A stretch of DNA of 64,000 nt. Origin: a phage. The position numbers and the translations under genes are program-made. The stretch is from assembly GCA_025829515.1 (NCBI GenBank), contig GCA_025829515.1_4865.1, one strand, 5' to 3'. Of this stretch, positions 1 through 64,000 are shown one piece after another. How positions within the stretch are numbered: the stretch's first letter is position 1; each line of letters begins with the position of its first letter. Below the pieces are notes generated by a model, which did no database searches, was not told where the DNA came from, and saw only the letters and a list, made by a program, of their open reading frames with translations.

Positions 1-25
1 CTATAAAGGCGCGCATCTGAACAAC

Positions 26-427
26 ATGGTGCTAACCCGCGGTGATGAAGTTATCGGTCTGTCTCGTTACGACACGCAAATCGAAAACATCTATCCGGTG
101 TTTGCAGTAGCGATGTTGCGTTTGTTCATGCAGGATAAAGCCGACCTTTGTGGTCAGCTTGCGGGTATGGCGGATCGTGTTGGTCATATTCTGCCGACGC
201 TGGTGAAACTGTACCCAGTTACGATTGACGTGGCGTTTACTACTGTAGACAACAACCACGGTTATATCGTGCTGACCAAAGACGGTAAAGTTATCGCTGG
301 TAATCTGACTGATAACGAAGTGCAGAAGCATATGGACAAATTTGCGTTCATGGTGAATCGCTTGGCGCACGTCAGTGTCAAACATTCTGAAACTTGGACG
401 ACGCTTGTCTCCAAACCTGAACTGTAA
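26..427 (+). CDS. hypothetical protein; frame is open upstream to the window edge, so may be 5'-partial
   Basis: 133-aa ORF ending immediately before a hairpin plus T-run terminator; no stop in frame between position 2 and the ATG. Confidence 0.5.
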   Translation: MVLTRGDEVIGLSRYDTQIENIYPVFAVAMLRLFMQDKADLCGQLAGMADRVGHILPTLVKLYPVTIDVAFTTVDNNHGYIVLTKDGKVIAGNLTDNEVQKHMDKFAFMVNRLAHVSVKHSETWTTLVSKPEL

Positions 428-430
428 TCA

Positions 431-466
431 TTAAGGGGTCTTCGGACCCCTTAATTTTTTGTCTTT
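431..466 (+). terminator. intrinsic terminator
   Basis: aaggggtc-ttcg-gacccctt hairpin followed by a T-run. Confidence 0.75.
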
Positions 467-516
467 TTACGCGTTATCCTCATGTTGTGACAGCATTACC
501 TTTTGAGGGCATTACA

Positions 517-1518
517 ATGAAAACTGTGGCTAAATTGTTCCGCAGCAGCATTCGCTCTGCCGAGTTCCAAAATAACGTCGGTACCGATACTGTACGAGCA
601 CGCCGCCTAAAAGAGTTTCTAAAGGACGAGACTTATTCTGTTTACGTGGTCCGGAATAAAGAAACCTGGGAGGGTTATTTAGTGGCCACCTATCGACACG
701 GTGACCCTACACTAACCTGTCACTATTTTGAGGAGTTTGTACCTGGGGCGTTCGATAAAGTTGGTTTGGCCCTTGTGCTCGACCATACCGGATTCGAATA
801 TATGTCGTGCCCAGCACCTACTGACGATGTTGAACAAAAACTGGTCGAAAAAGGGTTTGTTCTTTCAGATATCGTTTGGGCATGTCATTCTAAACTGTTT
901 GACAAAGTAATCACCGCATCAGAAATCAAGATTATTTCTGGTGATGCATACGCAGAACTTACCAAGGAAGATAAAGACGTTATCCTGAATTTGATTAGCG
1001 GTGCAATTTGCGAAGAGTTAGAGTACGATGTGCGCGGCTACTATACACACATTGGTCCGTTAGCAGAAACAGTAATAGCAAGAATTCAGCACGCTAATGT
1101 GGAGACTGCAATTTGGCGAGACGGTCATGATATCGTCGGTATTGCCCAGATGCGCTTGGTTACACCAGGCGTCGTTGAACTTTCTGGTTTAACCGTTGCA
1201 CCTACGCACCGTAAACGTGGCATTGGTCGCCGGCTAATGGGCGCGCTATTCGATTTCGCACAACGTCATTCCGACCAAGTCTATATTGAAACAGCTGCTG
1301 ATAATAATCCAGCAAATCACCTGTACGGCAACATCTTACGTTGCAAGCAGGTACTGCGTACACTAACGTTGAAACGCGATCCTGAACTTATTAGCTGGAA
1401 ACGGGTGAATGGGAACCGCGCCGATCGAGTGCTGAAAGAAGAACCTAGCATTCCGGTGGAGACTACAACCAGGCTGACTATCAGTGATATGTTTCAATCT
1501 GGCATGAGAGGATGTTAA
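517..1518 (+). CDS. GNAT-family acetyltransferase-like protein
   Basis: start moved to ATG at 517 (gagg SD upstream); C-terminal region has an acetyl-CoA-binding-type motif R-K-R-G-I-G-R-R-L (R/Q-x-x-G-x-G/A). Confidence 0.55.
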   Translation: MKTVAKLFRSSIRSAEFQNNVGTDTVRARRLKEFLKDETYSVYVVRNKETWEGYLVATYRHGDPTLTCHYFEEFVPGAFDKVGLALVLDHTGFEYMSCPAPTDDVEQKLVEKGFVLSDIVWACHSKLFDKVITASEIKIISGDAYAELTKEDKDVILNLISGAICEELEYDVRGYYTHIGPLAETVIARIQHANVETAIWRDGHDIVGIAQMRLVTPGVVELSGLTVAPTHRKRGIGRRLMGALFDFAQRHSDQVYIETAADNNPANHLYGNILRCKQVLRTLTLKRDPELISWKRVNGNRADRVLKEEPSIPVETTTRLTISDMFQSGMRGC

Positions 1519-1521
1519 CGG

Positions 1522-2340
1522 GTGATAAAACCAATTTTAAAATGGATGGGTGGTAAGAGTCGTGTACTGCCCGAGCTGCTACAGGTGTTTCCGGATGCTG
1601 AGTATTTCGTTGAACCTTTTGTGGGCGCAGGGTCAGTGTTTTTAAACACTAAATACCCGAACTATATTCTCGGCGACACGAACCCGGACTTAATCGAGTT
1701 ACTGACCATGGCGCGCGATCGTCCGGAAGCGCTGATTCTGGAAGCAAAGGCGCTCTTTGCAAATGGGACGGACCGCGGTCTCTACATGGAACGGCGCGAG
1801 GGATTTAACAGCGAAGCAACCACGGGGAAACCTAATCTCCAGCGCGCCGCGATGTTCCTGTATCTTACACGTCATGGTTACAATGGTTTGTGCAGATACA
1901 ATCAGTCGGGTGGGTTTAACGTGCCCTATGGTCAACACCCGAACGGTGTCTATTTCCCTGAAGAGGAAATTCTGGCGTGGGCAAAACGTTGTTCGGAAAC
2001 CAACGTCGAGCTGCTCTGCGCGGACTTCCGCGACATCCTAAATAAGTGCCCATCTAACGCTGTGATATACGCCGACCCGCCCTACATCCCACTTTCGGAT
2101 ACGGCTAAACATGCGCAGTATCACAGCAAAGAATTTTCACAAGCTGACCACCGCGAGTTAGCGAAACTTTTAAAACAACAAGCTGCCGATGGCAATAAGG
2201 TCGTTCTGTCAAACGCAGATACGTTACTCACACGTGACATCTACTACGGTTTTACCTGGCGTGAAGTTCAGGTGGGCCGATATATGTCCGCCGATGCGAA
2301 TAAACGTAAAGCGGTGACAGAGCTAATCGGCACCTTATAA
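1522..2340 (+). CDS. dam: DNA adenine methyltransferase, Dam family (GATC-type)
   Basis: GTG start; motifs VEPFVGAGSVFLNT (AdoMet binding), LYLTRHGYNGLCRYN and catalytic DPPY, near-collinear with E. coli Dam. Confidence 0.9.
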   Translation: MIKPILKWMGGKSRVLPELLQVFPDAEYFVEPFVGAGSVFLNTKYPNYILGDTNPDLIELLTMARDRPEALILEAKALFANGTDRGLYMERREGFNSEATTGKPNLQRAAMFLYLTRHGYNGLCRYNQSGGFNVPYGQHPNGVYFPEEEILAWAKRCSETNVELLCADFRDILNKCPSNAVIYADPPYIPLSDTAKHAQYHSKEFSQADHRELAKLLKQQAADGNKVVLSNADTLLTRDIYYGFTWREVQVGRYMSADANKRKAVTELIGTL

Positions 2341-2349
2341 GGTACCAAC

Positions 2350-3153
2350 ATGCAACTATTTAATCTATACGGTATGGACAAAAATGACCTGACCGTAGAG
2401 TTTAGTGGTCGATTGACCACCTTGGGGCAACTCCGTGAACGGATTCAAGATTTGCGACCCGTCGCAGACCAAGAAGACGATCATTGGTTAGTGTTGAGCA
2501 ATAGCGGTCGTGCGCAAATGTATTTTCGTGGATGTCGTTCAGGTATTGTTTACTACATCTACGAGTTGCACGTGCTTTCCGAGCCCCTGTTCCACGAGTG
2601 GAAGCGTTTAACGCGACTCCTGGAAGTGCAGATGCTTGATATCACCTGTTTTCCGCATGACACCGAACATGCGGCATTGTACCAACGTCTGGGGTTCGAA
2701 GCTGTAACGAAGCGTGTGGAGATTACTGTCAGTCCGAAATACGGTTTTACGTCAGACCCATCGGTTGTCCCGTTGGAGACATTGTCATTAGAACAAACCC
2801 AAGATGTTTGCTATCTAATGCGACCTACGCTAAAAGACGCAGGAACGCGTGAGATGTTGGGTGAATTAGCAAATGGTTTTGTCTCTGCGTTCGTGGGGCT
2901 GCACGGCCAGAAACCGTTTTCATTAATGCTTTATAAGGAGTTCCCGAAGAGCATCATTACTGAGCAATTCTGCTGCCAAACTTTTGACCCGGTTGCTTAC
3001 TCGGTAGAGTTTCTAAAACACTACCACGCCATTTTGCATTTGGCGGGACAGAAAGGTAAGAAGGTCAACATGGGCGTTGCGATAGAGCACGAGTTTCCTT
3101 CTATCGAAGGGTTAGAGTATCGTGTAATCACGCATCACTACACCCTTGCGTAA
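2350..3153 (+). CDS. hypothetical protein, possibly GNAT-like fold
   Basis: 267-aa ORF; ALYQRLGFEAV segment resembles a GNAT C-terminal motif; weak. Confidence 0.45.
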   Translation: MQLFNLYGMDKNDLTVEFSGRLTTLGQLRERIQDLRPVADQEDDHWLVLSNSGRAQMYFRGCRSGIVYYIYELHVLSEPLFHEWKRLTRLLEVQMLDITCFPHDTEHAALYQRLGFEAVTKRVEITVSPKYGFTSDPSVVPLETLSLEQTQDVCYLMRPTLKDAGTREMLGELANGFVSAFVGLHGQKPFSLMLYKEFPKSIITEQFCCQTFDPVAYSVEFLKHYHAILHLAGQKGKKVNMGVAIEHEFPSIEGLEYRVITHHYTLA

Positions 3154-3162
3154 GGAGAGAAT

Positions 3163-3975
3163 ATGCTGAGAGTTATCGAACGCACGGAGAGGATTCTGGA
3201 CCGAACGTGGTTGGAAGACCGTAAAGCGTTATCGTTGTTAAACGATATCGATCCTTCCACGTTACAAGATGAACGTCGTCTTTACTACCGAATCTTTGAA
3301 GTTTTCAGTCGGGACACAGTTGCGCCCGACGCGATCGTGCTCTGTCTGGACCACGGATACATGTTAGAAGTTATCAACATGGTTCGTGCTTTAGACGCCC
3401 AGTTAACCTCGCTTGCGGATGCTTTACTCCGCTCAGCGGGGTGTAACTACGCGATGCATTTTACTCGTTCGGAAGGGGACGAATATGCTCGCATGGGCTT
3501 TTGTTGCGAAACGATAAACTACCGCAAAATTAATACATCGGTGCCAAGTCACGATGAGGATTTCTGTGGGGATGTCAGTTCGCTGTTCGATAGTAAGAAA
3601 GCGTTCTTGGATTGGGTTAGAATGCTTTACGGTACAAGCTCTATCTACTCAACGCTCGTCATGGGCGGGAGGATGATGTCATGGCGGAGCAGCGATAGTT
3701 ACAAACTGACAGTGCTCTCACATCGTGGACAACGCTGGGTTATTGGTGGATGGTTTACCGCAGAAGGGGTGGTTACCCTAAGCCGTGAGGAGTTCGGACT
3801 GTTGATGCACTGTATCCAGTCTGAATTACCGGTGGGGGATGAATTAGTTTACACTTACCACCAATATACTGGGGGACCAGCCGCAATGTGGTTATTAGAA
3901 AACGGTTGGCTACCCGAAAGTTATGTGTACGGACGTGCCCTGAAAACTACTAATGGAGAAAATAATGCAAATTAA
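3163..3975 (+). CDS. hypothetical protein
   Basis: 270-aa ORF with aaggagag SD. Confidence 0.55.
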   Translation: MLRVIERTERILDRTWLEDRKALSLLNDIDPSTLQDERRLYYRIFEVFSRDTVAPDAIVLCLDHGYMLEVINMVRALDAQLTSLADALLRSAGCNYAMHFTRSEGDEYARMGFCCETINYRKINTSVPSHDEDFCGDVSSLFDSKKAFLDWVRMLYGTSSIYSTLVMGGRMMSWRSSDSYKLTVLSHRGQRWVIGGWFTAEGVVTLSREEFGLLMHCIQSELPVGDELVYTYHQYTGGPAAMWLLENGWLPESYVYGRALKTTNGENNAN

Positions 3976-4243
3976 TCGTACAGTGTCGAAGTCTAAAGAA
4001 GTCGTTTACAACGTTGAGGACGGCGACGTAATGCAGTTCCGTGCCGTTATTGACGAACAGCACGTACTCCAAGTTGTTTATTCGAAAGAAGAGATGACTC
4101 GTGCACATAGTCGCGTGTTGGAAAAGCTCGTCGCGAAAGCCAAACAACGCGACGGCATTAAATCCTACAACGTTATGTACGGTTATCAGTTACGTGAGGT
4201 GGAAGGGGAGCTGTTAATCACCCCTGTTCCGGTAACGGCGTAA
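3965..4243 (+). CDS. hypothetical protein
   Basis: start moved to ATG at 3965 (ggag SD 7 nt upstream); 92 aa. Confidence 0.45.
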   Translation: MQINRTVSKSKEVVYNVEDGDVMQFRAVIDEQHVLQVVYSKEEMTRAHSRVLEKLVAKAKQRDGIKSYNVMYGYQLREVEGELLITPVPVTA

Positions 4244-4283
4244 TTCGCCATTGTATGACCCTTAAACACCGTTGAGGTTAACT

Positions 4284-4766
4284 ATGGATATGATCGAATT
4301 AGGTCAGCTCCCTCAGCACGATTTCGATTTAGGCGTGCGCCATGAGGAAGGGGCCGACGCGAACACACTAATGGCCCGCTACTACGAGCTACTGACCGGT
4401 CAACCGTTGGACGATGAACACATCAACCGTTTTGAAAAACTGTTGGCACAACTCATCACCTCTAACGCAGAACGCATTGGCATGTTGAACGAAATGAACT
4501 TTGCCGATGTAGAGCCGTCTGACGCTCAGAAGATTCTTATCGATGGCCCTGTGCCAAGCGATGAAGTACAAGACCTTCTGGCAGGTATCCGTGCAGGCTT
4601 CGATGAAGCTGCTGAGAAATACGCGGAAGAGCTGGCAGATGTCGATTTGGCTGCGCCGGTTGACCCGAATCCATCTGCAGAGGAGACTGCAGCTGCGAAA
4701 TTGAAACTCGCACGCTTTATCTGTGCTGCTGTCTTGACAGACGACCGTGAAGAAAACCAACTGTAA
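4284..4766 (+). CDS. hypothetical acidic protein
   Basis: track start is TTG; ATG at 4284 has a gagg SD; followed by a terminator. Confidence 0.5.
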   Translation: MDMIELGQLPQHDFDLGVRHEEGADANTLMARYYELLTGQPLDDEHINRFEKLLAQLITSNAERIGMLNEMNFADVEPSDAQKILIDGPVPSDEVQDLLAGIRAGFDEAAEKYAEELADVDLAAPVDPNPSAEETAAAKLKLARFICAAVLTDDREENQL

Positions 4767-4810
4767 GGCCCGCCTCCTTGCCCACGGGTGAGGAGGTCCC
4801 TTTTTATTTA
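4767..4810 (+). terminator. intrinsic terminator
   Basis: cctcc...ggagg hairpin followed by tcccttttta ttt. Confidence 0.6.
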
Positions 4811-4862
4811 CATCAGTCCACTAACTTATGTGAAACAACCCACGTAATGAGGAATTAAGAGA

Positions 4863-5180
4863 ATGTGGTTAAGTGCTATTCATCGTGACCTGCCAAAACG
4901 TGAAGTGACTCTTTCTGTCGATGCGGAACCGATTACCGTTGGTGTCGCTAACTTCGACCGTATGGAAGAAGGGCAGTATGTCGTGGTGGACAACGATGAA
5001 AACGAATTCATGTTATTCCATCCCGAAGTTGATGCGTCTGAAATCCGCGAGGGTTCTATCTTGTTTTCTTGGCAAGACAAAGAAACTAAACAGTGGATGT
5101 GGTGCGTTGCTAACACAACCAATGAAAAAGGTACCGCGTATGCCCCAGGACAGCTTCATGTCGAACCTAAACCCCATTGA
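4863..5180 (+). CDS. hypothetical protein
   Basis: 105-aa ORF with gagg SD. Confidence 0.45.
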   Translation: MWLSAIHRDLPKREVTLSVDAEPITVGVANFDRMEEGQYVVVDNDENEFMLFHPEVDASEIREGSILFSWQDKETKQWMWCVANTTNEKGTAYAPGQLHVEPKPH

Positions 5181-5472
5181 GCCCACACTGACGCACCAGG
5201 AACTGCACGTCCGTTTTATTCGGGCGTTCACACCCCCGTTAGGTGGTGAGGTACACGATCGTTCCGTGGTTGCAGAAGTTAAAGGTATCGGCGAAGAACT
5301 AATGACACTGTCTAATATTGTGACGGGTGTTGAGTTCACGTTACCGTTAAACGTATTTCGGTTTATTCCGCGCGTAAACGAAACGCTGCTCATCGACCGT
5401 GTACATCATCGGATTATGGCGCAGGTACATCCTAGCCGTAAAGAGTATGTGCGCTTAGAGATGATGGTCTAA
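5140..5472 (+). CDS. hypothetical protein
   Basis: trimmed from the 183-aa track ORF to an internal ATG with aaaagg SD; overlaps the upstream gene by about 40 nt. Confidence 0.35.
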   Translation: MPQDSFMSNLNPIEPTLTHQELHVRFIRAFTPPLGGEVHDRSVVAEVKGIGEELMTLSNIVTGVEFTLPLNVFRFIPRVNETLLIDRVHHRIMAQVHPSRKEYVRLEMMV

Positions 5473-5480
5473 CGCACGAC

Positions 5481-5510
5481 TTTTCAGATAGATGTTATTT
5501 TACTGAACCT
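5481..5510 (+). promoter_or_regulatory. conserved intergenic motif copy 1 (TTTCAGATAGATGTTAT-n3-ACTGAACCT)
   Basis: near-identical copies at 13885-13914 and 17652-17682, each just upstream of a gene. Confidence 0.5.
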
Positions 5511-5534
5511 AACTGTAAAGAAAGGAAAAAGTAG

Positions 5535-5840
5535 ATGGCTAAACAATACACAATTGTTAAACGCGCAGGTACGACTCTGCTGTACGTGGAGAAAGGTTGT
5601 GAGAACACTGCAACCGCCAAGAAACTGAACCTGCAAGGGTTTCTGTATCAAGGTCTCCGCGCGGGTTTGACCATCACTTTCAAAGGCTTACCACAGGCGA
5701 AGAATCTGCGCGTCGTGCGTGCAGACGGTGTAGAGCGTGCCTTGGTAGCCGACACCCCGGTTGATACTATCCCTGCCACTAAGAAGGCAGCGAAAGCAAC
5801 CAAGAAAGTCGTCGATAAACGCAAACGCGCTGTCGCTTAA
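5535..5840 (+). CDS. small basic protein with Lys/Ala-rich C-terminal tail; possible nucleic-acid-binding protein
   Basis: 101 aa; aaagaaaggaaaaag SD; C-terminus ATKKAAKATKKVVDKRKRAVA; flanked by the conserved motif and a strong terminator. Confidence 0.6.
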   Translation: MAKQYTIVKRAGTTLLYVEKGCENTATAKKLNLQGFLYQGLRAGLTITFKGLPQAKNLRVVRADGVERALVADTPVDTIPATKKAAKATKKVVDKRKRAVA

Positions 5841-5842
5841 GT

Positions 5843-5888
5843 AGTCCCCTACCTAACTTCGGTTAGGTAGGGCTCTTTTTATTTTTAA
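5843..5888 (+). terminator. intrinsic terminator
   Basis: cccctacctaac-ttcg-gttaggtaggg perfect hairpin followed by ctctttttattttt. Confidence 0.85.
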
Positions 5889-5906
5889 CCCTCTGGGGGA
5901 TATACC

Positions 5907-6359
5907 ATGTTTCAATGTTCAGTCGTCAATGATGCGGAATTGGCCGTGTACAAGCAGCGCACAATCCGGGCGCTGGATGCTGAAAAACCAGTCGATGTTA
6001 AAACGCGTGCAATCATTAGGGCATTTAGCGAATGGCCGAATATCGCAACCGTTTGGGCATTCACGGGAGAAGTTCGCAAAGACGGAGACAAGCTTCGTAC
6101 ACGTAGACACCACAGCTTAACATTTGTGGCAACCGAGGCGGGTCTTAAAGACATTAATCATTTATTAGAAGGATGGCAGCCGCACGAATACGGGAAACGT
6201 TTTCAGTTAAACTTTACTTGGCTGCGTCAAGAAGGCAACGCGAATCTCTGTTATCCAAGCTGGACGTTTAGACTCAACTATCGACCTGACCCAGATGTGA
6301 TGGAAAGAGTGATGGAGCACTGGCTCGCACTCGCAATTTTTACAGAACACAACCATTAA
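5907..6359 (+). CDS. hypothetical protein
   Basis: 150-aa ORF with ggggga SD. Confidence 0.5.
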   Translation: MFQCSVVNDAELAVYKQRTIRALDAEKPVDVKTRAIIRAFSEWPNIATVWAFTGEVRKDGDKLRTRRHHSLTFVATEAGLKDINHLLEGWQPHEYGKRFQLNFTWLRQEGNANLCYPSWTFRLNYRPDPDVMERVMEHWLALAIFTEHNH

Positions 6360-6387
6360 ATGAAGACACCCTTAAGGAGAATTAAAG

Positions 6388-6858
6388 ATGCCAGTTTTAT
6401 ACGGTGGTGTGGATCTGAAAGTTTTGGATCGGTTTAAACTACGGGCATCCGAAGCGCTCGTAAACGGTTGGGTCGAGCGTGGGGTACGGGATGCGTGTGA
6501 AGTTATTTGCCGTTACCCCGGCGCGACGACAATGTGGTCATGTCATGGACACGGACCATATTCTAAAAAGAACTCGCCAGGGGAGTTCCATGTAGTGTTT
6601 GTTCTTGGTGTTGGCTTTGAGCACAAAGCGCATGAGCTAGTTGCTGAGTTAATGAAAGCGGATATTCCACCGTTGTGGGATTTATCCATGGCGAGACTCA
6701 TGTACCCTGATGATGATTTCGTTTATGACCTCAGCGAAATCACCCTGAAAAACACGTATAACGCGTGGAAGATAACGTATCGTTATCTGCACACCGAACA
6801 ATCCCTTCGTGAAATTCGTAAAGTATTCCACACAGTTTGCAAAAAGGTTTTTAACTAA
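6388..6858 (+). CDS. hypothetical protein
   Basis: 156-aa ORF with taaggaga SD. Confidence 0.55.
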   Translation: MPVLYGGVDLKVLDRFKLRASEALVNGWVERGVRDACEVICRYPGATTMWSCHGHGPYSKKNSPGEFHVVFVLGVGFEHKAHELVAELMKADIPPLWDLSMARLMYPDDDFVYDLSEITLKNTYNAWKITYRYLHTEQSLREIRKVFHTVCKKVFN

Positions 6859-7556
6859 TGGCTAAGCAAAAGAAACCCCGTAACAAAAAGTATAACCCGA
6901 AAGTTGCCACAGAACGTACGGCACACACCGTCGCTGAAAACGCTCTGAATCGTATCACGTTTATCGGCAGTTCGATTCGTCGCCTCGGGCCGTACGCGGG
7001 CCGTGGTTTTCACTTTACGGCAAGTCCTCGTATTCGTGCTATCGCCACAGATATGTTAGTCGGTGGGCTGTTCGACCAACCGCGACCATGGCATCTTTGG
7101 GTGATGCACCTCACTGAACTCGACACCGGTGAAATTGTAACAGAAACCGCAGTTGCCACACTCGACGATTATACTTTGGCGGACTTCTGTGAACACGCTG
7201 AGAAGTTAGTTAAATCGTTACGCCCTGAACAGGAAGAGGGGAAGTATTTCGGTTATGCATTTGTGGCCGCCCCGAACGAGCGGTACGACTTCAAAGCGGA
7301 AGAAGACCAACTCATTGAAAACTTCATGCATTCTGGACTACTTGATACGTCGTTACATCTGTCGGAAGAGCAACAGTTCGTTAGTCGTGCAGAAATGGCC
7401 AACCTGCTCGTTGGTTATACTCGGAAGTTTGACGTGACCGTTGAACATGTCAAAGAAGTACCAGAGATTGTGAGCAAGAAAGACGAGGTGGTGCTTCCGG
7501 TTGACGAGGTTGTCAGTAAAGTAGCGACTGCGATAGGGGCAACGGGGGATTACTGA
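6858..7556 (+). CDS. hypothetical protein
   Basis: 232-aa ORF; start overlaps the upstream stop (coupled). Confidence 0.5.
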   Translation: MAKQKKPRNKKYNPKVATERTAHTVAENALNRITFIGSSIRRLGPYAGRGFHFTASPRIRAIATDMLVGGLFDQPRPWHLWVMHLTELDTGEIVTETAVATLDDYTLADFCEHAEKLVKSLRPEQEEGKYFGYAFVAAPNERYDFKAEEDQLIENFMHSGLLDTSLHLSEEQQFVSRAEMANLLVGYTRKFDVTVEHVKEVPEIVSKKDEVVLPVDEVVSKVATAIGATGDY

Positions 7557-7765
7557 TGAATCTACGTTGGCCGATCGTGGCTGCTGTGTTGTTTTGTATT
7601 TATATCGCCATCAGCACCAGTACCCGCACTGCAGAACGTCGCGAGACCGCAACCAGTACGTTCAGAATGTGCATTGACCGCATAGACCCGAACAGCACCA
7701 CTTATCCTGACGCGGTGAATGCGTGCCGTAAAGCAGTTGCTGAGATATTGAAAGAGGAAAATTAA
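7556..7765 (+). CDS. small putative membrane protein
   Basis: 69 aa; hydrophobic N-terminal segment WPIVAAVLFCIYIAIST; start overlaps upstream stop. Confidence 0.4.
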   Translation: MNLRWPIVAAVLFCIYIAISTSTRTAERRETATSTFRMCIDRIDPNSTTYPDAVNACRKAVAEILKEEN

Positions 7766-7992
7766 TGGAAAACCTCACACCGATTGAGATAGTGTCGCCA
7801 TTCGACCGTTACGTATATGGACAAACGCAAGCAAAGAAAATGCTGGCGATTGCGCTACGTAATCGATATCGTGCCAACAAACTCAACGTAGTGGACCGTA
7901 TGTCGGTCCACAAACAGAACCTTTTAATAGAAGGTCCAACAGGCACGGGTAAAATGGCGCTGATGCGTGAAGAAAAACAGAAACAAAAGTGA
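7765..7992 (+). CDS. HslU (ClpY)-like AAA+ ATPase N-terminal fragment, 75 aa
   Basis: TPIEIVSPFDRYVYGQTQAKKMLAIALRNRYRANKL...NLLIEGPTGTGK is collinear with the E. coli HslU N-terminus through Walker A; own aagagga SD; ends in a Lys-rich tail. Confidence 0.7.
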   Translation: MENLTPIEIVSPFDRYVYGQTQAKKMLAIALRNRYRANKLNVVDRMSVHKQNLLIEGPTGTGKMALMREEKQKQK

Positions 7993-8000
7993 GGTAAAGG

Positions 8001-9008
8001 ATGGCGAAGCTCGTTTCGTTTTCAGCAGGGTTGGATTCCACCTGGATAATGTATCAGCTGCTATGCAAAGCACCGGCCAATGAAGCACGACATGTCCGTC
8101 CTGCGTATTTCTCCATGTGGAATGGAGGTAACGCGAACTTCATGGAAATTCTTTGTAGCGTGGCCATTGTTGAACGGTTGATGGATAGACACCATGCACA
8201 AACCGATCATGTTACATGGGCGGTGCTCGGGGAAGAGAACTTCCCGCCTGTCGTTAGCGCTGGATATGCTAACGGCTGGTCGCCTCTGGTTCAGCAGGGC
8301 AATGTTGTTAACGGTCTCGCTAAACTGATGTGTGGTATTACGCGCAAACAGCACCACGCCTATGCAGTTGTTGGTTGGAATAAGCTAGATGCGTTGGAGA
8401 ATAGTCTAGAGCTGGGAGATTGGACATTAGACGAGTACGCTCGCTTAAAGAACCTCTATAGCGAATTGATGTATTTCCAAGATCATGCCGGTCGCGTTCC
8501 ACCGCTTCTAACACCTGCGTGGGATAAAGAGAAACTGGAAATGTGGCAGGAGTTGCCGGAAGATATTCGTAGGTTGGTACAGGTCAGTAACTACAACAAC
8601 TACGAATTCGCGATAGACCGTGAGAATAACGTGCTCATCGTTTATGCCAATCCGTCAGCAAAGTCGCAGAATTATCGTAGTCTTGGTATTACACCGTCAG
8701 TGGGATGGGAGATTAAAATCAACGATGCTTACAGACGGGTATGGTGTTCTGCTCTTGGTAGTGCTATTTCTGCTATGGGTTTGGACGTGCCGGCTTTTGC
8801 TAACTTTAAGGACACGGAAAGAAACCACACGACCTTTACGGTAAGTGAAGATACTGACCGGTTATGTATCACATCGTTTACCGCGGAAGAGTGGTGCGAG
8901 TATGCGCCACATTTTAAAGCGCTTCAGGAGAAAGAAAAAGAGATAGCGAAAAATGCCAAAGCAAGTAAAGCTGTGGACGCTCCAACTGGCGAAGTGGCGG
9001 ATAGCTGA
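8001..9008 (+). CDS. PP-loop-like (adenine nucleotide alpha-hydrolase superfamily) protein, function unknown
   Basis: N-terminal VSFSAGLDST resembles the SGGxDS PP-loop ATP-pyrophosphatase motif; gaggtaaagg SD. Confidence 0.45.
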   Translation: MAKLVSFSAGLDSTWIMYQLLCKAPANEARHVRPAYFSMWNGGNANFMEILCSVAIVERLMDRHHAQTDHVTWAVLGEENFPPVVSAGYANGWSPLVQQGNVVNGLAKLMCGITRKQHHAYAVVGWNKLDALENSLELGDWTLDEYARLKNLYSELMYFQDHAGRVPPLLTPAWDKEKLEMWQELPEDIRRLVQVSNYNNYEFAIDRENNVLIVYANPSAKSQNYRSLGITPSVGWEIKINDAYRRVWCSALGSAISAMGLDVPAFANFKDTERNHTTFTVSEDTDRLCITSFTAEEWCEYAPHFKALQEKEKEIAKNAKASKAVDAPTGEVADS

Positions 9009-9336
9009 AAAACGGAATTTGCCAAAGCTGGATATAACGGTTAAGTCGGGGCTGAAATATTTGGCACCCGACTGGGACTTTCTGATGGACTACAAGAAGT
9101 CTGACAAAGGCCCCGACGCAGAAGCTGCGTATACCAAACGCTACCTGCAGAAACTTAGTCGGTTGTTTGATGAAGACACTGATAAGTTGATAGAGATTCT
9201 CCGCCAGGGCGAGGTCGTACTAATGTGCTATTGCCCACCGGGGAAATTCTGTCATCGCCACTTGCTAGTTTCTTACCTTATTGAAATCGGTGAGTGGTTC
9301 GGTTATGAAGTAATTTACATGGGCGAATTATCGTAA
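8953..9336 (+). CDS. hypothetical protein with CYC...CHR motif (DUF488-like?)
   Basis: 127-aa ORF; motif LMCYCPPGKFCHRHLL; family assignment is from memory and uncertain. Confidence 0.4.
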   Translation: MPKQVKLWTLQLAKWRIAEKRNLPKLDITVKSGLKYLAPDWDFLMDYKKSDKGPDAEAAYTKRYLQKLSRLFDEDTDKLIEILRQGEVVLMCYCPPGKFCHRHLLVSYLIEIGEWFGYEVIYMGELS

Positions 9337-9347
9337 GGAGAGTCCTC

Positions 9348-9743
9348 GTGAAATTGATTATGCCTAAAACAGTTCCTAATCAGGATATGGTTACGACTAC
9401 ACTGTTTTCTGAATCATTACGTAACTCTGTACGTCAGACCGCTTCACGTCTAGACGTAGCAGTTGAAGAACTCGACCCAGAAATCTTCATGAAGTATGCG
9501 TTTATTGCAGAAGGTTACGCGATCGCCCTGAGTTATGCGCGGTATGTCGATGACGTGACAGAAGCTAAACGTTATTTAGAAGGCTGTTGTCAAGTTTTCC
9601 GTGAAGAAATCACCGAGATGGAGATGGTTGACCGCGGCTTACCTGAATTTGTAAAGGTGGGTTACGATAAGCTGTTGCAATCCATCGCGGATGAAATCGG
9701 ACGTCGCGGGTTAACTGTAGTGCACAGCGCTACACTGCACTAA
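9348..9743 (+). CDS. hypothetical protein
   Basis: GTG start with taaggagag SD. Confidence 0.5.
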   Translation: MKLIMPKTVPNQDMVTTTLFSESLRNSVRQTASRLDVAVEELDPEIFMKYAFIAEGYAIALSYARYVDDVTEAKRYLEGCCQVFREEITEMEMVDRGLPEFVKVGYDKLLQSIADEIGRRGLTVVHSATLH

Positions 9744-9755
9744 CACCGTACGAGT

Positions 9756-9800
9756 AGGCTACCACACGATCATATGTGTGGTAGCTTATTTTTTTTGTTT
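9756..9800 (+). terminator. intrinsic terminator
   Basis: gctaccacac...gtgtggtagc hairpin followed by ttattttttttg. Confidence 0.75.
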
Positions 9801-9812
9801 CTGGAGGCGTTA

Positions 9813-10346
9813 ATGGCAGACCGCTATCAGCCCGACCTAACACTCTCGTCGAAAGCGCTTGTCGTGGCGTTGATTAATCACGATAACGGCTTGTCATTAT
9901 CGCCTGACGAGATTGTGATAAGCGGGGTAGGGCCTATCGACTTAGGTGTTGAAAGTGCCCGTACCACGCAAGCGTACATTGCAAAAGCACGTAAACCTAA
10001 CGGTAAGAAGATTACCGTCTATTACGACCGTCTAGCTGCTAATAAGATTATCGACCCGCAAGGACCGATACTGGTTACTGTAGCTCCCGGCGACACCTAT
10101 GCTGATTTAGCGACAGTTGTAAACCAGTTGTGCGGTTTAAACTTGTCACGTGAGGACATCTCGACAGGGGTTATTACACCAACAAACGAGCCGTTGATTG
10201 CACCGATGAGTGACGATTCGCCGGCTTGGACGGCTACCTTTACATTCACGGCGTTTAATGAAAAAGAAGCTGTGGCAAGTCTGGATGAAGAAACTGTTTT
10301 ATGCATCGGTGATGATGCAGTGTTAACCTACGGAGACGATGCATAA
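9813..10346 (+). CDS. distant member of the paralogous anchor-domain family (see 19063-39074)
   Basis: start moved to ATG at 9813 (ggagg SD, downstream of terminator); shares the ITVYYDRL and LCGLNLSREDI motifs with the array genes. Confidence 0.5.
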   Translation: MADRYQPDLTLSSKALVVALINHDNGLSLSPDEIVISGVGPIDLGVESARTTQAYIAKARKPNGKKITVYYDRLAANKIIDPQGPILVTVAPGDTYADLATVVNQLCGLNLSREDISTGVITPTNEPLIAPMSDDSPAWTATFTFTAFNEKEAVASLDEETVLCIGDDAVLTYGDDA

Positions 10347-10819
10347 TGGCAACTGTAGTCAAAAAGAAACGTTTGCATGAACTCGATTCTTACAACGGTG
10401 ATAAGTCGAGCGCAGTAGCGCTTATCAGCGTTGATGAAAAGGAGTACAAACTTCCTCTCAGTGAAATCGGCGGTGGTGGGGCAGATGCAAACCCTATCCA
10501 AAACTTATCCGGTGCTGACGGTGTCGTTGAAATAGATCCCAATATTGCGGACGACTTCATTATCCGTTTAGGTGACCCCACCACTGCGCTTTCTATCACA
10601 CCTATTACCGACCCGGTTCCGGGTACGCGATATGAGTTATTACTGACGCTACGTCAGGGTACCGGTGCAAACAAAATCACCTGGCCGGCTTCGGTTAAAT
10701 GGCCTAACGGTGCAGAACCTCCGTTATCGTACACGCTGGACGCCGAGGATGTGTTGTCTTTGTCATCTACGGATGGCGGCACAACCTGGAAAGGGGCCAT
10801 TTGCGGAACAGGATACTAA
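10346..10819 (+). CDS. hypothetical protein
   Basis: 157-aa ORF; start overlaps upstream stop (ATAATG). Confidence 0.5.
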   Translation: MATVVKKKRLHELDSYNGDKSSAVALISVDEKEYKLPLSEIGGGGADANPIQNLSGADGVVEIDPNIADDFIIRLGDPTTALSITPITDPVPGTRYELLLTLRQGTGANKITWPASVKWPNGAEPPLSYTLDAEDVLSLSSTDGGTTWKGAICGTGY

Positions 10820-10822
10820 GCC

Positions 10823-13800
10823 ATGCGCAAATTTAAAATCTCTGCTAAACGACATGCGCTGAACTACGCACTGTCGCTGGCTTACGGACATCAGGACTTT
10901 GTTCGTCGAAACACCGGCTTAACTAACGACGCCCACAATGACCATTATCTGATTAACCCAGAAGGGGTGCTATCTAATAACCGGCATTTCATTGCTGACT
11001 CCATGGCAGTGTATCAACCTAATGGTGACGCCACCACAGAAGGTCAATCGTTGCTGATTATTGGCTACTGTCACATGTACATTGCTACCAAAAACCAGAT
11101 GTGGTTAGATGCGGCGATTCGTGCATGGGAAGCGTACGCTACCTACTATTACGCAGGTCAGGCCATTCCCGATTCACCACAACGTTGGATTTGTAACTGG
11201 CTAGTTAACGGTAAAGAGCCAGTGCTGGCAGACTATCCGGTGCATCCGACCGAGCCAACCCACGGTGGTTATAAGTGTGTACCGGTAACGTTTACGAACG
11301 GGCGTTGCCAGATACCCCAAGGCGCACCATTCTTTGGTGAATATCTGAACAATTTCTTTTCTGCGCATCGTGGCCATCCTACTTGGGGTGCGGTTAATGC
11401 CGACGTACAGAAAATTAAGGAATCGGAAGACGGGTTAATTGACTGGTCTAAAGTCCCTGATTACTTAATCGTCAATCCAGAGAAACCTTACGATGTAAAA
11501 GCGTGGGTGGACTGGAACACGATGCTAAACGACCCAACCGGATATACACCAATGTGGGGCGGTTCTACCTCGAAAGGTCCGCGGTACGAACCTGACTGGT
11601 TTGTTGTGTGGACGGGTGAGAAGGTTCAAGACGGCGATGTCATCGAATCCGGTTTACCTGATGCCCAGAAAGGAACCGTACAATTAAAGGACACTAGTAT
11701 TAACGGTGTATATTTGATTAACTACGCTTCCCAGGTACCTGTAGAGCACGGCGGATATTTGTTTGACCGCAATGAGCCGTGGCACAACCGTCCGGTTCAT
11801 ACCCCGTTAAAAGGGTCTGTTAACCAGATGGGTAACGCGGCAGATGCGGAAGTGTGGTTTATTGATGCCTGTTATCTGCTCTGGCGTATCACGGGTGAAC
11901 CGCGCTATAAAGCCGCATTAGACTCTGTGTTCTATACAGCGCACGAGTACACGTATATCGATGCGAAGGACAAGTTTTTCCGTCGTTCTAAGCTAGCCGA
12001 AACGCCATTTACAGATGGTATCTCGTACGACTATAAATACCCCAGCACTGTTGAGGTCGCTTACAGTCGTGATGAAAATGGTGATATTGTGTTCCGTTCT
12101 GAGGAAGCTGTGCAGAACTTTATGGAACAGCAAGCCGTGCGTTTCAGGATAAACAGTCAATCGAAGTTACGTGTGACATATGGCGGTGTTTGCGACAACG
12201 GTGATGCACTGGCGTGTAAAGTGATGGTGGATATTAACCCCGTCAAAGCGGATACTGAAGAAGTAAACTGGTACGGCTGTACGCTTCCGGGATCAACATC
12301 GATGGAAGTAGAACAGCATGACATCGATTTAGGGCATCTGGCCAGAATGACCAATCCGGCCAACGGCGAAGATTACATCATTGCCGATGCGCGAGCATGT
12401 TCGGACTACGGTGGGTGTACGTGGCAGGAGAAGTTTGAGAACAACATTTACGATGGTCGTTCAGGCACAATCGTAGAAGCGTTATTCCCGAACGACGATG
12501 CGGGTTTCATTATCGGTTTCTGGTTAACCGATGCCGGCGTTGCACCCCCGCAGTCAATTGTCTATCGTGCCGATGCTGATTTCAACTTCCGTTTCGAAGA
12601 TACCGACAAGTGGCGTTGGTGGTGGATGTTGCCCGCGACTAACGGGGAATGGAAACAGGTTATTATTCGCCCTGAAGACGCAACACTCTCGGGCTATCAA
12701 CCTGACCACGATACTGATGTCGAAACAAAACCGGCTGCGCCAAACTACACAACTATCGATCAGGTAACCATACTGCCCGATTCGGCTGTGGAGAATGCGC
12801 ACTTTAGCTGGTATTGCGTAAACGATGTTCCGCCACTGTTTAATGCAGATGATGGTTGGACGTTAACGTTCCGTATTGTAATTCGGGGAGGTTCTGCATT
12901 TACGGGTAAAGTGGGCGATTGTACGATAAAAGATTACCGTCTTGACTCGCTCGCGTATTGTCCAGGTACGATACCGTTCTCGAACATTTATTCGGAAGGA
13001 ACGTATCAGCTAGGTGCATGGCACGGGATGCCGTATCCCGGCTATCAGTATCCGTTTATGTACACCATACACACCGATGATCGCTACAAAGACTGGCTCT
13101 TAAATCAGATTCGGTTTATGCACGATTCACAAACCAACTACCAAACGCAGATAGGTGAGTTAGGTCCAGGTTGTGCGGCGTATATTTGGAACCGTTGGGA
13201 TAACTACTCTTACGGCCCGGCAGATACGTGGACAACGTTCCATTGGGGCGATGGACATCCGTGGGCAGGTTATCAGCCGCGCGCGTATAACGCCGCTGCG
13301 CGTTGTTGGTACGAATTAGTTGTGCGTGGTAAAGAGGTTCCACCTGAGCTAGTAGTGTACGTTGAAAATTGGGCTAAGTGGCTCGTAGGGTTCTTAGACC
13401 GCTTTGACAACCACACCCCGAATGAATTCCCTACGGCACCAAATAAACCGGTATGGGTAGAGAATGATTTCACAGCACATATGTGTGCGCTCTGGATAGC
13501 AGGCAGTGCTTACGCAGCAATGGCCGGCTGTACAGTGGAAGGGTTGAGCCGTATTATGGATATGGGGATGAAGGAGATGGGTGATAACTTCACCGTCACC
13601 GACATTCCAGGAAAAGCCATTAACGGTGCCTGGTCTCCGTGGGCAAATCCTACCACGGATAACGGTCAGGCTTTTGGGTTTTATACTGGAGAAGCGATGC
13701 GCGCCATCGGATTGTATCTCCTCTATAAAGAACACGGCCCAGGGCATGATATTTATCGTGACTTGGCAATCCCCGACCACACAACAGCCTCGCTCGATAT

Positions 13801-13840
13801 AACGTTTACTATCCCAGACGATCCGCTCGAAACTAATTAA
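10823..13840 (+). CDS. large hypothetical protein (1005 aa), Trp/Tyr-rich; possibly structural or a carbohydrate-active enzyme
   Basis: long uninterrupted ORF followed by a terminator; no motif I can name. Confidence 0.6.
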   Translation: MRKFKISAKRHALNYALSLAYGHQDFVRRNTGLTNDAHNDHYLINPEGVLSNNRHFIADSMAVYQPNGDATTEGQSLLIIGYCHMYIATKNQMWLDAAIRAWEAYATYYYAGQAIPDSPQRWICNWLVNGKEPVLADYPVHPTEPTHGGYKCVPVTFTNGRCQIPQGAPFFGEYLNNFFSAHRGHPTWGAVNADVQKIKESEDGLIDWSKVPDYLIVNPEKPYDVKAWVDWNTMLNDPTGYTPMWGGSTSKGPRYEPDWFVVWTGEKVQDGDVIESGLPDAQKGTVQLKDTSINGVYLINYASQVPVEHGGYLFDRNEPWHNRPVHTPLKGSVNQMGNAADAEVWFIDACYLLWRITGEPRYKAALDSVFYTAHEYTYIDAKDKFFRRSKLAETPFTDGISYDYKYPSTVEVAYSRDENGDIVFRSEEAVQNFMEQQAVRFRINSQSKLRVTYGGVCDNGDALACKVMVDINPVKADTEEVNWYGCTLPGSTSMEVEQHDIDLGHLARMTNPANGEDYIIADARACSDYGGCTWQEKFENNIYDGRSGTIVEALFPNDDAGFIIGFWLTDAGVAPPQSIVYRADADFNFRFEDTDKWRWWWMLPATNGEWKQVIIRPEDATLSGYQPDHDTDVETKPAAPNYTTIDQVTILPDSAVENAHFSWYCVNDVPPLFNADDGWTLTFRIVIRGGSAFTGKVGDCTIKDYRLDSLAYCPGTIPFSNIYSEGTYQLGAWHGMPYPGYQYPFMYTIHTDDRYKDWLLNQIRFMHDSQTNYQTQIGELGPGCAAYIWNRWDNYSYGPADTWTTFHWGDGHPWAGYQPRAYNAAARCWYELVVRGKEVPPELVVYVENWAKWLVGFLDRFDNHTPNEFPTAPNKPVWVENDFTAHMCALWIAGSAYAAMAGCTVEGLSRIMDMGMKEMGDNFTVTDIPGKAINGAWSPWANPTTDNGQAFGFYTGEAMRAIGLYLLYKEHGPGHDIYRDLAIPDHTTASLDITFTIPDDPLETN

Positions 13841-13841
13841 G

Positions 13842-13885
13842 TGTATACCAGCTATCCTTCGGGGTGGCTGGTACGCTTTATTTTA
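13842..13885 (+). terminator. intrinsic terminator
   Basis: imperfect accagc...gctggt hairpin followed by gctttattttattt. Confidence 0.55.
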
Positions 13886-13914
13886 TTTCAGATAGATGTT
13901 ATCTCAGTGAACCT
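13885..13914 (+). promoter_or_regulatory. conserved intergenic motif copy 2 (TTTCAGATAGATGTTAT-n3-AGTGAACCT)
   Basis: 17/17 identity to copy 1 in the core; lies between a terminator and the next gene. Confidence 0.5.
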
Positions 13915-13967
13915 CTGAAATTTACGTTTCAATCAGAGCTTATGTCATGTATTAAGGAGCACTTAAA

Positions 13968-14300
13968 ATGTCTAAAGTCTATCACATTGCGGTATTGCGT
14001 CAGGCAACTGACCTTGAAAGCGACGGTGAACTTCGAATGCAGGAAGCCATTCTGAGCACTGTTAAAGAACTTAACCAAGCAAACAATTTCGATGCACGCT
14101 TCGAAGCGCTGCCTGTAAGCCGTGGTGCTTTCTACGGCAGTCAAATACTGGCAACCCAGTATGCGATGGCGTTAAGTGAATTGCGTAATAACCCTAGCCC
14201 AGAGACCGCAGCGAAGATGAACAAGCTGTCGTTATGGATGAATAACCTGGATGTCCCCGCAGCATCCACTGTAAGTGGTTTGGGGGTGGTTAATGGGTAG
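13968..14300 (+). CDS. hypothetical protein
   Basis: 110 aa; ttaaggagc SD. Confidence 0.55.
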   Translation: MSKVYHIAVLRQATDLESDGELRMQEAILSTVKELNQANNFDARFEALPVSRGAFYGSQILATQYAMALSELRNNPSPETAAKMNKLSLWMNNLDVPAASTVSGLGVVNG

Positions 14301-14628
14301 AGTAATCGGTGTTGCCAGACCAATGCGTCTCAATAGGACACCGATGATAAAACGTGATATCGGTGAAGCTGTAAAACAGTTGTCGAATATCGACGGTTAC
14401 ACCTTTAAAGTGATAACACTGTACGACTACCCAGAAGGTAAAGTTCCGCAAGAGGCGCTGGATATATTCGTTAATGTATTAGACGATTGCCTTAAGAGTC
14501 CAACGGACGTAAATCTTATCAAACTAAACACCATGTCCCTTGAACTGTACCGGCTGCGTAAAATGGGCATTCATGCTCGCATCGGTAAAGGTGACCAAAC
14601 GTTAGCCGAATACTGGGCTAAACAGTAA
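14293..14628 (+). CDS. hypothetical protein
   Basis: start moved to ATG at 14293 (ggggg SD). Confidence 0.45.
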   Translation: MGRVIGVARPMRLNRTPMIKRDIGEAVKQLSNIDGYTFKVITLYDYPEGKVPQEALDIFVNVLDDCLKSPTDVNLIKLNTMSLELYRLRKMGIHARIGKGDQTLAEYWAKQ

Positions 14629-14655
14629 GCTATTTTAAATCCTAAGGAGCATTAA

Positions 14656-15174
14656 GTGAATATTATCATGAACCTGTATACCAAACGGGAACGTAACGTT
14701 TTAGAATCGGGCGTTGCCCCGGAAGTATTGGCTGCGGGGGATATTAGTATCGACCCATTGAAAGTGAAAGTCGCGGAACTGTTCCCTCGTGATGAATGGG
14801 ACATCTGGTATTTCCGTTGTTCGTCGGTATTAAATGCAATCAAGCAACTGTCTGATTATCAGCCTGGTCCGTATATCGGTACTTGGCACTGGTACGTTCC
14901 ACGCACACCAAACTTCCTTTACCTGCACGACGATGATAAACGTACTCATATTCGCACTGTAGCGACGCCTGCGCGTTTGGAGCGTTATCTGGAGCTAATC
15001 CACGACCGGCCTCGTAACGAGCTGCAGAGCATCGTAGAGGTGCTCAGACAGGTACCTTTAGACGGTATACTGGAACTGGACATGAAAATCGCCGATCGTC
15101 CGAGACATTACTGGGAATTTTCCTGGGTAGACGCGAAGTACGAAAACCATAACGTTATCTATCTGAAACGTTAA
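14656..15174 (+). CDS. hypothetical protein
   Basis: GTG start with taaggagc SD; 172 aa. Confidence 0.5.
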   Translation: MNIIMNLYTKRERNVLESGVAPEVLAAGDISIDPLKVKVAELFPRDEWDIWYFRCSSVLNAIKQLSDYQPGPYIGTWHWYVPRTPNFLYLHDDDKRTHIRTVATPARLERYLELIHDRPRNELQSIVEVLRQVPLDGILELDMKIADRPRHYWEFSWVDAKYENHNVIYLKR

Positions 15175-15184
15175 GGGGGACAGG

Positions 15185-15505
15185 ATGTTGAACTGGTTAC
15201 TTGCGCTGATTAACAAGCGACAAAAACAACTGTACGAAGAAAACCGAGAATTAGCTGCCGCTAACCGTCGTGTACAGGCCGATAACTTGCAGTTAAGACA
15301 CGACCTCGCGAAACTGGACGTTAATGCGAGTAGGCTCTGCACGCACATAAGTCGCTGTCACGACATTATCGAACGTATTGGGCACTACCATCTTACGTCC
15401 CCTGCGCGTCGTGCCTATGACGCGGCCGTTCAGGGATTAAAAGATACCAGGAGTGCGTACGACGAGATGTTAGAAGAATTTAGTAAACGTGAGGATAAAA
15501 ACTAA
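15185..15505 (+). CDS. hypothetical coiled-coil protein
   Basis: 106 aa; aaggggga SD; heptad-like N-terminus. Confidence 0.5.
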   Translation: MLNWLLALINKRQKQLYEENRELAAANRRVQADNLQLRHDLAKLDVNASRLCTHISRCHDIIERIGHYHLTSPARRAYDAAVQGLKDTRSAYDEMLEEFSKREDKN

Positions 15506-15888
15506 TGGAAATGCCAATGAACACCGACTTAGCACTGGCAATCGAACACATGAAAAACCATCAGCTGACGTTACTGAATGCAAGCACAGACGGACAACGT
15601 CAAGGGTATGCACTCGTTGCAAAAGCAGCGTTAGAACTTAACAAAATCCTGCTCGCTAAACTCTACAGCCTGGAGAACAGCGTGCTTCACGCAACGCATC
15701 TGGGTGAGGCCAGCGAGCTGGTTACAGACGTGCGCCTATATGCATCGCGCGAAATGGAGCGCTTAGTCAACGAGTGGAACCTTCAGTGTAACAGTGAGCG
15801 TGCTGATAACGATCCACGTAAAGTTGCACTGACGCCAGGCGTGTATATCAAGGACGGTAGCATCAACGAATATACCGGATTTAACTGA
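15505..15888 (+). CDS. hypothetical protein
   Basis: 127 aa; start overlaps upstream stop. Confidence 0.5.
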   Translation: MEMPMNTDLALAIEHMKNHQLTLLNASTDGQRQGYALVAKAALELNKILLAKLYSLENSVLHATHLGEASELVTDVRLYASREMERLVNEWNLQCNSERADNDPRKVALTPGVYIKDGSINEYTGFN

Positions 15889-15911
15889 TCGGTAGATAAG
15901 GGTGATTGTGA

Positions 15912-16337
15912 ATGGTAACCATAGACGTAGCTATCTCTATCGAGCTTCAACGCATCGGTGTAGGTACACTAAAACTTCGTTATCGCGATTTACCGCATTA
16001 CAACAAGATGTTTGATGTTGGGGTGATAAAGTTTTATAACCGGTACGGGCCAAGAGAACTATGTCTATGGTTTGTTGAGTTAGCGATAACCTACGGCGAG
16101 TTCTATCATCCTAACATACCACATGTCAGACATGTGTCAAGAGGGCACCTGGAAACTTCCAGAGAGTTCTGTCAGCGATTGTATAGCGCGATGGAGGAGT
16201 CCGCACCCATCGACTATGACGTGCCACCTGAACTGTTATTAATCGACCACGAAGGAGAAGCTGGTGTCTATTTCATTACGGGGACTGACTATTCACGAGA
16301 TTCAGAAATATTTACTCGAGGGCGGGAAACTGACTGA
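15912..16337 (+). CDS. hypothetical protein
   Basis: 141 aa; aagggtga SD. Confidence 0.45.
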   Translation: MVTIDVAISIELQRIGVGTLKLRYRDLPHYNKMFDVGVIKFYNRYGPRELCLWFVELAITYGEFYHPNIPHVRHVSRGHLETSREFCQRLYSAMEESAPIDYDVPPELLLIDHEGEAGVYFITGTDYSRDSEIFTRGRETD

Positions 16338-16569
16338 CGACTATCAAACCGCAGATATGTTGCTACAGTCATTTGTACCGTTACGTGCTGAGTATTACGA
16401 AATCGCGTTCCTGGGCGATGAATATTGTGTCCGTACACAAGGTCGCGAGTACGAAGCAGTTCGCGTACCACGAACACTCGGCGGGGTGATGATACTTATC
16501 GCTAATATCGAAGCACTCAATGCGAAATGTGCGTTATACATCGCACATGGAGGTCGCAATGGATTTTAA
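16264..16569 (+). CDS. hypothetical protein
   Basis: GTG start with gaaggagaa SD; overlaps the upstream gene in another frame. Confidence 0.4.
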   Translation: MSISLRGLTIHEIQKYLLEGGKLTDDYQTADMLLQSFVPLRAEYYEIAFLGDEYCVRTQGREYEAVRVPRTLGGVMILIANIEALNAKCALYIAHGGRNGF

Positions 16570-16634
16570 GTGGGAACCGTTAACGTTAGCAGAAATTCGT
16601 AACAGAATCGATAGAGCTATTGCAAGGAGAAAAC

Positions 16635-17036
16635 ATGTTCGGCCTGTTTCAGGAGAAAAAACAGTTGCGTCGCCAATTAGAAATACTGGAATTGGAACTC
16701 AGCCTATCAAAGACTGAGTTGGAAATTTCGAAAGAAGCGTGGAAAAGAAATCTTGATGAATCTTTCGAAGAACGCCGTAAGCTTACACGACTACTTTCTG
16801 AGGAACAGTCTAAGAACCGGAAACTCGAAGATGAGCTACGGGATGCCCGACGAGATGCGGATCTGCGTGACAAGATGTTAGGACGGAACCTGGGTGCCCT
16901 AATCTATTTCATAGAGCAACGTTGGGAACCAAAAACACTCCTTGAGTTGCTCTATGAAAAACTCTCCTGTGTAGGTAAACGTTCTGCGGCCATCGAGTAT
17001 TTCCGTAGTCACGGTTTCGAGGTAAAAGATGAGTAA
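16635..17036 (+). CDS. hypothetical coiled-coil protein
   Basis: start moved to ATG at 16635 (caaggaga SD); charged heptad repeats. Confidence 0.5.
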   Translation: MFGLFQEKKQLRRQLEILELELSLSKTELEISKEAWKRNLDESFEERRKLTRLLSEEQSKNRKLEDELRDARRDADLRDKMLGRNLGALIYFIEQRWEPKTLLELLYEKLSCVGKRSAAIEYFRSHGFEVKDE

Positions 17037-17113
17037 ATTAGAGGTTGGCAGGCTGTTCGTTAATCCTTAAAAGCAACAGTTTCAAATTAGTTACGACCAT
17101 AAGGAGTATTAAA

Positions 17114-17554
17114 ATGTTAAAGCCACGCAAACAGAAAAGATTACAGTTTGTCAAAATAGTACATCCGGAGTCCCGTCGTGTTACAGGTGGACGTCTCTAC
17201 GTGGGTAAACACCGTAGTCGTCTTATCAGCTGGTCGGCAATGGCCAACGTAGCCACCCAACTCCAGGCAATGGTTGAAGACCGTTGTCAGTTAAAAGGTG
17301 ATTTCTTTCAAGAGAAGAAACCCTATCGTGATATCTTCCGTACACTAAAAGCGTGCTGGGTACTCAGCTGGGTGCCTGGCCGCGAACAACTTTATTTTCT
17401 GCGTAAGTTCCCACGCCCTATGCCGAAGGAAAACATTAGCGTTTTCTTAGACAAACTAAAACGCTTTAATGACATCGGCATTAACGCTAATAAAGAGCAA
17501 GTTTCTGCTACAGTAGCAGCCCGGAAACTCTTACGCGATTACGTGGCCGATTGA
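17114..17554 (+). CDS. hypothetical protein
   Basis: start moved to ATG at 17114 (taaggagt SD); followed by a strong terminator. Confidence 0.5.
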   Translation: MLKPRKQKRLQFVKIVHPESRRVTGGRLYVGKHRSRLISWSAMANVATQLQAMVEDRCQLKGDFFQEKKPYRDIFRTLKACWVLSWVPGREQLYFLRKFPRPMPKENISVFLDKLKRFNDIGINANKEQVSATVAARKLLRDYVAD

Positions 17555-17591
17555 CTTGAGAGGCACTTATCCCAAAAGAGGTCAATAAAGC

Positions 17592-17633
17592 AGCACCCTA
17601 CTCCTTCGGGAGTAGGGTTTCTTCTTTTTTTGT
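17592..17633 (+). terminator. intrinsic terminator
   Basis: caccctactcc-ttcg-ggagtagggtt hairpin followed by tcttcttttttt. Confidence 0.85.
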
Positions 17634-17651
17634 CTAGTCCGATTACAATTA

Positions 17652-17682
17652 TTTTCAGATATATATTACTTAGGTGAGAGTT
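17652..17682 (+). promoter_or_regulatory. conserved intergenic motif copy 3 (TTTTCAGATATATATTAC-n3-GGTGAGAG, diverged)
   Basis: same architecture as copies 1 and 2; downstream of a terminator, 48 nt upstream of the next start. Confidence 0.4.
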
Positions 17683-17729
17683 AACCATTAACTCTTATCT
17701 AATCGACCATTATCTTAAGGAGTTTTAAC

Positions 17730-18176
17730 ATGTACATTCTGAATAACGAACTTACTAAGTACGCTAGCAAAAACCCGATTATGATTTCTTTCCTAATCGT
17801 GATGGCGGCCAACAAACAAGACCCTAGCGAATTCACTACTGAGGACTTCGAAGAGATTATCGCTAACGCCAAAGAAGCCACGTTCCAGACCACAGAGCCT
17901 ACTCGCGACGAGTTCCCCCTAGGTGAAGCCGGCGATGTAATGTTTAACGACATGGTTGCTTCGTACTACATCAATAGACGTGGTATGGAAATCGAATACG
18001 ATGAACTTCCTACTAGCAGCTTTGCTGAAATGATTCGTGATTATCGTCGTCAAGTTGTCTCTGACGATATCGTAAAGAAATACATGGCACAAATCAGCCC
18101 ATTCAGTCTTGAATTCGAAAACCGCGCGGTTGCCTTAGCAACACATCGCCTGCGTTTAGAAAAAGAAGTACACTAA
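17730..18176 (+). CDS. hypothetical protein
   Basis: 148 aa; taaggagt SD. Confidence 0.55.
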   Translation: MYILNNELTKYASKNPIMISFLIVMAANKQDPSEFTTEDFEEIIANAKEATFQTTEPTRDEFPLGEAGDVMFNDMVASYYINRRGMEIEYDELPTSSFAEMIRDYRRQVVSDDIVKKYMAQISPFSLEFENRAVALATHRLRLEKEVH

Positions 18177-18237
18177 TAATAACCCGGCGGGCAAAGTCCC
18201 GCCAATCAACCTGCAATCTACAAAAAAGGAATATCCC

Positions 18238-18456
18238 ATGCGCAACCTCTTCTCCAAATCTGAAATCAAACCTGTTGTTGAAACCACCGCCAAACGTAAG
18301 CCTGACATGATTGACCTGCTGCTGAAAATGTCTGCAGCAGAAGCCAAAGCTTTCATGAAAACAATGAAAGACGGCGATAAAATGATTGACAATGTTGAAG
18401 TAACCTACGGTGTTAAAGACCGCCCAAAGAATAACGGCCTCGTGTGGGTCTGTTAA
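18238..18456 (+). CDS. hypothetical small protein
   Basis: 72 aa; aaaaagga SD. Confidence 0.5.
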   Translation: MRNLFSKSEIKPVVETTAKRKPDMIDLLLKMSAAEAKAFMKTMKDGDKMIDNVEVTYGVKDRPKNNGLVWVC

Positions 18457-18477
18457 TCGACGATTGAGGATAAAGTC

Positions 18478-18909
18478 GTGAACGTAATCAAAAAGCTGAA
18501 CGGCGATACTTTCCATGCTCTGATGCCGAAGGGTGCACGTATTCGGATAAACAACAAAAACAAACCCTATAAGACGGACTACACGTTCGACACCACTGAC
18601 CACGCATTCGGTATCTGCGACGAAGGGACGAACGATGTCAAATGGATTATCGTGGTATACGAAACGTCTAGTGGGTATAAGTTCTGGGATGCCTATGAAC
18701 TGCAGAAGGGCTATTGGTGGTATGTCAGTTGGGAAGCTTTCAATGACAAGGTATCTTATTCGTGGAACGACTTCCCGCACTTTTGCTGGGATAGTTGGTT
18801 TCATGATTGCGGGGATAAGATTTCTGATCTTGTCCAGGAACTCTACAAACACTACAAAGAACACAATGGAAACTTCGTCTATCCTGAATGGGAACTGCCG
18901 AAGTCGTGA
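18478..18909 (+). CDS. hypothetical protein
   Basis: GTG start with gagga SD; 143 aa; followed by terminator. Confidence 0.55.
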   Translation: MNVIKKLNGDTFHALMPKGARIRINNKNKPYKTDYTFDTTDHAFGICDEGTNDVKWIIVVYETSSGYKFWDAYELQKGYWWYVSWEAFNDKVSYSWNDFPHFCWDSWFHDCGDKISDLVQELYKHYKEHNGNFVYPEWELPKS

Positions 18910-18962
18910 AGAAAAGGGAGCTTCGGCTCCCCTTCTTTTTTGTTTCCTTTTCTTTTTTTGTT
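18910..18962 (+). terminator. intrinsic terminator
   Basis: gggagc-ttcg-gctccc hairpin followed by a long T-rich tract. Confidence 0.8.
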
Positions 18963-19062
18963 TGCTCTTGTTCGGATTCTGGTACGCACTACGCTTTTAA
19001 TATGCTGGCAGGGGGTCTAAAAATCTTACGACCTCAATAATCCCTTAACTCGAGTTAACGCG

Positions 19063-19860
19063 ATGTCTTTTACTTCAAAACAGAATCTGCTAAAACTCAT
19101 CAACGAAGAGAATAAGATAAGCCCACCGCTTACCTTTGACGATGTTGATATCGGACTGCCGGAGGTTGTGTCAGTAGACGGTCGTGATTCGGAGGTAGTC
19201 CTTACCTCGAAGATGCGCGGTGATGAAGGTACGCAAGTGATTGTGGACTACCATCGTCGCCCATTAGAGGACTACCTTACAGGCGATGTTGCCTTTGGAG
19301 ACGAGGACGTGCAAACCACGCACGACTTACTCGCGGCGATTAACGAGCGTTTTAATCTGTCTATCTTACCTGAGGATATCGAAGATAACCCCATTGATGG
19401 ACAGACGCACACAGTCGTTGCTGTTGAAACTTCCCACGAGTGGCGAAGTCAAGCGGTCATCGAGCTGAAACCTGCTACACCTCTGGCAGAAGTAGTAACC
19501 AATACAGAGTTGAGCGGTCTTCTGTACCCGGATCACCAGGACATCCAGTTGGGTCAGGCGTATATCTATTCGCGTGACATCGATTGTAGCCACATCTCTC
19601 GTTTCCTGAGCCTCTTAGCGGTCGGTATCGAGGTAGATGACACGGCGTTGGCAATCGAACTCAACAAATGTGTTCCTGAGATTTGGGTAGCTGAAGATAC
19701 CCCATCCCCGTATAACCTGCGTGGTGCCACTGTCGTATTCGACGGCGTACCTGCAGACTTGCCGGGAGCAAATACGGCGTTCGCGAATGTCGTGTCAGTG
19801 CAACTGACCGATAAATGTACGAACTTCCAGGGCAGCCTCAACCTACACTTTAACAACTAG
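19063..19860 (+). CDS. paralog-family protein, short type (anchor N-domain plus variable C-domain), member 1
   Basis: shares N-terminal block, internal motifs and C-terminal LHFNN with six downstream genes. Confidence 0.7.
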   Translation: MSFTSKQNLLKLINEENKISPPLTFDDVDIGLPEVVSVDGRDSEVVLTSKMRGDEGTQVIVDYHRRPLEDYLTGDVAFGDEDVQTTHDLLAAINERFNLSILPEDIEDNPIDGQTHTVVAVETSHEWRSQAVIELKPATPLAEVVTNTELSGLLYPDHQDIQLGQAYIYSRDIDCSHISRFLSLLAVGIEVDDTALAIELNKCVPEIWVAEDTPSPYNLRGATVVFDGVPADLPGANTAFANVVSVQLTDKCTNFQGSLNLHFNN

Positions 19861-19870
19861 GAGGGTATAG

Positions 19871-20713
19871 GTGTCTATTTACGATAAGCCCTCGAAAGAG
19901 ATGTTGTTAGATGCTATTAACCGACAGAACGGATTAACGGCCAATCCACTCACATGGGAGCAGGTTGCAACTGGCTTCCCTGAGTCTGTCCAAACGCCTG
20001 GCGCTGACCGGAATACGCGTGTGCTCTTATACGGGTTGAACGGCAAGGGCTACAAAGGCAACGTTACGCTCGAATACGACCGTATCGAAATGGAAATTCT
20101 GTTCAGGAACGTAATACCGGTAGTCGTTGCCGACCCGGTAAATAAACTCTCTGAGTTGTTGCCGTTTCTGAATGCGAAATACGGCTTGTCTTTAGTTGCC
20201 GATGATATCGTTGACCAGTCAGTAAAAGATTTGGGAGAAAGCTGGTTAATCGATGTGACTATTAAGCCCGGTTGCTTGGCCTGGCAAGGTGGTTTCCGTT
20301 TACGCTTTGCGAAGTTCTTCCCGAACTTGGCGGATGTGGTGACGGATGTTGACCTCAGCGCAATAATCGCACCGTTCGTGGTTGCTAGTAAACCACAGGC
20401 CGAGTATGTGGCGTATGGTTACGATTGGACTGAACTGCAAAAACAGTTCACCACCGATTGGGTTTACAACCGTGCAATCACTGCAGCGGATGTTGAGTTG
20501 TTGAATGAAGTGGTGCCATTAAAGTTTGCATATGTGACGGGGGCGAATGCGCAACCTGAACAAATTGCACTCCAAGGTGCACGATTTATGGGGATAACTT
20601 CAGTCACACCGAACGATAGTTACAACCCCGATTATCAGCGTGTGGCGATTATCAAGCTAGCTGCGGACAGCAACTACGCCGGTAATCTCATCCTTCATTA
20701 TCTCCCGATATAA
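19871..20713 (+). CDS. paralog-family protein, short type, member 2
   Basis: GTG start with aggaggg SD; GADRNT motif, YGLSLVADDI, C-terminal LHYLPI. Confidence 0.7.
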   Translation: MSIYDKPSKEMLLDAINRQNGLTANPLTWEQVATGFPESVQTPGADRNTRVLLYGLNGKGYKGNVTLEYDRIEMEILFRNVIPVVVADPVNKLSELLPFLNAKYGLSLVADDIVDQSVKDLGESWLIDVTIKPGCLAWQGGFRLRFAKFFPNLADVVTDVDLSAIIAPFVVASKPQAEYVAYGYDWTELQKQFTTDWVYNRAITAADVELLNEVVPLKFAYVTGANAQPEQIALQGARFMGITSVTPNDSYNPDYQRVAIIKLAADSNYAGNLILHYLPI

Positions 20714-20723
20714 GGATTTTGAC

Positions 20724-21569
20724 ATGCCACTTTTAGCCACAGCTGAAAAGATTATTATCGCGGAAGTTAACGTCGAAAACAATCTCGATTTAAAAGTCGA
20801 GGATGTTGTTTTTGGTGTCCCTGCGATTCCAACGTCTGACGAAGACTTGGCAAAAGCTAACGGTCACAACGCGATGGTGCGCATTCAGGCATTGGCCACG
20901 GCTAATGCTATCGGTGCCACTACCGTGTATTACGATCGTGTTGACTTCGCAGACATGTTTACCGATCCGGACGGGATTCAACCTTTACGTGTTCCTGCGC
21001 GTCTCGATGCTGTTTACCAGATGCATGACGTGGTCGGGTTAATTAACCAGTATTACGGTCTCAGCCTTAAACCTGCAGATGTGGTGAATACCGAAATCGA
21101 CAGGAAGACATGGCGTGTGGATCTGGTTGCCACGCCCACTTCTTTAGGTTGGATAGGGCAACAACAGGTACAGCTGTTACCAGGCGATGCCTTGCTTCCT
21201 GCAAACTTCGAACCGTTAACAGTGACACCTTACGAGTACCCGTATTTCAACATCAAGGTCGGTCAAGGTGCAGTTTATTCGTATCCCTGGCGCTTTGATA
21301 ATTTCGCGGAGGAATTTCAACGACTAGGTGCTGCGATAACCACAGAACGTCTGGCACAGATTCTCAAAACGGTCACCGGGGATAACTGGACAACGTACCG
21401 TAACCCTATCGACTTTAACCTTCGTGAAGCCGTCGTCGTCTATAACGGGCGTAACAAAGCGGAATTACCAACCAACCCAGCAGTCGACAACGTGCTGATT
21501 GTGGAGCTGTCGTTGTACTGTCTGAATTTTGGCGGGCGTTTGTATTTGCATTACAACGACCCTGATTAA
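20724..21569 (+). CDS. paralog-family protein, short type, member 3
   Basis: YYDRVDF, YYGLSLKPADV, C-terminal LHYNDPD. Confidence 0.7.
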   Translation: MPLLATAEKIIIAEVNVENNLDLKVEDVVFGVPAIPTSDEDLAKANGHNAMVRIQALATANAIGATTVYYDRVDFADMFTDPDGIQPLRVPARLDAVYQMHDVVGLINQYYGLSLKPADVVNTEIDRKTWRVDLVATPTSLGWIGQQQVQLLPGDALLPANFEPLTVTPYEYPYFNIKVGQGAVYSYPWRFDNFAEEFQRLGAAITTERLAQILKTVTGDNWTTYRNPIDFNLREAVVVYNGRNKAELPTNPAVDNVLIVELSLYCLNFGGRLYLHYNDPD

Positions 21570-21590
21570 TCCTGAGTAAAGGAAGTAAGA

Positions 21591-22502
21591 ATGAAACCTT
21601 TAAACAAAACGTCCGATCAGCTGGTTCTGGATTTTATTAATGAGAAAAACCCAGACGCAGAACTGGAACTTTCTAAAATAACGCTCGGCACACCGACCCC
21701 TATTGTCGATGAAGGTGCCGATCGCAATACCAGCATGACCCTGACTGCGAAAAAGAACTCCGGGTACATCGGTACTCAGGACGTGACTTATAATCGCCTG
21801 GAAGGCGGTGCGCTGTTCCGTAATGTAACCGCATACCTCGACGTTAAACTGCCGAAAACCACCACCGACCTGCTGACGACCCTGAACACCCAATACGGAT
21901 TGAAGCTGACCGAAGACGATATCGTTCCGGCGGCTATTCCGGAAAATACCAACCCGCCGCTGACTAACCCGAACGATCCGGACCCAGCACCGGTTGACCA
22001 TGTCATTACCTTCAAAGAAGACTGCTACGCTTATCTGGGCAGCATCCCGGTTAAAATCGGTGCTAAGCCTCAGGTTGGTGAACGTCTGAGTCTGGTGGTA
22101 ACACAAACCAAGCTCGACGGCCTGGTTTACCCAGATGGTCCAAGCGAAGCGAAGGGTCAGGGCTACATCTACTCTTACGGTGTAGACTGCACAGCAATCG
22201 CAGCATTCCTGAAAGTACAGACGAAAGGTGTTATCGCTGGCGACTCTGCATTCCCGGTTGAGCTGAATAAAGTTGTGCCGGAACTGTGGGTTGCATCTGA
22301 TGAGCCTGCGGATTATAACCTGAAAGGTGCTAACGTGTTGTACGTTGGTTCTACTACTGACGATGGCACTGCTTCAGGCGACGATCCTAAGAAACCGGTT
22401 GAAGGTGCAAACACTGCTTACAACCAGGTTCTGCTGCTGCAGCTGGATGACACTCTGTGCACCAACTTCCAGGGCGTCATGTACCTGCACTTTAATGCCT
22501 AA
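21591..22502 (+). CDS. paralog-family protein, short type, member 4
   Basis: close paralog of member 1 (GQGYIYSYGVDC, ELNKVVPELWVASDEP, TNFQGVMYLHFNA). Confidence 0.7.
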   Translation: MKPLNKTSDQLVLDFINEKNPDAELELSKITLGTPTPIVDEGADRNTSMTLTAKKNSGYIGTQDVTYNRLEGGALFRNVTAYLDVKLPKTTTDLLTTLNTQYGLKLTEDDIVPAAIPENTNPPLTNPNDPDPAPVDHVITFKEDCYAYLGSIPVKIGAKPQVGERLSLVVTQTKLDGLVYPDGPSEAKGQGYIYSYGVDCTAIAAFLKVQTKGVIAGDSAFPVELNKVVPELWVASDEPADYNLKGANVLYVGSTTDDGTASGDDPKKPVEGANTAYNQVLLLQLDDTLCTNFQGVMYLHFNA

Positions 22503-22509
22503 TTAGGCC

Positions 22510-22556
22510 TCGCTGGGAGGAGGAAATCCTCCTCCTGGCTACTCCTTTCTTTTTTG
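22510..22556 (+). terminator. intrinsic terminator
   Basis: gggaggagg-aaat-cctcctcc hairpin followed by T-run. Confidence 0.7.
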
Positions 22557-22571
22557 GCCGAGGAGGCTATT

Positions 22572-23411
22572 ATGGCTTTATATAGTCTGTCTCAGCGACA
22601 ATATCTGTACGATGCGATTAATGCCGAAAACCCGGATGCTGTTCTACCGATGGGTTTAGACAATGCTATCATCGGTACGCCGAAAGCAATCACACCGACA
22701 GCAAGCGGTGCCAATACTGAGATTATCATTCGTGGTCGTCAAGGTCGTGGCTATATCGGTCCTCAGACGTTCCGTTATAAGCGCTTGTCGCTGAACGACT
22801 TATTTAAGAACATGACACCTCAGGTAACTGCACCGAATGCCTACGGTTGGTTGAACGTGGAGTCGAAACGTACTGCGTTTGCGCAGAACCTGAACGGTCG
22901 TTATGGATTAAACCTGGTTGCAGACGATATCCCAGAACAATACGTTTATCTGAACGTAAACAACACGATGCGCATTAACGCTAGCTGTATCCAATACACT
23001 GGCAGCATCACCTTTATGTCTATCCGGGGTAAGAATAGTCTCGAAGACCTCGTGGTAAACGACATCTTGTTGGCTTTGAACCACCCTGCAGCAGCAAGCA
23101 CTGGTAAGAAATACATGGGCTTCTTGACGTACGGGGAAGACTTTACCGATGAAGTGCAGGTTATGGCCTCGTTTAAGAACGGGCGAATGGATGTAGGAAG
23201 TAACTTTGATTTGGGTTACACGTCCAATCTGATGGCCACATTGGTCGCACGTGGGGTACCGTCGTTTGATCCGACGAACTGCACAATTACCCGCTACAAA
23301 ACGAGTGAGTTGGCGACCGCCAATAAAGCGTACGATAACGTATTGCTGATTACCGGCATTCAGAACGACCCGAAAGTAATCGGCGAGTGTATGTTGCACT
23401 ACAACAACTAG
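22572..23411 (+). CDS. paralog-family protein, short type, member 5
   Basis: start moved to ATG at 22572 (gaggagg SD); C-terminal LHYNN. Confidence 0.7.
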   Translation: MALYSLSQRQYLYDAINAENPDAVLPMGLDNAIIGTPKAITPTASGANTEIIIRGRQGRGYIGPQTFRYKRLSLNDLFKNMTPQVTAPNAYGWLNVESKRTAFAQNLNGRYGLNLVADDIPEQYVYLNVNNTMRINASCIQYTGSITFMSIRGKNSLEDLVVNDILLALNHPAAASTGKKYMGFLTYGEDFTDEVQVMASFKNGRMDVGSNFDLGYTSNLMATLVARGVPSFDPTNCTITRYKTSELATANKAYDNVLLITGIQNDPKVIGECMLHYNN

Positions 23412-23421
23412 GAATTAGCGA

Positions 23422-24309
23422 ATGGCTATTTATCAACCTTCTAAAGACGTCCTGTTGGCAGCAGTGAACGCACAGAACTCGCTTGCTGTTAAGATGACTG
23501 ACATCATCTGGTCCTCGCCAAAGGACATCCGTGGTACGGAGAAGGAAACGCTGACTAACCGTAACACGCAAATTAAAATTACGGCAGATGGGGTAACGGG
23601 CTCTACCTGGTCGGGTAAGAAAAATGTCTTCTACAACCGCATGAAAGTCGAAGACTTGTTAGTGCTGATTGGTGACACGTTGGCGATCGGCCCATCCAAC
23701 GAAACCTTGTATGCGGCCATTCCTGGACTGAACCAACGTTACGGTTTTGTTCTGGAAGAAGCTGACCTGCAGGACGCAGATATCGAATGGAACGGTGATA
23801 AGACCGAAGGTACTGTGCGCGTTGTTGCACATCCGGAGTCTATCGGCTGGGTTGGACAGGCGACATTTAAAGTCGTGAAAGGCGATGAGTCGTTAGTCTC
23901 TGCGGTCACTACTAACGTCCTGACCGGTCTGAAATACCCGAACGGTCAGATGGGTTCCGAAACCGTTACTGCGGTCATTGCAGAGGTTTATTCCTACCCG
24001 TACAACTTCACCAAATACCGTGATGAGTTGCTGGCATACGTGCCGGGTATTCTGTCCGGGCAGCCGTTAACGGATATGGTTAACCTGCTGAAAGATATCA
24101 CGGGTACTGCATGGGTAGCGACCACCTCCGCTTCCTACGGTTTGGCGGGCGCGGAGGTTATCAGCGTTGGTCTGAATGACCCTGTTGCAATGCCGACAAA
24201 CGCGAAGTACAAGTATGCGCTGGTGTTGAAACTGCCTGTTACCTGTACCACCATCGTCGGAACGTTGTATCTCCAGTTCAACGATCTGGACGATCCAAGC
24301 GAGGTATAA
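23422..24309 (+). CDS. paralog-family protein, short type, member 6
   Basis: TNRNT, YGFVLEEADL, C-terminal LYLQFNDLDDPSEV. Confidence 0.7.
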   Translation: MAIYQPSKDVLLAAVNAQNSLAVKMTDIIWSSPKDIRGTEKETLTNRNTQIKITADGVTGSTWSGKKNVFYNRMKVEDLLVLIGDTLAIGPSNETLYAAIPGLNQRYGFVLEEADLQDADIEWNGDKTEGTVRVVAHPESIGWVGQATFKVVKGDESLVSAVTTNVLTGLKYPNGQMGSETVTAVIAEVYSYPYNFTKYRDELLAYVPGILSGQPLTDMVNLLKDITGTAWVATTSASYGLAGAEVISVGLNDPVAMPTNAKYKYALVLKLPVTCTTIVGTLYLQFNDLDDPSEV

Positions 24310-24312
24310 TTG

Positions 24313-25140
24313 ATGATCAACTATGCTAAGCCGTCAAACGAGTTGGTCTTTGACCTCATTAACCGGGATAACCCAAACCTACCTATTAAAGCGTCGCCGG
24401 CAAACTGCTACGTGGAGAAAGTGACACAGGTTCCCGTTAATGCAGCTTCCAACAACCGCAATACGTCGGCACGCTTGCGCGGTATTCAGGGTTCTGGATT
24501 TCGAGACGCAATCACCGTTTACTACGACCGTGTGAACTTAGCGCGGTTATTGCCGTGGGGGCCTTCCGTCCAGGCGCAGTTCGTCACGTTTGACGCACCC
24601 AACCTCCACTCAGCCTTTTCGGTGCTCTTGGATACCTACGGAGTAAACTTCTCCGCAATCGATATCCAAAACTACTCACTGTTTGGTGCCAATACCCCAA
24701 ATTACACCAATACACAGACCATTGCAGCGCTATCGACATCTCCGGCTTATATCGGTTCTGCGACGTTGCGTTATAACCGTGGTTTACCGGTACTAGACAC
24801 TTCGGTGAAATCGGATGTCTTGAATGCGATTCAAGAGCCTATTTCACCGTCTCTCGGTAAGAAGTGTATTGATTTGTTGACGTACGGTATTGACTTTACC
24901 GCGTATAAAAACCTACTGACAGTAGATGCTTCTGGCCTACCGCAGTGGGCTGGTTTGCGTAAGGTGTTGGATGACCTGGGTATTCCGAACTACGCGGGGC
25001 CACTGAACAGCAACACCGTTCAGGATGTGCCGACTTCCACCGCTCAGTTCGCTAACAAATCGTACGACCGCGTGGTTATCCAAACGGGTATCGATGAGGA
25101 AGGCGTGAAAGGCGTGGCGTACTACCACTATAACAGCTAA
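24313..25140 (+). CDS. paralog-family protein, short type, member 7
   Basis: start moved to ATG at 24313; NNRNT, ITVYYDRVNL, C-terminal YYHYNS. Confidence 0.7.
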   Translation: MINYAKPSNELVFDLINRDNPNLPIKASPANCYVEKVTQVPVNAASNNRNTSARLRGIQGSGFRDAITVYYDRVNLARLLPWGPSVQAQFVTFDAPNLHSAFSVLLDTYGVNFSAIDIQNYSLFGANTPNYTNTQTIAALSTSPAYIGSATLRYNRGLPVLDTSVKSDVLNAIQEPISPSLGKKCIDLLTYGIDFTAYKNLLTVDASGLPQWAGLRKVLDDLGIPNYAGPLNSNTVQDVPTSTAQFANKSYDRVVIQTGIDEEGVKGVAYYHYNS

Positions 25141-25143
25141 GTG

Positions 25144-25171
25144 TAGGGGCTCTTCGGAGCCCCATCTTTTG
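25144..25171 (+). terminator. intrinsic terminator
   Basis: ggggctc-ttcg-gagcccc hairpin followed by atctttt. Confidence 0.7.
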
Positions 25172-25187
25172 GCGATGCGGAGTCCCT

Positions 25188-26600
25188 ATGCTATTTTACT
25201 CGAAGGAGTCGGCACTGCTTGTATACGACCAAGTCAATCGGGATAACCCTGATTTAGTTATTAAGCTGACGCCGGCTATCGCTGCTTTAACCAGTGGCCC
25301 AACCTCAGTTACGTTAAACCAACGTAACACCAAAGCTGTTTTCACCGGGTATCCAGGGACAGGTGTACAAGGTAATGTTACCGTGTACTACGACCGGATT
25401 AACCTGGCCACCTTATTTAATTTTGTGCCGACTGTGGCTATCAAAGACACAGTCTTAACGGTACGAGACGCGTTACCTGCAATAAACGACGCATTAGGAC
25501 TTACATTAGTTGCTTCTGATTTGCAGTCACCTGACGCAAGTTTACCTAAACCGAGCGTTTCGCCGCAGACGTTGAAATTAAATATCTCAGGCAATTGCCC
25601 TGCGTTTACAGGCAGCTTAACGATACGTTATACCGTCCCGAGTGGTGCAATTTACCCCGATTCTGGACCTGGCCCTAAAACGTTGCTGCAAGGTAACACT
25701 ATCGCGGGTTATTTCGGAACAACCAGAACTGCAGAGTTGTTTACACACTCTCAACTTCTTAATGCCACTATATCGGCCGGTGCGTTACCACCGGTACATT
25801 CTGGTGCCGAAGGTTGGTACAAGTTCTTTTACCAGGGTAGGGTTATTTACCTCCCGATCAGTCCTGTCGCTGGCTCCATCTCCTGGAATACGTTATATAC
25901 AAACGGACTCGTTTACGGAACAGACGATAACGGTAAATACCCTGCAGCGACGCCCGTTAACCAGGGACGCATCATTAGCTTTACAGGCGCAGACAACAAA
26001 AGGTTTTACTTCCGTGTTCGTCTACCTAGTGCCGGGAAAGACCCATACGTCAGCGGCACCCCAACTGCCGCTGAGTTAGCAGGTAGTGAGTTTGAGATGT
26101 TCAACTTTCTGTATAATGGAACGTGGGACAAACCGATTAACAGTTACTGGACGCTGTTCTGTTTATTGAAAGATACACTGAAGACCAACGTCGCCCATCA
26201 TCGCATGGCGACGTTGTCTGGAGCAAGTTGGACAAACTTAGAAAAATCATCGAGTGCGGGCAACTACTACTGGTTCCCGGTGCTGGAGTTGGTGGATAAG
26301 TCCACAGTTACCTTGGGTTTAGAAGATATCCACGGTACGGCAGATTACAGTCTCCAACCGTGCAGCGTGTCCGCAGAAAACACATTTAGTCTCAAGCCGT
26401 TAGTGCTCGGTAATCCGGATACTACCGATTTCGAACCGGTAGTTGTTACTTCAGAAAACAGTTTCGCACTGCATCCGCCTGCTTTAATGCTGCCGAAGAC
26501 AGTCGACTTCCAACCTATTGCGGCTACCGCTGAAATGTATACGCCCCCTGACAAGACAACGTTAACGTCTCTTAACGGTGAACTGGACGGCTTTAAGTAG
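25188..26600 (+). CDS. paralog-family protein, long type (anchor N-domain, GPGP core domain, linker, C-terminal NGELDGF tag), module 1
   Basis: NQRNT, VTVYYDRINL, DSGPGPKTLL...GYFG...ELF, YWFPVLELVD, ends SLNGELDGFK. Confidence 0.7.
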   Translation: MLFYSKESALLVYDQVNRDNPDLVIKLTPAIAALTSGPTSVTLNQRNTKAVFTGYPGTGVQGNVTVYYDRINLATLFNFVPTVAIKDTVLTVRDALPAINDALGLTLVASDLQSPDASLPKPSVSPQTLKLNISGNCPAFTGSLTIRYTVPSGAIYPDSGPGPKTLLQGNTIAGYFGTTRTAELFTHSQLLNATISAGALPPVHSGAEGWYKFFYQGRVIYLPISPVAGSISWNTLYTNGLVYGTDDNGKYPAATPVNQGRIISFTGADNKRFYFRVRLPSAGKDPYVSGTPTAAELAGSEFEMFNFLYNGTWDKPINSYWTLFCLLKDTLKTNVAHHRMATLSGASWTNLEKSSSAGNYYWFPVLELVDKSTVTLGLEDIHGTADYSLQPCSVSAENTFSLKPLVLGNPDTTDFEPVVVTSENSFALHPPALMLPKTVDFQPIAATAEMYTPPDKTTLTSLNGELDGFK

Positions 26601-26611
26601 AGGTATCATCT

Positions 26612-27610
26612 ATGTCTTTTACTTTGCGTTGGAAAAATCCAAACGTAATCTCTACGGTAGTAAAAATCTACCGTGATGTTAAAGATATCACACCAAGCGC
26701 TTTGCCTGAACCGATTGCAACGCTCTCAAACGGCGAGACAGAATGGCGTGATACCACCGCCACACCAGGCGCAACCTATTATTACCTTCTGACGGTAACC
26801 GCCAACGGTAAAACAGTGGCATCGTCTAGCCAGAAATATACCATTGAACTGAAGCGGGGAATCGGTCCAATGACTATTCTAAACGGTGACGACCGTTTAG
26901 GGTTTATGGGTGCGGTTCCTTACGACGAACAGTGGCTTCCGTCGCAAATGCCACCTGCATTTTTGGCGATGTTCCCTAACCTACTAACCGATCGTGTGGC
27001 GTTGTATAAATTTACCCGAAACGGGAAGATCTATTACATGCTATCTAGCACGTCGCAGTTCCCGAATACGCCTGTGGACTGGGCTTCCCTCTATCAAGCT
27101 GGTTTAGTCTACGGTACAGGCGATGCTGGCCCAGAGAACGGCCATGGAACGCTACCGGCCACTCCACAAGACGCTAAGATAGTCCACAGAGGGGATACGT
27201 ACATTATGCGTCTTCCTCGCGGCCTGACGACGTCTAGCGAGTCTCCTGCGTATCCTTTCGTGGCTGACTACAATGGGAAAACCCACGATGAAATCGCTTC
27301 TCTAACCAACCCGTGCGAGTATAACGATTTACTTTACACGATGGTTAACGAGGTGCCGAAGAAACAACGTTGGGCTAACTGGGCAACAATCGGTTATACT
27401 TATCTGGGACAGGGTACTTTGGGAACCTTGGCACAGTATTTCGGCGGTGGTGTTCTCTGTATGGAACACGACACCGCGGAAGACCGTGTGCTCCATCGTG
27501 GTATTTTTAACAATGCCGGTGGAACACCCGTATCCACGATTCAGCGTATAAACTATTTATCACCCACCACGAAAGGGCGCTACTACCCTATCTTTGAACT
27601 GGTCGAGTAA
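26612..27610 (+). CDS. module 1 B-type protein (fibronectin-III-like N-domain plus core domain)
   Basis: N-terminus RWKNP...IYRD...TYYYLLTVTANG (FN3-like pattern, inferred); core ends YYPIFELVE. Confidence 0.7.
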   Translation: MSFTLRWKNPNVISTVVKIYRDVKDITPSALPEPIATLSNGETEWRDTTATPGATYYYLLTVTANGKTVASSSQKYTIELKRGIGPMTILNGDDRLGFMGAVPYDEQWLPSQMPPAFLAMFPNLLTDRVALYKFTRNGKIYYMLSSTSQFPNTPVDWASLYQAGLVYGTGDAGPENGHGTLPATPQDAKIVHRGDTYIMRLPRGLTTSSESPAYPFVADYNGKTHDEIASLTNPCEYNDLLYTMVNEVPKKQRWANWATIGYTYLGQGTLGTLAQYFGGGVLCMEHDTAEDRVLHRGIFNNAGGTPVSTIQRINYLSPTTKGRYYPIFELVE

Positions 27611-27619
27611 GGGGCAGTC

Positions 27620-28543
27620 ATGACTATACGGTTAAGCTGGCCGTCCCAAGCCAGCAAAGGTCTTACCGCGATTGAAATCTACCGCAAGGAAGGATGGAAC
27701 GCAACAATCGACGTTTACAACCCAGGCACACCCCACGCCACCTTATCCGGTAGCGCGGTAGAGTTCGTAGATAATATCGATACCCTGACGAAGAATACAA
27801 CTTATCGTTACTGGGTAGCTGCTGTGAAAGATAATGAACGACTTATCGGCAATCCGATTACGCAAGGGTTCTATCCGGACACTGGACCGGGGCCACAAAC
27901 TATTTTGCGTGGCGATTGGGCGTCAGGCTATTTCGGTACGGTATCTAATACCGAGTTCTTTAATACTGCCGAGTTAAAACTCATGTTAACCGCGCAGCAG
28001 GGAAACATGTTTACTTACGACCCTCAGGAATGGCACAAGTTTATTTTCCGTGGGCGAATTGTCTTCTTCCCAGCGACGATGCATTCGAAAAGCAACTCGG
28101 TACAAATGGCGTATCAGTACGGCATGATGTACGGGACCGATGATGTCGGAAGTATTGTTCCGCAGGGAGCCACGGCGACTAAACAAGATTGTAAGGTCAC
28201 GAAGGATGGTCGTACGTACCGTATCCGATTACCTTACGCAGTCCCGTACGACGCGGCACTCTCAGGACAGGATTACAACAACGGTGAATGGCGAAACACA
28301 ATGGGCCGTTTGTATCCTGTCGGTGCACAGTACGCAGCCCTCGGTCTTGGTGCGATTGACTCACTTGAAAGACAAGGCGCGACTGCGCAGCCGAATGAGT
28401 CAGGTGCCGCTGTATTAGCTCCTTTGTGGAGCAACAACATATTCGCTTATGCGTATGGCACCGTGCCTATGGGGATTAGTAACACCGCAGGTGTCGGGAA
28501 CTCGGCCACGATATTCTTTGCTTTTGAATTAGTCTTACCGTAA
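27620..28543 (+). CDS. module 1 C-type protein (FN3-like N-domain plus GPGP core domain)
   Basis: IEIYRK...TTYRYWVAAV, DTGPGPQTILRGDWASGYFG, ends FAFELVLP. Confidence 0.7.
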   Translation: MTIRLSWPSQASKGLTAIEIYRKEGWNATIDVYNPGTPHATLSGSAVEFVDNIDTLTKNTTYRYWVAAVKDNERLIGNPITQGFYPDTGPGPQTILRGDWASGYFGTVSNTEFFNTAELKLMLTAQQGNMFTYDPQEWHKFIFRGRIVFFPATMHSKSNSVQMAYQYGMMYGTDDVGSIVPQGATATKQDCKVTKDGRTYRIRLPYAVPYDAALSGQDYNNGEWRNTMGRLYPVGAQYAALGLGAIDSLERQGATAQPNESGAAVLAPLWSNNIFAYAYGTVPMGISNTAGVGNSATIFFAFELVLP

Positions 28544-28556
28544 TGGAGTAAATACC

Positions 28557-29975
28557 ATGGGGTTGTATACAGAACCTTCAATGGAACTGCTCTGCCAACA
28601 AATTGTGCGTGACAATCCCGGTTTAGCAGGAAAAATCACCCCTGACTCCATTGGGGTCAGGGGTGTTCCTGTTGCGAAAAACGTTAACGGACGAAACACT
28701 CAGATTACGTTGGTAGGAAAACCCGGTAAAGGATTTGCTGGGGAAATAACGGTATATTACGACCGGTTGAATCTGGCCAGTCTATTTAAGTCTGGCCCGA
28801 ATATGGTGAGTATTCCACGTAGCGCACAAACCCATGCGGAAGCGTTACCGGCGTTCAATGAATTGAACGGGTTGAACTTAACCGCGAGTGACATCACCAG
28901 TCCAAACGTTGCATTAATGAAATACGCTACGCCGGAAACTGTAACTCTGACGGCGCACGCTAACTCCTTGTGTTATACCGGGTCATGCAAGATGACCTAT
29001 GTTTACGAACCGATTGCGATGTATCCGAAGTCGGGTCCTGGGCCAAAAGGATTAATGGCCGGTAATGAGTTATACGGATTCTTTGGGCTGGTAAGCGCGG
29101 AAGAGTTATTCACATCTGATGAAATGGTGTATGCCCTCTATAACGGCACCAACTGGCCTAACCGCTACGCTATCAAGTGGCTCAAATTCTTTCTGAATGG
29201 GGCGGTAGTGTTTGTTCCGACCCGTGCGATTTGCAACGTTACCTGGGCAGACCTGTACAACAAGGGTGCAATATTTGATTCCGGAGACGCAGGACCTCGC
29301 CCGAAGTCGACTTACACACCTGTCGATGTTGAACAGTTGAAATACATGGTAAAACGGGATGATGAAGGAACGCATTATTTCAGAATGTCTATCCCGTATT
29401 ACACCGAGAACGCCGCCGCGCCTGATTGGAGTAAACCGCCGTCAATCACCTCTATCCTGTCACTGACCAGCAAATTGGGGTCGGTGAACGTATATGGGGA
29501 GTGGGGAACTCTTAGCACGACTGATGCTAACTTCCTGGATTACGTGTGGTTACGACATCAGTTCGGTGCCGACCAAGCGTATTACCAGTCTATCAGTGGG
29601 AGCTATCGTTCATACACCTACATCTACACCTCTTCTGGCTTTTGGCCAATCCTGGAGATGTTTGATGTTGCCAATGAACCTGTGCCGTTGATTGACGAAG
29701 GTGCAGAGCTAACATGGGCACCGTCCGTGGTTACTCTGACGGACATCGACCAAAATGAATCGCTTCGTGTGGTGCCTATTACGGAAACCTCCGCTGCAGC
29801 GAATCCACGTCCTCTGCTTGCCGCGACGGACAATGATGAACGTGCATATTCCGTCGCGGTAACAGGCATGGCTAGCGTTAAGATTAGACCGATTATTCTC
29901 ACGACTGACCAAATCGCCCAACCTTCAAAAATTACTCTGGGCGATACTAACGGTGAGTTGGATGGATTCCAATAA
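28557..29975 (+). CDS. paralog-family protein, long type with NGELDGF tag, module 2
   Basis: ITVYYDRLNLASLF, KSGPGPKGLMAGNELYGFFG, ends TNGELDGFQ. Confidence 0.7.
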   Translation: MGLYTEPSMELLCQQIVRDNPGLAGKITPDSIGVRGVPVAKNVNGRNTQITLVGKPGKGFAGEITVYYDRLNLASLFKSGPNMVSIPRSAQTHAEALPAFNELNGLNLTASDITSPNVALMKYATPETVTLTAHANSLCYTGSCKMTYVYEPIAMYPKSGPGPKGLMAGNELYGFFGLVSAEELFTSDEMVYALYNGTNWPNRYAIKWLKFFLNGAVVFVPTRAICNVTWADLYNKGAIFDSGDAGPRPKSTYTPVDVEQLKYMVKRDDEGTHYFRMSIPYYTENAAAPDWSKPPSITSILSLTSKLGSVNVYGEWGTLSTTDANFLDYVWLRHQFGADQAYYQSISGSYRSYTYIYTSSGFWPILEMFDVANEPVPLIDEGAELTWAPSVVTLTDIDQNESLRVVPITETSAAANPRPLLAATDNDERAYSVAVTGMASVKIRPIILTTDQIAQPSKITLGDTNGELDGFQ

Positions 29976-29987
29976 GAGGTAACGACA

Positions 29988-30974
29988 ATGGCTTTTACAA
30001 TTCGTTGGACGAACAATAACCCTGGGGCTTCGACCGTGAAGCTGTACCGCGACACCAAACCTCTGGTGCGTACGGCATTACCTGAACCTCTGGCAACGTT
30101 CACTGACGGGGAAACTGAGTATACTGACCGAACGGCGATACTGGGGACAACGTATTACTACATGACCACCGTGACAGTGGGAAGCCGGACACTGTTCAGT
30201 CCGCAGAAATCAATTCTGATTCAGAACCGTCGCGGTATCGGCATCGTGGCTCCACAGTACGGTGATGACCGCTTTGCGTATTACGGGTATGTGGCGTACG
30301 GTGAATTACCTAGCGCGGGTGATTATCCGCCAGGGTTTGTGGCCCTTTCTGGATACGACCCAACTGTTAAGCCGGGCTTGATGAAGTTCCAGCTAGACGG
30401 TAAAATTCTGTATCTGTTTAGTGGTCTTCGTGTGAACGGCAACACGCTGTATAGCCGTGATGCGATTTATAACGCGGGTTTGCTGTACGGTGTGGCGGGA
30501 CCTGGTCCGGAAGGCGGTCATGGCGATTTACCTGACGTTGACCAGGCTGGGGAGTTTACGTGGTTGGGTGACCGCTATCGGATGCGCCTGCTGCGCGGTT
30601 TAACACTCGACAGTGAAAGCCCGGTCATGACACTCGATGCACAGTGGAACGGTAAACTCCATGACGCGTCACCGTATACTGCCGATAGCGAATACAACCG
30701 ACTCATCTATGGGATAAGTAGCTGGTTCCCAGAAAAGAAAAAAGTGATGTCCCTGATAAAGTGGTCGAACTCCAGCATATTCGGAAGTGGATCGCTGGTG
30801 GCAGGCCGTGGGGCGCATTGTCAGGAGTTTGACCCAGACCGTAAGTTGGGGCTGACGCGCGGATGGGCGGCGGCGGATTCCACTGATACCGTGGATAACC
30901 TCCAGCGTATACAACATGTCCCTGGTGCGACCGGCGGTATTTGGATTCCAGTAATCGAGCTTATCGAGGATTAA
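29988..30974 (+). CDS. module 2 B-type protein
   Basis: paralog of 26612-27610; ends IWIPVIELIED. Confidence 0.7.
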   Translation: MAFTIRWTNNNPGASTVKLYRDTKPLVRTALPEPLATFTDGETEYTDRTAILGTTYYYMTTVTVGSRTLFSPQKSILIQNRRGIGIVAPQYGDDRFAYYGYVAYGELPSAGDYPPGFVALSGYDPTVKPGLMKFQLDGKILYLFSGLRVNGNTLYSRDAIYNAGLLYGVAGPGPEGGHGDLPDVDQAGEFTWLGDRYRMRLLRGLTLDSESPVMTLDAQWNGKLHDASPYTADSEYNRLIYGISSWFPEKKKVMSLIKWSNSSIFGSGSLVAGRGAHCQEFDPDRKLGLTRGWAAADSTDTVDNLQRIQHVPGATGGIWIPVIELIED

Positions 30975-30976
30975 TC

Positions 30977-31876
30977 ATGCCTATTACATTAAACTTTGCA
31001 CAACGGAAGCCACAGGCGCTCGATAACATTGAAATCTATCGCAAGACGCCGGGCAACGCCACCATTGATGTTAATGCACCGGGAACGCCTCTGGCAACCC
31101 TTCCGGGTGACGCTACATCGTACGAAGACAACGCTGTGGAAAACAACACCACTTACCGTTATTGGATTGCTGCGGTTAAAGACGGTGAGCGTGTCTTCAA
31201 CACCCCTACCGCCCAAGGGTTCTTTTTAGACACCGGGCCTGGCCCCCAGAAACTGTTATACGGCGACTGGCACGCTGGATACTTTGGAACAGTAACGCCA
31301 GCAGAGTTATTCACTAACGCGGAACTGAACAGCCTCGTGGTGAATATGTTCAGTTCCGCCGTTGGTGCCTGGCATAAGTTCATTTACAAAAACCGTATTC
31401 TGTTTATGTCCGATAACTCGATAATATACGCTAGCCCGCAGTTCATTTATAACCAGGGGCTGATGTACGGCCAGGATGGCAACGGATATGTGCCGAGCTG
31501 GGCTAGTGCACGTAACCAACGCCGCACGGTGACGAAAAACGGTTACGAATACGTGGTGCGCTTGCCGTATTTGTTCGACTACAAATACTGGACGTCTTTC
31601 GTTGGAGGCGGTAACACCGAGTTGTATCTCGACGGTGAGTGGTTTAACACCTTCGCGCGCCTGTACAACTACAGTGGGCAGTTTCCGCGCTTTGACGACC
31701 TTCCGGTCGGTTCAATCGATTCGGTTACTGCCCAACAATCTGCATTCTTTGCGGCTATGAATAACTCGTTCAGTCAGTGGTACAACCGTCCACCTTACCC
31801 AGAGTCGCCGACATGGAGTAACTACGGTACCACTACAGTGCGTTCTATTGCGGTACTTGAACTCGTTCTGCCTTAA
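30977..31876 (+). CDS. module 2 C-type protein
   Basis: start moved to ATG at 30977 (gagga SD); paralog of 27620-28543; ends AVLELVLP. Confidence 0.7.
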   Translation: MPITLNFAQRKPQALDNIEIYRKTPGNATIDVNAPGTPLATLPGDATSYEDNAVENNTTYRYWIAAVKDGERVFNTPTAQGFFLDTGPGPQKLLYGDWHAGYFGTVTPAELFTNAELNSLVVNMFSSAVGAWHKFIYKNRILFMSDNSIIYASPQFIYNQGLMYGQDGNGYVPSWASARNQRRTVTKNGYEYVVRLPYLFDYKYWTSFVGGGNTELYLDGEWFNTFARLYNYSGQFPRFDDLPVGSIDSVTAQQSAFFAAMNNSFSQWYNRPPYPESPTWSNYGTTTVRSIAVLELVLP

Positions 31877-31887
31877 CAGGAGACTTC

Positions 31888-33330
31888 ATGGGATTGTATA
31901 GCGCACCCGAACTGGAATTACTCTGCCAACAAGTCGTAAGGGATAACCCTGAACTCGCAGGAAGAATCAGCGCTGATTCGATTGGGGTGAGGGGTGTTCC
32001 TGCCGAGACCACTAAGAATGGTCGTAACACGGTAATTACGTTGGTAGGTAAACCCGGTAAAGGTTTCTCTGGGGAGTGCACGGTTTATTACGACCGTTTA
32101 ACATTATCAGATCTATTTAAAATAGCTCCGCGCGTCTACGTACCACAAACGGCCAAGACCGTGCGGGATCTTCTCCCAGCTCTACGTGATTTATACGGTG
32201 TTTGGTTATCTGATAGCAGTGTACAGTCGGTAGACGCGCCTATCAAATCGCTGGCAACGCCAACACGTATTAATTTAACCGCGTATAATAGCGTATGCTA
32301 TCGCGGCTATATCCCGGTCGATTATTTGAATGAAGCCGTAGGGTACTATCCAGATTCTGGGCCAGGCAATAAATATTTGTTGGCAGGGGACAGCACAAAC
32401 GGATACTTCGGTCACGTTTCTCAGCAAGAGTTATTTACCTTTGCTGAACTAAACAACCTAATTCGTCCTGATGTTTCCCCAACGAAAATGACTTTCGAGT
32501 GGTTGAAATTTTTCAAGGACGGTAAGATTGTTTATCTACCGACTACCGGAACGTTAACAGCAACCTGGACGGCCCTTTATCAAGCGGGTGCCATTTTCGG
32601 TACAGGTGACGCTGGTCCGTATCCAGACGGTATCGAACCTGTTGACCAGGCTTTGATTGTCACGAAAACTGAGAATAACAAGACGCATTATTACCGTGTC
32701 TCCGTTCCGGTTAGCCCTGATTTATCAAAGGCCACGCCGTTGTGGCTTATTTCACAACTCGGTGACGGTTCTACGGGTGGCGACTGGGCAAATGACACCA
32801 CGTTAACCAGAACCACCGTCTTCTTCACGCAACAACTGTTAACCGGGGGTAACCCTGTTAAAGTACAACGTTGCAATATGCGCGGTGGCTCAGTTGAATG
32901 GGTAACCCTTGCAGATACCACTTACTGGTGGCCTGTTTTAGAGGAAATCAATAAGGACGACATCGTCTTACCTTTAGCTGATGTGGAAGGGGATGTTGTG
33001 TGGCGCGTTAGGGTTATTCCTAATGTACCATCACCACAACCTGATAGCATTCGCCCTCTTGCAGTCGAGGTTGCGACAACAGATGCGCCGAGACCTCTAG
33101 CAACAACTGCGGAACAGGTGGAAGAACCTATCAGCCCGATTGTGGTGGGTGAACCAAACGTCGATACTGCGCTGCCGTTATCGACAGTGTCGAAGAGCGT
33201 AGGTACAGTTAGGCCGATGGTTGTACTTGAACCACACGTCGACGCACCGCGTCCACTACCGCCTACTCAGGCAGAACCTCCACTTAAAACAGATTTAGCA
33301 ACCGCGAACGGTGAGTTGAACGGCTTCTAA
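31888..33330 (+). CDS. paralog-family protein, long type with NGELNGF tag, module 3
   Basis: CTVYYDRLTLSDLF, DSGPGNKYLLAGDSTNGYFG, Pro-rich DAPRPL repeats, ends ATANGELNGF. Confidence 0.7.
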   Translation: MGLYSAPELELLCQQVVRDNPELAGRISADSIGVRGVPAETTKNGRNTVITLVGKPGKGFSGECTVYYDRLTLSDLFKIAPRVYVPQTAKTVRDLLPALRDLYGVWLSDSSVQSVDAPIKSLATPTRINLTAYNSVCYRGYIPVDYLNEAVGYYPDSGPGNKYLLAGDSTNGYFGHVSQQELFTFAELNNLIRPDVSPTKMTFEWLKFFKDGKIVYLPTTGTLTATWTALYQAGAIFGTGDAGPYPDGIEPVDQALIVTKTENNKTHYYRVSVPVSPDLSKATPLWLISQLGDGSTGGDWANDTTLTRTTVFFTQQLLTGGNPVKVQRCNMRGGSVEWVTLADTTYWWPVLEEINKDDIVLPLADVEGDVVWRVRVIPNVPSPQPDSIRPLAVEVATTDAPRPLATTAEQVEEPISPIVVGEPNVDTALPLSTVSKSVGTVRPMVVLEPHVDAPRPLPPTQAEPPLKTDLATANGELNGF

Positions 33331-33340
33331 GGAGTAACAG

Positions 33341-34339
33341 ATGGCTTTCACACTACGCTGGAAAAATGAAAATCCGGCAGGTTCAATTGTTAACATTTAT
33401 CGGGGCACGGCTAAAATAAATACAGCCGCATTACCAGCCCCTATTGCAACTTTAAGTAATGGCGAAACGGAATGGACGGACGAAACCGTTATTCTTAACA
33501 CCCGTTACTGGTATCTTTTAACAGTAACTGTTAACGGTCGTACCGTAGGTAGTCCACAAAAATCCATTGTCATTAAAAACCGTCGTGGTGTGGGTGGCGT
33601 CGACCAGATTAACTATTCCGATACTGACGACTTGGCGTTTCTGGGGCAGTTGCCGTTCGAAGAACAGATGACCTATGACGCGTTGCCTGCAGGCTTTCGT
33701 GCATTAACAGGGATATCGGGCACGGGCACGCTAATCATGAACAAGTTTTATCGTCATGGTAAAGTTTACTACATGATGAACAGCGGCGGACGATTTAACT
33801 CTACACTTTACTCGTGGAATGACATTTATAACGCGGGGCTTGTGTACGGTGTTGATGGATTTGGTCCTGATAACGGACGTGGGGATTTGGCAGGTGTTGA
33901 CCAGAGTGGGTTGTTTGAATGGCAAGGCGACACCTATCGGATGCGATTGCTGCGCGGTTTAACCGACGGGGACGAACCGACAGTAATGACATTGGATGAA
34001 TCGTTGCGAAACGCAGACCATGATGACTTGGAATATGGTCGCTGCGAATATAACGATTTTGTTTATCCGTTCGGAGAATGTATCCCTAACAAACAAATGC
34101 TCCCTAACTGGACTAATATTAGTCCAGCGTCCATTTATGGGAGCGGTAGCGCTTACCAAGGCAAAGGTTTCTTGTGCCAAGAACGTGATCCTGAATCGGG
34201 ATTAGTTCTGGTTCGCGGGTCTGCGCCTATCGATTCAAGCATAACCAATACGTCGAAACGTAACCTCTCCCAAGTTACGTTAGTTGATAGTGCTGAGAAG
34301 GTCGGTTTGTACGCATTCGTTATCGAGTTAGTGGAGTAA
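33341..34339 (+). CDS. module 3 B-type protein
   Basis: paralog of 26612-27610 and 29988-30974; ends YAFVIELVE. Confidence 0.7.
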   Translation: MAFTLRWKNENPAGSIVNIYRGTAKINTAALPAPIATLSNGETEWTDETVILNTRYWYLLTVTVNGRTVGSPQKSIVIKNRRGVGGVDQINYSDTDDLAFLGQLPFEEQMTYDALPAGFRALTGISGTGTLIMNKFYRHGKVYYMMNSGGRFNSTLYSWNDIYNAGLVYGVDGFGPDNGRGDLAGVDQSGLFEWQGDTYRMRLLRGLTDGDEPTVMTLDESLRNADHDDLEYGRCEYNDFVYPFGECIPNKQMLPNWTNISPASIYGSGSAYQGKGFLCQERDPESGLVLVRGSAPIDSSITNTSKRNLSQVTLVDSAEKVGLYAFVIELVE

Positions 34340-34342
34340 AAC

Positions 34343-35245
34343 ATGTCGATTATCTTAAACTGGAAACAACAGTCAGGTCAGACTTTAGATTCCATTGAAA
34401 TCTATCGTTACGACAACCCTAGACAAAGTGTTAACCCAGTAGCACCGGGGGAACCCATTGTAACACTACCAGGTAACACAACGACGTACGAGGACAAGAC
34501 CACCGAAGCGTATAAAACGTATCAATATCGCATCGTGGCGGTAAAGGGCACTGAAAAGGTTATGGGGCTGCCGATTGTACAGGGCGACTTTCCAATGACA
34601 GGGCCCGGCCCACAGGAACTTATTCGTGGCGATTGGCATCGTGGCTACTTTGGCACACTGACAAACAAAGAATTTATTCTTAACCATGCCGAGCTGAATG
34701 GTTTAATTGGCTTTAATGCCTGGAACCAAGCTCCAACATTGTTCCATAAATTCGTTTTCAAAGGACGCATTCTGTTCATTCCTGACACGGTGACCCGTTT
34801 AGGGACGTCGTGGGAAGAACAATACCGGCAAGGTCTGGCCTGGGGAACAGATGACTACGGTTTCCCGCCAGGGGGCGTCACTACCACTAACCAGCGTCGG
34901 ACATTTAATAAAGACGGTTACGAGTATGTGGTACGCTTGCCTCGACTCGGAGACTACAGTTATGGGCACAGCACCTACCTAAGCAGCGGTGGTTATTTTC
35001 AAGACGGCGAGTGGCACAACACGTTCGCAAGCTTGTTCCGGTACGCGGGCGTCGTAAGACGTTTTGGCGACTTACCGATGCGCTCCGGCGGTAGTCCAAC
35101 CGATTCAAGCGCAACATTGTTTGCCAACGGTCGTGACATCTACAACGCCTGGTACTATCGCAGCAACTCACCAGACTCACCATCGTATACCTATTCGACC
35201 GATAGCGCGTCGGTAGTCCACGTTATCGAATTGGTTCTTAGCTAA
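34343..35245 (+). CDS. module 3 C-type protein
   Basis: paralog of 27620-28543; MTGPGPQELIRGDWHRGYFG; ends HVIELVLS. Confidence 0.7.
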   Translation: MSIILNWKQQSGQTLDSIEIYRYDNPRQSVNPVAPGEPIVTLPGNTTTYEDKTTEAYKTYQYRIVAVKGTEKVMGLPIVQGDFPMTGPGPQELIRGDWHRGYFGTLTNKEFILNHAELNGLIGFNAWNQAPTLFHKFVFKGRILFIPDTVTRLGTSWEEQYRQGLAWGTDDYGFPPGGVTTTNQRRTFNKDGYEYVVRLPRLGDYSYGHSTYLSSGGYFQDGEWHNTFASLFRYAGVVRRFGDLPMRSGGSPTDSSATLFANGRDIYNAWYYRSNSPDSPSYTYSTDSASVVHVIELVLS

Positions 35246-35256
35246 CAGGAGCTAAT

Positions 35257-35553
35257 ATGGGGTTTTACTCATCCACTGCACTTGAGCTGTTGTGTCGGCT
35301 CATTCAGCGGGATAATCCCCAACACGCAGGTCGAATCAGCGCAGATTCAATTGGGGAGTGTACGATCTATTACGATAAGTCGTTAAGCAGTAACACAGTG
35401 GCCGATGTTACCACCGCATCCAACTCGTTCGCTAATAAAGCGTACGGCCGCGCGGTTATCCAAACTGACGTCGAAGCAGCTGGAGTTAAAGGGATAGCGT
35501 ACTTCACCATAACAGCTAAAAATAGGCCCCGAAGGGCCTATTTTCTTTTTTAG
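35257..35553 (+). pseudogene. chimeric, frameshifted remnant of the paralog family
   Basis: first ~33 codons match long-type N-termini, then jumps to a short-type C-terminus; a 1-nt difference relative to the YYHYNS-stop ending removes the stop and the frame runs into the terminator hairpin. Confidence 0.6.
35521..35553 (+). terminator. intrinsic terminator
   Basis: aataggcccc-gaag-gggcctatt hairpin followed by ttcttttttt. Confidence 0.8.
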
Positions 35554-35562
35554 GACGTTGCA

Positions 35563-36882
35563 ATGATCAACTATAACAAACCTGTCATGCAGCTGGTTTG
35601 GGATCAGATTAATCGTGATAACCCGCAGCTCAAGAAACCACTCAACGCAACCAACGTGGCGTTATTACAAGGTCCTTTAACCAATGCCTTGCGCGATGGC
35701 CGCAACAGCCGTATAGTGGTAAACGGATTACAGGGTGGCGGTTACAGCGGTAAGATGGACATCTACTACGACCGCTTAAACCTTTCGCAGTATTTTAAAG
35801 GCGTCAGCGTACCGGTTAAAGTACCTTATCGGGCGACGTCCTACCGCGACATCATCGACCGGATTTCCGCAGCTTGTGGGCTGGTGCTTACTGCTGACGA
35901 TTTAACGTATCCTGACAGCCAGTTTGCAATGATCACTGTGGCAACGGGCGATCGGACGGTGGCGATTAAATCGGATAACCCCGCATTCACGGGTCACATT
36001 CCTATTAGCTTTATTCGTGAAGAGCCCAGCTTTGCCGACTTGTACCACACCACCGAAACCGGAGCTTGGGAACCCATGGATGTTTACAGCACGGTCTATC
36101 GACTCGACTGGAGCATGTACACCCAACAGATAATCAATATTCCAATGGGTACCCCGCTGCGACTAAACAGTAACTCGTACATGACCCAGTTCATCGCGGC
36201 GCTGTCGGCATGGTCGGGCATCCCGTTCACTATCGGTAATGCTGCTACCGATAACCCGTATGACCTCTATGGGTATGTCGCTACACGCAATAACAACCCA
36301 GGCTTAGACCCTGATATGCGTGGGGAGTACAATTACTGCGTGAAGTTGACGCCACCTGAGGATATGGGTAATCTCCGTCGTCCGTTCTTCTTGCACTTTG
36401 GTCCGAAAAATAACGTGGCCTATTTGGCGCAGGAAAAGGACGTCGAACGTTATGCGCGTTACATGAGGTTCCGGGAAACCAGCTCAAATTCGATGAGCGT
36501 CACGTTGTATCAAAACGAGTACGTGTTGACTCGGGCAGAATCGCCTGAAACTGCGGATGATTTAACGGGTTCCCCGTATGGCACTCGATACTGTACCGGG
36601 AGTATTCGACGGCTGATGCAACACGCGTTTCCGACCGAAGAGATGTTCCAAGAAAGTATTGCTAACCGACGTCGGGTACTGTACCACACTGCTTACACCA
36701 CCACGACATCAGCTATTACTTACCAGGGACTATACCGTAACGGATACCAATCCAAACAAATGACGAGCCTCTACTCGAATTACTGTAACTATTTCATCTA
36801 TTACGACCCAAGCAAAGGCGGCTATATGGTCTACAGTCCATATAGCAAAACCGCCCCGGTCCCTTGGTATCCAGCGCTATAG
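35563..36882 (+). CDS. paralog-family protein with a distinct C-terminal domain
   Basis: N-terminus MINYNKP...INRDNP...DIYYDRLNLS is family-like; C-terminus YYD..G.M...PY.K.AP.PW shared with the next gene. Confidence 0.65.
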   Translation: MINYNKPVMQLVWDQINRDNPQLKKPLNATNVALLQGPLTNALRDGRNSRIVVNGLQGGGYSGKMDIYYDRLNLSQYFKGVSVPVKVPYRATSYRDIIDRISAACGLVLTADDLTYPDSQFAMITVATGDRTVAIKSDNPAFTGHIPISFIREEPSFADLYHTTETGAWEPMDVYSTVYRLDWSMYTQQIINIPMGTPLRLNSNSYMTQFIAALSAWSGIPFTIGNAATDNPYDLYGYVATRNNNPGLDPDMRGEYNYCVKLTPPEDMGNLRRPFFLHFGPKNNVAYLAQEKDVERYARYMRFRETSSNSMSVTLYQNEYVLTRAESPETADDLTGSPYGTRYCTGSIRRLMQHAFPTEEMFQESIANRRRVLYHTAYTTTTSAITYQGLYRNGYQSKQMTSLYSNYCNYFIYYDPSKGGYMVYSPYSKTAPVPWYPAL

Positions 36883-36896
36883 ACTAAGGTGTCACC

Positions 36897-39074
36897 ATGT
36901 CCTACACTCCTGATTTAGTGGCGACCGTGATTCGGTCGCTCAACCGTAAAAACGCGGTCGCCAAAGCAGTAGACCCCGCTAACGTACGCCTGGTGTCCGT
37001 GGCGCATCGTGACGAAAAAACCCTAGACGTCACACTGACAGGGGGTCCGGGGTATTCAAGTTACGGTCAAATTACGGCCCAAGTCACGAAGCAAAATATT
37101 GCTGATTATTTCGCCAAGGTTAAGTTGGATGCCATTCCCACTTGTGCGTCCATCCACGAACTGTTGCCGCATTTAGACACTCTACTAGGGATTACCTTTT
37201 TAACTGACGACTTTGAAGACCTGCCTATCACTTGGACAAACAATGCTGCGTGTATCACGTTCCAGGCGAAACAGACAAGTCTTATCTGGTACGGCAGCCA
37301 AACGCTAGATGTGATAAACGGTGACGTGGATATCAACACCGTCTACACTGTTACCAACATCATTCTCACGCTAAAGGCTGCGAATAAACAGCAGTGGATT
37401 AACTTCTACTCTAATGCAACCAAACGGATCGTGGATCTTGATAAAGTCGATGTCAGCTCCCCGATGTCCCCGGAGGATATAGGCCAAACCTCTGCGTATA
37501 ACAGCGTCGTAGCTTTGACCGCTAGACCGGGGAGCGGGATGTTTGGAACGAAGTATGTGTTCTTTTCACGTAACAAACTCGAGACATATGCAGGCAAAAC
37601 CACATACGTCCCGGATGATTTCACCGGTAGCCTGCACGATGCTCTGGCCATCGAGACACTCGGCATTCGGAGTGTTTTTGATGTAAACGAAATTGCTCCT
37701 GTAGAGAACCTGGCAGGCGAGTGGCCGAGACAAGTGCAATTGGCACCCGTAGAGGGTTCGTACAAAGTCATGGGCAGTGCCACGTTGAATGTGGCACGCT
37801 ATCAAGATAACGAGCAAACCCTTAACCTGAACTACACAACTACGTCGCAACTTTCGGACAGCTACTGGGCCACAACGTTGACCAACCATGCGGCGTGCGG
37901 GCGTTTGTTTGTTAACGTGACCGTAGATGCGGGGGCTTTCGTTTATCGCGACAGCAACCTGAAACCGACGTTCGTTATCGACGAATTGCCGCAAATTGGC
38001 GAGGTGGTTTGGAACTTCGTTAACCGGGGAACCATTCTTGGTCGTGGTGGTTCGGGTATGGTCTACTCTATGCCTGCGAACACATCAGCGGACGGAGCTG
38101 ACGCAATCCACATTACCGATGCCTTCCGCGGCAAAGTCACCATCGAAAACTACGGCACCATCGCCGGAGGTGGGGGCGGGGGCGACTACTATGCGTTTAG
38201 CACCACCAAGATCGGTGGAGCTGGTGGTGCGCCACTCGGGACAGGCGCGGTGGTGCCCAGCGGCACCAATAACCGTAACGGCTTAGCTGGGTCCCGTGAC
38301 AAAGGCGGTGCTACTCAGTTAGTCGTCGCACAATTTACCGGCTACCAGAGTCGCTACTATGGCGGTCCGGGTGGGGATTGGGGCCAGCCGGGACGATATA
38401 CAGCGTTCGAGCAATGGAACACCCCGGCTACCGGCTCGCCGATCTATGTCTACGGTCGTGAAGACGGGATGTCATGGACTCGCCCTGGGATGGCAGGCGA
38501 AGCCGTCGGTGGGAATAAAAGTATCGTCAACTGGGTATCCGTCGGAACGGTGAAACCGAATGTCACCAACGAGTACCAAGAGTTCCTCGACTACCTCGCA
38601 GATTTAGATGCCAACCGATTGGCCAGTGCGGATGGGATAGATAAAGTCACCGACCCAACCAAGCCTGTAGTTGTGGAGTTCTTAGGTACGATTATTTCAG
38701 GTACGCTGTTCCAAAAGCAAAACATACCCGGCGGTTTGGTGGGAACACCATACGGCGATGCTGTAGCCAACTTACCAGCCACCACATTGTTTGGTATCAT
38801 GGCACACTGTGTATCGGAGTTTGATATTGTGCACGACACTTGGCGTTACAACCGCGCGGTGATGTTCACGCTAAAACCCGCACCTACCGGGGCGATTAGC
38901 CTCGCTGTGGAACGCAACCGGGTGAAATCGGCTACCAGTAGTGCACCGGTGGAGAAGTTCTACGTCGATCGCTTCGTGTATTACGATGCGTATCTCGGTA
39001 AAATGATGGAATGTAATCCGTATACCAAATCTGCCCCTAAACCGTGGGTGCGGCCAACGATACCGTTATCGTAA
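36897..39074 (+). CDS. paralog-family protein with Gly-rich region (725 aa); candidate receptor-binding protein
   Basis: Gly-rich tract IAGGGGGGDYYAFSTTKIGGAGGAPLGTG; C-terminal domain shared with 35563-36882; stop is followed in frame by FNEELDGFKA-stop. Confidence 0.65.
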   Translation: MSYTPDLVATVIRSLNRKNAVAKAVDPANVRLVSVAHRDEKTLDVTLTGGPGYSSYGQITAQVTKQNIADYFAKVKLDAIPTCASIHELLPHLDTLLGITFLTDDFEDLPITWTNNAACITFQAKQTSLIWYGSQTLDVINGDVDINTVYTVTNIILTLKAANKQQWINFYSNATKRIVDLDKVDVSSPMSPEDIGQTSAYNSVVALTARPGSGMFGTKYVFFSRNKLETYAGKTTYVPDDFTGSLHDALAIETLGIRSVFDVNEIAPVENLAGEWPRQVQLAPVEGSYKVMGSATLNVARYQDNEQTLNLNYTTTSQLSDSYWATTLTNHAACGRLFVNVTVDAGAFVYRDSNLKPTFVIDELPQIGEVVWNFVNRGTILGRGGSGMVYSMPANTSADGADAIHITDAFRGKVTIENYGTIAGGGGGGDYYAFSTTKIGGAGGAPLGTGAVVPSGTNNRNGLAGSRDKGGATQLVVAQFTGYQSRYYGGPGGDWGQPGRYTAFEQWNTPATGSPIYVYGREDGMSWTRPGMAGEAVGGNKSIVNWVSVGTVKPNVTNEYQEFLDYLADLDANRLASADGIDKVTDPTKPVVVEFLGTIISGTLFQKQNIPGGLVGTPYGDAVANLPATTLFGIMAHCVSEFDIVHDTWRYNRAVMFTLKPAPTGAISLAVERNRVKSATSSAPVEKFYVDRFVYYDAYLGKMMECNPYTKSAPKPWVRPTIPLS

Positions 39075-39114
39075 TTTAACGAGGAACTTGACGGGTTTAA
39101 AGCCTGAAGATAAT

Positions 39115-39152
39115 CCATGCCCTCTTCCCCACGGGGAAGAGGCTTTCTTTTT
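39115..39152 (+). terminator. intrinsic terminator
   Basis: cctcttcccc-acgg-ggaagagg hairpin followed by ctttcttttt. Confidence 0.75.
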
Positions 39153-39179
39153 ATGACCCTATCAACTCAGGAGGTTATC

Positions 39180-39770
39180 GTGGTCGATCGTTGGAGTAAA
39201 GAGGGCATTATTCGTGCCAAAGTAAACATCGAAGCCGGTTACGTTAATAACCCGAAAGATTTGGGCAAAGCAACGAACCGCGGTGTCACCGAACTCACTG
39301 CGCGCGAATATGGCTATAAAGGGGATATGCGTGACCTGAGCTTAGAAATCGCGTTAGACATTTACAACAAGCTCTGGTGGCAGCGGATGCGTTTAGACCA
39401 GATTATGAAAATGAATGTCCTGCTAGCTGACCGAATGTTTGATTTCGGCATTAACGCAGGACGCGGTAACTGTATCAAGTCCCTGCAACGTATTCTGAAC
39501 GTATTAAACCGTCAGGGTAAACTATACGATGATATCGATGCCGATGGTGGTATCGGGCCACGTACGTTAACAGCGTTAGAAGGCTTCATCAAAGCCCGTG
39601 GGGAAGAGGGCCTGAATCGACTGATGTTCGCTTTAACCTGTCATCAGGTTGCGTACTACACGGAAATCAGTGAAGGGCGTGAGGATAACGAAGAGTTTAC
39701 TTACGGCTGGTATGGCCGCGTCTATCAGGAAATGCCAGACTACGTGGCTAAGTTGGGGATGTGCAAATGA
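39180..39770 (+). CDS. endolysin, glycoside hydrolase family 108-like with PG_binding_3-like C-terminus
   Basis: EAGYVNNPKDLGKATNRGVTELTAREYGYKGDMRDL and DGGIGPRTLTALEGF, NEEFTYGWYGRV match the GH108-type phage lysin pattern; start placed at GTG after AGGAGG (in-frame ATG at 39153 lacks an SD). Confidence 0.8.
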   Translation: MVDRWSKEGIIRAKVNIEAGYVNNPKDLGKATNRGVTELTAREYGYKGDMRDLSLEIALDIYNKLWWQRMRLDQIMKMNVLLADRMFDFGINAGRGNCIKSLQRILNVLNRQGKLYDDIDADGGIGPRTLTALEGFIKARGEEGLNRLMFALTCHQVAYYTEISEGREDNEEFTYGWYGRVYQEMPDYVAKLGMCK

Positions 39771-39868
39771 AACAGAATTGGTTTGCTGCCTTAATGAAAG
39801 CTATCTGGCGCGCCCTTGTTTTTGCCGCAAGGAGAAAACGTAATGACCCACCGTCCAACTCCGCCTAA
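39767..39868 (+). CDS. small hydrophobic ORF (33 aa); candidate lysis-cassette membrane protein
   Basis: ATGA overlap with endolysin stop; WFAALMKAIWRALVFAA then basic tail; below the ORF-track size cutoff. Confidence 0.3.
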   Translation: MKQNWFAALMKAIWRALVFAARRKRNDPPSNSA

Positions 39869-39995
39869 GTTCCCCGAAGTACAAACCGTTCCGGAAACGT
39901 ATTACGATTCTGGGTTCTTCAAACTATTACGCGCGATCTTCTGTCGGAGGGTAAAGCCATGCAATACGACAACGACGACTGGCCGAAAGGCTTAA
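39843..39995 (+). CDS. small ORF (50 aa)
   Basis: ATG preceded by aaggagaaaacg SD. Confidence 0.25.
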   Translation: MTHRPTPPKFPEVQTVPETYYDSGFFKLLRAIFCRRVKPCNTTTTTGRKA

Positions 39996-40051
39996 TGCCC
40001 ATTTTACTGGGATTAATGGTCCTCACGATGCTCGTGCGTTATATGACGTGA
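39959..40051 (+). CDS. small single-TM ORF (30 aa); candidate holin or spanin-like component
   Basis: ggagg SD; PILLGLMVLTMLV transmembrane-like segment. Confidence 0.3.
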   Translation: MQYDNDDWPKGLMPILLGLMVLTMLVRYMT

Positions 40052-40058
40052 GGTCAGT

Positions 40059-40700
40059 ATGGAAGCACTTAAGTATAAGTTGTTAGAGAAGCCGTGGTTT
40101 ATCCTCACGGATGATTTCCATTTCGAGTTTACGTTGCGCAGCCTCTATCGTGAACACGCCGGAATGGATGCGATGGTAGCATTAGCAGGTCTGCATCCGG
40201 ATACCCCGTTATGGGTAACGGTACCGAAAGGATTTGTGACGGACCTGGCAAGCATTCCAGAAGCGTTACGTCCTATCCTGCATCCGGATGGGCCTTGGGC
40301 TGCTGCCGCTTGTGTGCATGATTTGTTTTACCAGAAACGTTCATCGGTAGGCTTTTACCCTGACACTGTCGAAGGTAATCTATCTCGTGCATGTGACAAA
40401 ACATTCGCTGACCTGATGTTCTTACGTATCATGGAGGCATTAGGCGTTGACACCTTTATTCGTAAGTCCTTCTACCATGCCGTTCACGAGTTTGGTTGGC
40501 CGTCCTATGTAGACGATAACTCTAAGGTGGTTTATAGCCGGCCGGTAGAAAAGACGTTGTCCTATAATCGCAACTACCTGTTCTTTAGAACGTCGCGTAC
40601 GTTAGCGATTCCTGAACACGAACGTGTTGACATTACTAATGGGCAACCGGTAAACGTGCAGTATTTGAATATCAAACGTGCGTTCCTGACTACCCCTTAA
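40059..40700 (+). CDS. DUF1353-like protein
   Basis: KGFVTDLASIP resembles the DUF1353 F-x-T-D-G-A-S-I-P signature. Confidence 0.5.
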   Translation: MEALKYKLLEKPWFILTDDFHFEFTLRSLYREHAGMDAMVALAGLHPDTPLWVTVPKGFVTDLASIPEALRPILHPDGPWAAAACVHDLFYQKRSSVGFYPDTVEGNLSRACDKTFADLMFLRIMEALGVDTFIRKSFYHAVHEFGWPSYVDDNSKVVYSRPVEKTLSYNRNYLFFRTSRTLAIPEHERVDITNGQPVNVQYLNIKRAFLTTP

Positions 40701-40709
40701 GGAGAGAAA

Positions 40710-41225
40710 ATGTTTCATCCGAATCCTGCCAACTTCGCGTTAAAAGAGTTGATGCCGCAGGAGTACATCGCGAAATACGGTGAAGGTGCTATTCGTTTCC
40801 TTAATCCGTTACTGCTAATCTCGCTCCAACAGATTCGTAATCGTTTTGGGCGGATGGTGATTTTAACCAGTTCCCAGCAACAGCGTAGTCTGCGTACCCT
40901 GCAGTTCTTTATTAATCAAGAGAAACCAAAGGGTGGAGATTGGCAAACTCGTGCAAACAAACTGTACGCCGAATCAGGCAGTATGCATAAATTCGGTAAT
41001 GCGTTTGATGCAACAATGCTTGATACTCCGTTGCAGAAAGTACACGACTATATTGCCGCGAACCCTAACGAGTTTCCGTTTATTCACTTTATCGAGTGCG
41101 ATATTACCTGGCTGCATGTTGACGTACGCAACCAGCCTGATATCACCTTCTGGTCACCGACACGTGGTACCGTTAAAGTGGTTAAGCAACAACCCATCGA
41201 TTGGAGCAAGCTAGTTAAAATCTAA
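40710..41225 (+). CDS. peptidase M15 (VanY/L-Ala-D-Glu peptidase)-like protein
   Basis: SMHKFGNAFD fits the SxHxxGxAxD zinc-binding motif of M15 peptidoglycan peptidases. Confidence 0.45.
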   Translation: MFHPNPANFALKELMPQEYIAKYGEGAIRFLNPLLLISLQQIRNRFGRMVILTSSQQQRSLRTLQFFINQEKPKGGDWQTRANKLYAESGSMHKFGNAFDATMLDTPLQKVHDYIAANPNEFPFIHFIECDITWLHVDVRNQPDITFWSPTRGTVKVVKQQPIDWSKLVKI

Positions 41226-41304
41226 GCCACTTTAATCAAAAGTAATATCATTTATCATTTGATACGTTTAATGCGCTTAGAGAGCGTTACAGAGCGTTTT
41301 AGAG

Positions 41305-41362
41305 GGTAAATAAAGCCCTTACCCACTCCCCTTACGGGAGTGGGTAAGCATTATTTATTTTC
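41305..41362. terminator. bidirectional intrinsic terminator between convergent genes
   Basis: cttacccactcc...ggagtgggtaag hairpin flanked by an A-tract on one side and a T-tract on the other. Confidence 0.7.
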
Positions 41363-41842
41363 TTCTAACGGAACAATCGTAATCGGAGTAGGAACTTCAC
41401 CGATAAACCCGCTGCTGCAGCGAAAGAATGTCATCCCTTTACCTTCGCCGGTATACGGGTTCACATCCGAAAAAGAGTAAGTGGGGCTATCGTTTACGGT
41501 TTTATTAATACGGTAATAACGCTCACCTGTGGTGGTGTTAACATTCCCGTCGATTTTGCCAATTGTATCTTTAAACATCATCGGTGACTCTAGTTTGCCA
41601 CCGTCCCACGTTGCTACCCAGTTTGCACCCACATCCATTACTGTTACTGACCGCGGCATCATCTGTAGATTGTCCAGAACCGGACGGTAGTCTATAAACT
41701 TCTCCTGCGTCCCTGTGCATGTATAAATCACCAAGTCGTGATTCTTTACTGGTGTGGCGCTAAATTGTCCTATGTTGCTTGGCGACTGAACACAACCGGC
41801 CAACAGGTTTATAATCGCGAGTACGATAAATAGACGTTTCAT
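41351..41842 (-). CDS. lipoprotein (signal peptide plus lipobox LLAGC)
   Basis: MKRLFIVLAIINLLAGC; lone minus-strand gene between two bidirectional terminators. Confidence 0.7.
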   Translation of the reverse strand: MKRLFIVLAIINLLAGCVQSPSNIGQFSATPVKNHDLVIYTCTGTQEKFIDYRPVLDNLQMMPRSVTVMDVGANWVATWDGGKLESPMMFKDTIGKIDGNVNTTTGERYYRINKTVNDSPTYSFSDVNPYTGEGKGMTFFRCSSGFIGEVPTPITIVPLEENK

Positions 41843-41966
41843 AGAGTACCTTTCAGTGGTAAAAAAATTTCTCGTTTAACAGCCAACTTTACTGTCATAT
41901 TAAGCCCACTATGTTGTTTTTAGAACGATTTAGTATGCACCACAAACCTACTATAAGGAAACAACC

Positions 41967-42494
41967 ATGGCAGTCATCTCTGCAAAAGACCAACTCGTCG
42001 CGCTGTTTAATGCTGCAAACAGCGGACTGTCTAGTCCGTTAACTTCTGCTGACGTTACATTCGGCGCTGTTGCTGACTATTCACCAGCAGATTCTGGAGA
42101 CACCCGCAACTCCAAACTCACCATCACTGCCACCGCGGAATCCGCTAACTTTACTGGCGAGAAAGAGCTGCATTATACCCGCCTCGATTCATTGAACATC
42201 ATCGGTGCGAAAGCAGTTACCGCTGACCAGGCAGAATGGGATACCGATGAAGAAGTGCTTGCTTTTGTCAACGCAGATCTAATTGCCGCCGGTAAAACGG
42301 AAGATGCGTTTGCATTGTCTGAACTCACCATTTCACGCGAGGACGGCGACAGTGGTGAGAAAATCATCACTGTTATGGTGAAAGAAGGCCACATTAAATA
42401 CCAGCCTGCCAGCCTTGCAGTTTATACTGTAACGCAGCCAATCGTTAAAACTGACCTGAGCACCACCAACGGTGAACTGGACGGATTCGTTTAA
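41967..42494 (+). CDS. short paralog-family member carrying the C-terminal NGELDGF tag
   Basis: DTRNSKLTITA, HYTRLDSLNIIG, ends LSTTNGELDGFV. Confidence 0.65.
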   Translation: MAVISAKDQLVALFNAANSGLSSPLTSADVTFGAVADYSPADSGDTRNSKLTITATAESANFTGEKELHYTRLDSLNIIGAKAVTADQAEWDTDEEVLAFVNADLIAAGKTEDAFALSELTISREDGDSGEKIITVMVKEGHIKYQPASLAVYTVTQPIVKTDLSTTNGELDGFV

Positions 42495-42518
42495 CAAAAC
42501 AACTTAGTAGTTTCTAAG

Positions 42519-42574
42519 AAATAAATAAAAGGTACCTACCTCCCTTCGGGGAGGTAGGGCCTTTATTTTCTTTG
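42519..42574. terminator. bidirectional intrinsic terminator
   Basis: cctacctccc-ttcg-gggaggtagg hairpin with A-run upstream and T-run downstream. Confidence 0.8.
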
Positions 42575-42575
42575 C

Positions 42576-43247
42576 TTACATGCCGAGTGACTCGGACAAT
42601 GTTTTTAATCCAGTGTAATCGCGCTTTTCAGCTAACTCACGGATTTGGCGTTTGTTATCTGCCATTGCTGAGTGCAACACCTGGTCACGTGCAACAATAG
42701 CGGCCAGCAACGCTTTACATTGGGCTACTGTAAACGGACTGTGCTTAGTATTCAGCGTATCGAGCCAGTATTCTGGTGCGGTATCTGCCTGAATGTATTG
42801 ACCGAGGATGGTACGCGACGATTCATCGGCTTGAAAGTGGCTACCTTCAAACTCGATATAACCATGGCGCTCATCTTCGTAGCGGTGGTCGAGTTCCAAC
42901 AGCATCTTCTGCACGTCTTCGTAAATGTAACGCGCGGTAGATTTCAGATTCCCGCGAATTTCGTCGAGGTCAATCTCCAGCACATTAGCAATAAACTCTT
43001 TCGTGCGTTTCAATGTGAAGTTAGCTTCAATCTCCGACATCTCATACAGCTTCATGCGTGCCAGGGCTTCTTTATCAGACATCCCTTCGATGAGATGGTA
43101 ATGGAGTAATGCACAAAATCCGGTACGGCCCTGATCCTGCGCACCGATTCGTTCCATGAAATTACCGTGACGATCAATCGGCAAATCACGCTGGAAATAA
43201 CGGGCGCGGATCTCTTCGTTCGTTAAGCTTTTGTCAGTAACAGACAT
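42576..43247 (-). CDS. hypothetical protein; last gene of the Cys-peptide/radical-SAM operon
   Basis: 223 aa; GAGGAGG SD; start overlaps upstream stop by 25 nt. Confidence 0.55.
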   Translation of the reverse strand: MSVTDKSLTNEEIRARYFQRDLPIDRHGNFMERIGAQDQGRTGFCALLHYHLIEGMSDKEALARMKLYEMSEIEANFTLKRTKEFIANVLEIDLDEIRGNLKSTARYIYEDVQKMLLELDHRYEDERHGYIEFEGSHFQADESSRTILGQYIQADTAPEYWLDTLNTKHSPFTVAQCKALLAAIVARDQVLHSAMADNKRQIRELAEKRDYTGLKTLSESLGM

Positions 43248-43789
43248 TCGTCCTCCTCAATCAGGCCAAGTTCTAACAACAAACCGAAGTCCAGCATCTG
43301 GAAGTCCTGATCGAGGTTACCGGCCCACAACAGAGAAATGTTGTGTTGCTCTTCTTCTTCCAACTGCGGGAGCAGGTGTTCTTCGAAGATTTGACGCTCT
43401 GTGTAATAAGCGTCAACCGGGTTATTGGAGCGTAAGTTACGAATACGCATCCGCGGGAAAGACAAGCCCAAAGCCACTAAACTTTCAGGACTGGCTTCAT
43501 CAATAGAGTGACGTAGCAGTTCGATTTTGTGGCGTGGGTATGCAAGCAGTCGCTTCTCAAAGCCAGGGTTGCGCTTTTCGATTTCCGCGACAGACTCGTG
43601 TCCTTTCTCAACGCAGTAGACCGGGATCATCACGTTCAGCCCGTATTTAATCAACAGGCTTTGGATTTCATCAGTGAAGTCTTCCCCTGCCACAATTGCG
43701 TGCACATTGTACAGCTTGCTTTTGCGCAGGAAGCGATCGACCAAGTGCAGTTTACGCTTCGTAAAATTGTGAATCAGTATTGACTTCAT
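43223..43789 (-). CDS. hypothetical protein
   Basis: start trimmed to ATG at 43789 (GGAG SD); overlaps the upstream radical SAM gene by 38 nt. Confidence 0.5.
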   Translation of the reverse strand: MKSILIHNFTKRKLHLVDRFLRKSKLYNVHAIVAGEDFTDEIQSLLIKYGLNVMIPVYCVEKGHESVAEIEKRNPGFEKRLLAYPRHKIELLRHSIDEASPESLVALGLSFPRMRIRNLRSNNPVDAYYTERQIFEEHLLPQLEEEEQHNISLLWAGNLDQDFQMLDFGLLLELGLIEEDECLLLTKA

Positions 43790-45080
43790 TCTGGGCTCCG
43801 TTTTGTAATTTTTCTGCTTCGGCACGTTGGCGTACACAACGTGAACAATAGCACATGGATTTATCATGCAAATCTGATGCGCGAGTCGTACCAGTTTTCT
43901 GATACCAATATTCCGCCGCCATCAGCTTCGCAGTAGTCCAACCACACTGACGACGCTCGGCGTGATACGCTTTACGGTCTTCCAGTGTACCTTCACCGTT
44001 TTCGTACGATGCTGCTGCGCAGCTACCGCAGCTGTGTTTCATCGGACACCCTAAACAGGTTTCTGGGTAGTTGGTGTACTGCGTTTGAATCTCTTCTAAC
44101 AGCTTACCGCCGTCCAGGCTCACAAACTCACGACCAACCAGTTCCGCTACAGCAGAGCGGGAAGTTACCGTGGACATGAAACGGTTACAACCGTAAATCT
44201 TGCGATCAAAGCCGAGACAGGTCATGTGCGTCAACGTACCGCAGTACGGTTTCAGGCGTTCTGGGTCGAGACGAACAGAGTCGTCATGTAAGAGTTTGTC
44301 ACGCCAATCCGGGTCCCAAGTTGCCATAAAGTTCAGGCCATCCGGGATGATGTGTGTAATCGTGTTACGCGGGTTGGTGTGCAGACCCTTCTCAATCCAG
44401 TAGTCCATCACGTCCATCATCTGGTTCGCGATATCCAACGCCATATGGCGCGGCAGGATATCTTCGTACGTTACGTTACCAGAGATGGTACCACCGCCGG
44501 ACATGTCAATTAACGATTTCATGCTGGCGGCATAGTGCGGCAATGTATCGATCGTAAACGTCGCCTTTACGCCCAGCTCAGCGATGCCAACACTCTTCAG
44601 ATAATTGTAACCGCGTACCGCAGCTTCGTACGACCCTTCACGCGTCGTGGTAAAGATACGATATTTGTCATGGACTTCAGGTAAACCATCGATGGAGACC
44701 CCAATAGACAGTTTGTCTTTCCAGCGCTCGATAATTTCTTTGTTCAGCGGACGGTCCAGAAGCGTACCGTTCGTGGAGATACTGAACATATACGGGCGAT
44801 TGTGTTCTGCGCATAACTTCTCTGCGGTTTCAAAGGCCGCCAAAAGAAGTTTAGGCTGCATGAACGGCTCACCACCGATGATATCGATGATGACTTCAAC
44901 GTTCGGGATATCTTTATCACGCTCGAAACAAGCGTGGATAAAATCAATCACGTCTGCTACTTTGTTGTTACGCGGATATTTACGCTCGTAGCAGTATTCG
45001 CAGTCCAGGTTACATGACAGGTTAGTCACAACCTGATACGTGCGTGGTGTGTACTGGATTTGCTGTTCGCTATTACTCAT
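43752..45080 (-). CDS. radical SAM enzyme with SPASM/twitch-type Cys-rich C-terminal domain
   Basis: CNLDCEYC (CX3CX2C), IIGGEPFM, TNGTLL, C-terminal cysteines CGTLTHMTC...CNRF...CLGCPMKHSCGSCAA; ATG overlaps upstream stop. Confidence 0.8.
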   Translation of the reverse strand: MSNSEQQIQYTPRTYQVVTNLSCNLDCEYCYERKYPRNNKVADVIDFIHACFERDKDIPNVEVIIDIIGGEPFMQPKLLLAAFETAEKLCAEHNRPYMFSISTNGTLLDRPLNKEIIERWKDKLSIGVSIDGLPEVHDKYRIFTTTREGSYEAAVRGYNYLKSVGIAELGVKATFTIDTLPHYAASMKSLIDMSGGGTISGNVTYEDILPRHMALDIANQMMDVMDYWIEKGLHTNPRNTITHIIPDGLNFMATWDPDWRDKLLHDDSVRLDPERLKPYCGTLTHMTCLGFDRKIYGCNRFMSTVTSRSAVAELVGREFVSLDGGKLLEEIQTQYTNYPETCLGCPMKHSCGSCAAASYENGEGTLEDRKAYHAERRQCGWTTAKLMAAEYWYQKTGTTRASDLHDKSMCYCSRCVRQRAEAEKLQNGAQNEVNTDSQFYEA

Positions 45081-45987
45081 TGTTCGCCGCCCGTTTACGC
45101 TTAGCAGAAATTACACGGTTGATGTAGTTATACGCATCAACGCCGATAGAACGCGCCAGGCGATTACAGCCGACTTCCAATATCTCTGGGGCGTTCTGAA
45201 TTTGCTCCTGCGTACCGTCGGCGTTAAGCCACAGCACTTCACTGCACGTGTTGCACTCGGTATCGAACATTTTACTGATCGCAAGCCCACATTCAGAATC
45301 GTTCTGCATGTTAAGGCGTTCGATATTGTCGAGTATTTTCCAATACCCGTACATGAAGTTCATGACGTGGTCTGGCGATAACGGTTTCGGCATCATCGCA
45401 TCAAACAACAACGACACACCACCTGGACGGTAATGATAGATTGCTCGGTGCAGCTCGATGAAATCTTCGTACCAGCGTTTATCACCTAACTGGTCACGCG
45501 TCATCACACCCCAGGTGTAATAGTTGTCCAGCTCGTACAGCACTTCCAGCGCTTCGTGATTACCACCGTTTACAAAGTTCATAAACGGACGTTCCGACTT
45601 CTTGTAGCCGTCAATGGACACAAAGATAAGGTCGAACTGTTTCAGCAACGGCAGATGTGACTTACGCATCTTTAAACCGTTGGTGTACATGTGATGACGG
45701 AGGTTCGGATGAGACTCCTTCAACTCGTTCACGAAGTCTTCAATCTTACGCTGCGCTAACAGCGGCTCACCGCCCGTCCAATGAATCTCACCGATATCCG
45801 GATTCTTCTCTAAAATAGAGAGAATCTCTTCACGTTGAAACTCACGAGAAGTATCTTCTCTATCCATGTAATAAGCCCCTCCACAGAAGCTACAGTCTAA
45901 GTTACACTTAGAAGTTGCGACAACCGACAGAATTGACGGTTTGTCGTACAGTTCAGACGAGATCCTGGATTCTACTTGATCTGTCAT
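45073..45987 (-). CDS. radical SAM enzyme
   Basis: CNLDCSFCGG (CX3CX2C), IHWTGGEPLL; start trimmed to ATG at 45987 (GGAG SD). Confidence 0.75.
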   Translation of the reverse strand: MTDQVESRISSELYDKPSILSVVATSKCNLDCSFCGGAYYMDREDTSREFQREEILSILEKNPDIGEIHWTGGEPLLAQRKIEDFVNELKESHPNLRHHMYTNGLKMRKSHLPLLKQFDLIFVSIDGYKKSERPFMNFVNGGNHEALEVLYELDNYYTWGVMTRDQLGDKRWYEDFIELHRAIYHYRPGGVSLLFDAMMPKPLSPDHVMNFMYGYWKILDNIERLNMQNDSECGLAISKMFDTECNTCSEVLWLNADGTQEQIQNAPEILEVGCNRLARSIGVDAYNYINRVISAKRKRAANNE

Positions 45988-46009
45988 TGCAGGTTGCTCC
46001 AGTATATTT

Positions 46010-46897
46010 TTAAATATAATCAATGGCGAATAAAGGATCTTCGTCTACATTAGCGCCGGGCACCAGTAACATCGGGTCGTGATAGGCAGCTAAAATTTTG
46101 TTCAGGTCGGCGTGTCTTTCGTTCAGGCGTTTCAAATCGGCCAACGTTACCGAACGACCACGAATCTCAGAAACAGCTTCTGCTTCTTCTTTCGTTAAAT
46201 CCACCTTCGTTAAGAGGAAACTTACCAGCTTACTCAAATCCGCTTCCGTCGCCGGATAATCCCCATATCGGGTTTGAACCAGATGTTGCATCCACGGTTT
46301 ACGAATACGTTTGGTGATTTCAAAATCGTCAGTCAACGCATACCAGACAGAACGCTTTTTATCCCACACGAACTTATAGCTATACGCCATCATGTCCGCT
46401 AAACGGGTGATGCCAAGTTCTTTATACCCCTCGATATCGATGTATGGTTCGGTGTCGAAATACGTTTCCGTATCGGCAGGTACCAGTACAAAGTAGTAAG
46501 GGAACGAGCCCAGATAGTCCGGACTCCACCAACGGCGCGCCATCGGTTTTGCTTCAAGTTCGTCAAACGGTGTAAACATCAGTTCTAAATCGACGCTGTT
46601 GTTCAAAATCCCTTCACTGAAGAAATACTTACCGTCGACTAACACGCCACGAGAGTTACCATCGCCGTTAAAGATAACGATGGCCTCTGCAACCATATCA
46701 CGGATCTTAAACGTATTTTCTACGGTGTAGTTCTTCTTGTCGGTCAAGAAGCGACCACGAACCTTTGGCCACTCACCAGGAATCTGTGCAATCAGTCTGA
46801 CTTTGTCAGCAAGGTGCGCACGCACTGAATCTGGGGAAGATAGATGCAGCGGGTGGTTGAATGTGGTTTTATACGCAAGATGCAAATCGTTTTTCAT
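46010..46897 (-). CDS. hypothetical protein (295 aa) between the peptides and the radical SAM genes
   Basis: GGAG SD; no recognisable motif. Confidence 0.55.
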   Translation of the reverse strand: MKNDLHLAYKTTFNHPLHLSSPDSVRAHLADKVRLIAQIPGEWPKVRGRFLTDKKNYTVENTFKIRDMVAEAIVIFNGDGNSRGVLVDGKYFFSEGILNNSVDLELMFTPFDELEAKPMARRWWSPDYLGSFPYYFVLVPADTETYFDTEPYIDIEGYKELGITRLADMMAYSYKFVWDKKRSVWYALTDDFEITKRIRKPWMQHLVQTRYGDYPATEADLSKLVSFLLTKVDLTKEEAEAVSEIRGRSVTLADLKRLNERHADLNKILAAYHDPMLLVPGANVDEDPLFAIDYI

Positions 46898-46919
46898 TTA
46901 ATACTCCGAACGTTTTCTG

Positions 46920-47126
46920 TTATCGATTCCCCGCTCCACGGCTACAGCTTCCGCTGCAGGACCAGCTACACCCACCATTACAGTTATAGTGAGAAAGCGG
47001 TAAGCCAGCCAGGTTATTTGTGGTCGACACGGTGCCCTGGTTAGCGATATAGTTGTTTGCCTGTGCGGTTGTAATGTAACCTTCTGCCGTAACGAGACGG
47101 TTTCGAATAGTCTTGAGACTGATCAC
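46920..47126 (-). CDS. Cys-rich peptide 3 (68 aa): shared leader plus one C-X3-C cluster
   Basis: GTG start after GGAGG; leader MISLKTIRNRL...NN.AG; core CNGGCSWSCSGSCS. Confidence 0.6.
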   Translation of the reverse strand: MISLKTIRNRLVTAEGYITTAQANNYIANQGTVSTTNNLAGLPLSHYNCNGGCSWSCSGSCSRGAGNR

Positions 47127-47141
47127 ATAAGCCTCCGTCAG

Positions 47142-47546
47142 TTAGGAGTTAGGACCTGAACAACCACCAGAGCACGCACCTGAGCAGTTTGCGGAGCAGG
47201 ATTTACCACAACCCCCAGAACAGCTGCCTGTGCACGTGCCGCTACAACCACCAGAGCACGAAGAGCTACAGCCCGTGCAGCTGCTGCTACAGCCTGATAC
47301 ACAGTTTGCCGAGCAAGTCGACCCACAACCACCTGTCGCGGACCCTGTGCAGCCGCCAGAGCAACTTGAGCAGCTAAAAGAGCATGTCCCACCACAGTCA
47401 TAGTGCGAACGGCCTTGACCTGCGAACAAGTCGGCGTTATTCGTAGCTTTATTGCGAATGTAGTTTTGCACATTCGTGGTGTTCTTTAAAGCGTTTGCAT
47501 CGATCGTGTTTAATCGGTTATTCAGTTCTTTTAATCCAATTGCCAT
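47142..47546 (-). CDS. Cys-rich peptide 2 (134 aa): leader plus about 80-aa (C-X3)n Cys/Ser/Gly core
   Basis: AAGGGGGA SD; leader MAIGLKELNNRL...NNADLFAGQGRSHYDCGGTCS; core of CSGG/CSSS/CTGS repeats. Confidence 0.65.
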   Translation of the reverse strand: MAIGLKELNNRLNTIDANALKNTTNVQNYIRNKATNNADLFAGQGRSHYDCGGTCSFSCSSCSGGCTGSATGGCGSTCSANCVSGCSSSCTGCSSSCSGGCSGTCTGSCSGGCGKSCSANCSGACSGGCSGPNS

Positions 47547-47556
47547 TTAATCCCCC

Positions 47557-47949
47557 TTAGCGACCTGAACAGCCGCCGGAGCAGGCCCCGGAACAACTGG
47601 AAGAACATGAGCCACCGCAACCACCAGTGCAGTTACCGGTACAGCTACTACTGCAACCACCAGAACAACCAGAGCAACCAGAACAGTTACCGCCACACGT
47701 CGAAGAACAGCTACCGATGCAAGAAGCAGAACAGCTTCCTGAACAGCTCGAACAACCGTGAGAACAGCCATTCGAACACGTCCAAGAACATGTCCCGCCG
47801 CAATCTAGCTGTGCTTTCGTCCAACCCCCAAATCGGTCTGCCGCATTATGGGCTTTAGAGGCCACTTGCGCGTCGATGCGGGGGCCTGTCGCCATGTTAG
47901 CTTCGACTATCTGGACGCGGTTTCTGACGTCTTTAATAGATATCGCCAT
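47557..47949 (-). CDS. Cys-rich peptide 1 (130 aa): leader plus (C-X3)n core with 21 Cys
   Basis: AAGGAA SD; leader MAISIKDVRNRV...HNAADRFGGWTKAQLDCGGTCS; core CSWTCSNGCSHGCSSCSGSCSASC... Confidence 0.65.
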   Translation of the reverse strand: MAISIKDVRNRVQIVEANMATGPRIDAQVASKAHNAADRFGGWTKAQLDCGGTCSWTCSNGCSHGCSSCSGSCSASCIGSCSSTCGGNCSGCSGCSGGCSSSCTGNCTGGCGGSCSSSCSGACSGGCSGR

Positions 47950-47969
47950 TACGCTTCCTTAAAAAGTAG

Positions 47970-48005
47970 AACGAGCGGACTATGTCCATAAACATAGTCC
48001 GGCTC
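47970..48005 (-). promoter_or_regulatory. intercistronic stem-loop between the fibre-like gene and the first Cys-rich peptide gene
   Basis: about 12-bp near-perfect stem GAGCCGGACTATG...CATAGTCCGCTC followed by a short T-rich stretch, then SD and ATG. Confidence 0.5.
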
Positions 48006-48014
48006 GTAAACAAA

Positions 48015-49217
48015 TTACTTAGTACCCGCTTCAGCTTGAACATCGTCGCGCGTGGTGAGGTTGTTGTTGACGTGAACAGCAGCCTGCACAACACCTCCAT
48101 ACTGTTTATGGAGGTAATTCGGGTGTGGGTTATCCGCAGCCGCATGGTTCGCCAGATTCTGGTTTGCCTGCGAAATTGCGTTGGTGTTGTTTATAACCTG
48201 AGTTTTAAGACTGTTGATTTGTCCTTGCAGGTTATCAATTTGCTGTTGGAAGTCCTTGCCCTGATTCTCAAGATCCGTGACGCGCTGATTTGTTTCATTC
48301 AGTGCAGACTGCAGATCGTTAACCATCTTCTGTAATTGCAACACCAGAGAATTAAGGTTAGCTAATGCTAACGACATTTTCTGGTAATTTTGAGCAACCA
48401 CATTAAGCTGGTCGTTCCACGCGGCTAACGAAGCCACAATTGCATCGATGCGTTTCCCCAACGCCGTGTCTGCTGCTCTTAAGTCGCCGATATCGTTGAT
48501 AGTGGCGTCAATGGCAGTCTGTACACTTTGAATCAGGGCACGAATCTCCGTCTCCGTCAGGCCATTAACCTGATGAATGTCGAGATTGTGTACGTTACCT
48601 TCGGCGTTGATGTGTGTATTTAAGGCGTCGAGGAAGTCGTTTCTCAGACCGTCCAGAATACCTTTAATTTCTTCCAGCTGTACTGCAGAGCCGGAGTTAA
48701 TCGCATCTTTAATCCCCGCGAGTACGGTAATGATATACTCAAAACCGTAGATATCGCCAAGGTCTTTATACGTCGGGGCGGACGGGAACGTATCGGGTAC
48801 GTTTCGAAGATCCTTGAAGTCCACCACACGGTCTTCAATTTTCAACGACGCAATCGCTTGTCGGATACCTTCGACGTTCGCGGACTGAAAACCACCAACG
48901 ACTTGCGCAGAGACTTCGATATCAGTAGGAATGGCCGAGTTAGTTACCACCACACCCATGACCACTTCGCGGTTCTTGGTCATTTTCTGATATGCAGTAT
49001 GTGCAAAAATCAGTTCGTAGTCTGTGCCGCGTTTGTACGGGTAGACACCTGGTTTATTCGCAGCTGCCAAGCGGAAGGTATCCGCGTAGAAAGCTCCGTC
49101 AGGAAAAGCAAAAGCCCGGTTAACTTTACCAGAACCTAACGTAATACGCCGTGTAACGGCGTTCGACGTTAATGTCCCGGTAAGGTCGAGCGGGTACTGA
49201 TGAATGATTTCGGCCAT
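48015..49217 (-). CDS. tail-fibre-associated coiled-coil protein
   Basis: start trimmed to ATG at 49217 (AGGAG SD); N-terminal domain shared with the three large fibre proteins; long heptad-rich C-terminal half. Confidence 0.6.
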   Translation of the reverse strand: MAEIIHQYPLDLTGTLTSNAVTRRITLGSGKVNRAFAFPDGAFYADTFRLAAANKPGVYPYKRGTDYELIFAHTAYQKMTKNREVVMGVVVTNSAIPTDIEVSAQVVGGFQSANVEGIRQAIASLKIEDRVVDFKDLRNVPDTFPSAPTYKDLGDIYGFEYIITVLAGIKDAINSGSAVQLEEIKGILDGLRNDFLDALNTHINAEGNVHNLDIHQVNGLTETEIRALIQSVQTAIDATINDIGDLRAADTALGKRIDAIVASLAAWNDQLNVVAQNYQKMSLALANLNSLVLQLQKMVNDLQSALNETNQRVTDLENQGKDFQQQIDNLQGQINSLKTQVINNTNAISQANQNLANHAAADNPHPNYLHKQYGGVVQAAVHVNNNLTTRDDVQAEAGTK

Positions 49218-49264
49218 TGCCAAACTCCTTTGATTGGGGCTTCCTTGCCCCATAGCGCTATCTG

Positions 49265-52200
49265 TTAGGTACGGAACATAAGATTGACCTGGATAATATC
49301 AGGCTGTTGACGTCCTCTCTCGTTCACCCAATCGTGCGCAATCGTTAACGTAAGATCATCGCCATCCCACGCCACGATCGGTGGTGGGAATAAACCCTGA
49401 GCGCCCGTGGTAACAACCGGGATTGCACCCGTCACATTCGTAAACGTGTAGCTACGACTGTTCAGAACAACTGGTGTGCCGTTGGTCTCTCCCGGCTGTG
49501 GTAAGATTTGAATCTTACTATCCGAAAGATCGGTGGTGATTGGTAGACCCCCAGCGTCCGTGAAAAGCCAAGAGCAAATATGCTGGTTAGCTGTTTCGAG
49601 CGCTGAAGAACTTACCGCCGCGACAAATGTAAAGGTGCACGGCACGCCTGCTGGCAGAGAGTGCTGTTTGTGGTGCACGGTATGTGGTGACGGCAATAAC
49701 ACTTCTGGATTTTCATCAATGTTAACATCCGTACCTTCCGCCTCGACGTTGTAGAAAAAGCCATCCACCGCCTCCCATGGGGCAACGTGAACATTAAAGG
49801 TCGTTTCTACTCCCGGTGTACCTGGGACGACGAATTTACTTTGCACCACCACCATCAAGTTCGTTGAGGTCGGTGAGAAAGCGGGCGTTGGAATACCTAC
49901 CCACTCCATGCCCAACGATGTCGCTTCACTGTTCTCATCGGCCGTTACCGTCGCAATTGTTGTAGGATGTTTCCAAAACGCCCCCGACTTGTTTGCCTGA
50001 GTAAACGCCGGCAAAGTTTTCAAGCCTTCGAAACGTTTGGACACCATCGCTTTACCGCGACGCTGTGCGTCAGATACGGTATAAAGCAACTGACTATCCA
50101 GATAGCCTTTCGTAGCATCGATCGACAAAGGACCCATCGCTTCTTTACGCAATGGTGCCAGTCTGCCCGTTGCTGCATCCCTTCCCACCTCCACATCATG
50201 CTTATTCTCAACCGCCGCATGTTCCAACAGTTGTTTCACCGCCCCTAATCGCTTAGCATGTTCGACGTTAGTCTCGACGACTCGCGACGAGCCCGTTTTA
50301 ACATACCCGATATAGAGTTCCGTTTCAGTGTCTGGATGTTGAATCACGTCCATTACGTACTTCGGTGTACCATTTTCTACCTTGGCGTGCAGGTAGAATG
50401 TCCGGTTCTGATGGTTTGTTGGAAATGCTGCGCTGAGGTCAATATACCACGTAGGCAGTTTATAAGTGCTCGAGCCGAAACGCAGGTTAACTTCCTCAGT
50501 CACATATACCAGCCAACCTTCGGCTGTTTCCACACCAGCAATGACAACCGATTCAGTCGGGCCACTAAAATTAGGAGCCGCGACAAAATCACTCGACGAC
50601 ATTGCGATACCACCACAATAGACGTAGTCGAGAGATGAGTTGTGTAGCATCACCTGATCACGATGAGCCAGATAAGCTGGGCTGACTGGGGTGTGGGATG
50701 GTGCCATACGTCCAATGCCGTGTGGAGCAGAAGAACGCGTCCAGGTACCGTTAGACAGCGTAAGACCAACACCGTAGTTAAGCGCACCCAAGTCGCCAAT
50801 TTGGCGCAAGGTTAACGTGTGTGGAAGATACAACCCGAACTGAGTACCATCTACTGACACCAGTGTAGGTTGTCCCGGCCGGCGTGTTTTTCCTCCCGTT
50901 ATCTCGCCCAACGTAGCATAACTCAAGCCATAGTCGAGGTTGTTATAGAAGTCAAACAGTGCCAATATCGCTGCGGGGAATGTTACCTGCCCGTTGCTGA
51001 TCGTTGGTTTCAGTGTAAAGTAGTAGATATCCAACACATTAACATTGTTCACAGTACGCATACATGCTACTTGTGCTAACGTGAGCGGTGTGGCCGTACC
51101 AATGCCGATGAACCAAATGGAGAACAGTGCCTTTCCGGCGTTATTTGCGGCAAGGATAAATTCCGAAGCATAACCATTCGCAGCGCCAGCCGGTGCACCG
51201 TCGATGATCATCTGCTTCATCTTATCCCATTCGGCTTGTGACAGCGTCAACCGATCGGCATGAATCGTGAAAGTGCCAGAAACGTTGTGGTAAGGGAATG
51301 TTTCTGGTCCTGTGCAATACCAGCCGTTTAACTCTGTACCAGGCGACGCCGGTGTAACAATGTGGCACATCTGCGACAGATTCTCGTACGTGGTAGAATC
51401 TACTACACGACGATTGTTAGTTGGGCCATACCCCGCCTTACCTGAGTAAGTGGTGTTCGGATCAAACTCAACTTCAATTGCCAAACGGGTACGCGGCTGT
51501 GACAACCAGATAAGTCTGGAATTCGCTCCCAGAGTCAGCGGATACGCCATACCTAGCTCGTAGATAGAACCACGACCTTGGTTTAACATTACCGCACTAA
51601 AACTTCTGGCAGTGAAGTTGTAGTCGCACGACAGGTACTCGTACCAACTCACACCGTCGTCTAACGTTGTAATCGTGACATAAGGCATTAGGTCGCGATC
51701 GTTTGCATGTCCTTGCGAAACGATATACTTGTCTTGCGATGTTGCAAAGGTTCGGTTATTAGCTTGACCTTCGCCCCACTTCCGGCTCGGAATCCCAATC
51801 TCAGCGCCACCGTTATAACGAACCGTGGTAAGATCGGCCACGATAGGGAATCGATCGGCACCTTCCAGCGTTACCGTCATTGAACCGCAATCAACAACAA
51901 AGCTTGACACCCATTGTTTAAAGTTAATAGTTTGCCCTGTAGTAGAAGCAAACCAGACTGTTGGCGTTAAACCAACACGAAAGTTCAGCCCATCCACAGC
52001 AATCGCGTGATTACATTCCGGACCATGGACGAAATTTCGCGCACTATTCCACTTCGCCGATGCGTCTGCGTAGATTTGTGTTACTGGCGCTACCAACACA
52101 TCTGTATCAGAACGTTTCTGACCCTGACGCAAGTAGATATTATCTCCCGACGTTAACATCCCACCTGTTAACACATCCGCCACAAACGTGTTGCTACCAC

Positions 52201-54448
52201 CCAGATTAAGTTCGTTGAGTGCGATGCTACGCATACTCACGAAATAGTCACCGGAGGTAAGCACAGTACGGAGCAGATAAACCCGCTCGTTGCAAACGAT
52301 CAAATCGTTTGTTGATGGATCAGCAACCCATGGAGCGGTTGTAATCACACCGGCCGCGTTACCATTTCGGTAATCGCCCAACTGAACTTTAACAACACGA
52401 TGATGTTTTGCATGGTCAATGGTTCCGTCAAAGATGACCAGGTAGTACGCACCGTCACTGCCTAAGCAGATCATTGCATCTGTACCGGTAATCACAATAG
52501 CAACCAGATTCACCCCAGGATACGCCGACATTCCAGCGGGGTGATAACGTACGGACGTCTGCTGCATATTTTCCAGCGTATTGCTTGGCGACACATCAGC
52601 ATAGGCGTAATAGATAGCCCAGTCACCTGGTGGATTCCCGTTAGAACCGTTACGGAGCGAGTAAACCTTACCAGACTCGTAACGCGCCAAACCTTTCTGC
52701 CAGGTTTGGTTTTTGGTATACCCTTCGTAGTTCCCCTGGACAGGTATAGGCAAGAAGTTATTGTTGCCGTACGATGATCCGCCGACAGTCCATGCGGGCA
52801 ACAGCGTAGCAATCTTGTCATTCAGTGTGTCAATCTTTTGTTCAAGCAAGAAGCCCTGACGCGAAGTGACCATCTTATCCGAGGTAGTGTCGATTGCATC
52901 CCACAGTTTAGCCAAACCTGTAACAGACGTGGATGCGTACGGCACGTTATCGAGATCTGCAATGGTGTGGGTGTGCGTTGTAAGCGCTTTGCCTGATAGC
53001 ACGGTGCGCAACGCATTAGTAACCGGTTTCTCCAGCGGCCCGGTATTGTTCATCTTCTCAATACCGAAATCTGCCGCGGTTAAGGTCAGATGCATCTGCC
53101 CGTTTGAATCTAATACAAACCCTTTACCATTGACTGTATACGTGTCGTCCACATATCCGTCGAGTTTGTTCTTCAAGTCAGTAACAGCTTTTTGGGAAAT
53201 CGCTGTGGACGCCGCAGCGGACGCCGAAAGGTTAGTAATCGCAAACAAACCCTGCACAGTTGTGGTTGCTGCAGGCAGCTCCGCATTCATGTAAACTTTG
53301 TTTGTTTCTTTACCAGAGCCGTAAATCTTCAACGTGTCGCTGGACTTGAAGTAGGCGTTTGCTGGAAGTATCTTCACCGAGGTCAAGTACATCTTAACCA
53401 TATCCGGTGTAACGAGATACACGCTGTTATACACAGGTGCAAGCACACCTGCATCATAAGCGCCCCACTTGTCACCTGCTTTACCCGAGTGAACCCAAAG
53501 CGTGTTCAGACCAGCACTGAACTCCGTAGCGATACCCGGTTCGTTGTTATCCTGGTCAGCTTTTAATACCAGCGGTTTTGTCGAGGTGATAATGAACTTC
53601 TCACCCTTCATGCTGATAACGTGACCAGACGTTGTTTGGAACGTAATCGCGTCGTTATTCAGAACACGCATACGGCCCAGTAAATCGCCCAGGGTATTAT
53701 CCAGAAGCATGTCAACGTGTTTCTGTTGGATGCCACTGGTAGACATTAACGTCACTAACTCTGCCAGTGTACGTCCAAACGCTTTAGTCGCATCCACGGC
53801 CTTACCGAGCACAGGGAGTGCGCCAATGTCACCGCAGGTGTAACCATGTGCATTTTTAATCAGGTGGTGTTGATACATTTCGTCATCAAACACCTGTTTA
53901 CCGTTCTGATAAATCAAATCGGTAACTTCGGCAAATGCCTCATCCAGTTCGTGGGCGCGCTCTAAAATGCCCAGACGGATATCTTCCAACGCCTTTACGA
54001 TTTCATCGCGAAGAATCGCTTCTTCGAGATCTTTTGGCGGGTCGATTGGCGAGATAATCGGTGGATATTTCATCAGCTCAGACCAATCGCAGTTGCGCGG
54101 GTCTTTCATATCCGTCTTAACCAGATACTTGCCGATTTCAGAAGCAGGGATGCGATACTGTCGACCAACCGACAACAACTCGTATTCTACCTCTGTGGCG
54201 TTCAGCAGCATTATGCTGCCGTATATTGCATCGTTCTCAGCCTCGGCTAATTCCTGGAAGTAATGTCCTAAGAAATAATCAAGACCTTCTATTAACTTGC
54301 GTTTGGTTCCGGTTGTTTTATCGGTAACGGTTAACGTTAACCCGATGCGATAGAACGGTGCTTCGACGGGAATGACCGTCGAATAACGGTTCGGGTAAGT
54401 AGCGGTACTGAGGGTACCGTTAAACTGCGCCGCATCTTCTCTCGGCAT
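49265..54448 (-). CDS. tail fibre protein (about 1727 aa)
   Basis: start trimmed to ATG at 54448 (AGGAG SD); T4-like fibre shaft repeats such as TTVQGLFAITNL...AISQKAVTDL. Confidence 0.7.
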   Translation of the reverse strand: MPREDAAQFNGTLSTATYPNRYSTVIPVEAPFYRIGLTLTVTDKTTGTKRKLIEGLDYFLGHYFQELAEAENDAIYGSIMLLNATEVEYELLSVGRQYRIPASEIGKYLVKTDMKDPRNCDWSELMKYPPIISPIDPPKDLEEAILRDEIVKALEDIRLGILERAHELDEAFAEVTDLIYQNGKQVFDDEMYQHHLIKNAHGYTCGDIGALPVLGKAVDATKAFGRTLAELVTLMSTSGIQQKHVDMLLDNTLGDLLGRMRVLNNDAITFQTTSGHVISMKGEKFIITSTKPLVLKADQDNNEPGIATEFSAGLNTLWVHSGKAGDKWGAYDAGVLAPVYNSVYLVTPDMVKMYLTSVKILPANAYFKSSDTLKIYGSGKETNKVYMNAELPAATTTVQGLFAITNLSASAAASTAISQKAVTDLKNKLDGYVDDTYTVNGKGFVLDSNGQMHLTLTAADFGIEKMNNTGPLEKPVTNALRTVLSGKALTTHTHTIADLDNVPYASTSVTGLAKLWDAIDTTSDKMVTSRQGFLLEQKIDTLNDKIATLLPAWTVGGSSYGNNNFLPIPVQGNYEGYTKNQTWQKGLARYESGKVYSLRNGSNGNPPGDWAIYYAYADVSPSNTLENMQQTSVRYHPAGMSAYPGVNLVAIVITGTDAMICLGSDGAYYLVIFDGTIDHAKHHRVVKVQLGDYRNGNAAGVITTAPWVADPSTNDLIVCNERVYLLRTVLTSGDYFVSMRSIALNELNLGGSNTFVADVLTGGMLTSGDNIYLRQGQKRSDTDVLVAPVTQIYADASAKWNSARNFVHGPECNHAIAVDGLNFRVGLTPTVWFASTTGQTINFKQWVSSFVVDCGSMTVTLEGADRFPIVADLTTVRYNGGAEIGIPSRKWGEGQANNRTFATSQDKYIVSQGHANDRDLMPYVTITTLDDGVSWYEYLSCDYNFTARSFSAVMLNQGRGSIYELGMAYPLTLGANSRLIWLSQPRTRLAIEVEFDPNTTYSGKAGYGPTNNRRVVDSTTYENLSQMCHIVTPASPGTELNGWYCTGPETFPYHNVSGTFTIHADRLTLSQAEWDKMKQMIIDGAPAGAANGYASEFILAANNAGKALFSIWFIGIGTATPLTLAQVACMRTVNNVNVLDIYYFTLKPTISNGQVTFPAAILALFDFYNNLDYGLSYATLGEITGGKTRRPGQPTLVSVDGTQFGLYLPHTLTLRQIGDLGALNYGVGLTLSNGTWTRSSAPHGIGRMAPSHTPVSPAYLAHRDQVMLHNSSLDYVYCGGIAMSSSDFVAAPNFSGPTESVVIAGVETAEGWLVYVTEEVNLRFGSSTYKLPTWYIDLSAAFPTNHQNRTFYLHAKVENGTPKYVMDVIQHPDTETELYIGYVKTGSSRVVETNVEHAKRLGAVKQLLEHAAVENKHDVEVGRDAATGRLAPLRKEAMGPLSIDATKGYLDSQLLYTVSDAQRRGKAMVSKRFEGLKTLPAFTQANKSGAFWKHPTTIATVTADENSEATSLGMEWVGIPTPAFSPTSTNLMVVVQSKFVVPGTPGVETTFNVHVAPWEAVDGFFYNVEAEGTDVNIDENPEVLLPSPHTVHHKQHSLPAGVPCTFTFVAAVSSSALETANQHICSWLFTDAGGLPITTDLSDSKIQILPQPGETNGTPVVLNSRSYTFTNVTGAIPVVTTGAQGLFPPPIVAWDGDDLTLTIAHDWVNERGRQQPDIIQVNLMFRT

Positions 54449-54493
54449 TGCAAACACTCCTAATCTGTAATAAAACGGAGACCGCCCTCCCAA

Positions 54494-54543
54494 TAACGGA
54501 AGGGCGGTTTACCTACGGACTACCCGCCCGTAGGCAGTCCGTC
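54494..54543 (-). promoter_or_regulatory. structured intergenic region between fibre genes
   Basis: two adjacent GC-rich hairpins (ccgccctcc...ggaagggcgg; cctacgg...ccgtagg). Confidence 0.4.
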
Positions 54544-57500
54544 CTAAGAGGCCCACTCACCCGAGTTGTTGCCTTCGTTTCTACGTTCAGTATCCAACGT
54601 TTGTAAAATCCAATCCCATGTCCTGGTGGGGATGTGGAATGGATTACGCTTCTCAATGAGAATCGTCTCGCCACCCGTGCGAAGTTCCACCGGTGTCGTT
54701 TCAGTAATCACGAACATCGGATTACCACTACTGCCCACGCCATTAATAGTGAACTTCGCTTGCAGCGGCGGCACAGAACCTTCCGGAGGCACGAACACGA
54801 TGTGAATTGGCTGCATCGGTTTCGTGCGGGCAAGTGTCCCAGATATCTGAACAGCTGTTGTCGATGCACTGAAAGGTATAACATTACCCGGAATTTTCTC
54901 ACTACCCACGATGATATATCCAGGGTAGTTAGAGAGCATTGTCCCATTTACCGACACAAAACGCTCATTTTGAGTTGGGCGATAAGCCCGCATAAAGCCG
55001 TACTTCCATTCACCACCGTTAGACGTATAGTCTGCAGGAGCCGACTCAAGTAGCGGAGCACCACGTTTCTGCAGCCCTTTGTAAAACGGCGCTGGGAGTT
55101 TACCGTTCGGTGCAAGTTCCGGATAACCCTCACTTGCAGCAGACATCGTGATGTATTCCGTAACCGGGTTATCGACGTTATCTCCAAAGTTCGCGAACGC
55201 GACGGTTGATATCGACATCTCCTCATGCCCAGAAGACTGGCTGTCCGGAGAACGCTCAATATACGACTCAAATAGCGAGCGTAGATAATGGAAACGATTT
55301 AAATCTACTTCTGTTGTGGAAGGGTCCATCAAACCGTGGTTGATAGTGACACCTTCACCAGTTTCGAGGCCAGTAACACTAATCGATAAAGCGCCGCCTT
55401 TAAAATAATCAATCGCGTCAAACGGAATGTCGTATTCTATCTCACGAACAGTCGCCGAAGCCTGCCCACCTATCTTACTAATCGACGATATTCGCAGTAT
55501 CTGCGTATCAACAATATAGCGATAACGAATAAGCCAGCGCGAACCAATGGCTGCGAACTCGCTAGCGATTGAAACCGGGAGATAGTCTAAACAGTCAGGC
55601 GACTGAACATCCACGCTCTTGATTACACGAGGAGCATCAACCAGCGTATTAGTAACGCTGGATTGTGTGCTGGCAATTCTTCCGGTTGGTTTATCGTACG
55701 GCGCGGCAATAAAGCCACAATTTAAACTGGTCTTGGAGTTACTCCACCGCAGGACTCTGGTTTTACCTTTCTCATCAGCAGAAGGGGCCATGAAGTTTAA
55801 TGAAACTTCGACGTCCGAGGTTTTTGGGACTTCAGGATAATCAGTGTCGATTACCACCGAACCCTCGAATGTCGCCATTCCGTTTTCTTTCGGGTTGCTT
55901 GGTGTAAACCAGCAATACGGGGACGCGTTTTCAGTAGAAACAACCGCCGCAAGAAGAATCCTGAGCGAGGTGGCACTTACGAATTTATAATCAAATAACC
56001 CACGGTCTAAACGAACGAGGTTATCCCCAGAAACAGACGGGTTAGTTGGATACGCGTACAGCCATTGTTTAGGTAACGGATCAACCTTATTCAACGGCAG
56101 CATTTTCGGGTTATCCGTCAATGACCAGTCGGTGTTACTCACCCCGTGTGCCAGACGTGTTTCGAAGTGCCGTTTAAGTTCGGACGCCATGCCAAAATCA
56201 AACGTCGTTTCAAACTCGTAAGTCGTGCCTGCAACCAATCCCGCGTCAGGGACATCGATGTGTCCGATATAGCCGCGTTCCAAGTTAATACCTTCCGTGT
56301 CCACAATAGGTTCGGCGCGCGAATATAACGCATCGGTTATCATGTTCACATAGAGGTAATGCCTTAAACCGTTCGGCGTCTTAACAAACTCCTGCAGGCG
56401 GGCAACTTTAGTGTTTTTATCCGAGGCCCCAACCGCAAAGTCACCGTCGTAAACTGTGAAACGAATTGCGGCTGCTTTAGCGCTATCGTTACACTCGGCA
56501 CGGAATGCTAAGCAATGTTGCTTCCACCCCTTCTTGACAGTCGCCTCCAGATACCCCGCTTCTGTAATACCCGCACCGATAATTTCACCGTCCAGATAAA
56601 CAGAAACAGCACCACCGCCACGAACCCAAATCCGCAGCTTACCAGAGTCGCAACGAACCCATGTTTTCGCCAAGAGGTTAACGACCGACAAATCACCCAT
56701 TCCGGTTGTCGTTAAACCAATCTGCGCACCGTAGTTCGTTTCCGGGACGGCAACCTCAAACCCACTAAAATCAATACCGGCACCGGTATTGATTACCGCG
56801 TTCTGCCACGTTCTTTCCATACGGTTATCTGGAGAGAACCACTGGAACATCGGCGTGGTTTGCAGGTCTATCGAACCAGATACCGTCCCCTCTTTACGTG
56901 CACCATTTAACAGATAGAAATAATTCAAATCCGTTACGGCGAGTGTGGTACGTGTAGATCCCACAGTCCAAGTCTTGCCGCGCACCGCGGCAAAATCGGT
57001 CACGGAGTCCTCTTTCGCGTTTGCTAGCGCAGCTGCAACTACGTCTAAACGTTTTGACAAATCGTTCAGAACGTTTGGGGTAACGCCGCGATTATCCGAC
57101 AAGCCATTTAGGTTGGTAGAATATCGAGCGATACCGGGCACTGTTTGAGAAGCCGTTGGGATCTGTAAATCGGCGAAGTTGTGATGGTGGCCTTTATCAC
57201 TAAGACCAGTAACTGCTTCTGCCAACGCATCAGAAAGTGGTTTATCGACGTCAGCTGTGTTATCAGCCAAGTCCAGACCCAAATCCTTTTTCGTTAGCGT
57301 TCGGCTACCAGTGTCCATCGGCTGGTTATTCAGCAGCGTTGTCTTCCTGACGTACGAAGACAGATCACCCTCGTACGGTAAGAGCGAAGCTGGGGTGGCT
57401 GCTTGTCCCTTGACTACATCGCTCGGCTTATCAGTCAGCGTCACAACGCCGGGTTCAGAGGTCGTCGCGGGTTTGGCTGTGACCTTCCCGGTGACGGGAT

Positions 57501-58674
57501 CGGCTTTTGACCCTTTACCCGTGAAAGTAATGCCGTTCACCCCGCTAATGTACAGTTTGTTGTCATCCGGGTCAACGGTACCACCGCCGGTACCAGGGTC
57601 TTGTTGATAGCCCATGAGAGCAGTTGTGGTCAGTAACGTCGTACCATTAAGCGTCAGCTTATCCATCCCCAAGGCACTGCCAGTCGACTCAATACGTAAT
57701 GTATTGATGCCTGCTTTCCACTCCATAAACCGGACGGTTCCAGTAGTGTCGGCATACCCACACGCCAACACAACAGAGCCATTAGATTTAAGAGTGAATG
57801 CCTCAGCAGAGAACACAATTTCGGATTCACCAGCAGGAGAACGGAACAGGGCACGAGTACCGGATATCGTCGCATTAAACACCCCTCTGGATTCTTTCGA
57901 TACCCATTTAGAAATGTACTTGTCGATATCCGATTGTTGCAGACCCAGTGCACGGACCTCGCTGGTTAACTGACGCAACGTCTTTCCATACGCCAGGAAA
58001 GTATCTGGCGTTTTCAGGTTGACAGGATGCGCACCGGCCTGCGCCGCGGTAGTCCCATGAGGGTTAGTCGACGCAATGTGTCCGGGGTAGTTAAATGTGG
58101 CGATTTCAGTTCCTAAGCCCAAAACCGCATCTTTCAGCTCAGTAAGCTTTTCACGAATCTGCTCGTTGGCCGCCCCGGCATCTAACTCCACATCATGCAC
58201 TGCAGAGGCAACATACTTTTTATTCAGCATGTCTGACCAAGCTACCGCTGCAGGGGTGGCTGGGTACAGGGAAGGTCGATTACCTAAAAGCAGCCAATCT
58301 GCAGCCGTTGGATTGTTGAGTGCCTTAATTAGCTCATCCAACATCTCAATCAAACCACTGTAAAACGTACCCCCGAGCATCTGGCCTTCAAAGACCACCG
58401 CACCACGCAGTTTAGGGTTAATAAGATGCACCCCGCAAAACACCGGGGTCGTCACCGAGTCGTCCAACGGTGTTAAAGCATACTCCAGCTCATAGTCCGT
58501 CCCGCGGGTAAGCGGTATGGACGAGCCGGCGAGCCTTACCACCAATCCTTCGAAAAACGGGCGATGATCTAGCATCACCACCCGATCGTTAGGATTGTCG
58601 GAGTCGATGATACGTTCCTCGATGAAGTGACACTCGGGATTCACACCCCGAGGATCGTAAGGATACGTTTTCAT
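54544..58674 (-). CDS. tail fibre protein (1376 aa)
   Basis: AAGGAG SD; shaft repeats QTVPGIARYST, GVTPNVLNDL, ATPASLLPYEG resemble the T4 gp34/gp12 repeat. Confidence 0.75.
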   Translation of the reverse strand: MKTYPYDPRGVNPECHFIEERIIDSDNPNDRVVMLDHRPFFEGLVVRLAGSSIPLTRGTDYELEYALTPLDDSVTTPVFCGVHLINPKLRGAVVFEGQMLGGTFYSGLIEMLDELIKALNNPTAADWLLLGNRPSLYPATPAAVAWSDMLNKKYVASAVHDVELDAGAANEQIREKLTELKDAVLGLGTEIATFNYPGHIASTNPHGTTAAQAGAHPVNLKTPDTFLAYGKTLRQLTSEVRALGLQQSDIDKYISKWVSKESRGVFNATISGTRALFRSPAGESEIVFSAEAFTLKSNGSVVLACGYADTTGTVRFMEWKAGINTLRIESTGSALGMDKLTLNGTTLLTTTALMGYQQDPGTGGGTVDPDDNKLYISGVNGITFTGKGSKADPVTGKVTAKPATTSEPGVVTLTDKPSDVVKGQAATPASLLPYEGDLSSYVRKTTLLNNQPMDTGSRTLTKKDLGLDLADNTADVDKPLSDALAEAVTGLSDKGHHHNFADLQIPTASQTVPGIARYSTNLNGLSDNRGVTPNVLNDLSKRLDVVAAALANAKEDSVTDFAAVRGKTWTVGSTRTTLAVTDLNYFYLLNGARKEGTVSGSIDLQTTPMFQWFSPDNRMERTWQNAVINTGAGIDFSGFEVAVPETNYGAQIGLTTTGMGDLSVVNLLAKTWVRCDSGKLRIWVRGGGAVSVYLDGEIIGAGITEAGYLEATVKKGWKQHCLAFRAECNDSAKAAAIRFTVYDGDFAVGASDKNTKVARLQEFVKTPNGLRHYLYVNMITDALYSRAEPIVDTEGINLERGYIGHIDVPDAGLVAGTTYEFETTFDFGMASELKRHFETRLAHGVSNTDWSLTDNPKMLPLNKVDPLPKQWLYAYPTNPSVSGDNLVRLDRGLFDYKFVSATSLRILLAAVVSTENASPYCWFTPSNPKENGMATFEGSVVIDTDYPEVPKTSDVEVSLNFMAPSADEKGKTRVLRWSNSKTSLNCGFIAAPYDKPTGRIASTQSSVTNTLVDAPRVIKSVDVQSPDCLDYLPVSIASEFAAIGSRWLIRYRYIVDTQILRISSISKIGGQASATVREIEYDIPFDAIDYFKGGALSISVTGLETGEGVTINHGLMDPSTTEVDLNRFHYLRSLFESYIERSPDSQSSGHEEMSISTVAFANFGDNVDNPVTEYITMSAASEGYPELAPNGKLPAPFYKGLQKRGAPLLESAPADYTSNGGEWKYGFMRAYRPTQNERFVSVNGTMLSNYPGYIIVGSEKIPGNVIPFSASTTAVQISGTLARTKPMQPIHIVFVPPEGSVPPLQAKFTINGVGSSGNPMFVITETTPVELRTGGETILIEKRNPFHIPTRTWDWILQTLDTERRNEGNNSGEWAS

Positions 58675-58686
58675 TCAAAAATCTCC

Positions 58687-61600
58687 TTAATCACGAATAA
58701 TAAGTGTTCGAGCTGACGTGTTTTTCGGATTGAACGTCATCATCTTGGATGGGTGTGCCGCCAGTGGAATTTTACCTGCATCCACTGGTCGGAACGAACT
58801 GTATGAATAGTTGCACATCGCGCTGTTCATCTCATTAATCGTTGAACCTGCATCCACCACGCCAGTAAAGAATCTTGCGCGGTTTAAGCCGGAATAGTTA
58901 ATCGCATAGTCAAGGAACGTGGCGTAATAACGATTCTTTGTCGGCATCGTGTTCAGGTTAGCGTAAGTCAAACGCGCTTCTGTGTCGGAACTAAACAAAC
59001 CACCCACGCCGTGATAAATCGGCGTACTCGGATCGGTAATCAGTTTCGTCAAGTCGATATAGTCAGGACGGAGACGGGTAGACAAATCCTCAGTCCACGA
59101 CTCGCCGGTCGACTGCAAGGTGTATTTCAGCGTCTTTGTTGTCGCGGTTAGCGTCAGCTCAAAGTTGATCGTTTTAGAATCGATGTTAATCGTTCCCACG
59201 AACGAAATACCGTCCGCTGTTCGCGCGTGGCTGAAACGCACCGATGGATTAAGTGCCGTCCAGTCATGGCCGGAACCAGTAACGCCGTTCAAGCCAATAA
59301 CAACCTGTGCAGCACGTCCGTAGTTAACCGCGATTCCCGCATACGTGCTCACGCCGCCTGGAGTGGTAATACGCCCTGCGGTGCGTGCGACGAGTACAGA
59401 AATACGGTGCATGAACGTGGCCGAGTGATGGCAACACCCAATTACCGTTTCTAGCACACTGTCCGCTGTTGCGGTTAAAGGTGTCCACGTTGCGGTAATG
59501 CCGTTATTCTGGAACATCGGGAATGTGTTGTGGACAAAACGATAGTCGGTTACAGATAAACTGGTTGTTTTAAACGTCCATTTATCAGCAGCCGGATCGT
59601 AGTCCGCTTTCAACATAGGCGTATAGCTGCTAGCCTGCGCGTAACGCCAATCGGCATCTATACGTTTTGTACCTGGTGCACCCGTGGACCACACAGGCCC
59701 GCCCGTACCGTAAGTAAATCCGAAATCAGCTTGCGTCATACCCCGACGAATATGGGCGTTATCATCCTCGATATGCTCGCCTAATTCACGGAACTCACCT
59801 AAACGCGTCACGTTGCGGATTTCTACAAAAACCACACCGGTTTCACTGGTGATGATGGAACCTATTTTGGTCATCGTCTCAGTTTCTGCCGTGTTTGGAT
59901 TTTCGTAGATAATGTACTTGCCGTCATCGCCCGCCGCGTCAACATACACGCCAAACTCAGCATCTTCGTGCGTCGCTGGGAATAGCTCCGCCAAGTTAAA
60001 TGTGGAGAGAGGTACTTTGTACTCGCGACCAACGAAATAATCGTTCGCTTTAATAGTAACCATCCAGTCGGTGTAAGTGATGCCGTTTTCAATGGTATCC
60101 GTGCCGGGTAAACCGTAACGAATAATGTTGATTGAAGCACCAGAGTCGACTGTCTTCGCAACCTTCTCTATCTCTGTGATAGCGTCCGCCTGTCGGATGA
60201 CCTCACCGCCGTCTAATGCCAGCGTGGCATCGTCAACCGCGGTGCCGAACTGTACTAAACCGAACTCCGTCGTTGTTGCACGCTTAATCCCGAGCGCAGC
60301 AGGAGCGTGTGTGTGACCGACGACTGCATACTTGTCCAGCTCAGCTCGTTGGAGCGGGGAAATCGGCAATTGCACGTCTGGGATGTTCTGTACGTTCGAT
60401 AAGCCGAAGTTAGTTTTATCGATGTAAATAGAACTCGTCAGTGGCATGTCGTTGATGTACGATTTAACGGCAACCAACTTGCCCGTAAACTGCTGATCCA
60501 ATTTCTTGATGAGTGCCGGCGTTGCGGCCAAGTCCTCACGATCACCGAATTCAGTAGCCAACAAACGGACAGCCATCAGGCCAAGGTCGTCGGACTCCGG
60601 TGGAACAAAAGTACAAATGAACGGAACAGACTGAATACCGTTGCCGTTAATGGTTACAGTAGCTGTGGATGTTCCGTAAAACAGTCCATCACCACCTGAC
60701 TCGTTACCCGGCAGGTACGGTCCGACCGTAGTAGGGTCCAATAGTTTCTTACCGTTGAACTCCAATCCACGGGAATCCGGATAAAGGATGAGTTGGTTAG
60801 CCCCACCTTGCCATGTAATCGGGTTATTCCCGGCGTTAACGGTTTGCGAATCGCGGCCAATAAAACGGATAACCCTCGGGTCAACCGTGAATTGTGCACC
60901 CACGCCTTCAGACTCATCGGTACCCACTGCTGACGTTATCGAAGTCAGGCCAGGCTTCATACCGAAAGTGCCGTTGATAGACTGTGCAGCCGCCGGTAAA
61001 CGTAAAAGCTTATTCGCCAGCGTTGACAGTTTCGGCAACAGATTGTTAACGTAATCTGTCAGCTGCGGTTGCGTTTTTCCGTATACCAGTGTCGCGTCCG
61101 AAGCAATACCGTTATTCTCCAAAGCACGGATTGCGCCCCACGAATCGCGATGTGGGTTATCCTTGCGCGGCACGTGCGTATGTGCTGGTGCATCACGGTA
61201 CAGCTTATCGACAATCTGGTGATATTTTACCAGCAGCTGGTACACGTCGTTGTTAACGTCAGGTGCCGGTGCGCCTGGTAATGAACGAATCTGGACGTAA
61301 TCGTTCTCACCTGCCCACCAGTTTAGGTTGACGCCCGATTTAAACTTCAACCATTTTGCGACATCAGTTTTCTGATACCCTGGTGCAAATTCGCTCGGTG
61401 GGTTGTCAACGTTAAAGCTGTAGTTAACGGTTTGCTTGCTTGTTTTAACGGTAATGTCGTAAACGCCGTTACCTTCGCGTCTGACCACGCTAAGCTCAAT
61501 ATCACCCGCCAACTCGGTATCGGTCAGGCCAGTCGTCAACGTATAGCTGTAATTAGACGAACCAGAACCAATCGCCGTCGTTAAGGTAAGATAAATCGCG

Positions 61601-62400
61601 CGTTGCTTCAACTGAAGACGCAGGATACTTGTCCCACCGTTTGCGTAACAGAGCATCCAATCGATCAACTCGCCTGGGTTCAACGTTGTTTCCGGTGGAA
61701 TGCTCGGTAAACGGTATTTTGCCGCTAACGAATACGCACCGAACGTCGTGTTCTGGTAAGATAACGAATAACGACGACGCGACGCGTTATACGTGTAGCC
61801 GCCAGTACCGTCGTACGTCGCATACTGCTCGGATGTGATAAGCGTGACACCGGCGCGATATTGAAGGTCTAACGTGTTACGAGCAATCGGGTCAACGCGA
61901 CTGATCGCTTCACCGAGCTTAGCACCAACCGCAACAATGGCTTCCATCAACTCGGATTCGCCACGCCAGTTTTCCCAGTCGAACTTAATATCGACCGGTG
62001 GGAAATATAAATCCCCAATGACGTTATCCCATTGGCAGTCTACGGGATAGCGATCTTTATTCGCTTCTCGTTCTGCGGCGATCATTTCTGCAGTGGCTTC
62101 ACCGATGCCAATTGCGTGGTAATCGAGTGTAAAGCCACTCTGATATTTCGGGTTGGTAATCCACACACCGCCGTGACAAACATGGCCAGTGCGTGCCATG
62201 CCCGTAACGTATGCATGGGTGATGACGTAATCATCACCTAATGTTAATTTCTTGCCGCCACTCTTGACCACCAGGGATGTGGTATAAAAGGGGGCGTGTG
62301 CGGGGAACAGCATCCGGTACTTAGTACCGATCGGCGTTACCGCTTCACCGGTCTGCATATTCCCCGGTTCTTGATAGTGCGGGTCAGGGACGACAGCCAT
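58687..62400 (-). CDS. large virion structural protein, tail fibre or baseplate-associated (1237 aa)
   Basis: AAAGGAG SD; first gene of the minus-strand block; shares the N-terminal APFY...G.DY motif with the other fibre proteins. Confidence 0.65.
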   Translation of the reverse strand: MAVVPDPHYQEPGNMQTGEAVTPIGTKYRMLFPAHAPFYTTSLVVKSGGKKLTLGDDYVITHAYVTGMARTGHVCHGGVWITNPKYQSGFTLDYHAIGIGEATAEMIAAEREANKDRYPVDCQWDNVIGDLYFPPVDIKFDWENWRGESELMEAIVAVGAKLGEAISRVDPIARNTLDLQYRAGVTLITSEQYATYDGTGGYTYNASRRRYSLSYQNTTFGAYSLAAKYRLPSIPPETTLNPGELIDWMLCYANGGTSILRLQLKQRAIYLTLTTAIGSGSSNYSYTLTTGLTDTELAGDIELSVVRREGNGVYDITVKTSKQTVNYSFNVDNPPSEFAPGYQKTDVAKWLKFKSGVNLNWWAGENDYVQIRSLPGAPAPDVNNDVYQLLVKYHQIVDKLYRDAPAHTHVPRKDNPHRDSWGAIRALENNGIASDATLVYGKTQPQLTDYVNNLLPKLSTLANKLLRLPAAAQSINGTFGMKPGLTSITSAVGTDESEGVGAQFTVDPRVIRFIGRDSQTVNAGNNPITWQGGANQLILYPDSRGLEFNGKKLLDPTTVGPYLPGNESGGDGLFYGTSTATVTINGNGIQSVPFICTFVPPESDDLGLMAVRLLATEFGDREDLAATPALIKKLDQQFTGKLVAVKSYINDMPLTSSIYIDKTNFGLSNVQNIPDVQLPISPLQRAELDKYAVVGHTHAPAALGIKRATTTEFGLVQFGTAVDDATLALDGGEVIRQADAITEIEKVAKTVDSGASINIIRYGLPGTDTIENGITYTDWMVTIKANDYFVGREYKVPLSTFNLAELFPATHEDAEFGVYVDAAGDDGKYIIYENPNTAETETMTKIGSIITSETGVVFVEIRNVTRLGEFRELGEHIEDDNAHIRRGMTQADFGFTYGTGGPVWSTGAPGTKRIDADWRYAQASSYTPMLKADYDPAADKWTFKTTSLSVTDYRFVHNTFPMFQNNGITATWTPLTATADSVLETVIGCCHHSATFMHRISVLVARTAGRITTPGGVSTYAGIAVNYGRAAQVVIGLNGVTGSGHDWTALNPSVRFSHARTADGISFVGTINIDSKTINFELTLTATTKTLKYTLQSTGESWTEDLSTRLRPDYIDLTKLITDPSTPIYHGVGGLFSSDTEARLTYANLNTMPTKNRYYATFLDYAINYSGLNRARFFTGVVDAGSTINEMNSAMCNYSYSSFRPVDAGKIPLAAHPSKMMTFNPKNTSARTLIIRD

Positions 62401-62467
62401 TTTACACTCCTTTTCTCTGAGGGCGTCGAGTTCATACTATGACCCGAATCCTTAGAGGAAACAGCCA

Positions 62468-63730
62468 GTGACTACTGCTTATCAAGTGCGGGCCGACAGC
62501 GCTTTTGGCTTCTCTCGAGACACCCGAACTTGGGGAACCATCGATGTCACGCAGCCCTTAAATACCCTTTGTGCTAACTACCACTTTTTCGAAGTAGGAC
62601 TAGAAGCACTAGGTGCTGAATATACCTTCTATAGCCAGTATCACCTGGCTGATTTACAAAACCGTACGGACACGTTGCAAGATTGGTTAAACACCAAGTC
62701 AGGAATCGCGATTCCAACGCTTGGGAAGGGCCTACCGAAGCTCGAATTCGTTGAGGCACATTACCAGTCTATTAATGCAGATGTGCCCGTAGAAACGCAC
62801 CTGTGCCCTCCTGGGTACCACTACACCCAGGACTTCAATCCTGATGATGCACACGACGTTGTTGTAGTCTGCGACGATGAGTGGAAAGAGAAATACCGTA
62901 CTGGAGTGCTGTACAACATCAACGGCCAGTGGGTACCTCACCAATCTGACCCAGTGGGCGTTCGCTTAACCGGCGCTGGTAATATCGTGCGGCGTGCCAA
63001 TACGCCAGACATTGGCTGTCTGGTGATGGCAAATATCGGTAAAGTAAAGACCTACCCCATATCCGGTTTAACGATGAACAAACTCGATACTACGCGAGAT
63101 TACTATTCTTCGTTAATGCTGACCTTACCCGATTCCATTACAGGGAAAACCGTTGGGTTCGTCATCGGAGGTATTCTGCATTGGTTGCCGCCGCAGGGCT
63201 ATTTCAGCGACCGTGCGATTATGCTGAGTCTGCCAAACCTTAGCGTGGCGAAGATTGTATTGGAAACCCGTCGCTATTACGATTGGGACGCCATCGGTGT
63301 AGGTGATTTAAGTACGCCTACGTCCGTTCAACGTATTCGTAACTCAGAAACGTTAAAAGCGTTGCTGACGCACGAATCCTCGTTTATCTTTACGATAGAC
63401 AACCCGTATCTCGAAAAAGAGATTCACGGAATAAGCCACAACGCTATCTGGGGCCGGTTCTATTTAAAAGACCCGACTGACCCAGATGGGAAGAAGACGC
63501 TAGGTCCTATCTTTAACCGTATTGGTAAATGTGTAGGGTACTGGCCGACCTGGGAAGAAGGGGAGTGGGTCTTTAATACCACATTCTTCGACCGGGAAAA
63601 CTTTTTGTTGGGGAACGCGCGTTGGTATAACCAGAATTTGGTAAACGACGCGCAGGCAATCGTCGGGCCTTTCGGGGCTTGGGGTAAGCCGTTTGTTGAA
63701 ATGCATCGCTACAAAGCAAGAAAAAAATAA
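62468..63730 (+). CDS. hypothetical protein (420 aa)
   Basis: GTG start; divergent from the fibre block; followed by terminator. Confidence 0.55.
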   Translation: MTTAYQVRADSAFGFSRDTRTWGTIDVTQPLNTLCANYHFFEVGLEALGAEYTFYSQYHLADLQNRTDTLQDWLNTKSGIAIPTLGKGLPKLEFVEAHYQSINADVPVETHLCPPGYHYTQDFNPDDAHDVVVVCDDEWKEKYRTGVLYNINGQWVPHQSDPVGVRLTGAGNIVRRANTPDIGCLVMANIGKVKTYPISGLTMNKLDTTRDYYSSLMLTLPDSITGKTVGFVIGGILHWLPPQGYFSDRAIMLSLPNLSVAKIVLETRRYYDWDAIGVGDLSTPTSVQRIRNSETLKALLTHESSFIFTIDNPYLEKEIHGISHNAIWGRFYLKDPTDPDGKKTLGPIFNRIGKCVGYWPTWEEGEWVFNTTFFDRENFLLGNARWYNQNLVNDAQAIVGPFGAWGKPFVEMHRYKARKK

Positions 63731-63780
63731 AAGGTAAACCCTACTCCCATTGGGAGTAGGGTACCTATATCTTTTTTGCC
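63731..63780. terminator. bidirectional intrinsic terminator
   Basis: ccctactccc-attg-ggagtaggg hairpin with T-runs on both strands. Confidence 0.8.
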
Positions 63781-63790
63781 CGCAGGCCGA

Positions 63791-64000
63791 TTACGCGTTT
63801 ACGTAATAGATGGCGTTGCCGAACATTTTGTTGTTGCCGCCACAAGCGGTAACTTTGAATGCTACGCCGCCTTCAGCTTCAGCTTTTTTAGCCAGCGCTT
63901 CGGTAACTTCGGTAACGGTGCTCAGTCCAGAAACCTGAACAGTGCCTGCTTCTACCAGACCAGAAACGTCGCTGCCTGCGGTGATTTCACGAATGCTCAT
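63791..64000 (-). CDS. DUF1471 (YdgH/BhsA/YjfY)-like small protein, probably 5'-partial at window edge
   Basis: GTVQVSGLSTVTEVTEALAKKAEAEGGVAFKVTA...GNAIYY matches the DUF1471 pattern; no signal peptide in window. Confidence 0.45.
   Translation of the reverse strand: MSIREITAGSDVSGLVEAGTVQVSGLSTVTEVTEALAKKAEAEGGVAFKVTACGGNNKMFGNAIYYVNA

Follow-up and report, generated by a model that had tools for sequence, protein, structure and literature searches.

What a phage gains from carrying the same kind of three-gene module three times in a row is the question raised by positions 25188-35245 of the window, by which we mean the whole stretch of 64,000 nt that was analysed. The window comes from an SPN3US-like jumbo phage of Salmonella, with 97.7-98.9% nucleotide identity to SPN3US and Proteus phage 7. 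Over 10 kb, the array shares 97.7% nucleotide identity with positions 121518-131656 of JN641803, corresponding to SPN3US_0145-0153, which are annotated as virion structural proteins, and each of its nine ORFs reaches 94-100% protein identity with its closest counterpart among gp145-153 in either SPN3US or Proteus phage 7.

The nine-gene array and its surroundings

ORF positions place three A-B-C units, which we call cassettes, in 25188-35245 with periods of 3369 and 3331 nt, and the ORF coordinates originally predicted for three tandem three-gene units turned out to be exact. The array and its borders comprise the following features:

25146..25163, plus strand: terminator-like hairpin (GGGGCTC-TTCG-GAGCCCC, then a T-run) separating A1 from the seventh and last of the full-length DUF7941 genes
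25188..26600, plus strand: A1, 470 aa, orthologue of SPN3US gp145, best match 100% identical in amino acids (SPN3US / Proteus phage 7); DUF7941 N-domain (aa 1-150), domain X, predicted to be lectin-like (aa 155-375), and disordered tail (aa 380-470) ending in KTTLTSLNGELDGFK
26612..27610, plus strand: B1, 332 aa, SPN3US gp146; FN3-like N-domain and domain X
27620..28543, plus strand: C1, 307 aa, SPN3US gp147; FN3 (aa 1-85) and domain X (aa 86-307)
28557..29975, plus strand: A2, 472 aa, SPN3US gp148; architecture as in A1
29988..30974, plus strand: B2, 328 aa, SPN3US gp149; FN3 and domain X
30977..31876, plus strand: C2, 299 aa, SPN3US gp150; FN3 and domain X (start taken from the SPN3US annotation, an ATG; the ORF called mechanically begins at a TTG, 30941)
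31888..33330, plus strand: A3, 480 aa, SPN3US gp151; DUF7941 N-domain, domain X and repeat tail
33341..34339, plus strand: B3, 332 aa, SPN3US gp152; FN3 and domain X
34343..35245, plus strand: C3, 300 aa, SPN3US gp153; FN3 and domain X
35257..35553, plus strand: remnant of a lost further cassette, 98 codons
35519..35544, plus strand: terminator-like hairpin with an 11 bp stem, a CGAA loop and a T-run

The two hairpins mark the upstream and downstream limits of the nine-gene block, and the downstream one is kept in SPN3US, Proteus phage 7 and EC001. In the remnant, the first ~30 codons match the A gene of a cassette type that is intact in phage JN03, and this JN03-type A start is fused to the 3′ end of a gp144-like DUF7941 C-domain. 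The C-terminal residues of the A proteins read NGELDGFK in A1, NGELDGFQ in A2 and NGELNGF in A3, and the tail of A2 has one 26-aa repeat fewer than SPN3US gp148 (498 aa).

Because the nine genes are gp145-153 and thus published members of SPN3US paralog family B (gps 83, 138-154, 160/161 and 237; Thomas et al. 2016, Ali et al. 2017), the array as such is already known. Within the window it is part of a larger family, with genes at 9774-10346 and at three further locations:

19063..25140, plus strand: seven tandem full-length DUF7941 genes (N-domain and C-domain), SPN3US gps 138-144; candidate shaft or network subunits
35563..39074, plus strand: two more proteins (439 aa and 725 aa; SPN3US gp154 and gp155) in which a DUF7941 N-domain is combined with other C-terminal sequences
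41967..42494, plus strand: gp160 homologue, 175 aa, with a partial DUF7941 N-domain and the C-terminal motif VKTDLSTTNGELDGFV, as in the A proteins

Age and inheritance of the cassettes

All-vs-all BLASTP gave full-length alignments between the corresponding proteins of the three cassettes, with E values of 1e-52 to 1e-96, far beyond chance. Identities were 30% (A1/A2), 31% (A1/A3) and 38% (A2/A3) for the A proteins, 39% (B1/B2 and B1/B3) and 47% (B2/B3) for the B proteins, and 43% (C1/C2), 37% (C1/C3) and 45% (C2/C3) for the C proteins. Since the nucleotide self-comparison retained only short weak diagonals (54-235 nt, 74-78% identity, offsets of 3331-3375 nt), the parallel diagonals of the self-comparison are clear at the protein level and faint at the DNA level. 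The A, B and C proteins yielded the same tree and the same orthology pattern across cassettes, and the nine-gene array was found in at least 17 independently sequenced phage genomes. Orthologues in Erwinia phage ChrisDB are closer (A/B/C identities of 51/67/58% for cassette 1 and 45/58/56% for cassette 3) than the paralogs within one genome, and the duplications therefore predate the split of these phage lineages. These data bear out the original prediction of an ancient duplication followed by diversification; an assembly artefact or a very recent duplication, in favour of which nothing was found, is refuted by the low protein identity of the copies, the presence of the array in many independent genomes and the orthologues that particular cassettes have in Erwinia phages.

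The order of a domain X protein with a tail followed by two proteins of FN3 plus domain X recurs in CR5, PhiEaH1 and SA002, and in the latter two the trio comes immediately after a gene whose annotation is tail fibre protein. Arrays of this kind are also present in RSL2 and PhiPA3, the one in PhiPA3 having one A-like and three B/C-like genes. Among the relatives, the number of cassettes varies from 1 to 4 and at least five types occur; deletion breakpoints or scars lie at or beside the conserved cassette junctions, and cassette types have been exchanged between phages that are otherwise 94-99% identical. This genome comparison indicates that the A-B-C trio is inherited, lost and exchanged as one unit. 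Phages with two and with three cassettes both infect Salmonella.

A dN/dS analysis, proposed earlier to locate diversifying segments, revealed that amino-acid change in B and C is concentrated in domain X, within its C-terminal half. Between paralogs, this half of the domain is hypervariable in both length and sequence. Between close relatives, dN of B and C rises from 0.009 in FN3 to 0.036 in this half and dN/dS from 0.13 to 0.37, never exceeding 1 in these pooled pairwise counts, which are mutually non-independent.

Domain make-up of the encoded proteins

The A proteins scored 110.6 (A1), 105.5 (A2) and 79.0 bits (A3) against DUF7941 (Pfam PF25613), whose gathering cut-off is 27; only profile positions 1-153 of 276 were matched, and the A proteins thus contain the DUF7941 N-domain only. 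Its predicted fold is the same as that of the phiKZ baseplate protein gp127 (PDB 9xqd). Neither Pfam at E values up to 1 nor our own N-domain HMM detected DUF7941 in B or C, which are therefore not DUF7941 proteins. In BLASTP, A was linked to the seven upstream genes via the N-domain and to B and C via domain X, and no direct link was obtained between B or C and the seven upstream genes. All three gene types are mutually related through a common domain of ~220 aa, and B and C are homologous over their entire length. The tail of A consists of 26-aa repeats and is disordered (pLDDT <50 for aa 380-470 of A1); it has motifs conserved across orthologues, and its last ~20 residues are shared with gp160, a short and very abundant family member.

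The N-termini of B and C adopt an FN3 beta-sandwich fold, which in C1 covers the N-terminal 85 residues and was the sole match of the confident C1 model among the listed hits. For domain X of A1, the predicted structure tentatively matched lectin-like folds, with trimeric adhesin or fibre tips as nearest neighbours. Because DUF7941-only proteins of phage Goslar gave its authors no structural match (bioRxiv 10.64898/2026.04.21.720040), the lectin-like matches most likely belong to domain X rather than to the DUF7941 part, and all nine proteins are predicted to carry a C-type-lectin-like domain. Single sequences and a 22-sequence profile of domain X had no Pfam match and no PDB sequence match to known CLec or FGE families.

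Virion position, proposed function and known systems

Mass spectrometry has shown all of gp145-153 to be present in small amounts in SPN3US virions, with spectral counts per kDa (SC/M) of 0.48-2.15, compared with 0.93 for the portal (12 copies), 8.84 for the tail sheath (264 copies) and ~9.4 for the highly abundant gp141 and for gp160, one of the most abundant virion proteins. All paralog family B proteins occurred at or above whole-virion levels in the tailless SPN3US mutants 64_112(am27) and 255(am107), for which reason the SPN3US authors class them as head proteins that are possibly ejected, and this contradicts a fibre anchored exclusively at the baseplate. The phiKZ protein gp127 has been modelled by cryo-EM in the outer periphery of the baseplate (Nat Commun 2026, PMC13250141). 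The evidence on the virion position is thus conflicting, with SPN3US proteomics pointing to the head and phiKZ cryo-EM to the baseplate periphery. A Hoc-like density to which no protein has been assigned occupies the centre of each capsid hexamer (~260 copies), and flagella have been reported as the SPN3US receptor. Filament formation in vitro has been described for Goslar gp22, and a role as host-recognition fibres has been suggested for DUF7941 proteins that are fused to carbohydrate-binding domains (bioRxiv 10.64898/2026.04.21.720040).

Considering all this, there is in our judgement an even chance that each cassette encodes an exposed, low-copy and exchangeable binding head on the DUF7941 fibre network of the virion. 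The A protein would insert into a head-to-tail DUF7941 polymer via its N-domain and tail peptide, by analogy with how Goslar gp22 and gp23 have been proposed to assemble, and would carry B and C, most simply as an A-B-C hetero-trimer of three domain X copies, an arrangement suggested by the trimeric fibre tips that are the closest structural neighbours of domain X. One virion would then display three different heads, or up to nine lectin-like surfaces, whose putative ligands may be, for example, host-surface glycans or the flagellum. Cassette number and type may change by recombination at the conserved junction of C stop codon, ribosome-binding site and A start codon. A strict 1:1:1 trimer does not match the gene counts of PhiPA3.

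The original prediction of one distinct adhesin or fibre per module with three specificities fits these data as an unproven reading, given the DUF7941 domain in A, the predicted lectin-like domains, the inheritance as a unit and the variation of B and C, which is concentrated in half of their lectin-like domain. Its simple tail-fibre version does not agree with the equal or higher levels in SPN3US tailless particles. Rather doubtful, yet worth stating, is a more specific scheme. Here, the cassette would be a hetero-trimeric adhesin tip that A clips, by its N-domain and docking peptide, into a self-assembling DUF7941 filament network, which in SPN3US-type phages would be located at least partly on the head; a flagellotropic jumbo phage would search for hosts using a cloud of fibres with one to four exchangeable tips, the number of which would be reset by recombination at the ~40-nt conserved junction. 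If true, lectin-fold receptor binders would have been diversified by cassette duplication and exchange and not by a retroelement, and the largest known paralog family of any phage genome would acquire a function.

We consider it unlikely that the proteins, although exposed, do not determine host specificity and act as redundant structural or decoration subunits, binding the capsid of the phage itself or generic environmental polymers (mucus, biofilm matrix) as proposed for T4 Hoc, with the copies providing dosage or robustness instead of alternative specificities. Head association in SPN3US, a Hoc-like hexamer density whose copy number is close to what the abundance of gp141 and gp160 suggests, an average dN/dS below 1 and the infection of Salmonella by both two- and three-cassette phages would suit such a role; however, divergence of paralogs down to 30-47% identity with a hypervariable sub-region is unexpected for pure dosage, cassette types are swapped between nearly identical phages, and evolution is faster in that half of domain X which would bind ligands. 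Clearly improbable is the tentative literature assignment by which the proteins lie inside the head, are packaged together with the DNA and may be ejected into the cell. FN3 and lectin-like domains and a filament-forming domain such as DUF7941 are typically seen in binding structures on the outside of a particle, cryo-EM modelling of phiKZ placed the N-domain homologue in the outer baseplate, the trio adjoins a tail-fibre gene in PhiEaH1 and SA002, and the listed substrates of the prohead protease, which include the abundant ejection proteins gp53 and gp54, contain no member of the family. This assignment draws on normalised levels at or above wild type in both tailless mutants and on the label "Head ejection?" given to abundant family members in the SPN3US literature, but self-assembling filaments could co-purify with heads or attach to the head surface. 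It is highly improbable that B and C are glycosyl hydrolases, that is, depolymerases degrading host polysaccharide: six genes of MT679221 (Proteus phage 7) bear the GenBank annotation "glycosyl hydrolase" and some Goslar DUF7941 proteins have glycoside hydrolase domains (bioRxiv 10.64898/2026.04.21.720040), but searches of Pfam, PHROGs, PDB sequences and folds returned no hydrolase family, and the models gave FN3 only among the listed hits for C1 and lectin-like rather than hydrolase folds for domain X of A1.

The reading as exchangeable binding heads can be set beside several known systems. Paralog family B comprises the same genes, which the family papers (Thomas et al. 2016, Ali et al. 2017) treat as one undivided set assigned to the head, with no function proposed and, as far as we found, no description of the A-B-C periodicity, the domain make-up or the variation between one and four cassettes. 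What we add to this known gene family is the division into A-B-C cassettes and a likely adhesin role, neither of which is described in the family papers examined. Compared with the chimallivirus DUF7941 fibre proteins (Goslar gp22/gp23, phiKZ gp126/gp127), the C-domain is replaced in A by domain X and the repeat tail, B and C are devoid of any DUF7941 domain, and C1 (FN3 plus domain X) had no tblastn match in Goslar; the baseplate anchoring proposed for those fibres conflicts with the tailless-particle proteomics of SPN3US.

T4 Hoc and, in the flagellotropic phage 7-7-1, the fibres on the capsid are head-associated, exposed structures with Ig- or FN3-like domains that help contact with the surface or flagella. 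SPN3US is likewise flagellotropic and its family is head-associated by proteomics; there is no sequence relation to gp145-153, and a structural one would be hypothetical, as is a capsid-surface position of the latter.

The predicted fold of domain X tentatively matches Mtd of Bordetella phage BPP-1, TvpA, TaqVP, the Bdellovibrio Bd2740 tips and the C-domain of Legionella Lcl, with no sequence similarity found to these C-type-lectin-fold binders. These binders are trimeric adhesin tips, and a head of the present kind, if trimeric, would differ in being a hetero-trimer. The variable residues of Mtd, TvpA and TaqVP lie in the C-terminal part of the fold, and domain X is likewise variable in its C-terminal half. 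Unlike in DGR systems, no template-like repeat of the C-half of any domain X turned up by sensitive blastn in the rest of the 64 kb window, and diversity would arise via gene duplication and cassette exchange instead.

Several receptor-binding proteins are encoded side by side in the multi-tailspike phage CBA120 and in the Klebsiella jumbo phage PhiKp24 with its branched fibres. The present array resembles them in that diverged, here putative, binding modules are encoded in tandem and would be displayed together, and in that relatives differ by gain, loss and exchange of modules. Their modules are beta-helix tailspikes or depolymerases held on the baseplate by defined adaptor domains, whereas here three-gene lectin-like sets would be attached to a DUF7941 polymer.

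Tandem cassettes of ancient origin

Three gene types, A, B and C, recur in the same order three times in 25188-35245 of the window. The plus strand carries nine ORFs separated by gaps of 2-13 nt, with cassette-to-cassette periods of 3369 and 3331 nt, which bears out the original prediction of a three-unit tandem A-B-C array, its ORFs included. When this stretch was compared with GenBank phages by megablast, 38 records matched, 17 of them over the full stretch, led by Proteus phage 7 (98.9%) and the Salmonella phages SPLA1a, 1252, SEGD1 and SPN3US (97.7%); the matched phages are Seoulvirus jumbo phages of ~240 kb each. Because many independent assemblies carry the array, it is not an assembly artefact, in agreement with the original claim. 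Its SPN3US counterpart is SPN3US_0145 to SPN3US_0153, labelled "putative virion structural proteins 12-19". As a feature the array is already known, since it belongs to a published paralog family of a well-studied phage.

Over their full length, the paralogs share 30-38% (A), 39-47% (B) and 37-45% (C) identity in BLASTP (E 1e-52 to 1e-96), and few short nucleotide repeats are left (74-78%, offsets of 3331-3375 nt). Cassettes 2 and 3 form the closest pair in A, B and C alike, with cassette 1 as the outlier, a shared branching that fits copying of the entire three-gene unit. In the Erwinia phage ChrisDB, the orthologues of cassette 1 (51/67/58% for A/B/C) and cassette 3 (45/58/56%) exceed the window-internal paralogs in similarity; the duplications therefore took place before the Salmonella and Erwinia phages diverged, in agreement with the proposed ancient duplication followed by divergence (paralogs at 30-47% amino acid identity).

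Three tetraloop hairpins, each followed by a T-run, flank the nine-gene cassette block and a preceding block of seven genes encoding full-length DUF7941 proteins (Pfam PF25613; 19063-25140, equivalent to SPN3US gps 138-144):

18916-18931, plus strand, tetraloop hairpin with T-run, consensus match only
25146-25163, plus strand, tetraloop hairpin with T-run, consensus match only
35519-35544, plus strand, tetraloop hairpin with T-run, consensus match and kept in SPN3US, Proteus phage 7 and E. coli phage EC001

Sigma-70 promoters were not enriched (17 found versus 21.5 expected), a count that carries no information, since transcription in these phages relies on RNA polymerases of their own. Within the A2 coding region (28637-28665, approximately codons 27-37) lies a perfect 13-bp inverted repeat, CACCCCTGACTCC-ATT-GGGGTCAGGGGTG, whose loop is 3 nt long; it is the strongest hairpin of the 20 kb scanned and may be due to chance.

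The window holds further paralogs. On the minus strand, 49265-62400 contains a second tandem set, three very large ORFs of 1742, 1376 and 1237 aa that are paralogous to one another, with BLASTP E values reaching 8e-25. By size and number they would correspond to SPN3US gps 168-170 (188, 149 and 135 kDa), which have been published as "paralog family C" and are related to gp131, a fibre protein of phiKZ. Another local tandem duplication comprises adjacent small minus-strand ORFs of 134 and 130 aa (47142-47949, 43% identical). Two adjacent minus-strand ORFs at 43752-46023 correspond to the SPN3US "radical SAM superfamily protein 1 and 2" and are 100% identical to close relatives at the protein level, and a 272-aa ORF at 1522-2340, bearing the motifs DPPY (ADPPYIPLS) and, N-terminally, KWMGGK, looks by eye like a putative Dam-type DNA adenine methyltransferase.

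Domain make-up of A, B and C

Residues 1-150 of A1-A3 matched DUF7941 in Pfam well over threshold, over the first half of the profile only. This N-domain occurs elsewhere in the window in:

19063-25140, seven genes, with the DUF7941 C-domain also present
a downstream 439-aa gene
a downstream 725-aa gene
9774-10346, an ORF
41967-42494, the gp160 homologue, partial N-domain

The 725-aa protein, a gp155 homologue (36897-39074), contains a DUF7941-N-like segment twice (at aa 10-138 and at aa 173-250), a glycine-rich middle (GRGGSG..., GGGGGGDYY, GGAGGAPLGTG) and a C-terminal region of ~100 aa common to the adjoining 439-aa protein; it is missing from the phages JN03 and ChrisDB.

The next part of A, residues 155-375, is homologous by BLASTP to the C-terminal ~220 aa of every B and C, in which it follows an N-terminal fibronectin type III (FN3) domain; we refer to this common part as domain X. 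The A1 model (pLDDT 76.8) is ordered up to residue 375 and disordered over 380-470. The A tails are made up of 26-aa repeats in which short motifs are conserved (PRPL in A2, PKTVDFQP in A1):

26330-26600, repeats of the A1 tail
29700-29975, repeats of the A2 tail
33000-33330, repeats of the A3 tail

Repeat number varies among phages that are otherwise 94-99% identical: A2 of the window has one repeat fewer than that of SPN3US (472 versus 498 aa), and A1 of JN03 has one extra (496 versus 470 aa). The last ~20 residues of the tail, K-x-[TD]-L-x3/4-NGEL[DN]GF, are common to the abundant 175-aa gp160 homologue.

For B, C or domain X alone, Pfam gave no match, a PDB sequence search, run with single proteins and also with a profile of 22 sequences, gave nothing credible, and PHROGs returned only unnamed "virion structural protein" families. 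The domain X profile retrieved 65 proteins of ~160-470 aa from 5.8 billion, with no informative fusion and none outside such jumbo-phage genomes; where long contigs exist they measure ~230-250 kb, and PF25613 was the sole co-occurring Pfam domain. By tblastn with C1 the domain was located in 129 phage records, the organism names listed being all jumbo phages (of Erwinia, Salmonella, Pseudomonas, Ralstonia, Cronobacter, Serratia and similar hosts), and a related-locus search with C1 alone returned solely SPN3US itself.

In structure comparison, the lectin-like matches included the Bdellovibrio Bd2740 C-domain (6.2), Treponema TvpA (6.0), Bordetella phage Mtd (4.6), TaqVP (4.6), approximately thirty NK-receptor and other animal lectin domains (4.2-5.0), and PvdO, CarF, EgtB, OvoA, invasin and intimin; nearly all others among the matches listed were C-type-lectin-like or FGE-like, and a few high-rmsd ones were unrelated folds. 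Since proteins consisting of DUF7941 only gave no structural match according to the authors of a preprint on phage Goslar (bioRxiv 10.64898/2026.04.21.720040), we attribute the lectin-like matches to domain X. In the C1 model, secondary-structure elements succeed one another as strand, helix, hairpin, helix, hairpin, long loop and four strands, which agrees with this assignment. The prediction of a lectin-like domain X applies to the fold only. Six B/C orthologues of Proteus phage 7 (MT679221; 9425-18136 of the retrieved locus) are labelled "glycosyl hydrolase", a label unsupported by family, sequence or fold searches.

Cassette number and divergence among relatives

We scanned the retrieved loci of relatives with five HMMs of our own, for the DUF7941 N-domain, the DUF7941 C-domain, FN3, domain X and the tail end.

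Cassettes in the window and in related phages
Cronobacter phage CR5: 1 cassette; DUF7941 N-domain present on A
Salmonella phage SA002: 1 cassette; first gene without DUF7941 N-domain
E. coli phage EC001 and Salmonella phage pSal-SNUABM-04: 2 cassettes
Phages Lh1B, SPLA3 and SPLA5c: 2 cassettes
Erwinia phage PhiEaH1: 2 cassettes; first gene of each trio without N-domain
The window, SPN3US, Proteus phage 7, SPFM4 and JN03: 3 cassettes
Erwinia phages ChrisDB and pEa_SNUABM_8: 4 cassettes
Ralstonia phage RSL2: one [X + tail] gene and two [FN3 + X] genes; first gene without N-domain
Pseudomonas phage PhiPA3: one [X + tail] gene and three [FN3 + X] genes; first gene without N-domain

This distribution points to an ancestral unit [X + tail][FN3-X][FN3-X], the first gene of which gained the DUF7941 N-domain in the group of Seoulvirus, Machinavirus and Derbicusvirus. 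In PhiEaH1 and SA002 the trio is immediately preceded by a gene labelled "putative tail fiber protein", and this in turn by a small DUF7941-N protein. Identity matrices gave at least five cassette types with an equal pattern in A, B and C and one mosaic, CR5, whose A groups with ChrisDB cassette 4 and whose B and C group with cassette 3. In pSal-SNUABM-04, a gene labelled "putative EPS depolymerase" (pectate lyase superfamily; 5454-7259 of the retrieved locus) lies directly before the seven DUF7941 genes, a position at which the window has no such gene; it may be a further host-recognition element tied to the DUF7941 block.

A conserved junction of ~40 nt joins the cassettes, consisting of the 3′ end of C (ELVLP/ELVLS codons), the stop, a CAGGAG ribosome-binding site and the A start ATGGG. 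With the window as reference, three rearrangements were mapped. In EC001 the sequence matching 31907-35493, which comprises cassette 3 and a remnant, is missing, the cut lying 19 nt into A3. In JN03 the deletion spans the counterpart of 32269-35142; ~380 nt of A3 survive, as do the final 100 nt of C3, and beyond them stands an intact cassette whose type is different and whose identity to ChrisDB cassette 4 is 57-64%. The third concerns the window itself:

35257-35553, remnant ORF of 98 codons, its first ~30 codons corresponding to the A gene of the cassette type intact in JN03

The rest of this chimeric ORF matches the C-terminus of a gp144-like DUF7941 protein, and SPN3US has the same remnant minus a further 129 nt. 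It resembles a scar left behind by the loss of a fourth cassette. By these rearrangements, an ancestor probably had at least four cassettes, of which the lineages lost different ones.

Comparison of the paralogs shows conservation in the N-half of domain X (GPGP..L..GD...GYFG, W.KF...GK, SW..LY.AGL.YG, Y.VRLP); in the C-half both length and sequence are hypervariable until a conserved final W.PVLELV is reached. For close relatives (four to six), dN/dS was calculated after Nei-Gojobori with counts pooled over pairs, as a descriptive measure only; no value is given for the first upstream gene or for the gp156 homologue, as the JN03 copy is split or divergent and its codon alignment meaningless.

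Pooled dN/dS among close relatives
Full-length DUF7941 genes: 0.05-0.26
A genes: 0.13-0.21
B2 and C2: 0.51
C3: 0.64
gp160 homologue: 0.51
B and C, FN3 domain: 0.13
B and C, domain X N-half: 0.20
B and C, domain X C-half: 0.37

In B and C, dN of the domain X C-half was 4x that of FN3. No gene or region measured in the close relatives exceeded a dN/dS of 1; the ratio is raised in B2, C2, C3 and the domain X C-half, yet below 1, and we claim faster protein evolution of these and not demonstrated positive selection. The window holds no template-like copy of any variable region, which argues against diversification by a retroelement.

The cassettes within the virion

The array genes belong to paralog family B of SPN3US, with 20 members (gps 83, 138-154, 161 and 237). 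The family accounts for ~20 virion proteins, and no single phage genome is said to have a larger set of paralogs. Ali et al. (2017) described it as without known function and assigned it to the head because of its presence in a tailless mutant, an assignment repeated in a 2023 paper with a second tailless mutant, 255(am107). In the SPN3US spectral-count table, gp145-153 are of low abundance (0.48-2.15 spectral counts per kDa), compared with 0.93 for the portal (12 copies), 8.84 for the tail sheath (264 copies) and ~9.4 for gp141 and gp160. No description of the A-B-C substructure was found in Thomas et al., Ali et al. 2017 or the 2023 paper, and in the literature searched we found neither the cassette structure, the FN3/lectin-like make-up and the tail motif shared with gp160, nor the variation from 1 to 4 cassettes with mapped deletion scars and the position of the fast-evolving segment.

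The evidence on location is in disagreement. Tailless SPN3US particles contain the whole of family B at levels equal to or above those of whole virions, whereas in phiKZ cryo-EM the homologous N-domain sits in the baseplate (Nat Commun 2026, PMC13250141), where the Goslar model, too, puts the DUF7941 domain. The protein network could be on the head or neck in SPN3US, it could be attached to head/neck and baseplate both, or filaments formed by self-assembly could be carried along when heads are purified. On each hexamer of the SPN3US capsid there is a Hoc-like density that has no assigned protein, and its ~260 copies are in the abundance class of gp141 and gp160, with no direct link between them.

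The Goslar preprint (April 2026) reports that DUF7941 proteins are very abundant in virions and that purified gp22 forms filaments. In its AlphaFold predictions, the disordered linker of a protomer docks head-to-tail onto the N-domain of the next. A "fibre cloud" anchored to the periphery of the baseplate is proposed there, some of its members bearing host-recognition domains. In the present analysis family B falls into two classes, the full-length DUF7941 proteins with gp160 as a probable shaft or network class and the three lectin-like cassettes of low copy number. Cassette structure, domains, tail motif, copy variation and fast segment together make testable a family that has gone without a functional explanation since 2016. 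Should adsorption specificity be set by the cassettes, they would be the part to compare or engineer in SPN3US-like phages for biocontrol of Salmonella, E. coli and Erwinia. That each cassette builds a distinct adhesin assembly, as originally predicted, is plausible, with support beyond what the first reading could have known, but unproven.

In the arrangement we propose, gp141 and gp160, with their sheath-like abundance, would be the bulk subunits of the network, and A, with its portal-like abundance, would be an adaptor that bears a lectin-like head, accepts a partner through its N-domain and donates to one through its gp160-like tail end. B and C are in the virion yet lack a DUF7941 part and therefore must be held by something, the simplest holder being perhaps the A of the same cassette, via the three domain X copies or the A tail repeats. 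Among the closest structural neighbours of domain X, Lcl, Bd2740 and Mtd are trimeric fibre tips, which makes an A-B-C hetero-trimer attractive, if purely speculative; the 1+3 arrangement of PhiPA3 does not fit it neatly. Flagella are the reported receptor of SPN3US, and a flexible fibre network would suit such a receptor.

Follow-up and report, generated by a model that had tools for sequence, protein, structure and literature searches.

What is the 98-codon open reading frame (ORF) that lies at 35257..35553 on the + strand of the window, the 64,000-nucleotide stretch of phage DNA analyzed here, and how did it come to carry the start of one gene and the end of another? A preliminary description had read this ORF as a chimeric, frameshifted pseudogene, a recombination scar between a long-type gene at 31888 (g31888) and a short-type gene at 24313-25140, within an array of paralogs thought to be actively shuffled. 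The ORF is present in the ORF listing as described, and is referred to below as the relic. It is very probably a non-functional pseudogene remnant, and one that sits at the left joint where one cassette took the place of another within an array of DUF7941 virion genes.

Source phage and gene array

Megablast of positions 34343-36882 against the deposited phage genomes returns 34 records at 90-99% identity. Nearly all of these are Salmonella Seoulvirus (SPN3US, SEGD1, the SPFM series, the SPLA series, SaP7 and JN03), and the remaining ones are the Escherichia phages EC001 and Lh1B and ‘Proteus phage 7’. Judged by these matches, the source of the window is an SPN3US-like Salmonella jumbo phage of the genus Seoulvirus. 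The relic is flanked by the orthologs of RefSeq ACQ60_gp113 and ACQ60_gp112. The 5.2-kb gene is gp168 in the literature and carries the RefSeq tag gp098, the two numberings summing to 266; thus, as Ali et al. 2017 number them, the relic is flanked by genes 153 and 154.

The array around the relic is the ‘paralog family B’ of SPN3US, which corresponds to Pfam DUF7941 (PF25613), with 18 genes. In the window, seven short genes of ~280 aa are followed by three long-M-N triplets (T1 to T3), and these by gp154 and gp155. Paralog family B consists of gps 83, 138-154, 161 and 237 and is the largest paralog family of the SPN3US virion (Ali et al. 2017, PMC5694885). Its members are reported as virion proteins and assigned to the head (PMC5694885). 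The Goslar preprint describes DUF7941 as chimallivirus-specific, with an N-terminal globular domain, a linker and a C-terminal domain, and the domains are predicted to associate head-to-tail between protomers to form filaments, proposed to act as a host-recognition ‘fibre cloud’ at the baseplate (10.64898/2026.04.21.720040). The virion location of the family therefore differs between the two papers, the head in one (PMC5694885) and the baseplate in the other (10.64898/2026.04.21.720040).

In Pfam, the short gene at 24313-25140 (s7; g24313/g24310) spans DUF7941 positions 1-276 with 292 bits; the long genes including g31888, together with g35563 and g36897, cover positions 1 to ~150-170 only. 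PDB sequence searches with s7 and L3 return no relatives. The relic ORF is without annotation in the SPN3US record, and may for that reason have been absent from the databases of published searches; it is a CDS named ‘virion structural protein’ in SPLA5c; the searchable literature contains no description of the remnant.

Composition of the relic

The ATG of the relic (35257) stands 5 nt downstream of the ribosome-binding site (RBS) AGGAG (35247..35251, +), as read from the sequence. The context CAGGAG..ATGGG also precedes g31888, a related context is found before g28557, and an identical one lies upstream of the intact L4 of JN03, the long gene of the fourth triplet in that phage. By this resemblance, the relic RBS appears to be inherited from a triplet-to-long-gene junction. 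The RBS and codons 1 to ~22-24 form segment A (35246..35327, +), the 5’ end of an L4 gene, whose 82 nt agree at 94% of nucleotides with the beginning of the intact JN03 L4 of 504 aa (L004 12001-12082) and lie in the same upstream context, ...GTTCTTAGCTAACAGGAGCTAATATGGGGTTTTAC. At the protein level (BLASTP), 21 of the 22 N-terminal residues are identical to JN03 L4. The signature CRLI-RDNPQ is common to the relic, Caitlin gp160 and Phobos gp152, the latter two being long genes of last triplets, whereas g31888 and g28557 read CQQ(V/I)VRDNP and are without it.

The similarity to JN03 L4 fades a few residues past RDNP, and the L3-class match then begins. Segment B (35309..35356, +), from the L3-class N-terminal domain (..RDNP..AGRISADSIG), is 83% identical to nt 53-100 of g31888 (blastn, E = 1e-9), and AGRISADSI is identical between the two proteins (BLASTP). 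Segment C (35352..35375, +; GECTIYYD), also L3-class, is 88% identical to nt 183-206 of g31888 (blastn). Segments B and C are joined at a TGGGG repeat (35352-35356), the 5 nt by which the two blastn matches overlap, and the relic has an 87-nt (29-codon) in-frame deletion between the TGGGG repeats relative to g31888. The likeness of the N-terminal part to g31888, noted earlier from the letters alone, is significant in BLASTP (E = 1e-14, 29 identities), with one 29-residue gap: residues 1-32 of the relic pair with residues 1-32 of g31888, and GECTIYYDK pairs with GECTVYYDR. Two features had been missed in the preliminary description, namely the 87-nt internal deletion at the GECTIYYD block and the L4 class of the first 22 codons.

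Segment D (35386..35519, +) corresponds to the last ~45 codons of an s7-class gene, the C-terminal end of DUF7941 (blastn, Pfam). The C-terminal part of the relic matches s7 (24313-25140) in BLASTP with E = 5e-16, and a 94-nt stretch of segment D is 78% identical in blastn to the s7 3’ end (E = 1e-15), the only gap being 1 nt long and lying immediately upstream of the common ...ATAACAGCTAA. In tblastn against all deposited phages, the same part lands on the gp144/s7 orthologs (E ~1e-12). The proposed nucleotide alignment with the ends of 31888 and 24313 is thus significant for both genes. The gap is a 1-nt deletion at ~35503-35505, by which the ancestral TAA (35517-35519) is thrown out of frame; past this lost stop the frame of the relic reads on through a hairpin at 35519-35544, and its 15 C-terminal residues are encoded by the terminator hairpin region. 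The single-nucleotide loss of the stop, with translation entering the hairpin, had been recognized correctly. The translation of the relic ORF contains ISADSIGECTIYYDK and AVIQTDVEAAGVK.

Two other assignments were considered and rejected. An s7 origin of codons 21-45 (PQHAG vs PQWAG) yields to the far stronger L3-class match, in which AGRISADSI is identical, and the relic has no nucleotide similarity to s7 upstream of ~35386. The matches of CR5 and Derbicus to residues 7-87, which look collinear, amount to the last 80 residues of s7 orthologs plus a weak extension that is probably spurious.

On Pfam DUF7941, residues 39-83 of the relic align to positions 228-272 of 276 with 24.4 bits, against a cut-off of 27. 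The relic retains ~42 of the ~150 N-domain positions and ~45 C-domain positions. It belongs to DUF7941/paralog family B by descent, with E values from 1e-9 to 5e-16 and a place inside the array between the gp153 and gp154 orthologs. It does not qualify as a functional DUF7941 member: the score is below the cut-off, the N-terminal module (~1-150) is incomplete and 29 N-domain residues are deleted. The frame is disrupted as in a pseudogene, with the stop out of frame, the 87-nt deletion in the N-domain and ~160 middle codons missing. At the level of sequence, the relic is a mosaic of three paralog classes, with an L4 5’ end, two L3-class pieces and an s7-class 3’ end. The mosaic and the disrupted frame bear out the earlier reading of a chimeric, frameshifted recombination scar.

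Gene orders around the relic

In the SPN3US type and in the window, the array runs s7, T1, T2, T3, the relic, gp154, gp155 and endolysin. In JN03, it runs s7, T1, T2, a ~500-bp T3 scar, an intact T4 and endolysin, without gp154/155. In Caitlin and Derbicus, s7 leads to the triplets, again without gp154/155. In Phobos, s7 is followed by a gp154-like gene, a gp155-like gene and three triplets within the stretch examined, and in CR5 by a gp154-like gene, a gp155-like gene and one triplet. Orthologs of gp154 are confined to the SPN3US-type Seoulvirus, Phobos and CR5.

The intact L4-M4-N4 triplet of JN03 sits exactly where the SPN3US type has the relic, gp154 and gp155. Homology between the window and JN03 stops at 35331 and restarts at 39110, and the site of the JN03 L4 body, M4 and N4 is occupied in the SPN3US type by the L3-class bits, the s7 3’ end, the terminator, gp154 and gp155. 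The cassette (35563..39107, +) comprises the gp154 ortholog (35563-36882), the gp155 ortholog (36897-39074), which carries a Gp38-adhesin-like domain (PF05268, E = 6e-18), and a cut-off C-terminal tail relic (39075-39107, FNEELDGFKA*). At the right joint of the cassette, no recognisable homology is found that would account for a crossover.

An L4-class triplet is the last of the array in Caitlin, Derbicus, CR5 and JN03, and the last one in the examined stretch of Phobos. At the aa level, JN03 T4 is 56-60% identical to the last triplet in Caitlin and Derbicus, and JN03 L4 is 57% identical to Phobos gp152. Since T4 is orthologous to the last triplets of the other phages, it would be ancestral, and its absence in the SPN3US type derived. 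On this comparison of gene orders, one cassette was replaced by another and the relic forms the left joint; the ancestral T4 appears to have given way to the s7 3’ end, the terminator, gp154 and gp155. The simple crossover of two parents that was first proposed does not hold; the scar instead appears to mark a replacement at the level of the cassette, T4 versus these four elements.

Terminator hairpin and start of gp154

At the end of the relic lies a predicted intrinsic-terminator-like hairpin (35519..35551, +), with stems at 35519-35529 and 35534-35544, the loop CGAA and then a T-run. The 11-bp stem, the 4-nt loop and the T-run TTTTCTTTTTT have the structure of a Rho-independent terminator. 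The centroid energy is -15.2 kcal/mol (z = -2.98), and the terminator scan reports the hairpin as well. The stem does not vary between the window, SPN3US, EC001, Phobos and a metagenome contig, but the loop does (CGAA, TGAA, TTCG, TTCA). An Rfam scan of 35000-35800 gives no matches at E <= 1. The chimalliviruses have their own multisubunit RNA polymerases. A sigma-70 promoter scan finds sites no more numerous than in shuffled sequence, with a model ill-suited to the phage’s own polymerases.

Below the hairpin, the spacer AGGACGTTGCA (35552..35562, +) holds the RBS of the gp154 ortholog (ATG 35563) and is syntenic with the Phobos gp143-to-gp144 spacer. In the alignment, AGGACGTTGCAATGAT is identical in the window, SPLA5c, SPLA3, EC001 and Phobos. 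In Phobos, the intact s7 ortholog gp143 ends ...TACTACCATTATAACAGCTAA, and AATAAGGCCCTTCGGGGCCTTTTTCTTTTTTGAGGACGTTGCAATGAT then leads into gp144, the gp154 ortholog. The 3’ end of the relic, the hairpin and AGGACGTTGCAATG align with this gp143/gp144 junction, matching in stem, T-run, spacer and start context, and segment D aligns with the s7 3’ ends of both Phobos and Caitlin. A different hairpin (GGGGCTCTTCGGAGCCCC) stands at the resident s7-to-g25188 junction and is common to the s7-to-first-triplet junction of Caitlin; the s7-to-T1 junction with its own hairpin is common to the window, JN03 and Caitlin. When IMG/VR is scanned for the junction of terminator and gp154, only SPN3US and Phobos themselves are recovered. 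Since the hairpin stem, the T-run and the gp154 RBS are constant in every state of the locus and in Phobos, it is concluded that selection, as far as this constancy indicates, acts on the terminator hairpin and the gp154 translation start, and not on the relic ORF.

Origin of the relic

Among the Seoulvirus phages compared, orthologous DNA is 95-99% identical, against 83-88% for the L3-class pieces of the relic and g31888. The resident s7 is 98-99% identical to the s7 of SPN3US and JN03 and 69-84% identical to the s7 of other genera. The last 137 nt of the relic are 72% identical to Caitlin s7, 70% to the resident s7 and 63% to Phobos s7. With only 70% identity to the resident s7, the s7 part of the relic is therefore as diverged as an s7 ortholog from another genus. 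A high-identity donor of this part was not found, the best candidates being Caitlin s7 and the resident s7 at the identities given. By these values, the in-window g31888 and s7 (24313) are not the direct parents of the relic. A tblastn search with the frame-corrected relic finds no intact gene that unites its N- and C-terminal parts. The 1-nt deletion and the mosaic joints are common to the window, SPLA5c, SPN3US, SPLA3 and EC001; since these joints and the frameshift are shared by all SPN3US-type genomes, the chimera is older than their divergence.

These comparisons are consistent with the following series of events. The ancestor would have had the order s7, T1, T2, T3, T4 and endolysin, and would have acquired a block starting inside an s7-like gene and extending through gp154 and gp155, with another chimallivirus of Phobos/CR5 gene order as its most likely source. 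The left crossover would have fallen in the conserved coding sequence of the N-terminal domain, at the RDNP motif. The chimeric gene may afterwards have shrunk through microhomology-mediated deletions and the frameshift. The remainder would have been free to decay, its residual homology to the live paralogs making it an end-point for deletions of whole triplets. To place L3-class pieces between the L4-class start and the s7-class end takes one further event, such as telescoping deletions, gene conversion or a donor gene that was itself a hybrid. Horizontal acquisition is favoured by the s7-to-T1 junction shared with Caitlin, which would make this junction older than the SPN3US type, and by the high divergence of the s7 piece of the relic.

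The relic might instead have originated within one genome. In a Phobos-like ancestor, unequal recombination of sister copies would have joined the L4 5’ end to s7, with a large duplication that was later trimmed. The order s7, gp154, gp155, triplets exists in Phobos and CR5, these phages encode a replication system that depends on recombination, and have numerous paralogs (PMC5694885), and paralog-paralog deletions are frequent in the array. In addition, gp154 and gp155 are 50% and 45% identical to their Phobos orthologs (aa), about like the long genes (39-49%). However, the s7-to-T1 junction predates the SPN3US type and would need to be re-created exactly, the s7 part of the relic is as far from the resident s7 as the s7 of other genera, and more steps are required. 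An intragenomic origin is accordingly considered rather improbable, and acquisition of the cassette from outside is the preferred reading.

A recent crossover within this genome, between the present g31888 and the present 24313, is very unlikely to have made the chimera. The two similarities are statistically real, and events between paralogs are known in the array (SPLA5c M2 x M3, JN03 L3 x N3), but the identities reach just 83-88% for the 5’ pieces and 70-78% for the 3’ piece, and codons 1-22 fit JN03 L4 (21/22 residues, 94% nt) better than g31888. The terminator behind the relic is of the Phobos type, unlike that behind s7 (g24310), and the structure is common to >30 genomes. The idea of recombination between paralogs therefore survives in part: the relic is a chimera of paralogs, but 31888 and 24313 (70-83% identity) are not its direct parents, and the classes are three, not two.

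Decay of the relic ORF

The length of the relic ORF varies by genome, with 98 codons in the window, 91 in SPLA5c, 30 in SPN3US, 30 in SPLA3 and 11 in EC001. The full spacer form of 317/318 bp is limited to the window and SPLA5c. In the 178-bp form, 140 bp are missing; it is found in 29 database records, including SPN3US, and in one 242-kb metagenome contig. In the alignment of the window, SPN3US and SPLA5c, the left end of this deletion is marked by the upstream copy of a direct repeat, GTCGAATCAGC (35330..35340, +), and the right end by the downstream copy, GTCGAAGCAGC (35470..35480, +), exactly 140 nt away. The deletion between these GTCGAA(T/G)CAGC repeats is out of frame and leaves 30 codons. 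In EC001, only ~69 bp of the relic are left. The relics of the window and SPLA5c differ by 3 non-synonymous, 2 synonymous and 1 nonsense changes, the nonsense change falling in the hairpin loop and giving 91 codons in SPLA5c versus 98 in the window. The relic is thus not conserved as a coding unit among close relatives, and from this pattern it appears to be dispensable. A metagenome scan for the RBS plus the L4 start returns just two contigs, one of the SPN3US type that carries the 140-bp deletion and one of the JN03 type, with no new intermediate and no intact ancestor.

With its good RBS, ATG and 98 open codons, the relic is of a form from which a peptide may well be made. The ORF could on this ground be taken for a functional small protein, for example a mini DUF7941 that caps or modulates filaments, or its translation could matter to the expression of its neighbours. 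The RBS and ATG are intact, the 98 codons are uninterrupted, a CDS is annotated in SPLA5c, and bits of both DUF7941 modules are kept, modules that are proposed to interact between protomers (10.64898/2026.04.21.720040). Yet the 29 records with the frameshifting 140-bp deletion (30 codons) include the laboratory model SPN3US, and EC001 is down to 11 codons. The 15 C-terminal residues come from the hairpin, and the stop differs between the sole two full-length copies. Few domain positions are left, the Pfam score is below the cut-off, and the substitution pattern looks neutral. A functional role of the ORF is therefore held to be highly improbable, and a pseudogene remnant at the joint of a cassette remains the favoured reading.

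There is a negligible chance that the locus is an error of sequencing or assembly, or an intact gene with a programmed frameshift: although several SPFM assemblies are clearly indel-rich (37-40 blast pieces over 2.5 kb), the same joints and 1-nt deletion recur in the independent assemblies of SPLA5c, SPN3US, SPLA3, EC001 and the metagenome contig, the corrected frame adds only ...HNS* and does not restore the ~190 missing codons, Rfam matches are absent, the site is deleted or truncated in relatives, and the slippery sequence with a conserved extended product that defines programmed ribosomal frameshifting or recoding is lacking.

Reshuffling across the array

The Seoulvirus genomes present at least 5 deletion/replacement states, with every breakpoint in paralogous sequence or short repeats. 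In SPLA3, T3 is absent, and the 5’ end of g31888 passes, inside the GAATCAGC that both have in common, into a relic that had been shortened before. EC001 and Lh1B are likewise without T3; there the g31888 ortholog runs to codon 6 and passes at ATAGCG(C/T)AC into the final ~69 bp of the relic, a join that leaves an 11-codon ORF. JN03 carries a fusion of the g31888 5’ end with the final ~100 nt of gene 153, interrupted by an internal stop (the L3 x N3 scar). In SPLA5c, the segment 30494-33852 of the window is missing through a crossover of the paralogs g29988 x g33341 at the conserved ATTTATAACGCGGG motif, and the hybrid gene (M2 x M3) contains a tandem duplication of ~80 bp and is frameshifted. 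These states show that the array is rearranged repeatedly, mostly by deletion, and that the relic takes part.

The flanks of the window have different closest relatives, a contig with the deletion for the right flank (99.1%) and SPLA5c for the left (99.0%). Recombination among co-circulating phages is therefore to be expected. In nature, the array is apparently still losing 3.4-kb repeat units through paralog homology and repeats of 5-11 nt. The comparison across populations and metagenomes called for earlier does bring out alternative arrangements (SPLA3, EC001/Lh1B, JN03, SPLA5c). As to active shuffling of the array, the locus states among Seoulvirus speak for it, but the chimera itself is old and does not point to an ongoing exchange between 31888 and 24313.

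A further and tentative reading, thought unlikely on balance, is that portable recombination linkers are provided by the conserved motifs of the DUF7941 N-domain (RDNP, YYDR) and by the conserved s7 3’ end with its terminator, through which chimalliviruses might exchange, gain and lose whole DUF7941 modules. If so, the array would be a natural shuffling system for host-recognition filaments, with triplets versus gp154-gp155 and its Gp38-adhesin-like domain as the alternatives. The relic would then be the footprint of one exchange and a live substrate for the next, as the deletions of SPLA3 and EC001 end inside it.

A dead phage gene fragment is ordinary when taken alone. The value of the relic lies in its use as a marker that the DUF7941 array was rebuilt by cassette replacement. 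The natural variants of the locus are ready-made deletion mutants for the function of DUF7941, with two versus three triplets and with T4 versus gp154-gp155; the E. coli-infecting EC001 and Lh1B, without T3, are further variants of this kind. The relic also flags a feature that is unannotated in SPN3US or mis-annotated in SPLA5c.

Comparison with known systems

The relic belongs to a well-known kind, that of chimeric pseudogenes or recombination scars within tandem paralog families. Chimeric pseudogenes and copy-number variation arise by unequal crossover in tandem families such as RCCX/CYP21A1P and the globin clusters. The relic resembles these in its tandem paralogs, homologous breakpoints, hybrids, loss and gain of repeat units and later decay. 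Unlike RCCX and the globin clusters, it lies in a viral genome under a headful size constraint, and the deletions use microhomologies of 5-11 nt besides longer homology.

Among phages, Tetart, Desplats and Krisch are said to have described in 1998 the exchange of distal tail-fibre/adhesin cassettes of T-even phages by recombination between short conserved motifs. In both cases, conserved coding motifs serve as crossover points by which downstream modules are swapped, the equivalent in the relic being RDNP. In contrast to the tail-fibre exchange, the relic is a dead chimera and not a working hybrid, and it belongs to an unrelated gene family.

The relic is also to be compared with SPN3US paralog family B (PMC5694885)/DUF7941, as every segment of the relic comes from family members and the relic lies inside the array of genes 138-154. 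Unlike the functional DUF7941 members, the relic consists of frameshifted fragments with a score under the Pfam cut-off; it has no annotation in SPN3US, and most relatives have lost more of it. SPN3US also carries a truncated, ‘cryptic’ paralog of the prohead protease (Ali et al. 2017, PMC5694885). The relic is similar to it as a decayed, presumably inactive paralog kept in the same phage lineage; the cryptic protease paralog, however, is an annotated, conserved ORF, whereas the relic is polymorphic and is being lost.

Loss and fusion of units in the paralog array

The array that holds the chimeric relic (35257-35553) carries a further chimeric pseudogene in SPLA5c. In this phage (L002 14923-15997), one whole repeat unit of 3,359 bp, corresponding to 30494-33852 of the window, is missing, having been lost through a crossover between two paralogs of the array, g29988 and g33341. 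The resulting hybrid gene is frameshifted, contains a tandem duplication of about 80 bp and is annotated as two ORFs. The unit loss and its hybrid gene may instead be an assembly error. In JN03, the third triplet (T3) is reduced to a single unannotated scar of about 500 bp (L004 11514-12011), in which about 390 nt from the 5' end of the ortholog of g31888, the long gene of T3, are fused to the final ~100 nt of the gene-153 ortholog. The g31888-derived part contains an internal stop, and the same arrangement is found in a 3.9-kb metagenome contig (SKDY01006708.1). A smaller change affects the second long gene, g28557. Its repetitive C-terminal region (3' part of the gene, window ~29805-29812) differs between genomes by an indel of 78 bp, or 26 codons, so that the product is 472 aa long in the window and in SPLA5c and 498 aa long in SPN3US, SPLA3, EC001 and JN03.

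After the resident short gene s7, a second terminator-like hairpin is located at 25141-25187 (GGGGCTCTTCGGAGCCCC, followed by a T-rich tail). This hairpin is conserved with Erwinia phage Caitlin and is unrelated to the one that follows the relic. Each of them marks one of two alternative ‘exits’ from s7, which lead to the triplets in one case and to gp154 in the other.

Mosaic relatedness of the window

When 19001-42370 of the window is compared with SPLA5c and the metagenome contig ERZ809539, the nearest relative changes along the sequence: it is SPLA5c in the left part (19001-30493, 99.0%) and ERZ809539 in the right part (35470-42370, 99.1%). ERZ809539 carries the 140-bp deletion inside the relic. 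This mosaic relatedness suggests either that co-circulating Seoulvirus genomes recombine or that the deletion is recurrent.

Domains and post-stop tail of the gp155 ortholog

The gp155 ortholog (36897-39074, plus strand) joins an N-terminal DUF7941 module to a domain with glycine-rich runs, residues 373-553, matching GP38, ‘phage tail fibre adhesin Gp38’ (Pfam PF05268, E = 5.8e-18). Its C-terminus reads ...IPLS and is followed by TAA. Downstream of this stop, on the same strand and in frame (within 39072-39107), TTT AAC GAG GAA CTT GAC GGG TTT AAA GCC TGA translates as FNEELDGFKA*, the conserved C-terminal ‘NGELDGF(K)’ tail found at the end of the long genes, of g41967 and of the Phobos gp145 / CR5_144 orthologs. 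The in-frame stop ahead of the tail is common to SPN3US, SPLA5c and SPLA3, with an F>V substitution in the post-stop tail of SPN3US; in EC001 and Lh1B, gp155 stops earlier still. This tail can be read in two ways, as a second relic of decay or as a candidate for read-through. Should it serve as a docking peptide when DUF7941 proteins assemble head-to-tail, its loss could turn gp155 into a chain end.

Published accounts disagree on where the proteins of this family belong. Those of SPN3US paralog family B were assigned to the head on the grounds that they were detected in a tailless mutant (PMC5694885), whereas the Goslar study proposes baseplate-anchored filaments for DUF7941 proteins (preprint 10.64898/2026.04.21.720040). 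Judged from its predicted domain make-up, a host-recognition role would fit gp155 better than the ‘head protein’ label published for the paralogs next to it.

Follow-up and report, generated by a model that had tools for sequence, protein, structure and literature searches.

In this study, we found that a short C-terminal tag on several DUF7941 proteins of a jumbo phage is probably the linker of the DUF7941 module serving as a donor peptide, that the ortholog of SPN3US gp155 probably lost its tag by a nonsense mutation, and that the 30 nt after its stop codon are probably a relic of the tag. The DNA analysed is one stretch of 64,000 nucleotides (hereafter the window), and its source is an SPN3US-like Salmonella jumbo phage. 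The virion fibre family DUF7941 is restricted to jumbo phages of the phiKZ-like (chimallivirus) type. Phages of this group encode many DUF7941 paralogs; in SPN3US they fall within "paralog family B", which has about 20 members. The literature is divided on whether these paralogs belong to the head or the baseplate.

Four proteins encoded on the plus strand of the window carry an intact tag. The 470-aa protein (25188-26600), ortholog of SPN3US gp145, terminates in PPDKTTLTSLNGELDGFK, with the tag KTTLTSLNGELDGFK at 26553..26597. The 472-aa protein (28557-29975), at the gp148 position, terminates in QPSKITLGDTNGELDGFQ, with the tag KITLGDTNGELDGFQ at 29928..29972. The 480-aa protein (31888-33330), a gp151 ortholog, terminates in PPLKTDLATANGELNGF, with the tag KTDLATANGELNGF at 33286..33327. 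In the 175-aa protein (41967-42494), ortholog of SPN3US gp160, the C-terminus is PIVKTDLSTTNGELDGFV, and the tag KTDLSTTNGELDGFV (42447..42491) directly follows the N-domain. The 725-aa gene (36897..39074, plus strand), ortholog of SPN3US gp155, ends in RPTIPLS and TAA, and F-N-E-E-L-D-G-F-K-A followed by TGA is encoded in the same frame behind it. The original prediction had described both the four NGELDGF-type ends and this in-frame remnant, and its coordinates and translations proved exact. A six-frame translation of the window contained five matches to EL[DN]GF, all on the plus strand and 0-2 codons before a stop, while 200 shuffles of the window gave a mean of 0.065 and a maximum of 1. 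Four of these sites terminate DUF7941-family genes and the fifth lies past the TAA of the 725-aa gene.

We examined whether the tag is conserved as a peptide or as DNA. When the four intact copies are compared, synonymous differences affect five of the seven N-G-E-L-D-G-F codons, and the sole replacement is D/N. Since the tag codons differ synonymously between paralogs, selection acts on the tag peptide and not on the DNA. Across 58 sequences orthologous to the 175-aa protein, with identities as low as 47%, L171 was conserved in 100% and G169, E170, and F174 in 93-98%. In the 470-aa family, L, G, L, and F were kept in every member having the tail. A shared DNA element, acting as a recombination or gene-conversion site for fibre cassettes or as part of the site where translation of the next gene starts, would account for tags lying at gene ends inside a tandemly triplicated cassette, for the next gene starting 10-13 nt after three of the tags, and for the rearrangement scars in the cluster. 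It would not account for the synonymous variation of a kept peptide, nor for conservation at the protein level across orthologs of 45-70% identity and across 50%-identity clusters. In addition, the next ORF after the tag of the 175-aa gene is on the opposite strand, not co-oriented, and in Erwinia phages Machina and Caitlin the ortholog of this gene is followed by a hairpin and T-run. We therefore consider a DNA-level role highly improbable.

All five tag-associated proteins carry DUF7941 (PF25613) at the N-terminus according to Pfam, with 110.6 bits for the 470-aa, 82.1 bits for the 725-aa, and 43.3 bits for the 175-aa protein (gathering cut-off 27 bits). The 472-aa and 480-aa paralogs align throughout. 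A profile of the window paralogs matched PHIKZ127 (E = 3.5e-23), and the AF2 model of the 470-aa protein matched the N-domain of phiKZ gp127, 9xqd_0 (Foldseek E = 1.1e-4, probability 1.00, TM(target) 0.58). The AF2 model of the 175-aa protein had no match in a Foldseek search of the PDB at E <= 0.001, so the link to the family fold rests on the 470-aa model. The tag of the 175-aa protein aligned column for column with the linker VTxxxL[SDTN][GA][LIF]xYP of seven full-length paralogs, and the same alignment covers Goslar gp22, gp23 (...ADNVADGFVKP...), gp33, and gp34 (...IKELDGLKF...). For the large proteins, linker identity is based on tag similarity to the 175-aa protein. The best explanation is that the tag corresponds to the DUF7941 linker motif, which has a core L-[DN]-G-F preceded by K-T-D-L-S-x-x-N-G-E. 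This motif occurs in three positions: between the N- and C-terminal globular domains in full-length DUF7941 members, as the direct end of the abundant 175-aa protein, and at the extreme C-terminus of receptor-binding-type paralogs (the 470-, 472-, and 480-aa proteins and the ancestral form of the 725-aa GP38-like adhesin).

The distribution of the motif beyond the window was also investigated. In short DUF7941 representatives (50%-identity clusters), [LM]xGF was found within the last 26 residues in 47 of 79, compared to 1 of 403 control windows; only 3 of the 55 long proteins matched by the profile ended in the motif. The C-terminal tag was absent from Goslar gp86, a large DUF7941 protein, and from the short gp91. 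On these grounds the idea that C-terminal tags are general on large DUF7941 proteins was dropped, and the tag on large proteins appears to be particular to the SPN3US/Erwinia-phage group. Very long proteins from metagenomes, each matched 11-22 times by the profile, were considered as natural concatemers of the module and rejected, being mostly devoid of [LM]xGF, and one of them consists of another repeat of 75 residues.

The 725-aa gene is 97-98% identical in nucleotide sequence between the window and SPN3US-like phages. Its product has tandem DUF7941 N-domain-like modules at residues 11-154 and 175-306 (two matches of a local HMM) and a GP38 domain (PF05268) at residues 373-553, scoring 66 bits against a cut-off of 25. 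The protein contains GGGGGG and GGPGG runs, which are glycine-rich motifs of the GP38 type; the GP38 domain was also found in its orthologs. Its C-terminal domain is shared with the neighbouring 439-aa protein (E = 7e-8). Within the SPN3US clade, 87 of the 134 variable sites of the gp155 coding sequence are third positions, and the coding sequence is thus under purifying selection. The gene now terminates at TAA (39072..39074, plus strand). Downstream on the same strand are the untranslated remnant F-N-E-E-L-D-G-F-K-A (39075..39104), a second in-frame stop TGA (39105..39107), the ancestral stop TAA of the gene (39111..39113), and an intrinsic terminator (39121..39152) consisting of a hairpin with a 9-bp stem including 6 G-C pairs and a T-tract, CTTTCTTTTT. 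The remnant is therefore located in the 3' untranslated stretch that runs from the stop of the 725-aa gene to the terminator.

Next, the 725-aa gene was compared with its orthologs. Nine more distant lineages or contigs keep the tag of the gp155 ortholog in frame (P0116/L022, P0117, P0119, P0126, P0127, the 735-aa protein of L005/L023, Erwinia phage Phobos gp145, and Cronobacter phage CR5 gp144). The closest tag-bearing ortholog is the 738-aa protein of L022, with 82% amino acid identity, which ends in the codons TCG CAA TAT AAC GGG GAA CTT GAC GGG TTT AAA GCC CGA GGA TAA. In a gapless codon alignment with this gene, the TAA at 39072 corresponds to CAA (Gln), the TGA at 39105 corresponds to CGA (Arg), and the final TAA at 39111 is shared. 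The end of the window gene is identical to the tag-coding end of L022 at 37 of 42 nt, and none of the five differences is synonymous, each being a nonsense or an amino acid change. The Gly of N-G-E, otherwise invariant, has already become Glu. The orthologs share the frame and the place of the stop, as in a C-terminal truncation by nonsense mutation. Because the orthologs read through this position in frame and a single C to T change lies at exactly that codon, removal of the tag of the 725-aa gene by a simple nonsense mutation is strongly supported by the alignment. This agrees with the original suggestion that a recent nonsense mutation had decoupled the tag, which would have been contradicted by relatives without the in-frame tag or by orthologs without the motif; both were present in the genomes compared. 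In the proposed course of events, a C to T change (CAA to TAA) in the common ancestor of the SPN3US clade would have cut the last 13 codons of the gene. A second C to T change (CGA to TGA) and other non-synonymous changes downstream of the stop would have followed later, and the 30 nt past the stop of gp155 would now be a relic without function, lying in 3' untranslated sequence.

The alternative offered originally, low-level readthrough of the TAA giving two isoforms, was evaluated by comparing the relic in nine sampled relatives from the SPN3US clade. The relic is in frame, and EELDGF is still readable in the window and in three of these nine relatives (phages 1252, SPLA1a, and SPFM4), as would be expected if a leaky or programmed stop gave a minor extended isoform of the 725-aa protein with a working tag. 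Its DNA identity to the nearest intact tag, 88% over only 42 nt, compares with 78% for the coding sequence of that ortholog; the relic is no more diverged, and its decay is apparent mainly from the kind of changes and not from their number. In five of the sampled relatives (SPN3US, SEGD1, Proteus phage 7, EC001, and SaP7), however, the invariant Phe is replaced by Val (T to G at 39096). An 11-nt deletion at 39079-39089 shifts the frame in SaP7, and further stops occur three codons upstream in EC001 and Lh1B. Because the relic decays in this way within the clade, functional readthrough is unsupported. Purifying selection on the 30-nt extension, which would be expected for programmed readthrough, was not seen in the SPN3US-clade genomes and the nearest intact ortholog, and the loss of the Gly of N-G-E also speaks against a working tag. 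Neither a leaky stop context nor a suppressor tRNA was found: the TAA is followed by T and by two further in-frame stops, and there is no tRNA gene within the 64-kb window. A TAA followed by T is a tight termination context, and the family genes nearby also use TAA as their normal stop. In phage Qbeta, the A1 protein is a programmed stop-codon readthrough extension, and the present case resembles it in having an in-frame extension that encodes a recognisable peptide after the stop. It differs in having TAA-T instead of a leaky UGA, and in that the extension is short, ends at two more stops, and decays in sister genomes. These results suggest that the readthrough reading is largely refuted already, and we give it only a very slight chance. 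In annotations, the in-frame "extension" after gp155 should be labelled neither as coding nor as a readthrough product.

The original prediction also proposed that the tag may be a docking or processing signal. In AlphaFold 3 predictions, each DUF7941 protomer docks its linker on the N-domain of the subunit that follows, also in the case of the short gp23, and purified Goslar gp22 formed filaments (10.64898/2026.04.21.720040). Since the tag is positionally homologous to the DUF7941 linker, which is itself predicted to dock, a role as docking signal is plausible. Single-chain AF2 models gave mixed, indirect signs on docking. In the AF2 model of the 175-aa protein, the tag had a pLDDT of 85-89, which is unusual for a free tail. 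In the AF2 monomer of the 470-aa protein, the C-terminal ~90 residues including the tag were predicted to be disordered; the tag was not docked in cis on its own N-domain, and its pLDDT was 34-48, with a bump of at least 50 only at residues 460-464. Such a disordered tail fits a short linear motif on a flexible tether. The most likely role of the tag would be that of a donor peptide for head-to-tail assembly, in which this short peptide would bind a second subunit at its N-terminal DUF7941 domain. Tagged proteins could then use their own N-domain for attachment and their tail for extension.

The second proposed role, as a processing signal, found no support, as none of the eight cleaved SPN3US virion proteins belongs to the tag family (PMC5694885). 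A prohead-protease site was rejected as well, since the known SPN3US sites read A-x-E, in contrast to N-G-E in the tag, and processing affects none of the family members. Mass spectrometry of virions of SPN3US, a phage nearly identical to the present one, detected gp145, gp148, gp151, gp155, and gp160 (PMC5694885 Table S1). The tagless gp155 was represented by 28 unique peptides with an SC/M of 0.70, similar to the tagged gp145, gp148, and gp151, and gp160 was present at >300 copies (PMC5694885). This suggests that the tag is not needed for incorporation, and the truncated gp155 adhesin still enters virions, presumably through its N-domains.

The location of the family bears on the partner of the tag. 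The N-domain of phiKZ gp127 lies at the end of the gp139 band in the outer baseplate (PMC13250141; PDB 9xqd). In SPN3US, the whole family was found in tailless particles and its members were called head proteins (PMC5694885), which does not fit a purely baseplate-anchored fibre model. This finding could point to a partner of the tag other than a DUF7941 N-domain. An FN3-containing protein of the kind encoded behind every 470-480-aa gene would be one candidate, and a site on the baseplate or capsid or a chaperone of assembly would be others; the tag could also act as a protease signal or target proteins to the head. Two related genes lie behind each of three tagged genes, and the 470-aa tag is undocked in its own monomer model. 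The large proteins already hold an internal linker-like segment: in the 470-480-aa proteins, the 439-aa protein, and gp155, it lies directly after the first N-domain. Against such a partner, the 175-aa protein has its tag exactly where the linker lies in the DUF7941 module. The 175-aa protein and the gp155 orthologs are tagged although FN3 partner genes do not directly follow them, and the gene next to the gp155 orthologs is an A-type gene. In Machina and Caitlin, both partner genes of the first 470-aa-type gene are retained even though its tag has been lost. Both the abundance of tagless gp155 in virions and the absence of processing in the family also argue against the targeting and protease variants. 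A different partner is therefore unlikely in our judgement, and docking on a DUF7941 N-domain is preferred. Under the docking model, gp155 without a C-terminal donor would act as an end piece. The internal linker-like segment means that the C-terminal tag may be a second donor or have a different partner, and the end-piece consequence is correspondingly uncertain.

The tag was lost on at least three occasions: by the nonsense mutation in gp155 of the SPN3US clade, in a truncated 706-aa paralog of a JGI metagenome phage, and in Machina/Caitlin-like Erwinia phages, where it is cleanly deleted from the first 470-aa-type gene. It is conceivable, though doubtful, that the tag is a portable plug, that one mutation adding or removing it switches a subunit between "extender" and "end cap", and that these at least three independent losses are adaptive and not neutral decay. 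Equally tentative is the extension of this idea, that a plug-and-socket network of DUF7941 fibres accepts receptor-binding subunits at any place and that the losses rewire architecture and host recognition. For the preferred donor-peptide reading, the 14-residue motif that marks donor-tail paralogs may offer a simple sequence rule to predict the assembly order, distinguishing chain-extending from chain-ending subunits. L171 and F174 provide a small mutable handle for a genetic test of the head-to-tail model, and an amber-mutant system exists for SPN3US.

The proposed assembly can be compared with known systems. In chaperone-usher pili, a donor peptide of one subunit inserts into the next and chains the subunits (donor-strand exchange), and subunits without a donor element, such as the tip adhesins FimH and PapG, are found only at end positions. 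The likeness to the tag system, chaining by a short donor peptide with a donor-less subunit at the end, is an analogy only: there is no relationship in sequence or fold, no chaperone or usher is involved, and the docking geometry of DUF7941 is only predicted. The 725-aa protein resembles the tail-fibre tip adhesins of the T2/T6/S16-type gp38 in its GP38 profile match and glycine-rich motifs. In contrast to gp38, this predicted adhesin is much larger, would be attached via DUF7941 N-domains and not a gp37-binding N-terminal domain, and ancestrally carried a C-terminal tag. The closest systems are Goslar gp22/gp23 and phiKZ gp126/gp127, which have the same N-terminal domain according to Pfam, profile, and predicted fold. 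The 175-aa protein, like Goslar gp23, consists of N-domain and linker only, and both are among the most abundant virion proteins. In the present phage, the motif also occurs at the far C-terminus of large receptor-binding-type paralogs, behind a disordered tether in the one modelled. This placement is missing from Goslar gp86 and gp91 and is not described in the preprint (10.64898/2026.04.21.720040), and the loss of the tag in particular lineages, through nonsense mutation or deletion, is new. Overall, the tag is a modest variant of the recently described DUF7941 system.

On re-check, the original prediction was exact in every coordinate and in each of its five C-terminal sequences. Translating the 64-kb window in all six frames gave exactly five matches to EL[DN]GF, part of the conserved C-terminal NGELDGF tag, all on the + strand and 0-2 codons before a stop, compared with 0.065 occurrences in shuffled sequence. 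The tag, and its separation from one gene by a stop codon, are genuine observations far above chance. Intact copies close the 470-aa (25188-26600), 472-aa (28557-29975), 480-aa (31888-33330), and 175-aa (41967-42494) proteins; in the 725-aa gene (36897-39074) the motif lies past the stop. All five proteins carry a Pfam DUF7941 domain at the N-terminus. The 725-aa protein additionally contains a GP38-type adhesin domain (Pfam) and, at residues 175-306, a weaker second DUF7941 N-domain. It shares a C-terminal domain of ~100 residues, with the final motif ...PY[ST]K[ST]AP.PW, with the 439-aa protein (35563-36882; BLASTP E = 7e-8). The 439-aa type stops a few residues after this domain and is without the tag in the window, CR5, and Phobos. 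In nucleotide sequence the region shares 97-98% identity with Salmonella jumbo phage SPN3US and about thirty Seoulvirus relatives. By position, the 470-, 472-, and 480-aa proteins correspond to SPN3US gp145, gp148, and gp151, the 439-aa protein to gp154, the 725-aa protein to gp155, the 175-aa protein to gp160, and seven upstream proteins of 265-303 aa (19063-25140) to gp138-gp144.

The stop of the 725-aa gene had been attributed either to a nonsense mutation or to readthrough, and the former reading is almost certainly correct. More distant orthologs all continued in the same frame into the tag. Their C-termini were ...NLSEANGELAGFKS in Erwinia phage Phobos gp145, ...DLSKAQDTLDGFKK in Cronobacter phage CR5 gp144, ...LLSALNGELDGFIS in a 236.9-kb JGI metagenome phage, and ...PLSQYNGELDGFKARG, ...LSTFNGELDGFDTR, and ...ISMLGGEPNGFV in the compared proteins P0116 (82% identity), P0119 (75%), and P0117 (79%), each followed by a stop; P0126 and P0127 also carried the tag in frame. 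The window was then aligned by codon, without gaps, with L022, the contig encoding P0116. The window reads TCG TAA TTT AAC GAG GAA CTT GAC GGG TTT AAA GCC TGA AGA TAA, and L022 reads TCG CAA TAT AAC GGG GAA CTT GAC GGG TTT AAA GCC CGA GGA TAA. A single C→T separates TAA at 39072 from a Gln codon (CAA), and another separates TGA at 39105 from an Arg codon (CGA). All five differences were nonsense or non-synonymous, and the ancestral stop is still present at 39111-39113. The stop codon as such reflects ordinary decay of a gene.

Readthrough would give a second isoform of the 725-aa protein extended by the leftover at 39075-39104. We compared this leftover across nine sister genomes. It was identical to the window in 1252, SPLA1a, and SPFM4. 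A T→G at 39096 changed the Phe codon to Val in SPN3US, SEGD1, Proteus phage 7, EC001, and SaP7; SaP7 additionally had a frameshifting 11-nt deletion within the relic, and EC001 and Lh1B had an additional stop three codons upstream of TAA. In contrast to the leftover, the 725-aa coding sequence shows, in its codon pattern, purifying selection across the clade, with 87 of its 134 variable sites at third positions. The base after TAA is T, TAA is the ordinary stop of neighbouring family genes, a search of the window for tRNA genes found none, and a strong intrinsic terminator lies 3' of the relic (39121-39152). Since the leftover decays in this setting, the 30 nt represent a 3' UTR relic, and functional readthrough is very unlikely.

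An ATG at 39117 lies 3 nt past the ancestral TAA (39111-39119). In L022 (3254-3262) the next fibre gene starts at the same spacing, TAA CTC ATG. Past the ATG the two sequences are unrelated, and in the window the terminator stem starts a few bases on. Because of this layout, the mechanical ORF 39117-39770 begins too early; the annotated endolysin start is 39153. The gene order in relatives is gp154-like, gp155-like, then A-type (470-480-aa-type) genes with B partners, and C where the contig extends; in the SPN3US clade it is [A-B-C]x3, relic, gp154, gp155, terminator. The ATG site is possibly a rearrangement scar. A DUF7941 gene has left a mosaic relic in the 98-aa ORF at 35257-35553 (+), in which an A-type N-terminus (MGFYSSTALELLCRLIQRDNP...ISADSIGECTIYYDK) is fused to the terminal part of a full-length-type C-domain (...FANKAYGRAVIQTDVEAAGVKGIAYF). 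The matching gap in SPN3US is unannotated and ~139 nt shorter.

Among the four intact tags, synonymous differences were found in five of seven core codons, and the tag is evidently conserved at the peptide level. In 175-aa orthologs (n=58, down to 47% identity), the tag Leu was invariant and G, E, and F were kept in 93-98%, against a column mean of 72%. Every tail-bearing member of the 470-aa family kept L, G, L, and F (mean 56%). In a profile search over 1.84 billion representatives, 47 of 79 short DUF7941 proteins (150-200 aa) had [LM]xGF in their last 26 residues, compared with 1 of 403 control windows taken from other parts of these proteins. When sequences were aligned on the N-domain, the 175-aa tag coincided exactly with VTxxxL[SDTN][GA][LIF]xYP, which opens the inter-domain linker of seven full-length paralogs, and also aligned with the matching stretches of Goslar gp22, gp33, and gp34 (IKELDGLKF) and the gp23 tail ADNVADGFVKPTVSVVG. 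These alignments suggest that the tag is very likely the DUF7941 linker motif.

A Goslar preprint reported that DUF7941 proteins rank among the most abundant virion proteins and that purified gp22 forms filaments; AlphaFold 3 predicted head-to-tail oligomers in which a protomer linker docks on the next protomer's N-domain, including gp23, which has nothing beyond its linker, and a phiKZ gp126-gp127 head-to-tail-type model fits unassigned baseplate density (10.64898/2026.04.21.720040). In the phiKZ cryo-EM atlas, the outer-baseplate gp139 band is terminated by the gp127 N-domain (PMC13250141). We found that the 470-aa AF2 model matches the solved gp127 N-domain. By homology to the linker, the tag would most likely be the donor peptide of the linker-on-N-domain interaction, and is probably a docking peptide for head-to-tail assembly. 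A different partner, such as the FN3-containing proteins whose genes follow each 470-480-aa gene, is rather unlikely. In single-chain AF2 models, the 175-aa tag had pLDDT 85-89, and in the 470-aa protein the last ~90 residues, tag included, were predicted disordered, as would be expected of a short linear motif carried by a flexible tether. Two DUF7941 N-domain-like modules lie in tandem in the 725-aa protein (residues 11-154 and 175-306) with a linker-like joint, NGDVDINTVYTVTNIILTL, making it a natural covalent form of the proposed head-to-tail pair.

The disordered tethers of the 470-aa (26310-26550) and 480-aa (33030-33285) proteins precede the tags and contain short internal repeats, such as P-K-T-V-D-F-x-P-I (470-aa family) and R-P-[LM]...D-A-P-R-P-L (480-aa protein). 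As P-K-T-[VI]-D-F is kept across orthologs, the tether may hold further binding motifs. The region 25188-35245 comprises three tandem gene triplets of about 470, 330, and 305 aa. One domain, opening with G-P-G-P-x-T-[LI]-L-x-G-x4-G-[YF]-F-G, is common to all nine; in the AF2 model it gave weak Foldseek matches only (FGE/PvdO/C-type-lectin-like folds, E = 0.018). The second and third proteins of each triplet gave no Pfam match and have an N-terminal segment that looks FN3-type by eye.

SPN3US gp155 was found in virions at SC/M 0.70, comparable to its tagged paralogs at 0.48-0.99 (PMC5694885). The tag is thus dispensable for incorporation, which fits attachment via the N-domain. The truncated adhesin would act as an end piece whose C-terminus no longer recruits a further subunit, but a linker-like segment that gp155 retains after its first N-domain makes this less certain. 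Tag loss is not confined to gp155. In the JGI phage (L023 10001-12121) the gp154/gp155 pair is duplicated; the 706-aa copy terminates at ...PWVRPS, and its counterpart still carries ...ALNGELDGFIS. The first 470-aa-type gene of three Erwinia phages (Machina, Caitlin, and pEa_SNUABM_8) stops at ...TPPES, and the tag DNA is cleanly absent (L016 10001-11374 and L018 10001-11371 for Machina and Caitlin). The Machina/Caitlin and JGI-phage losses are independent.

Published views differ on where the family sits. SPN3US proteomics, in which these DUF7941 proteins and their partners form paralog family B, found the family in tailless mutant particles and called it head-associated (PMC5694885), whereas the periphery of the outer baseplate is the position given to DUF7941 proteins by phiKZ cryo-EM and by the work on Goslar (PMC13250141; 10.64898/2026.04.21.720040). 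In the SPN3US group, the 175-aa protein is the equivalent of Goslar gp23, both consisting of N-domain and linker only. The tag represents a modest, useful variation on a system first described in 2026.
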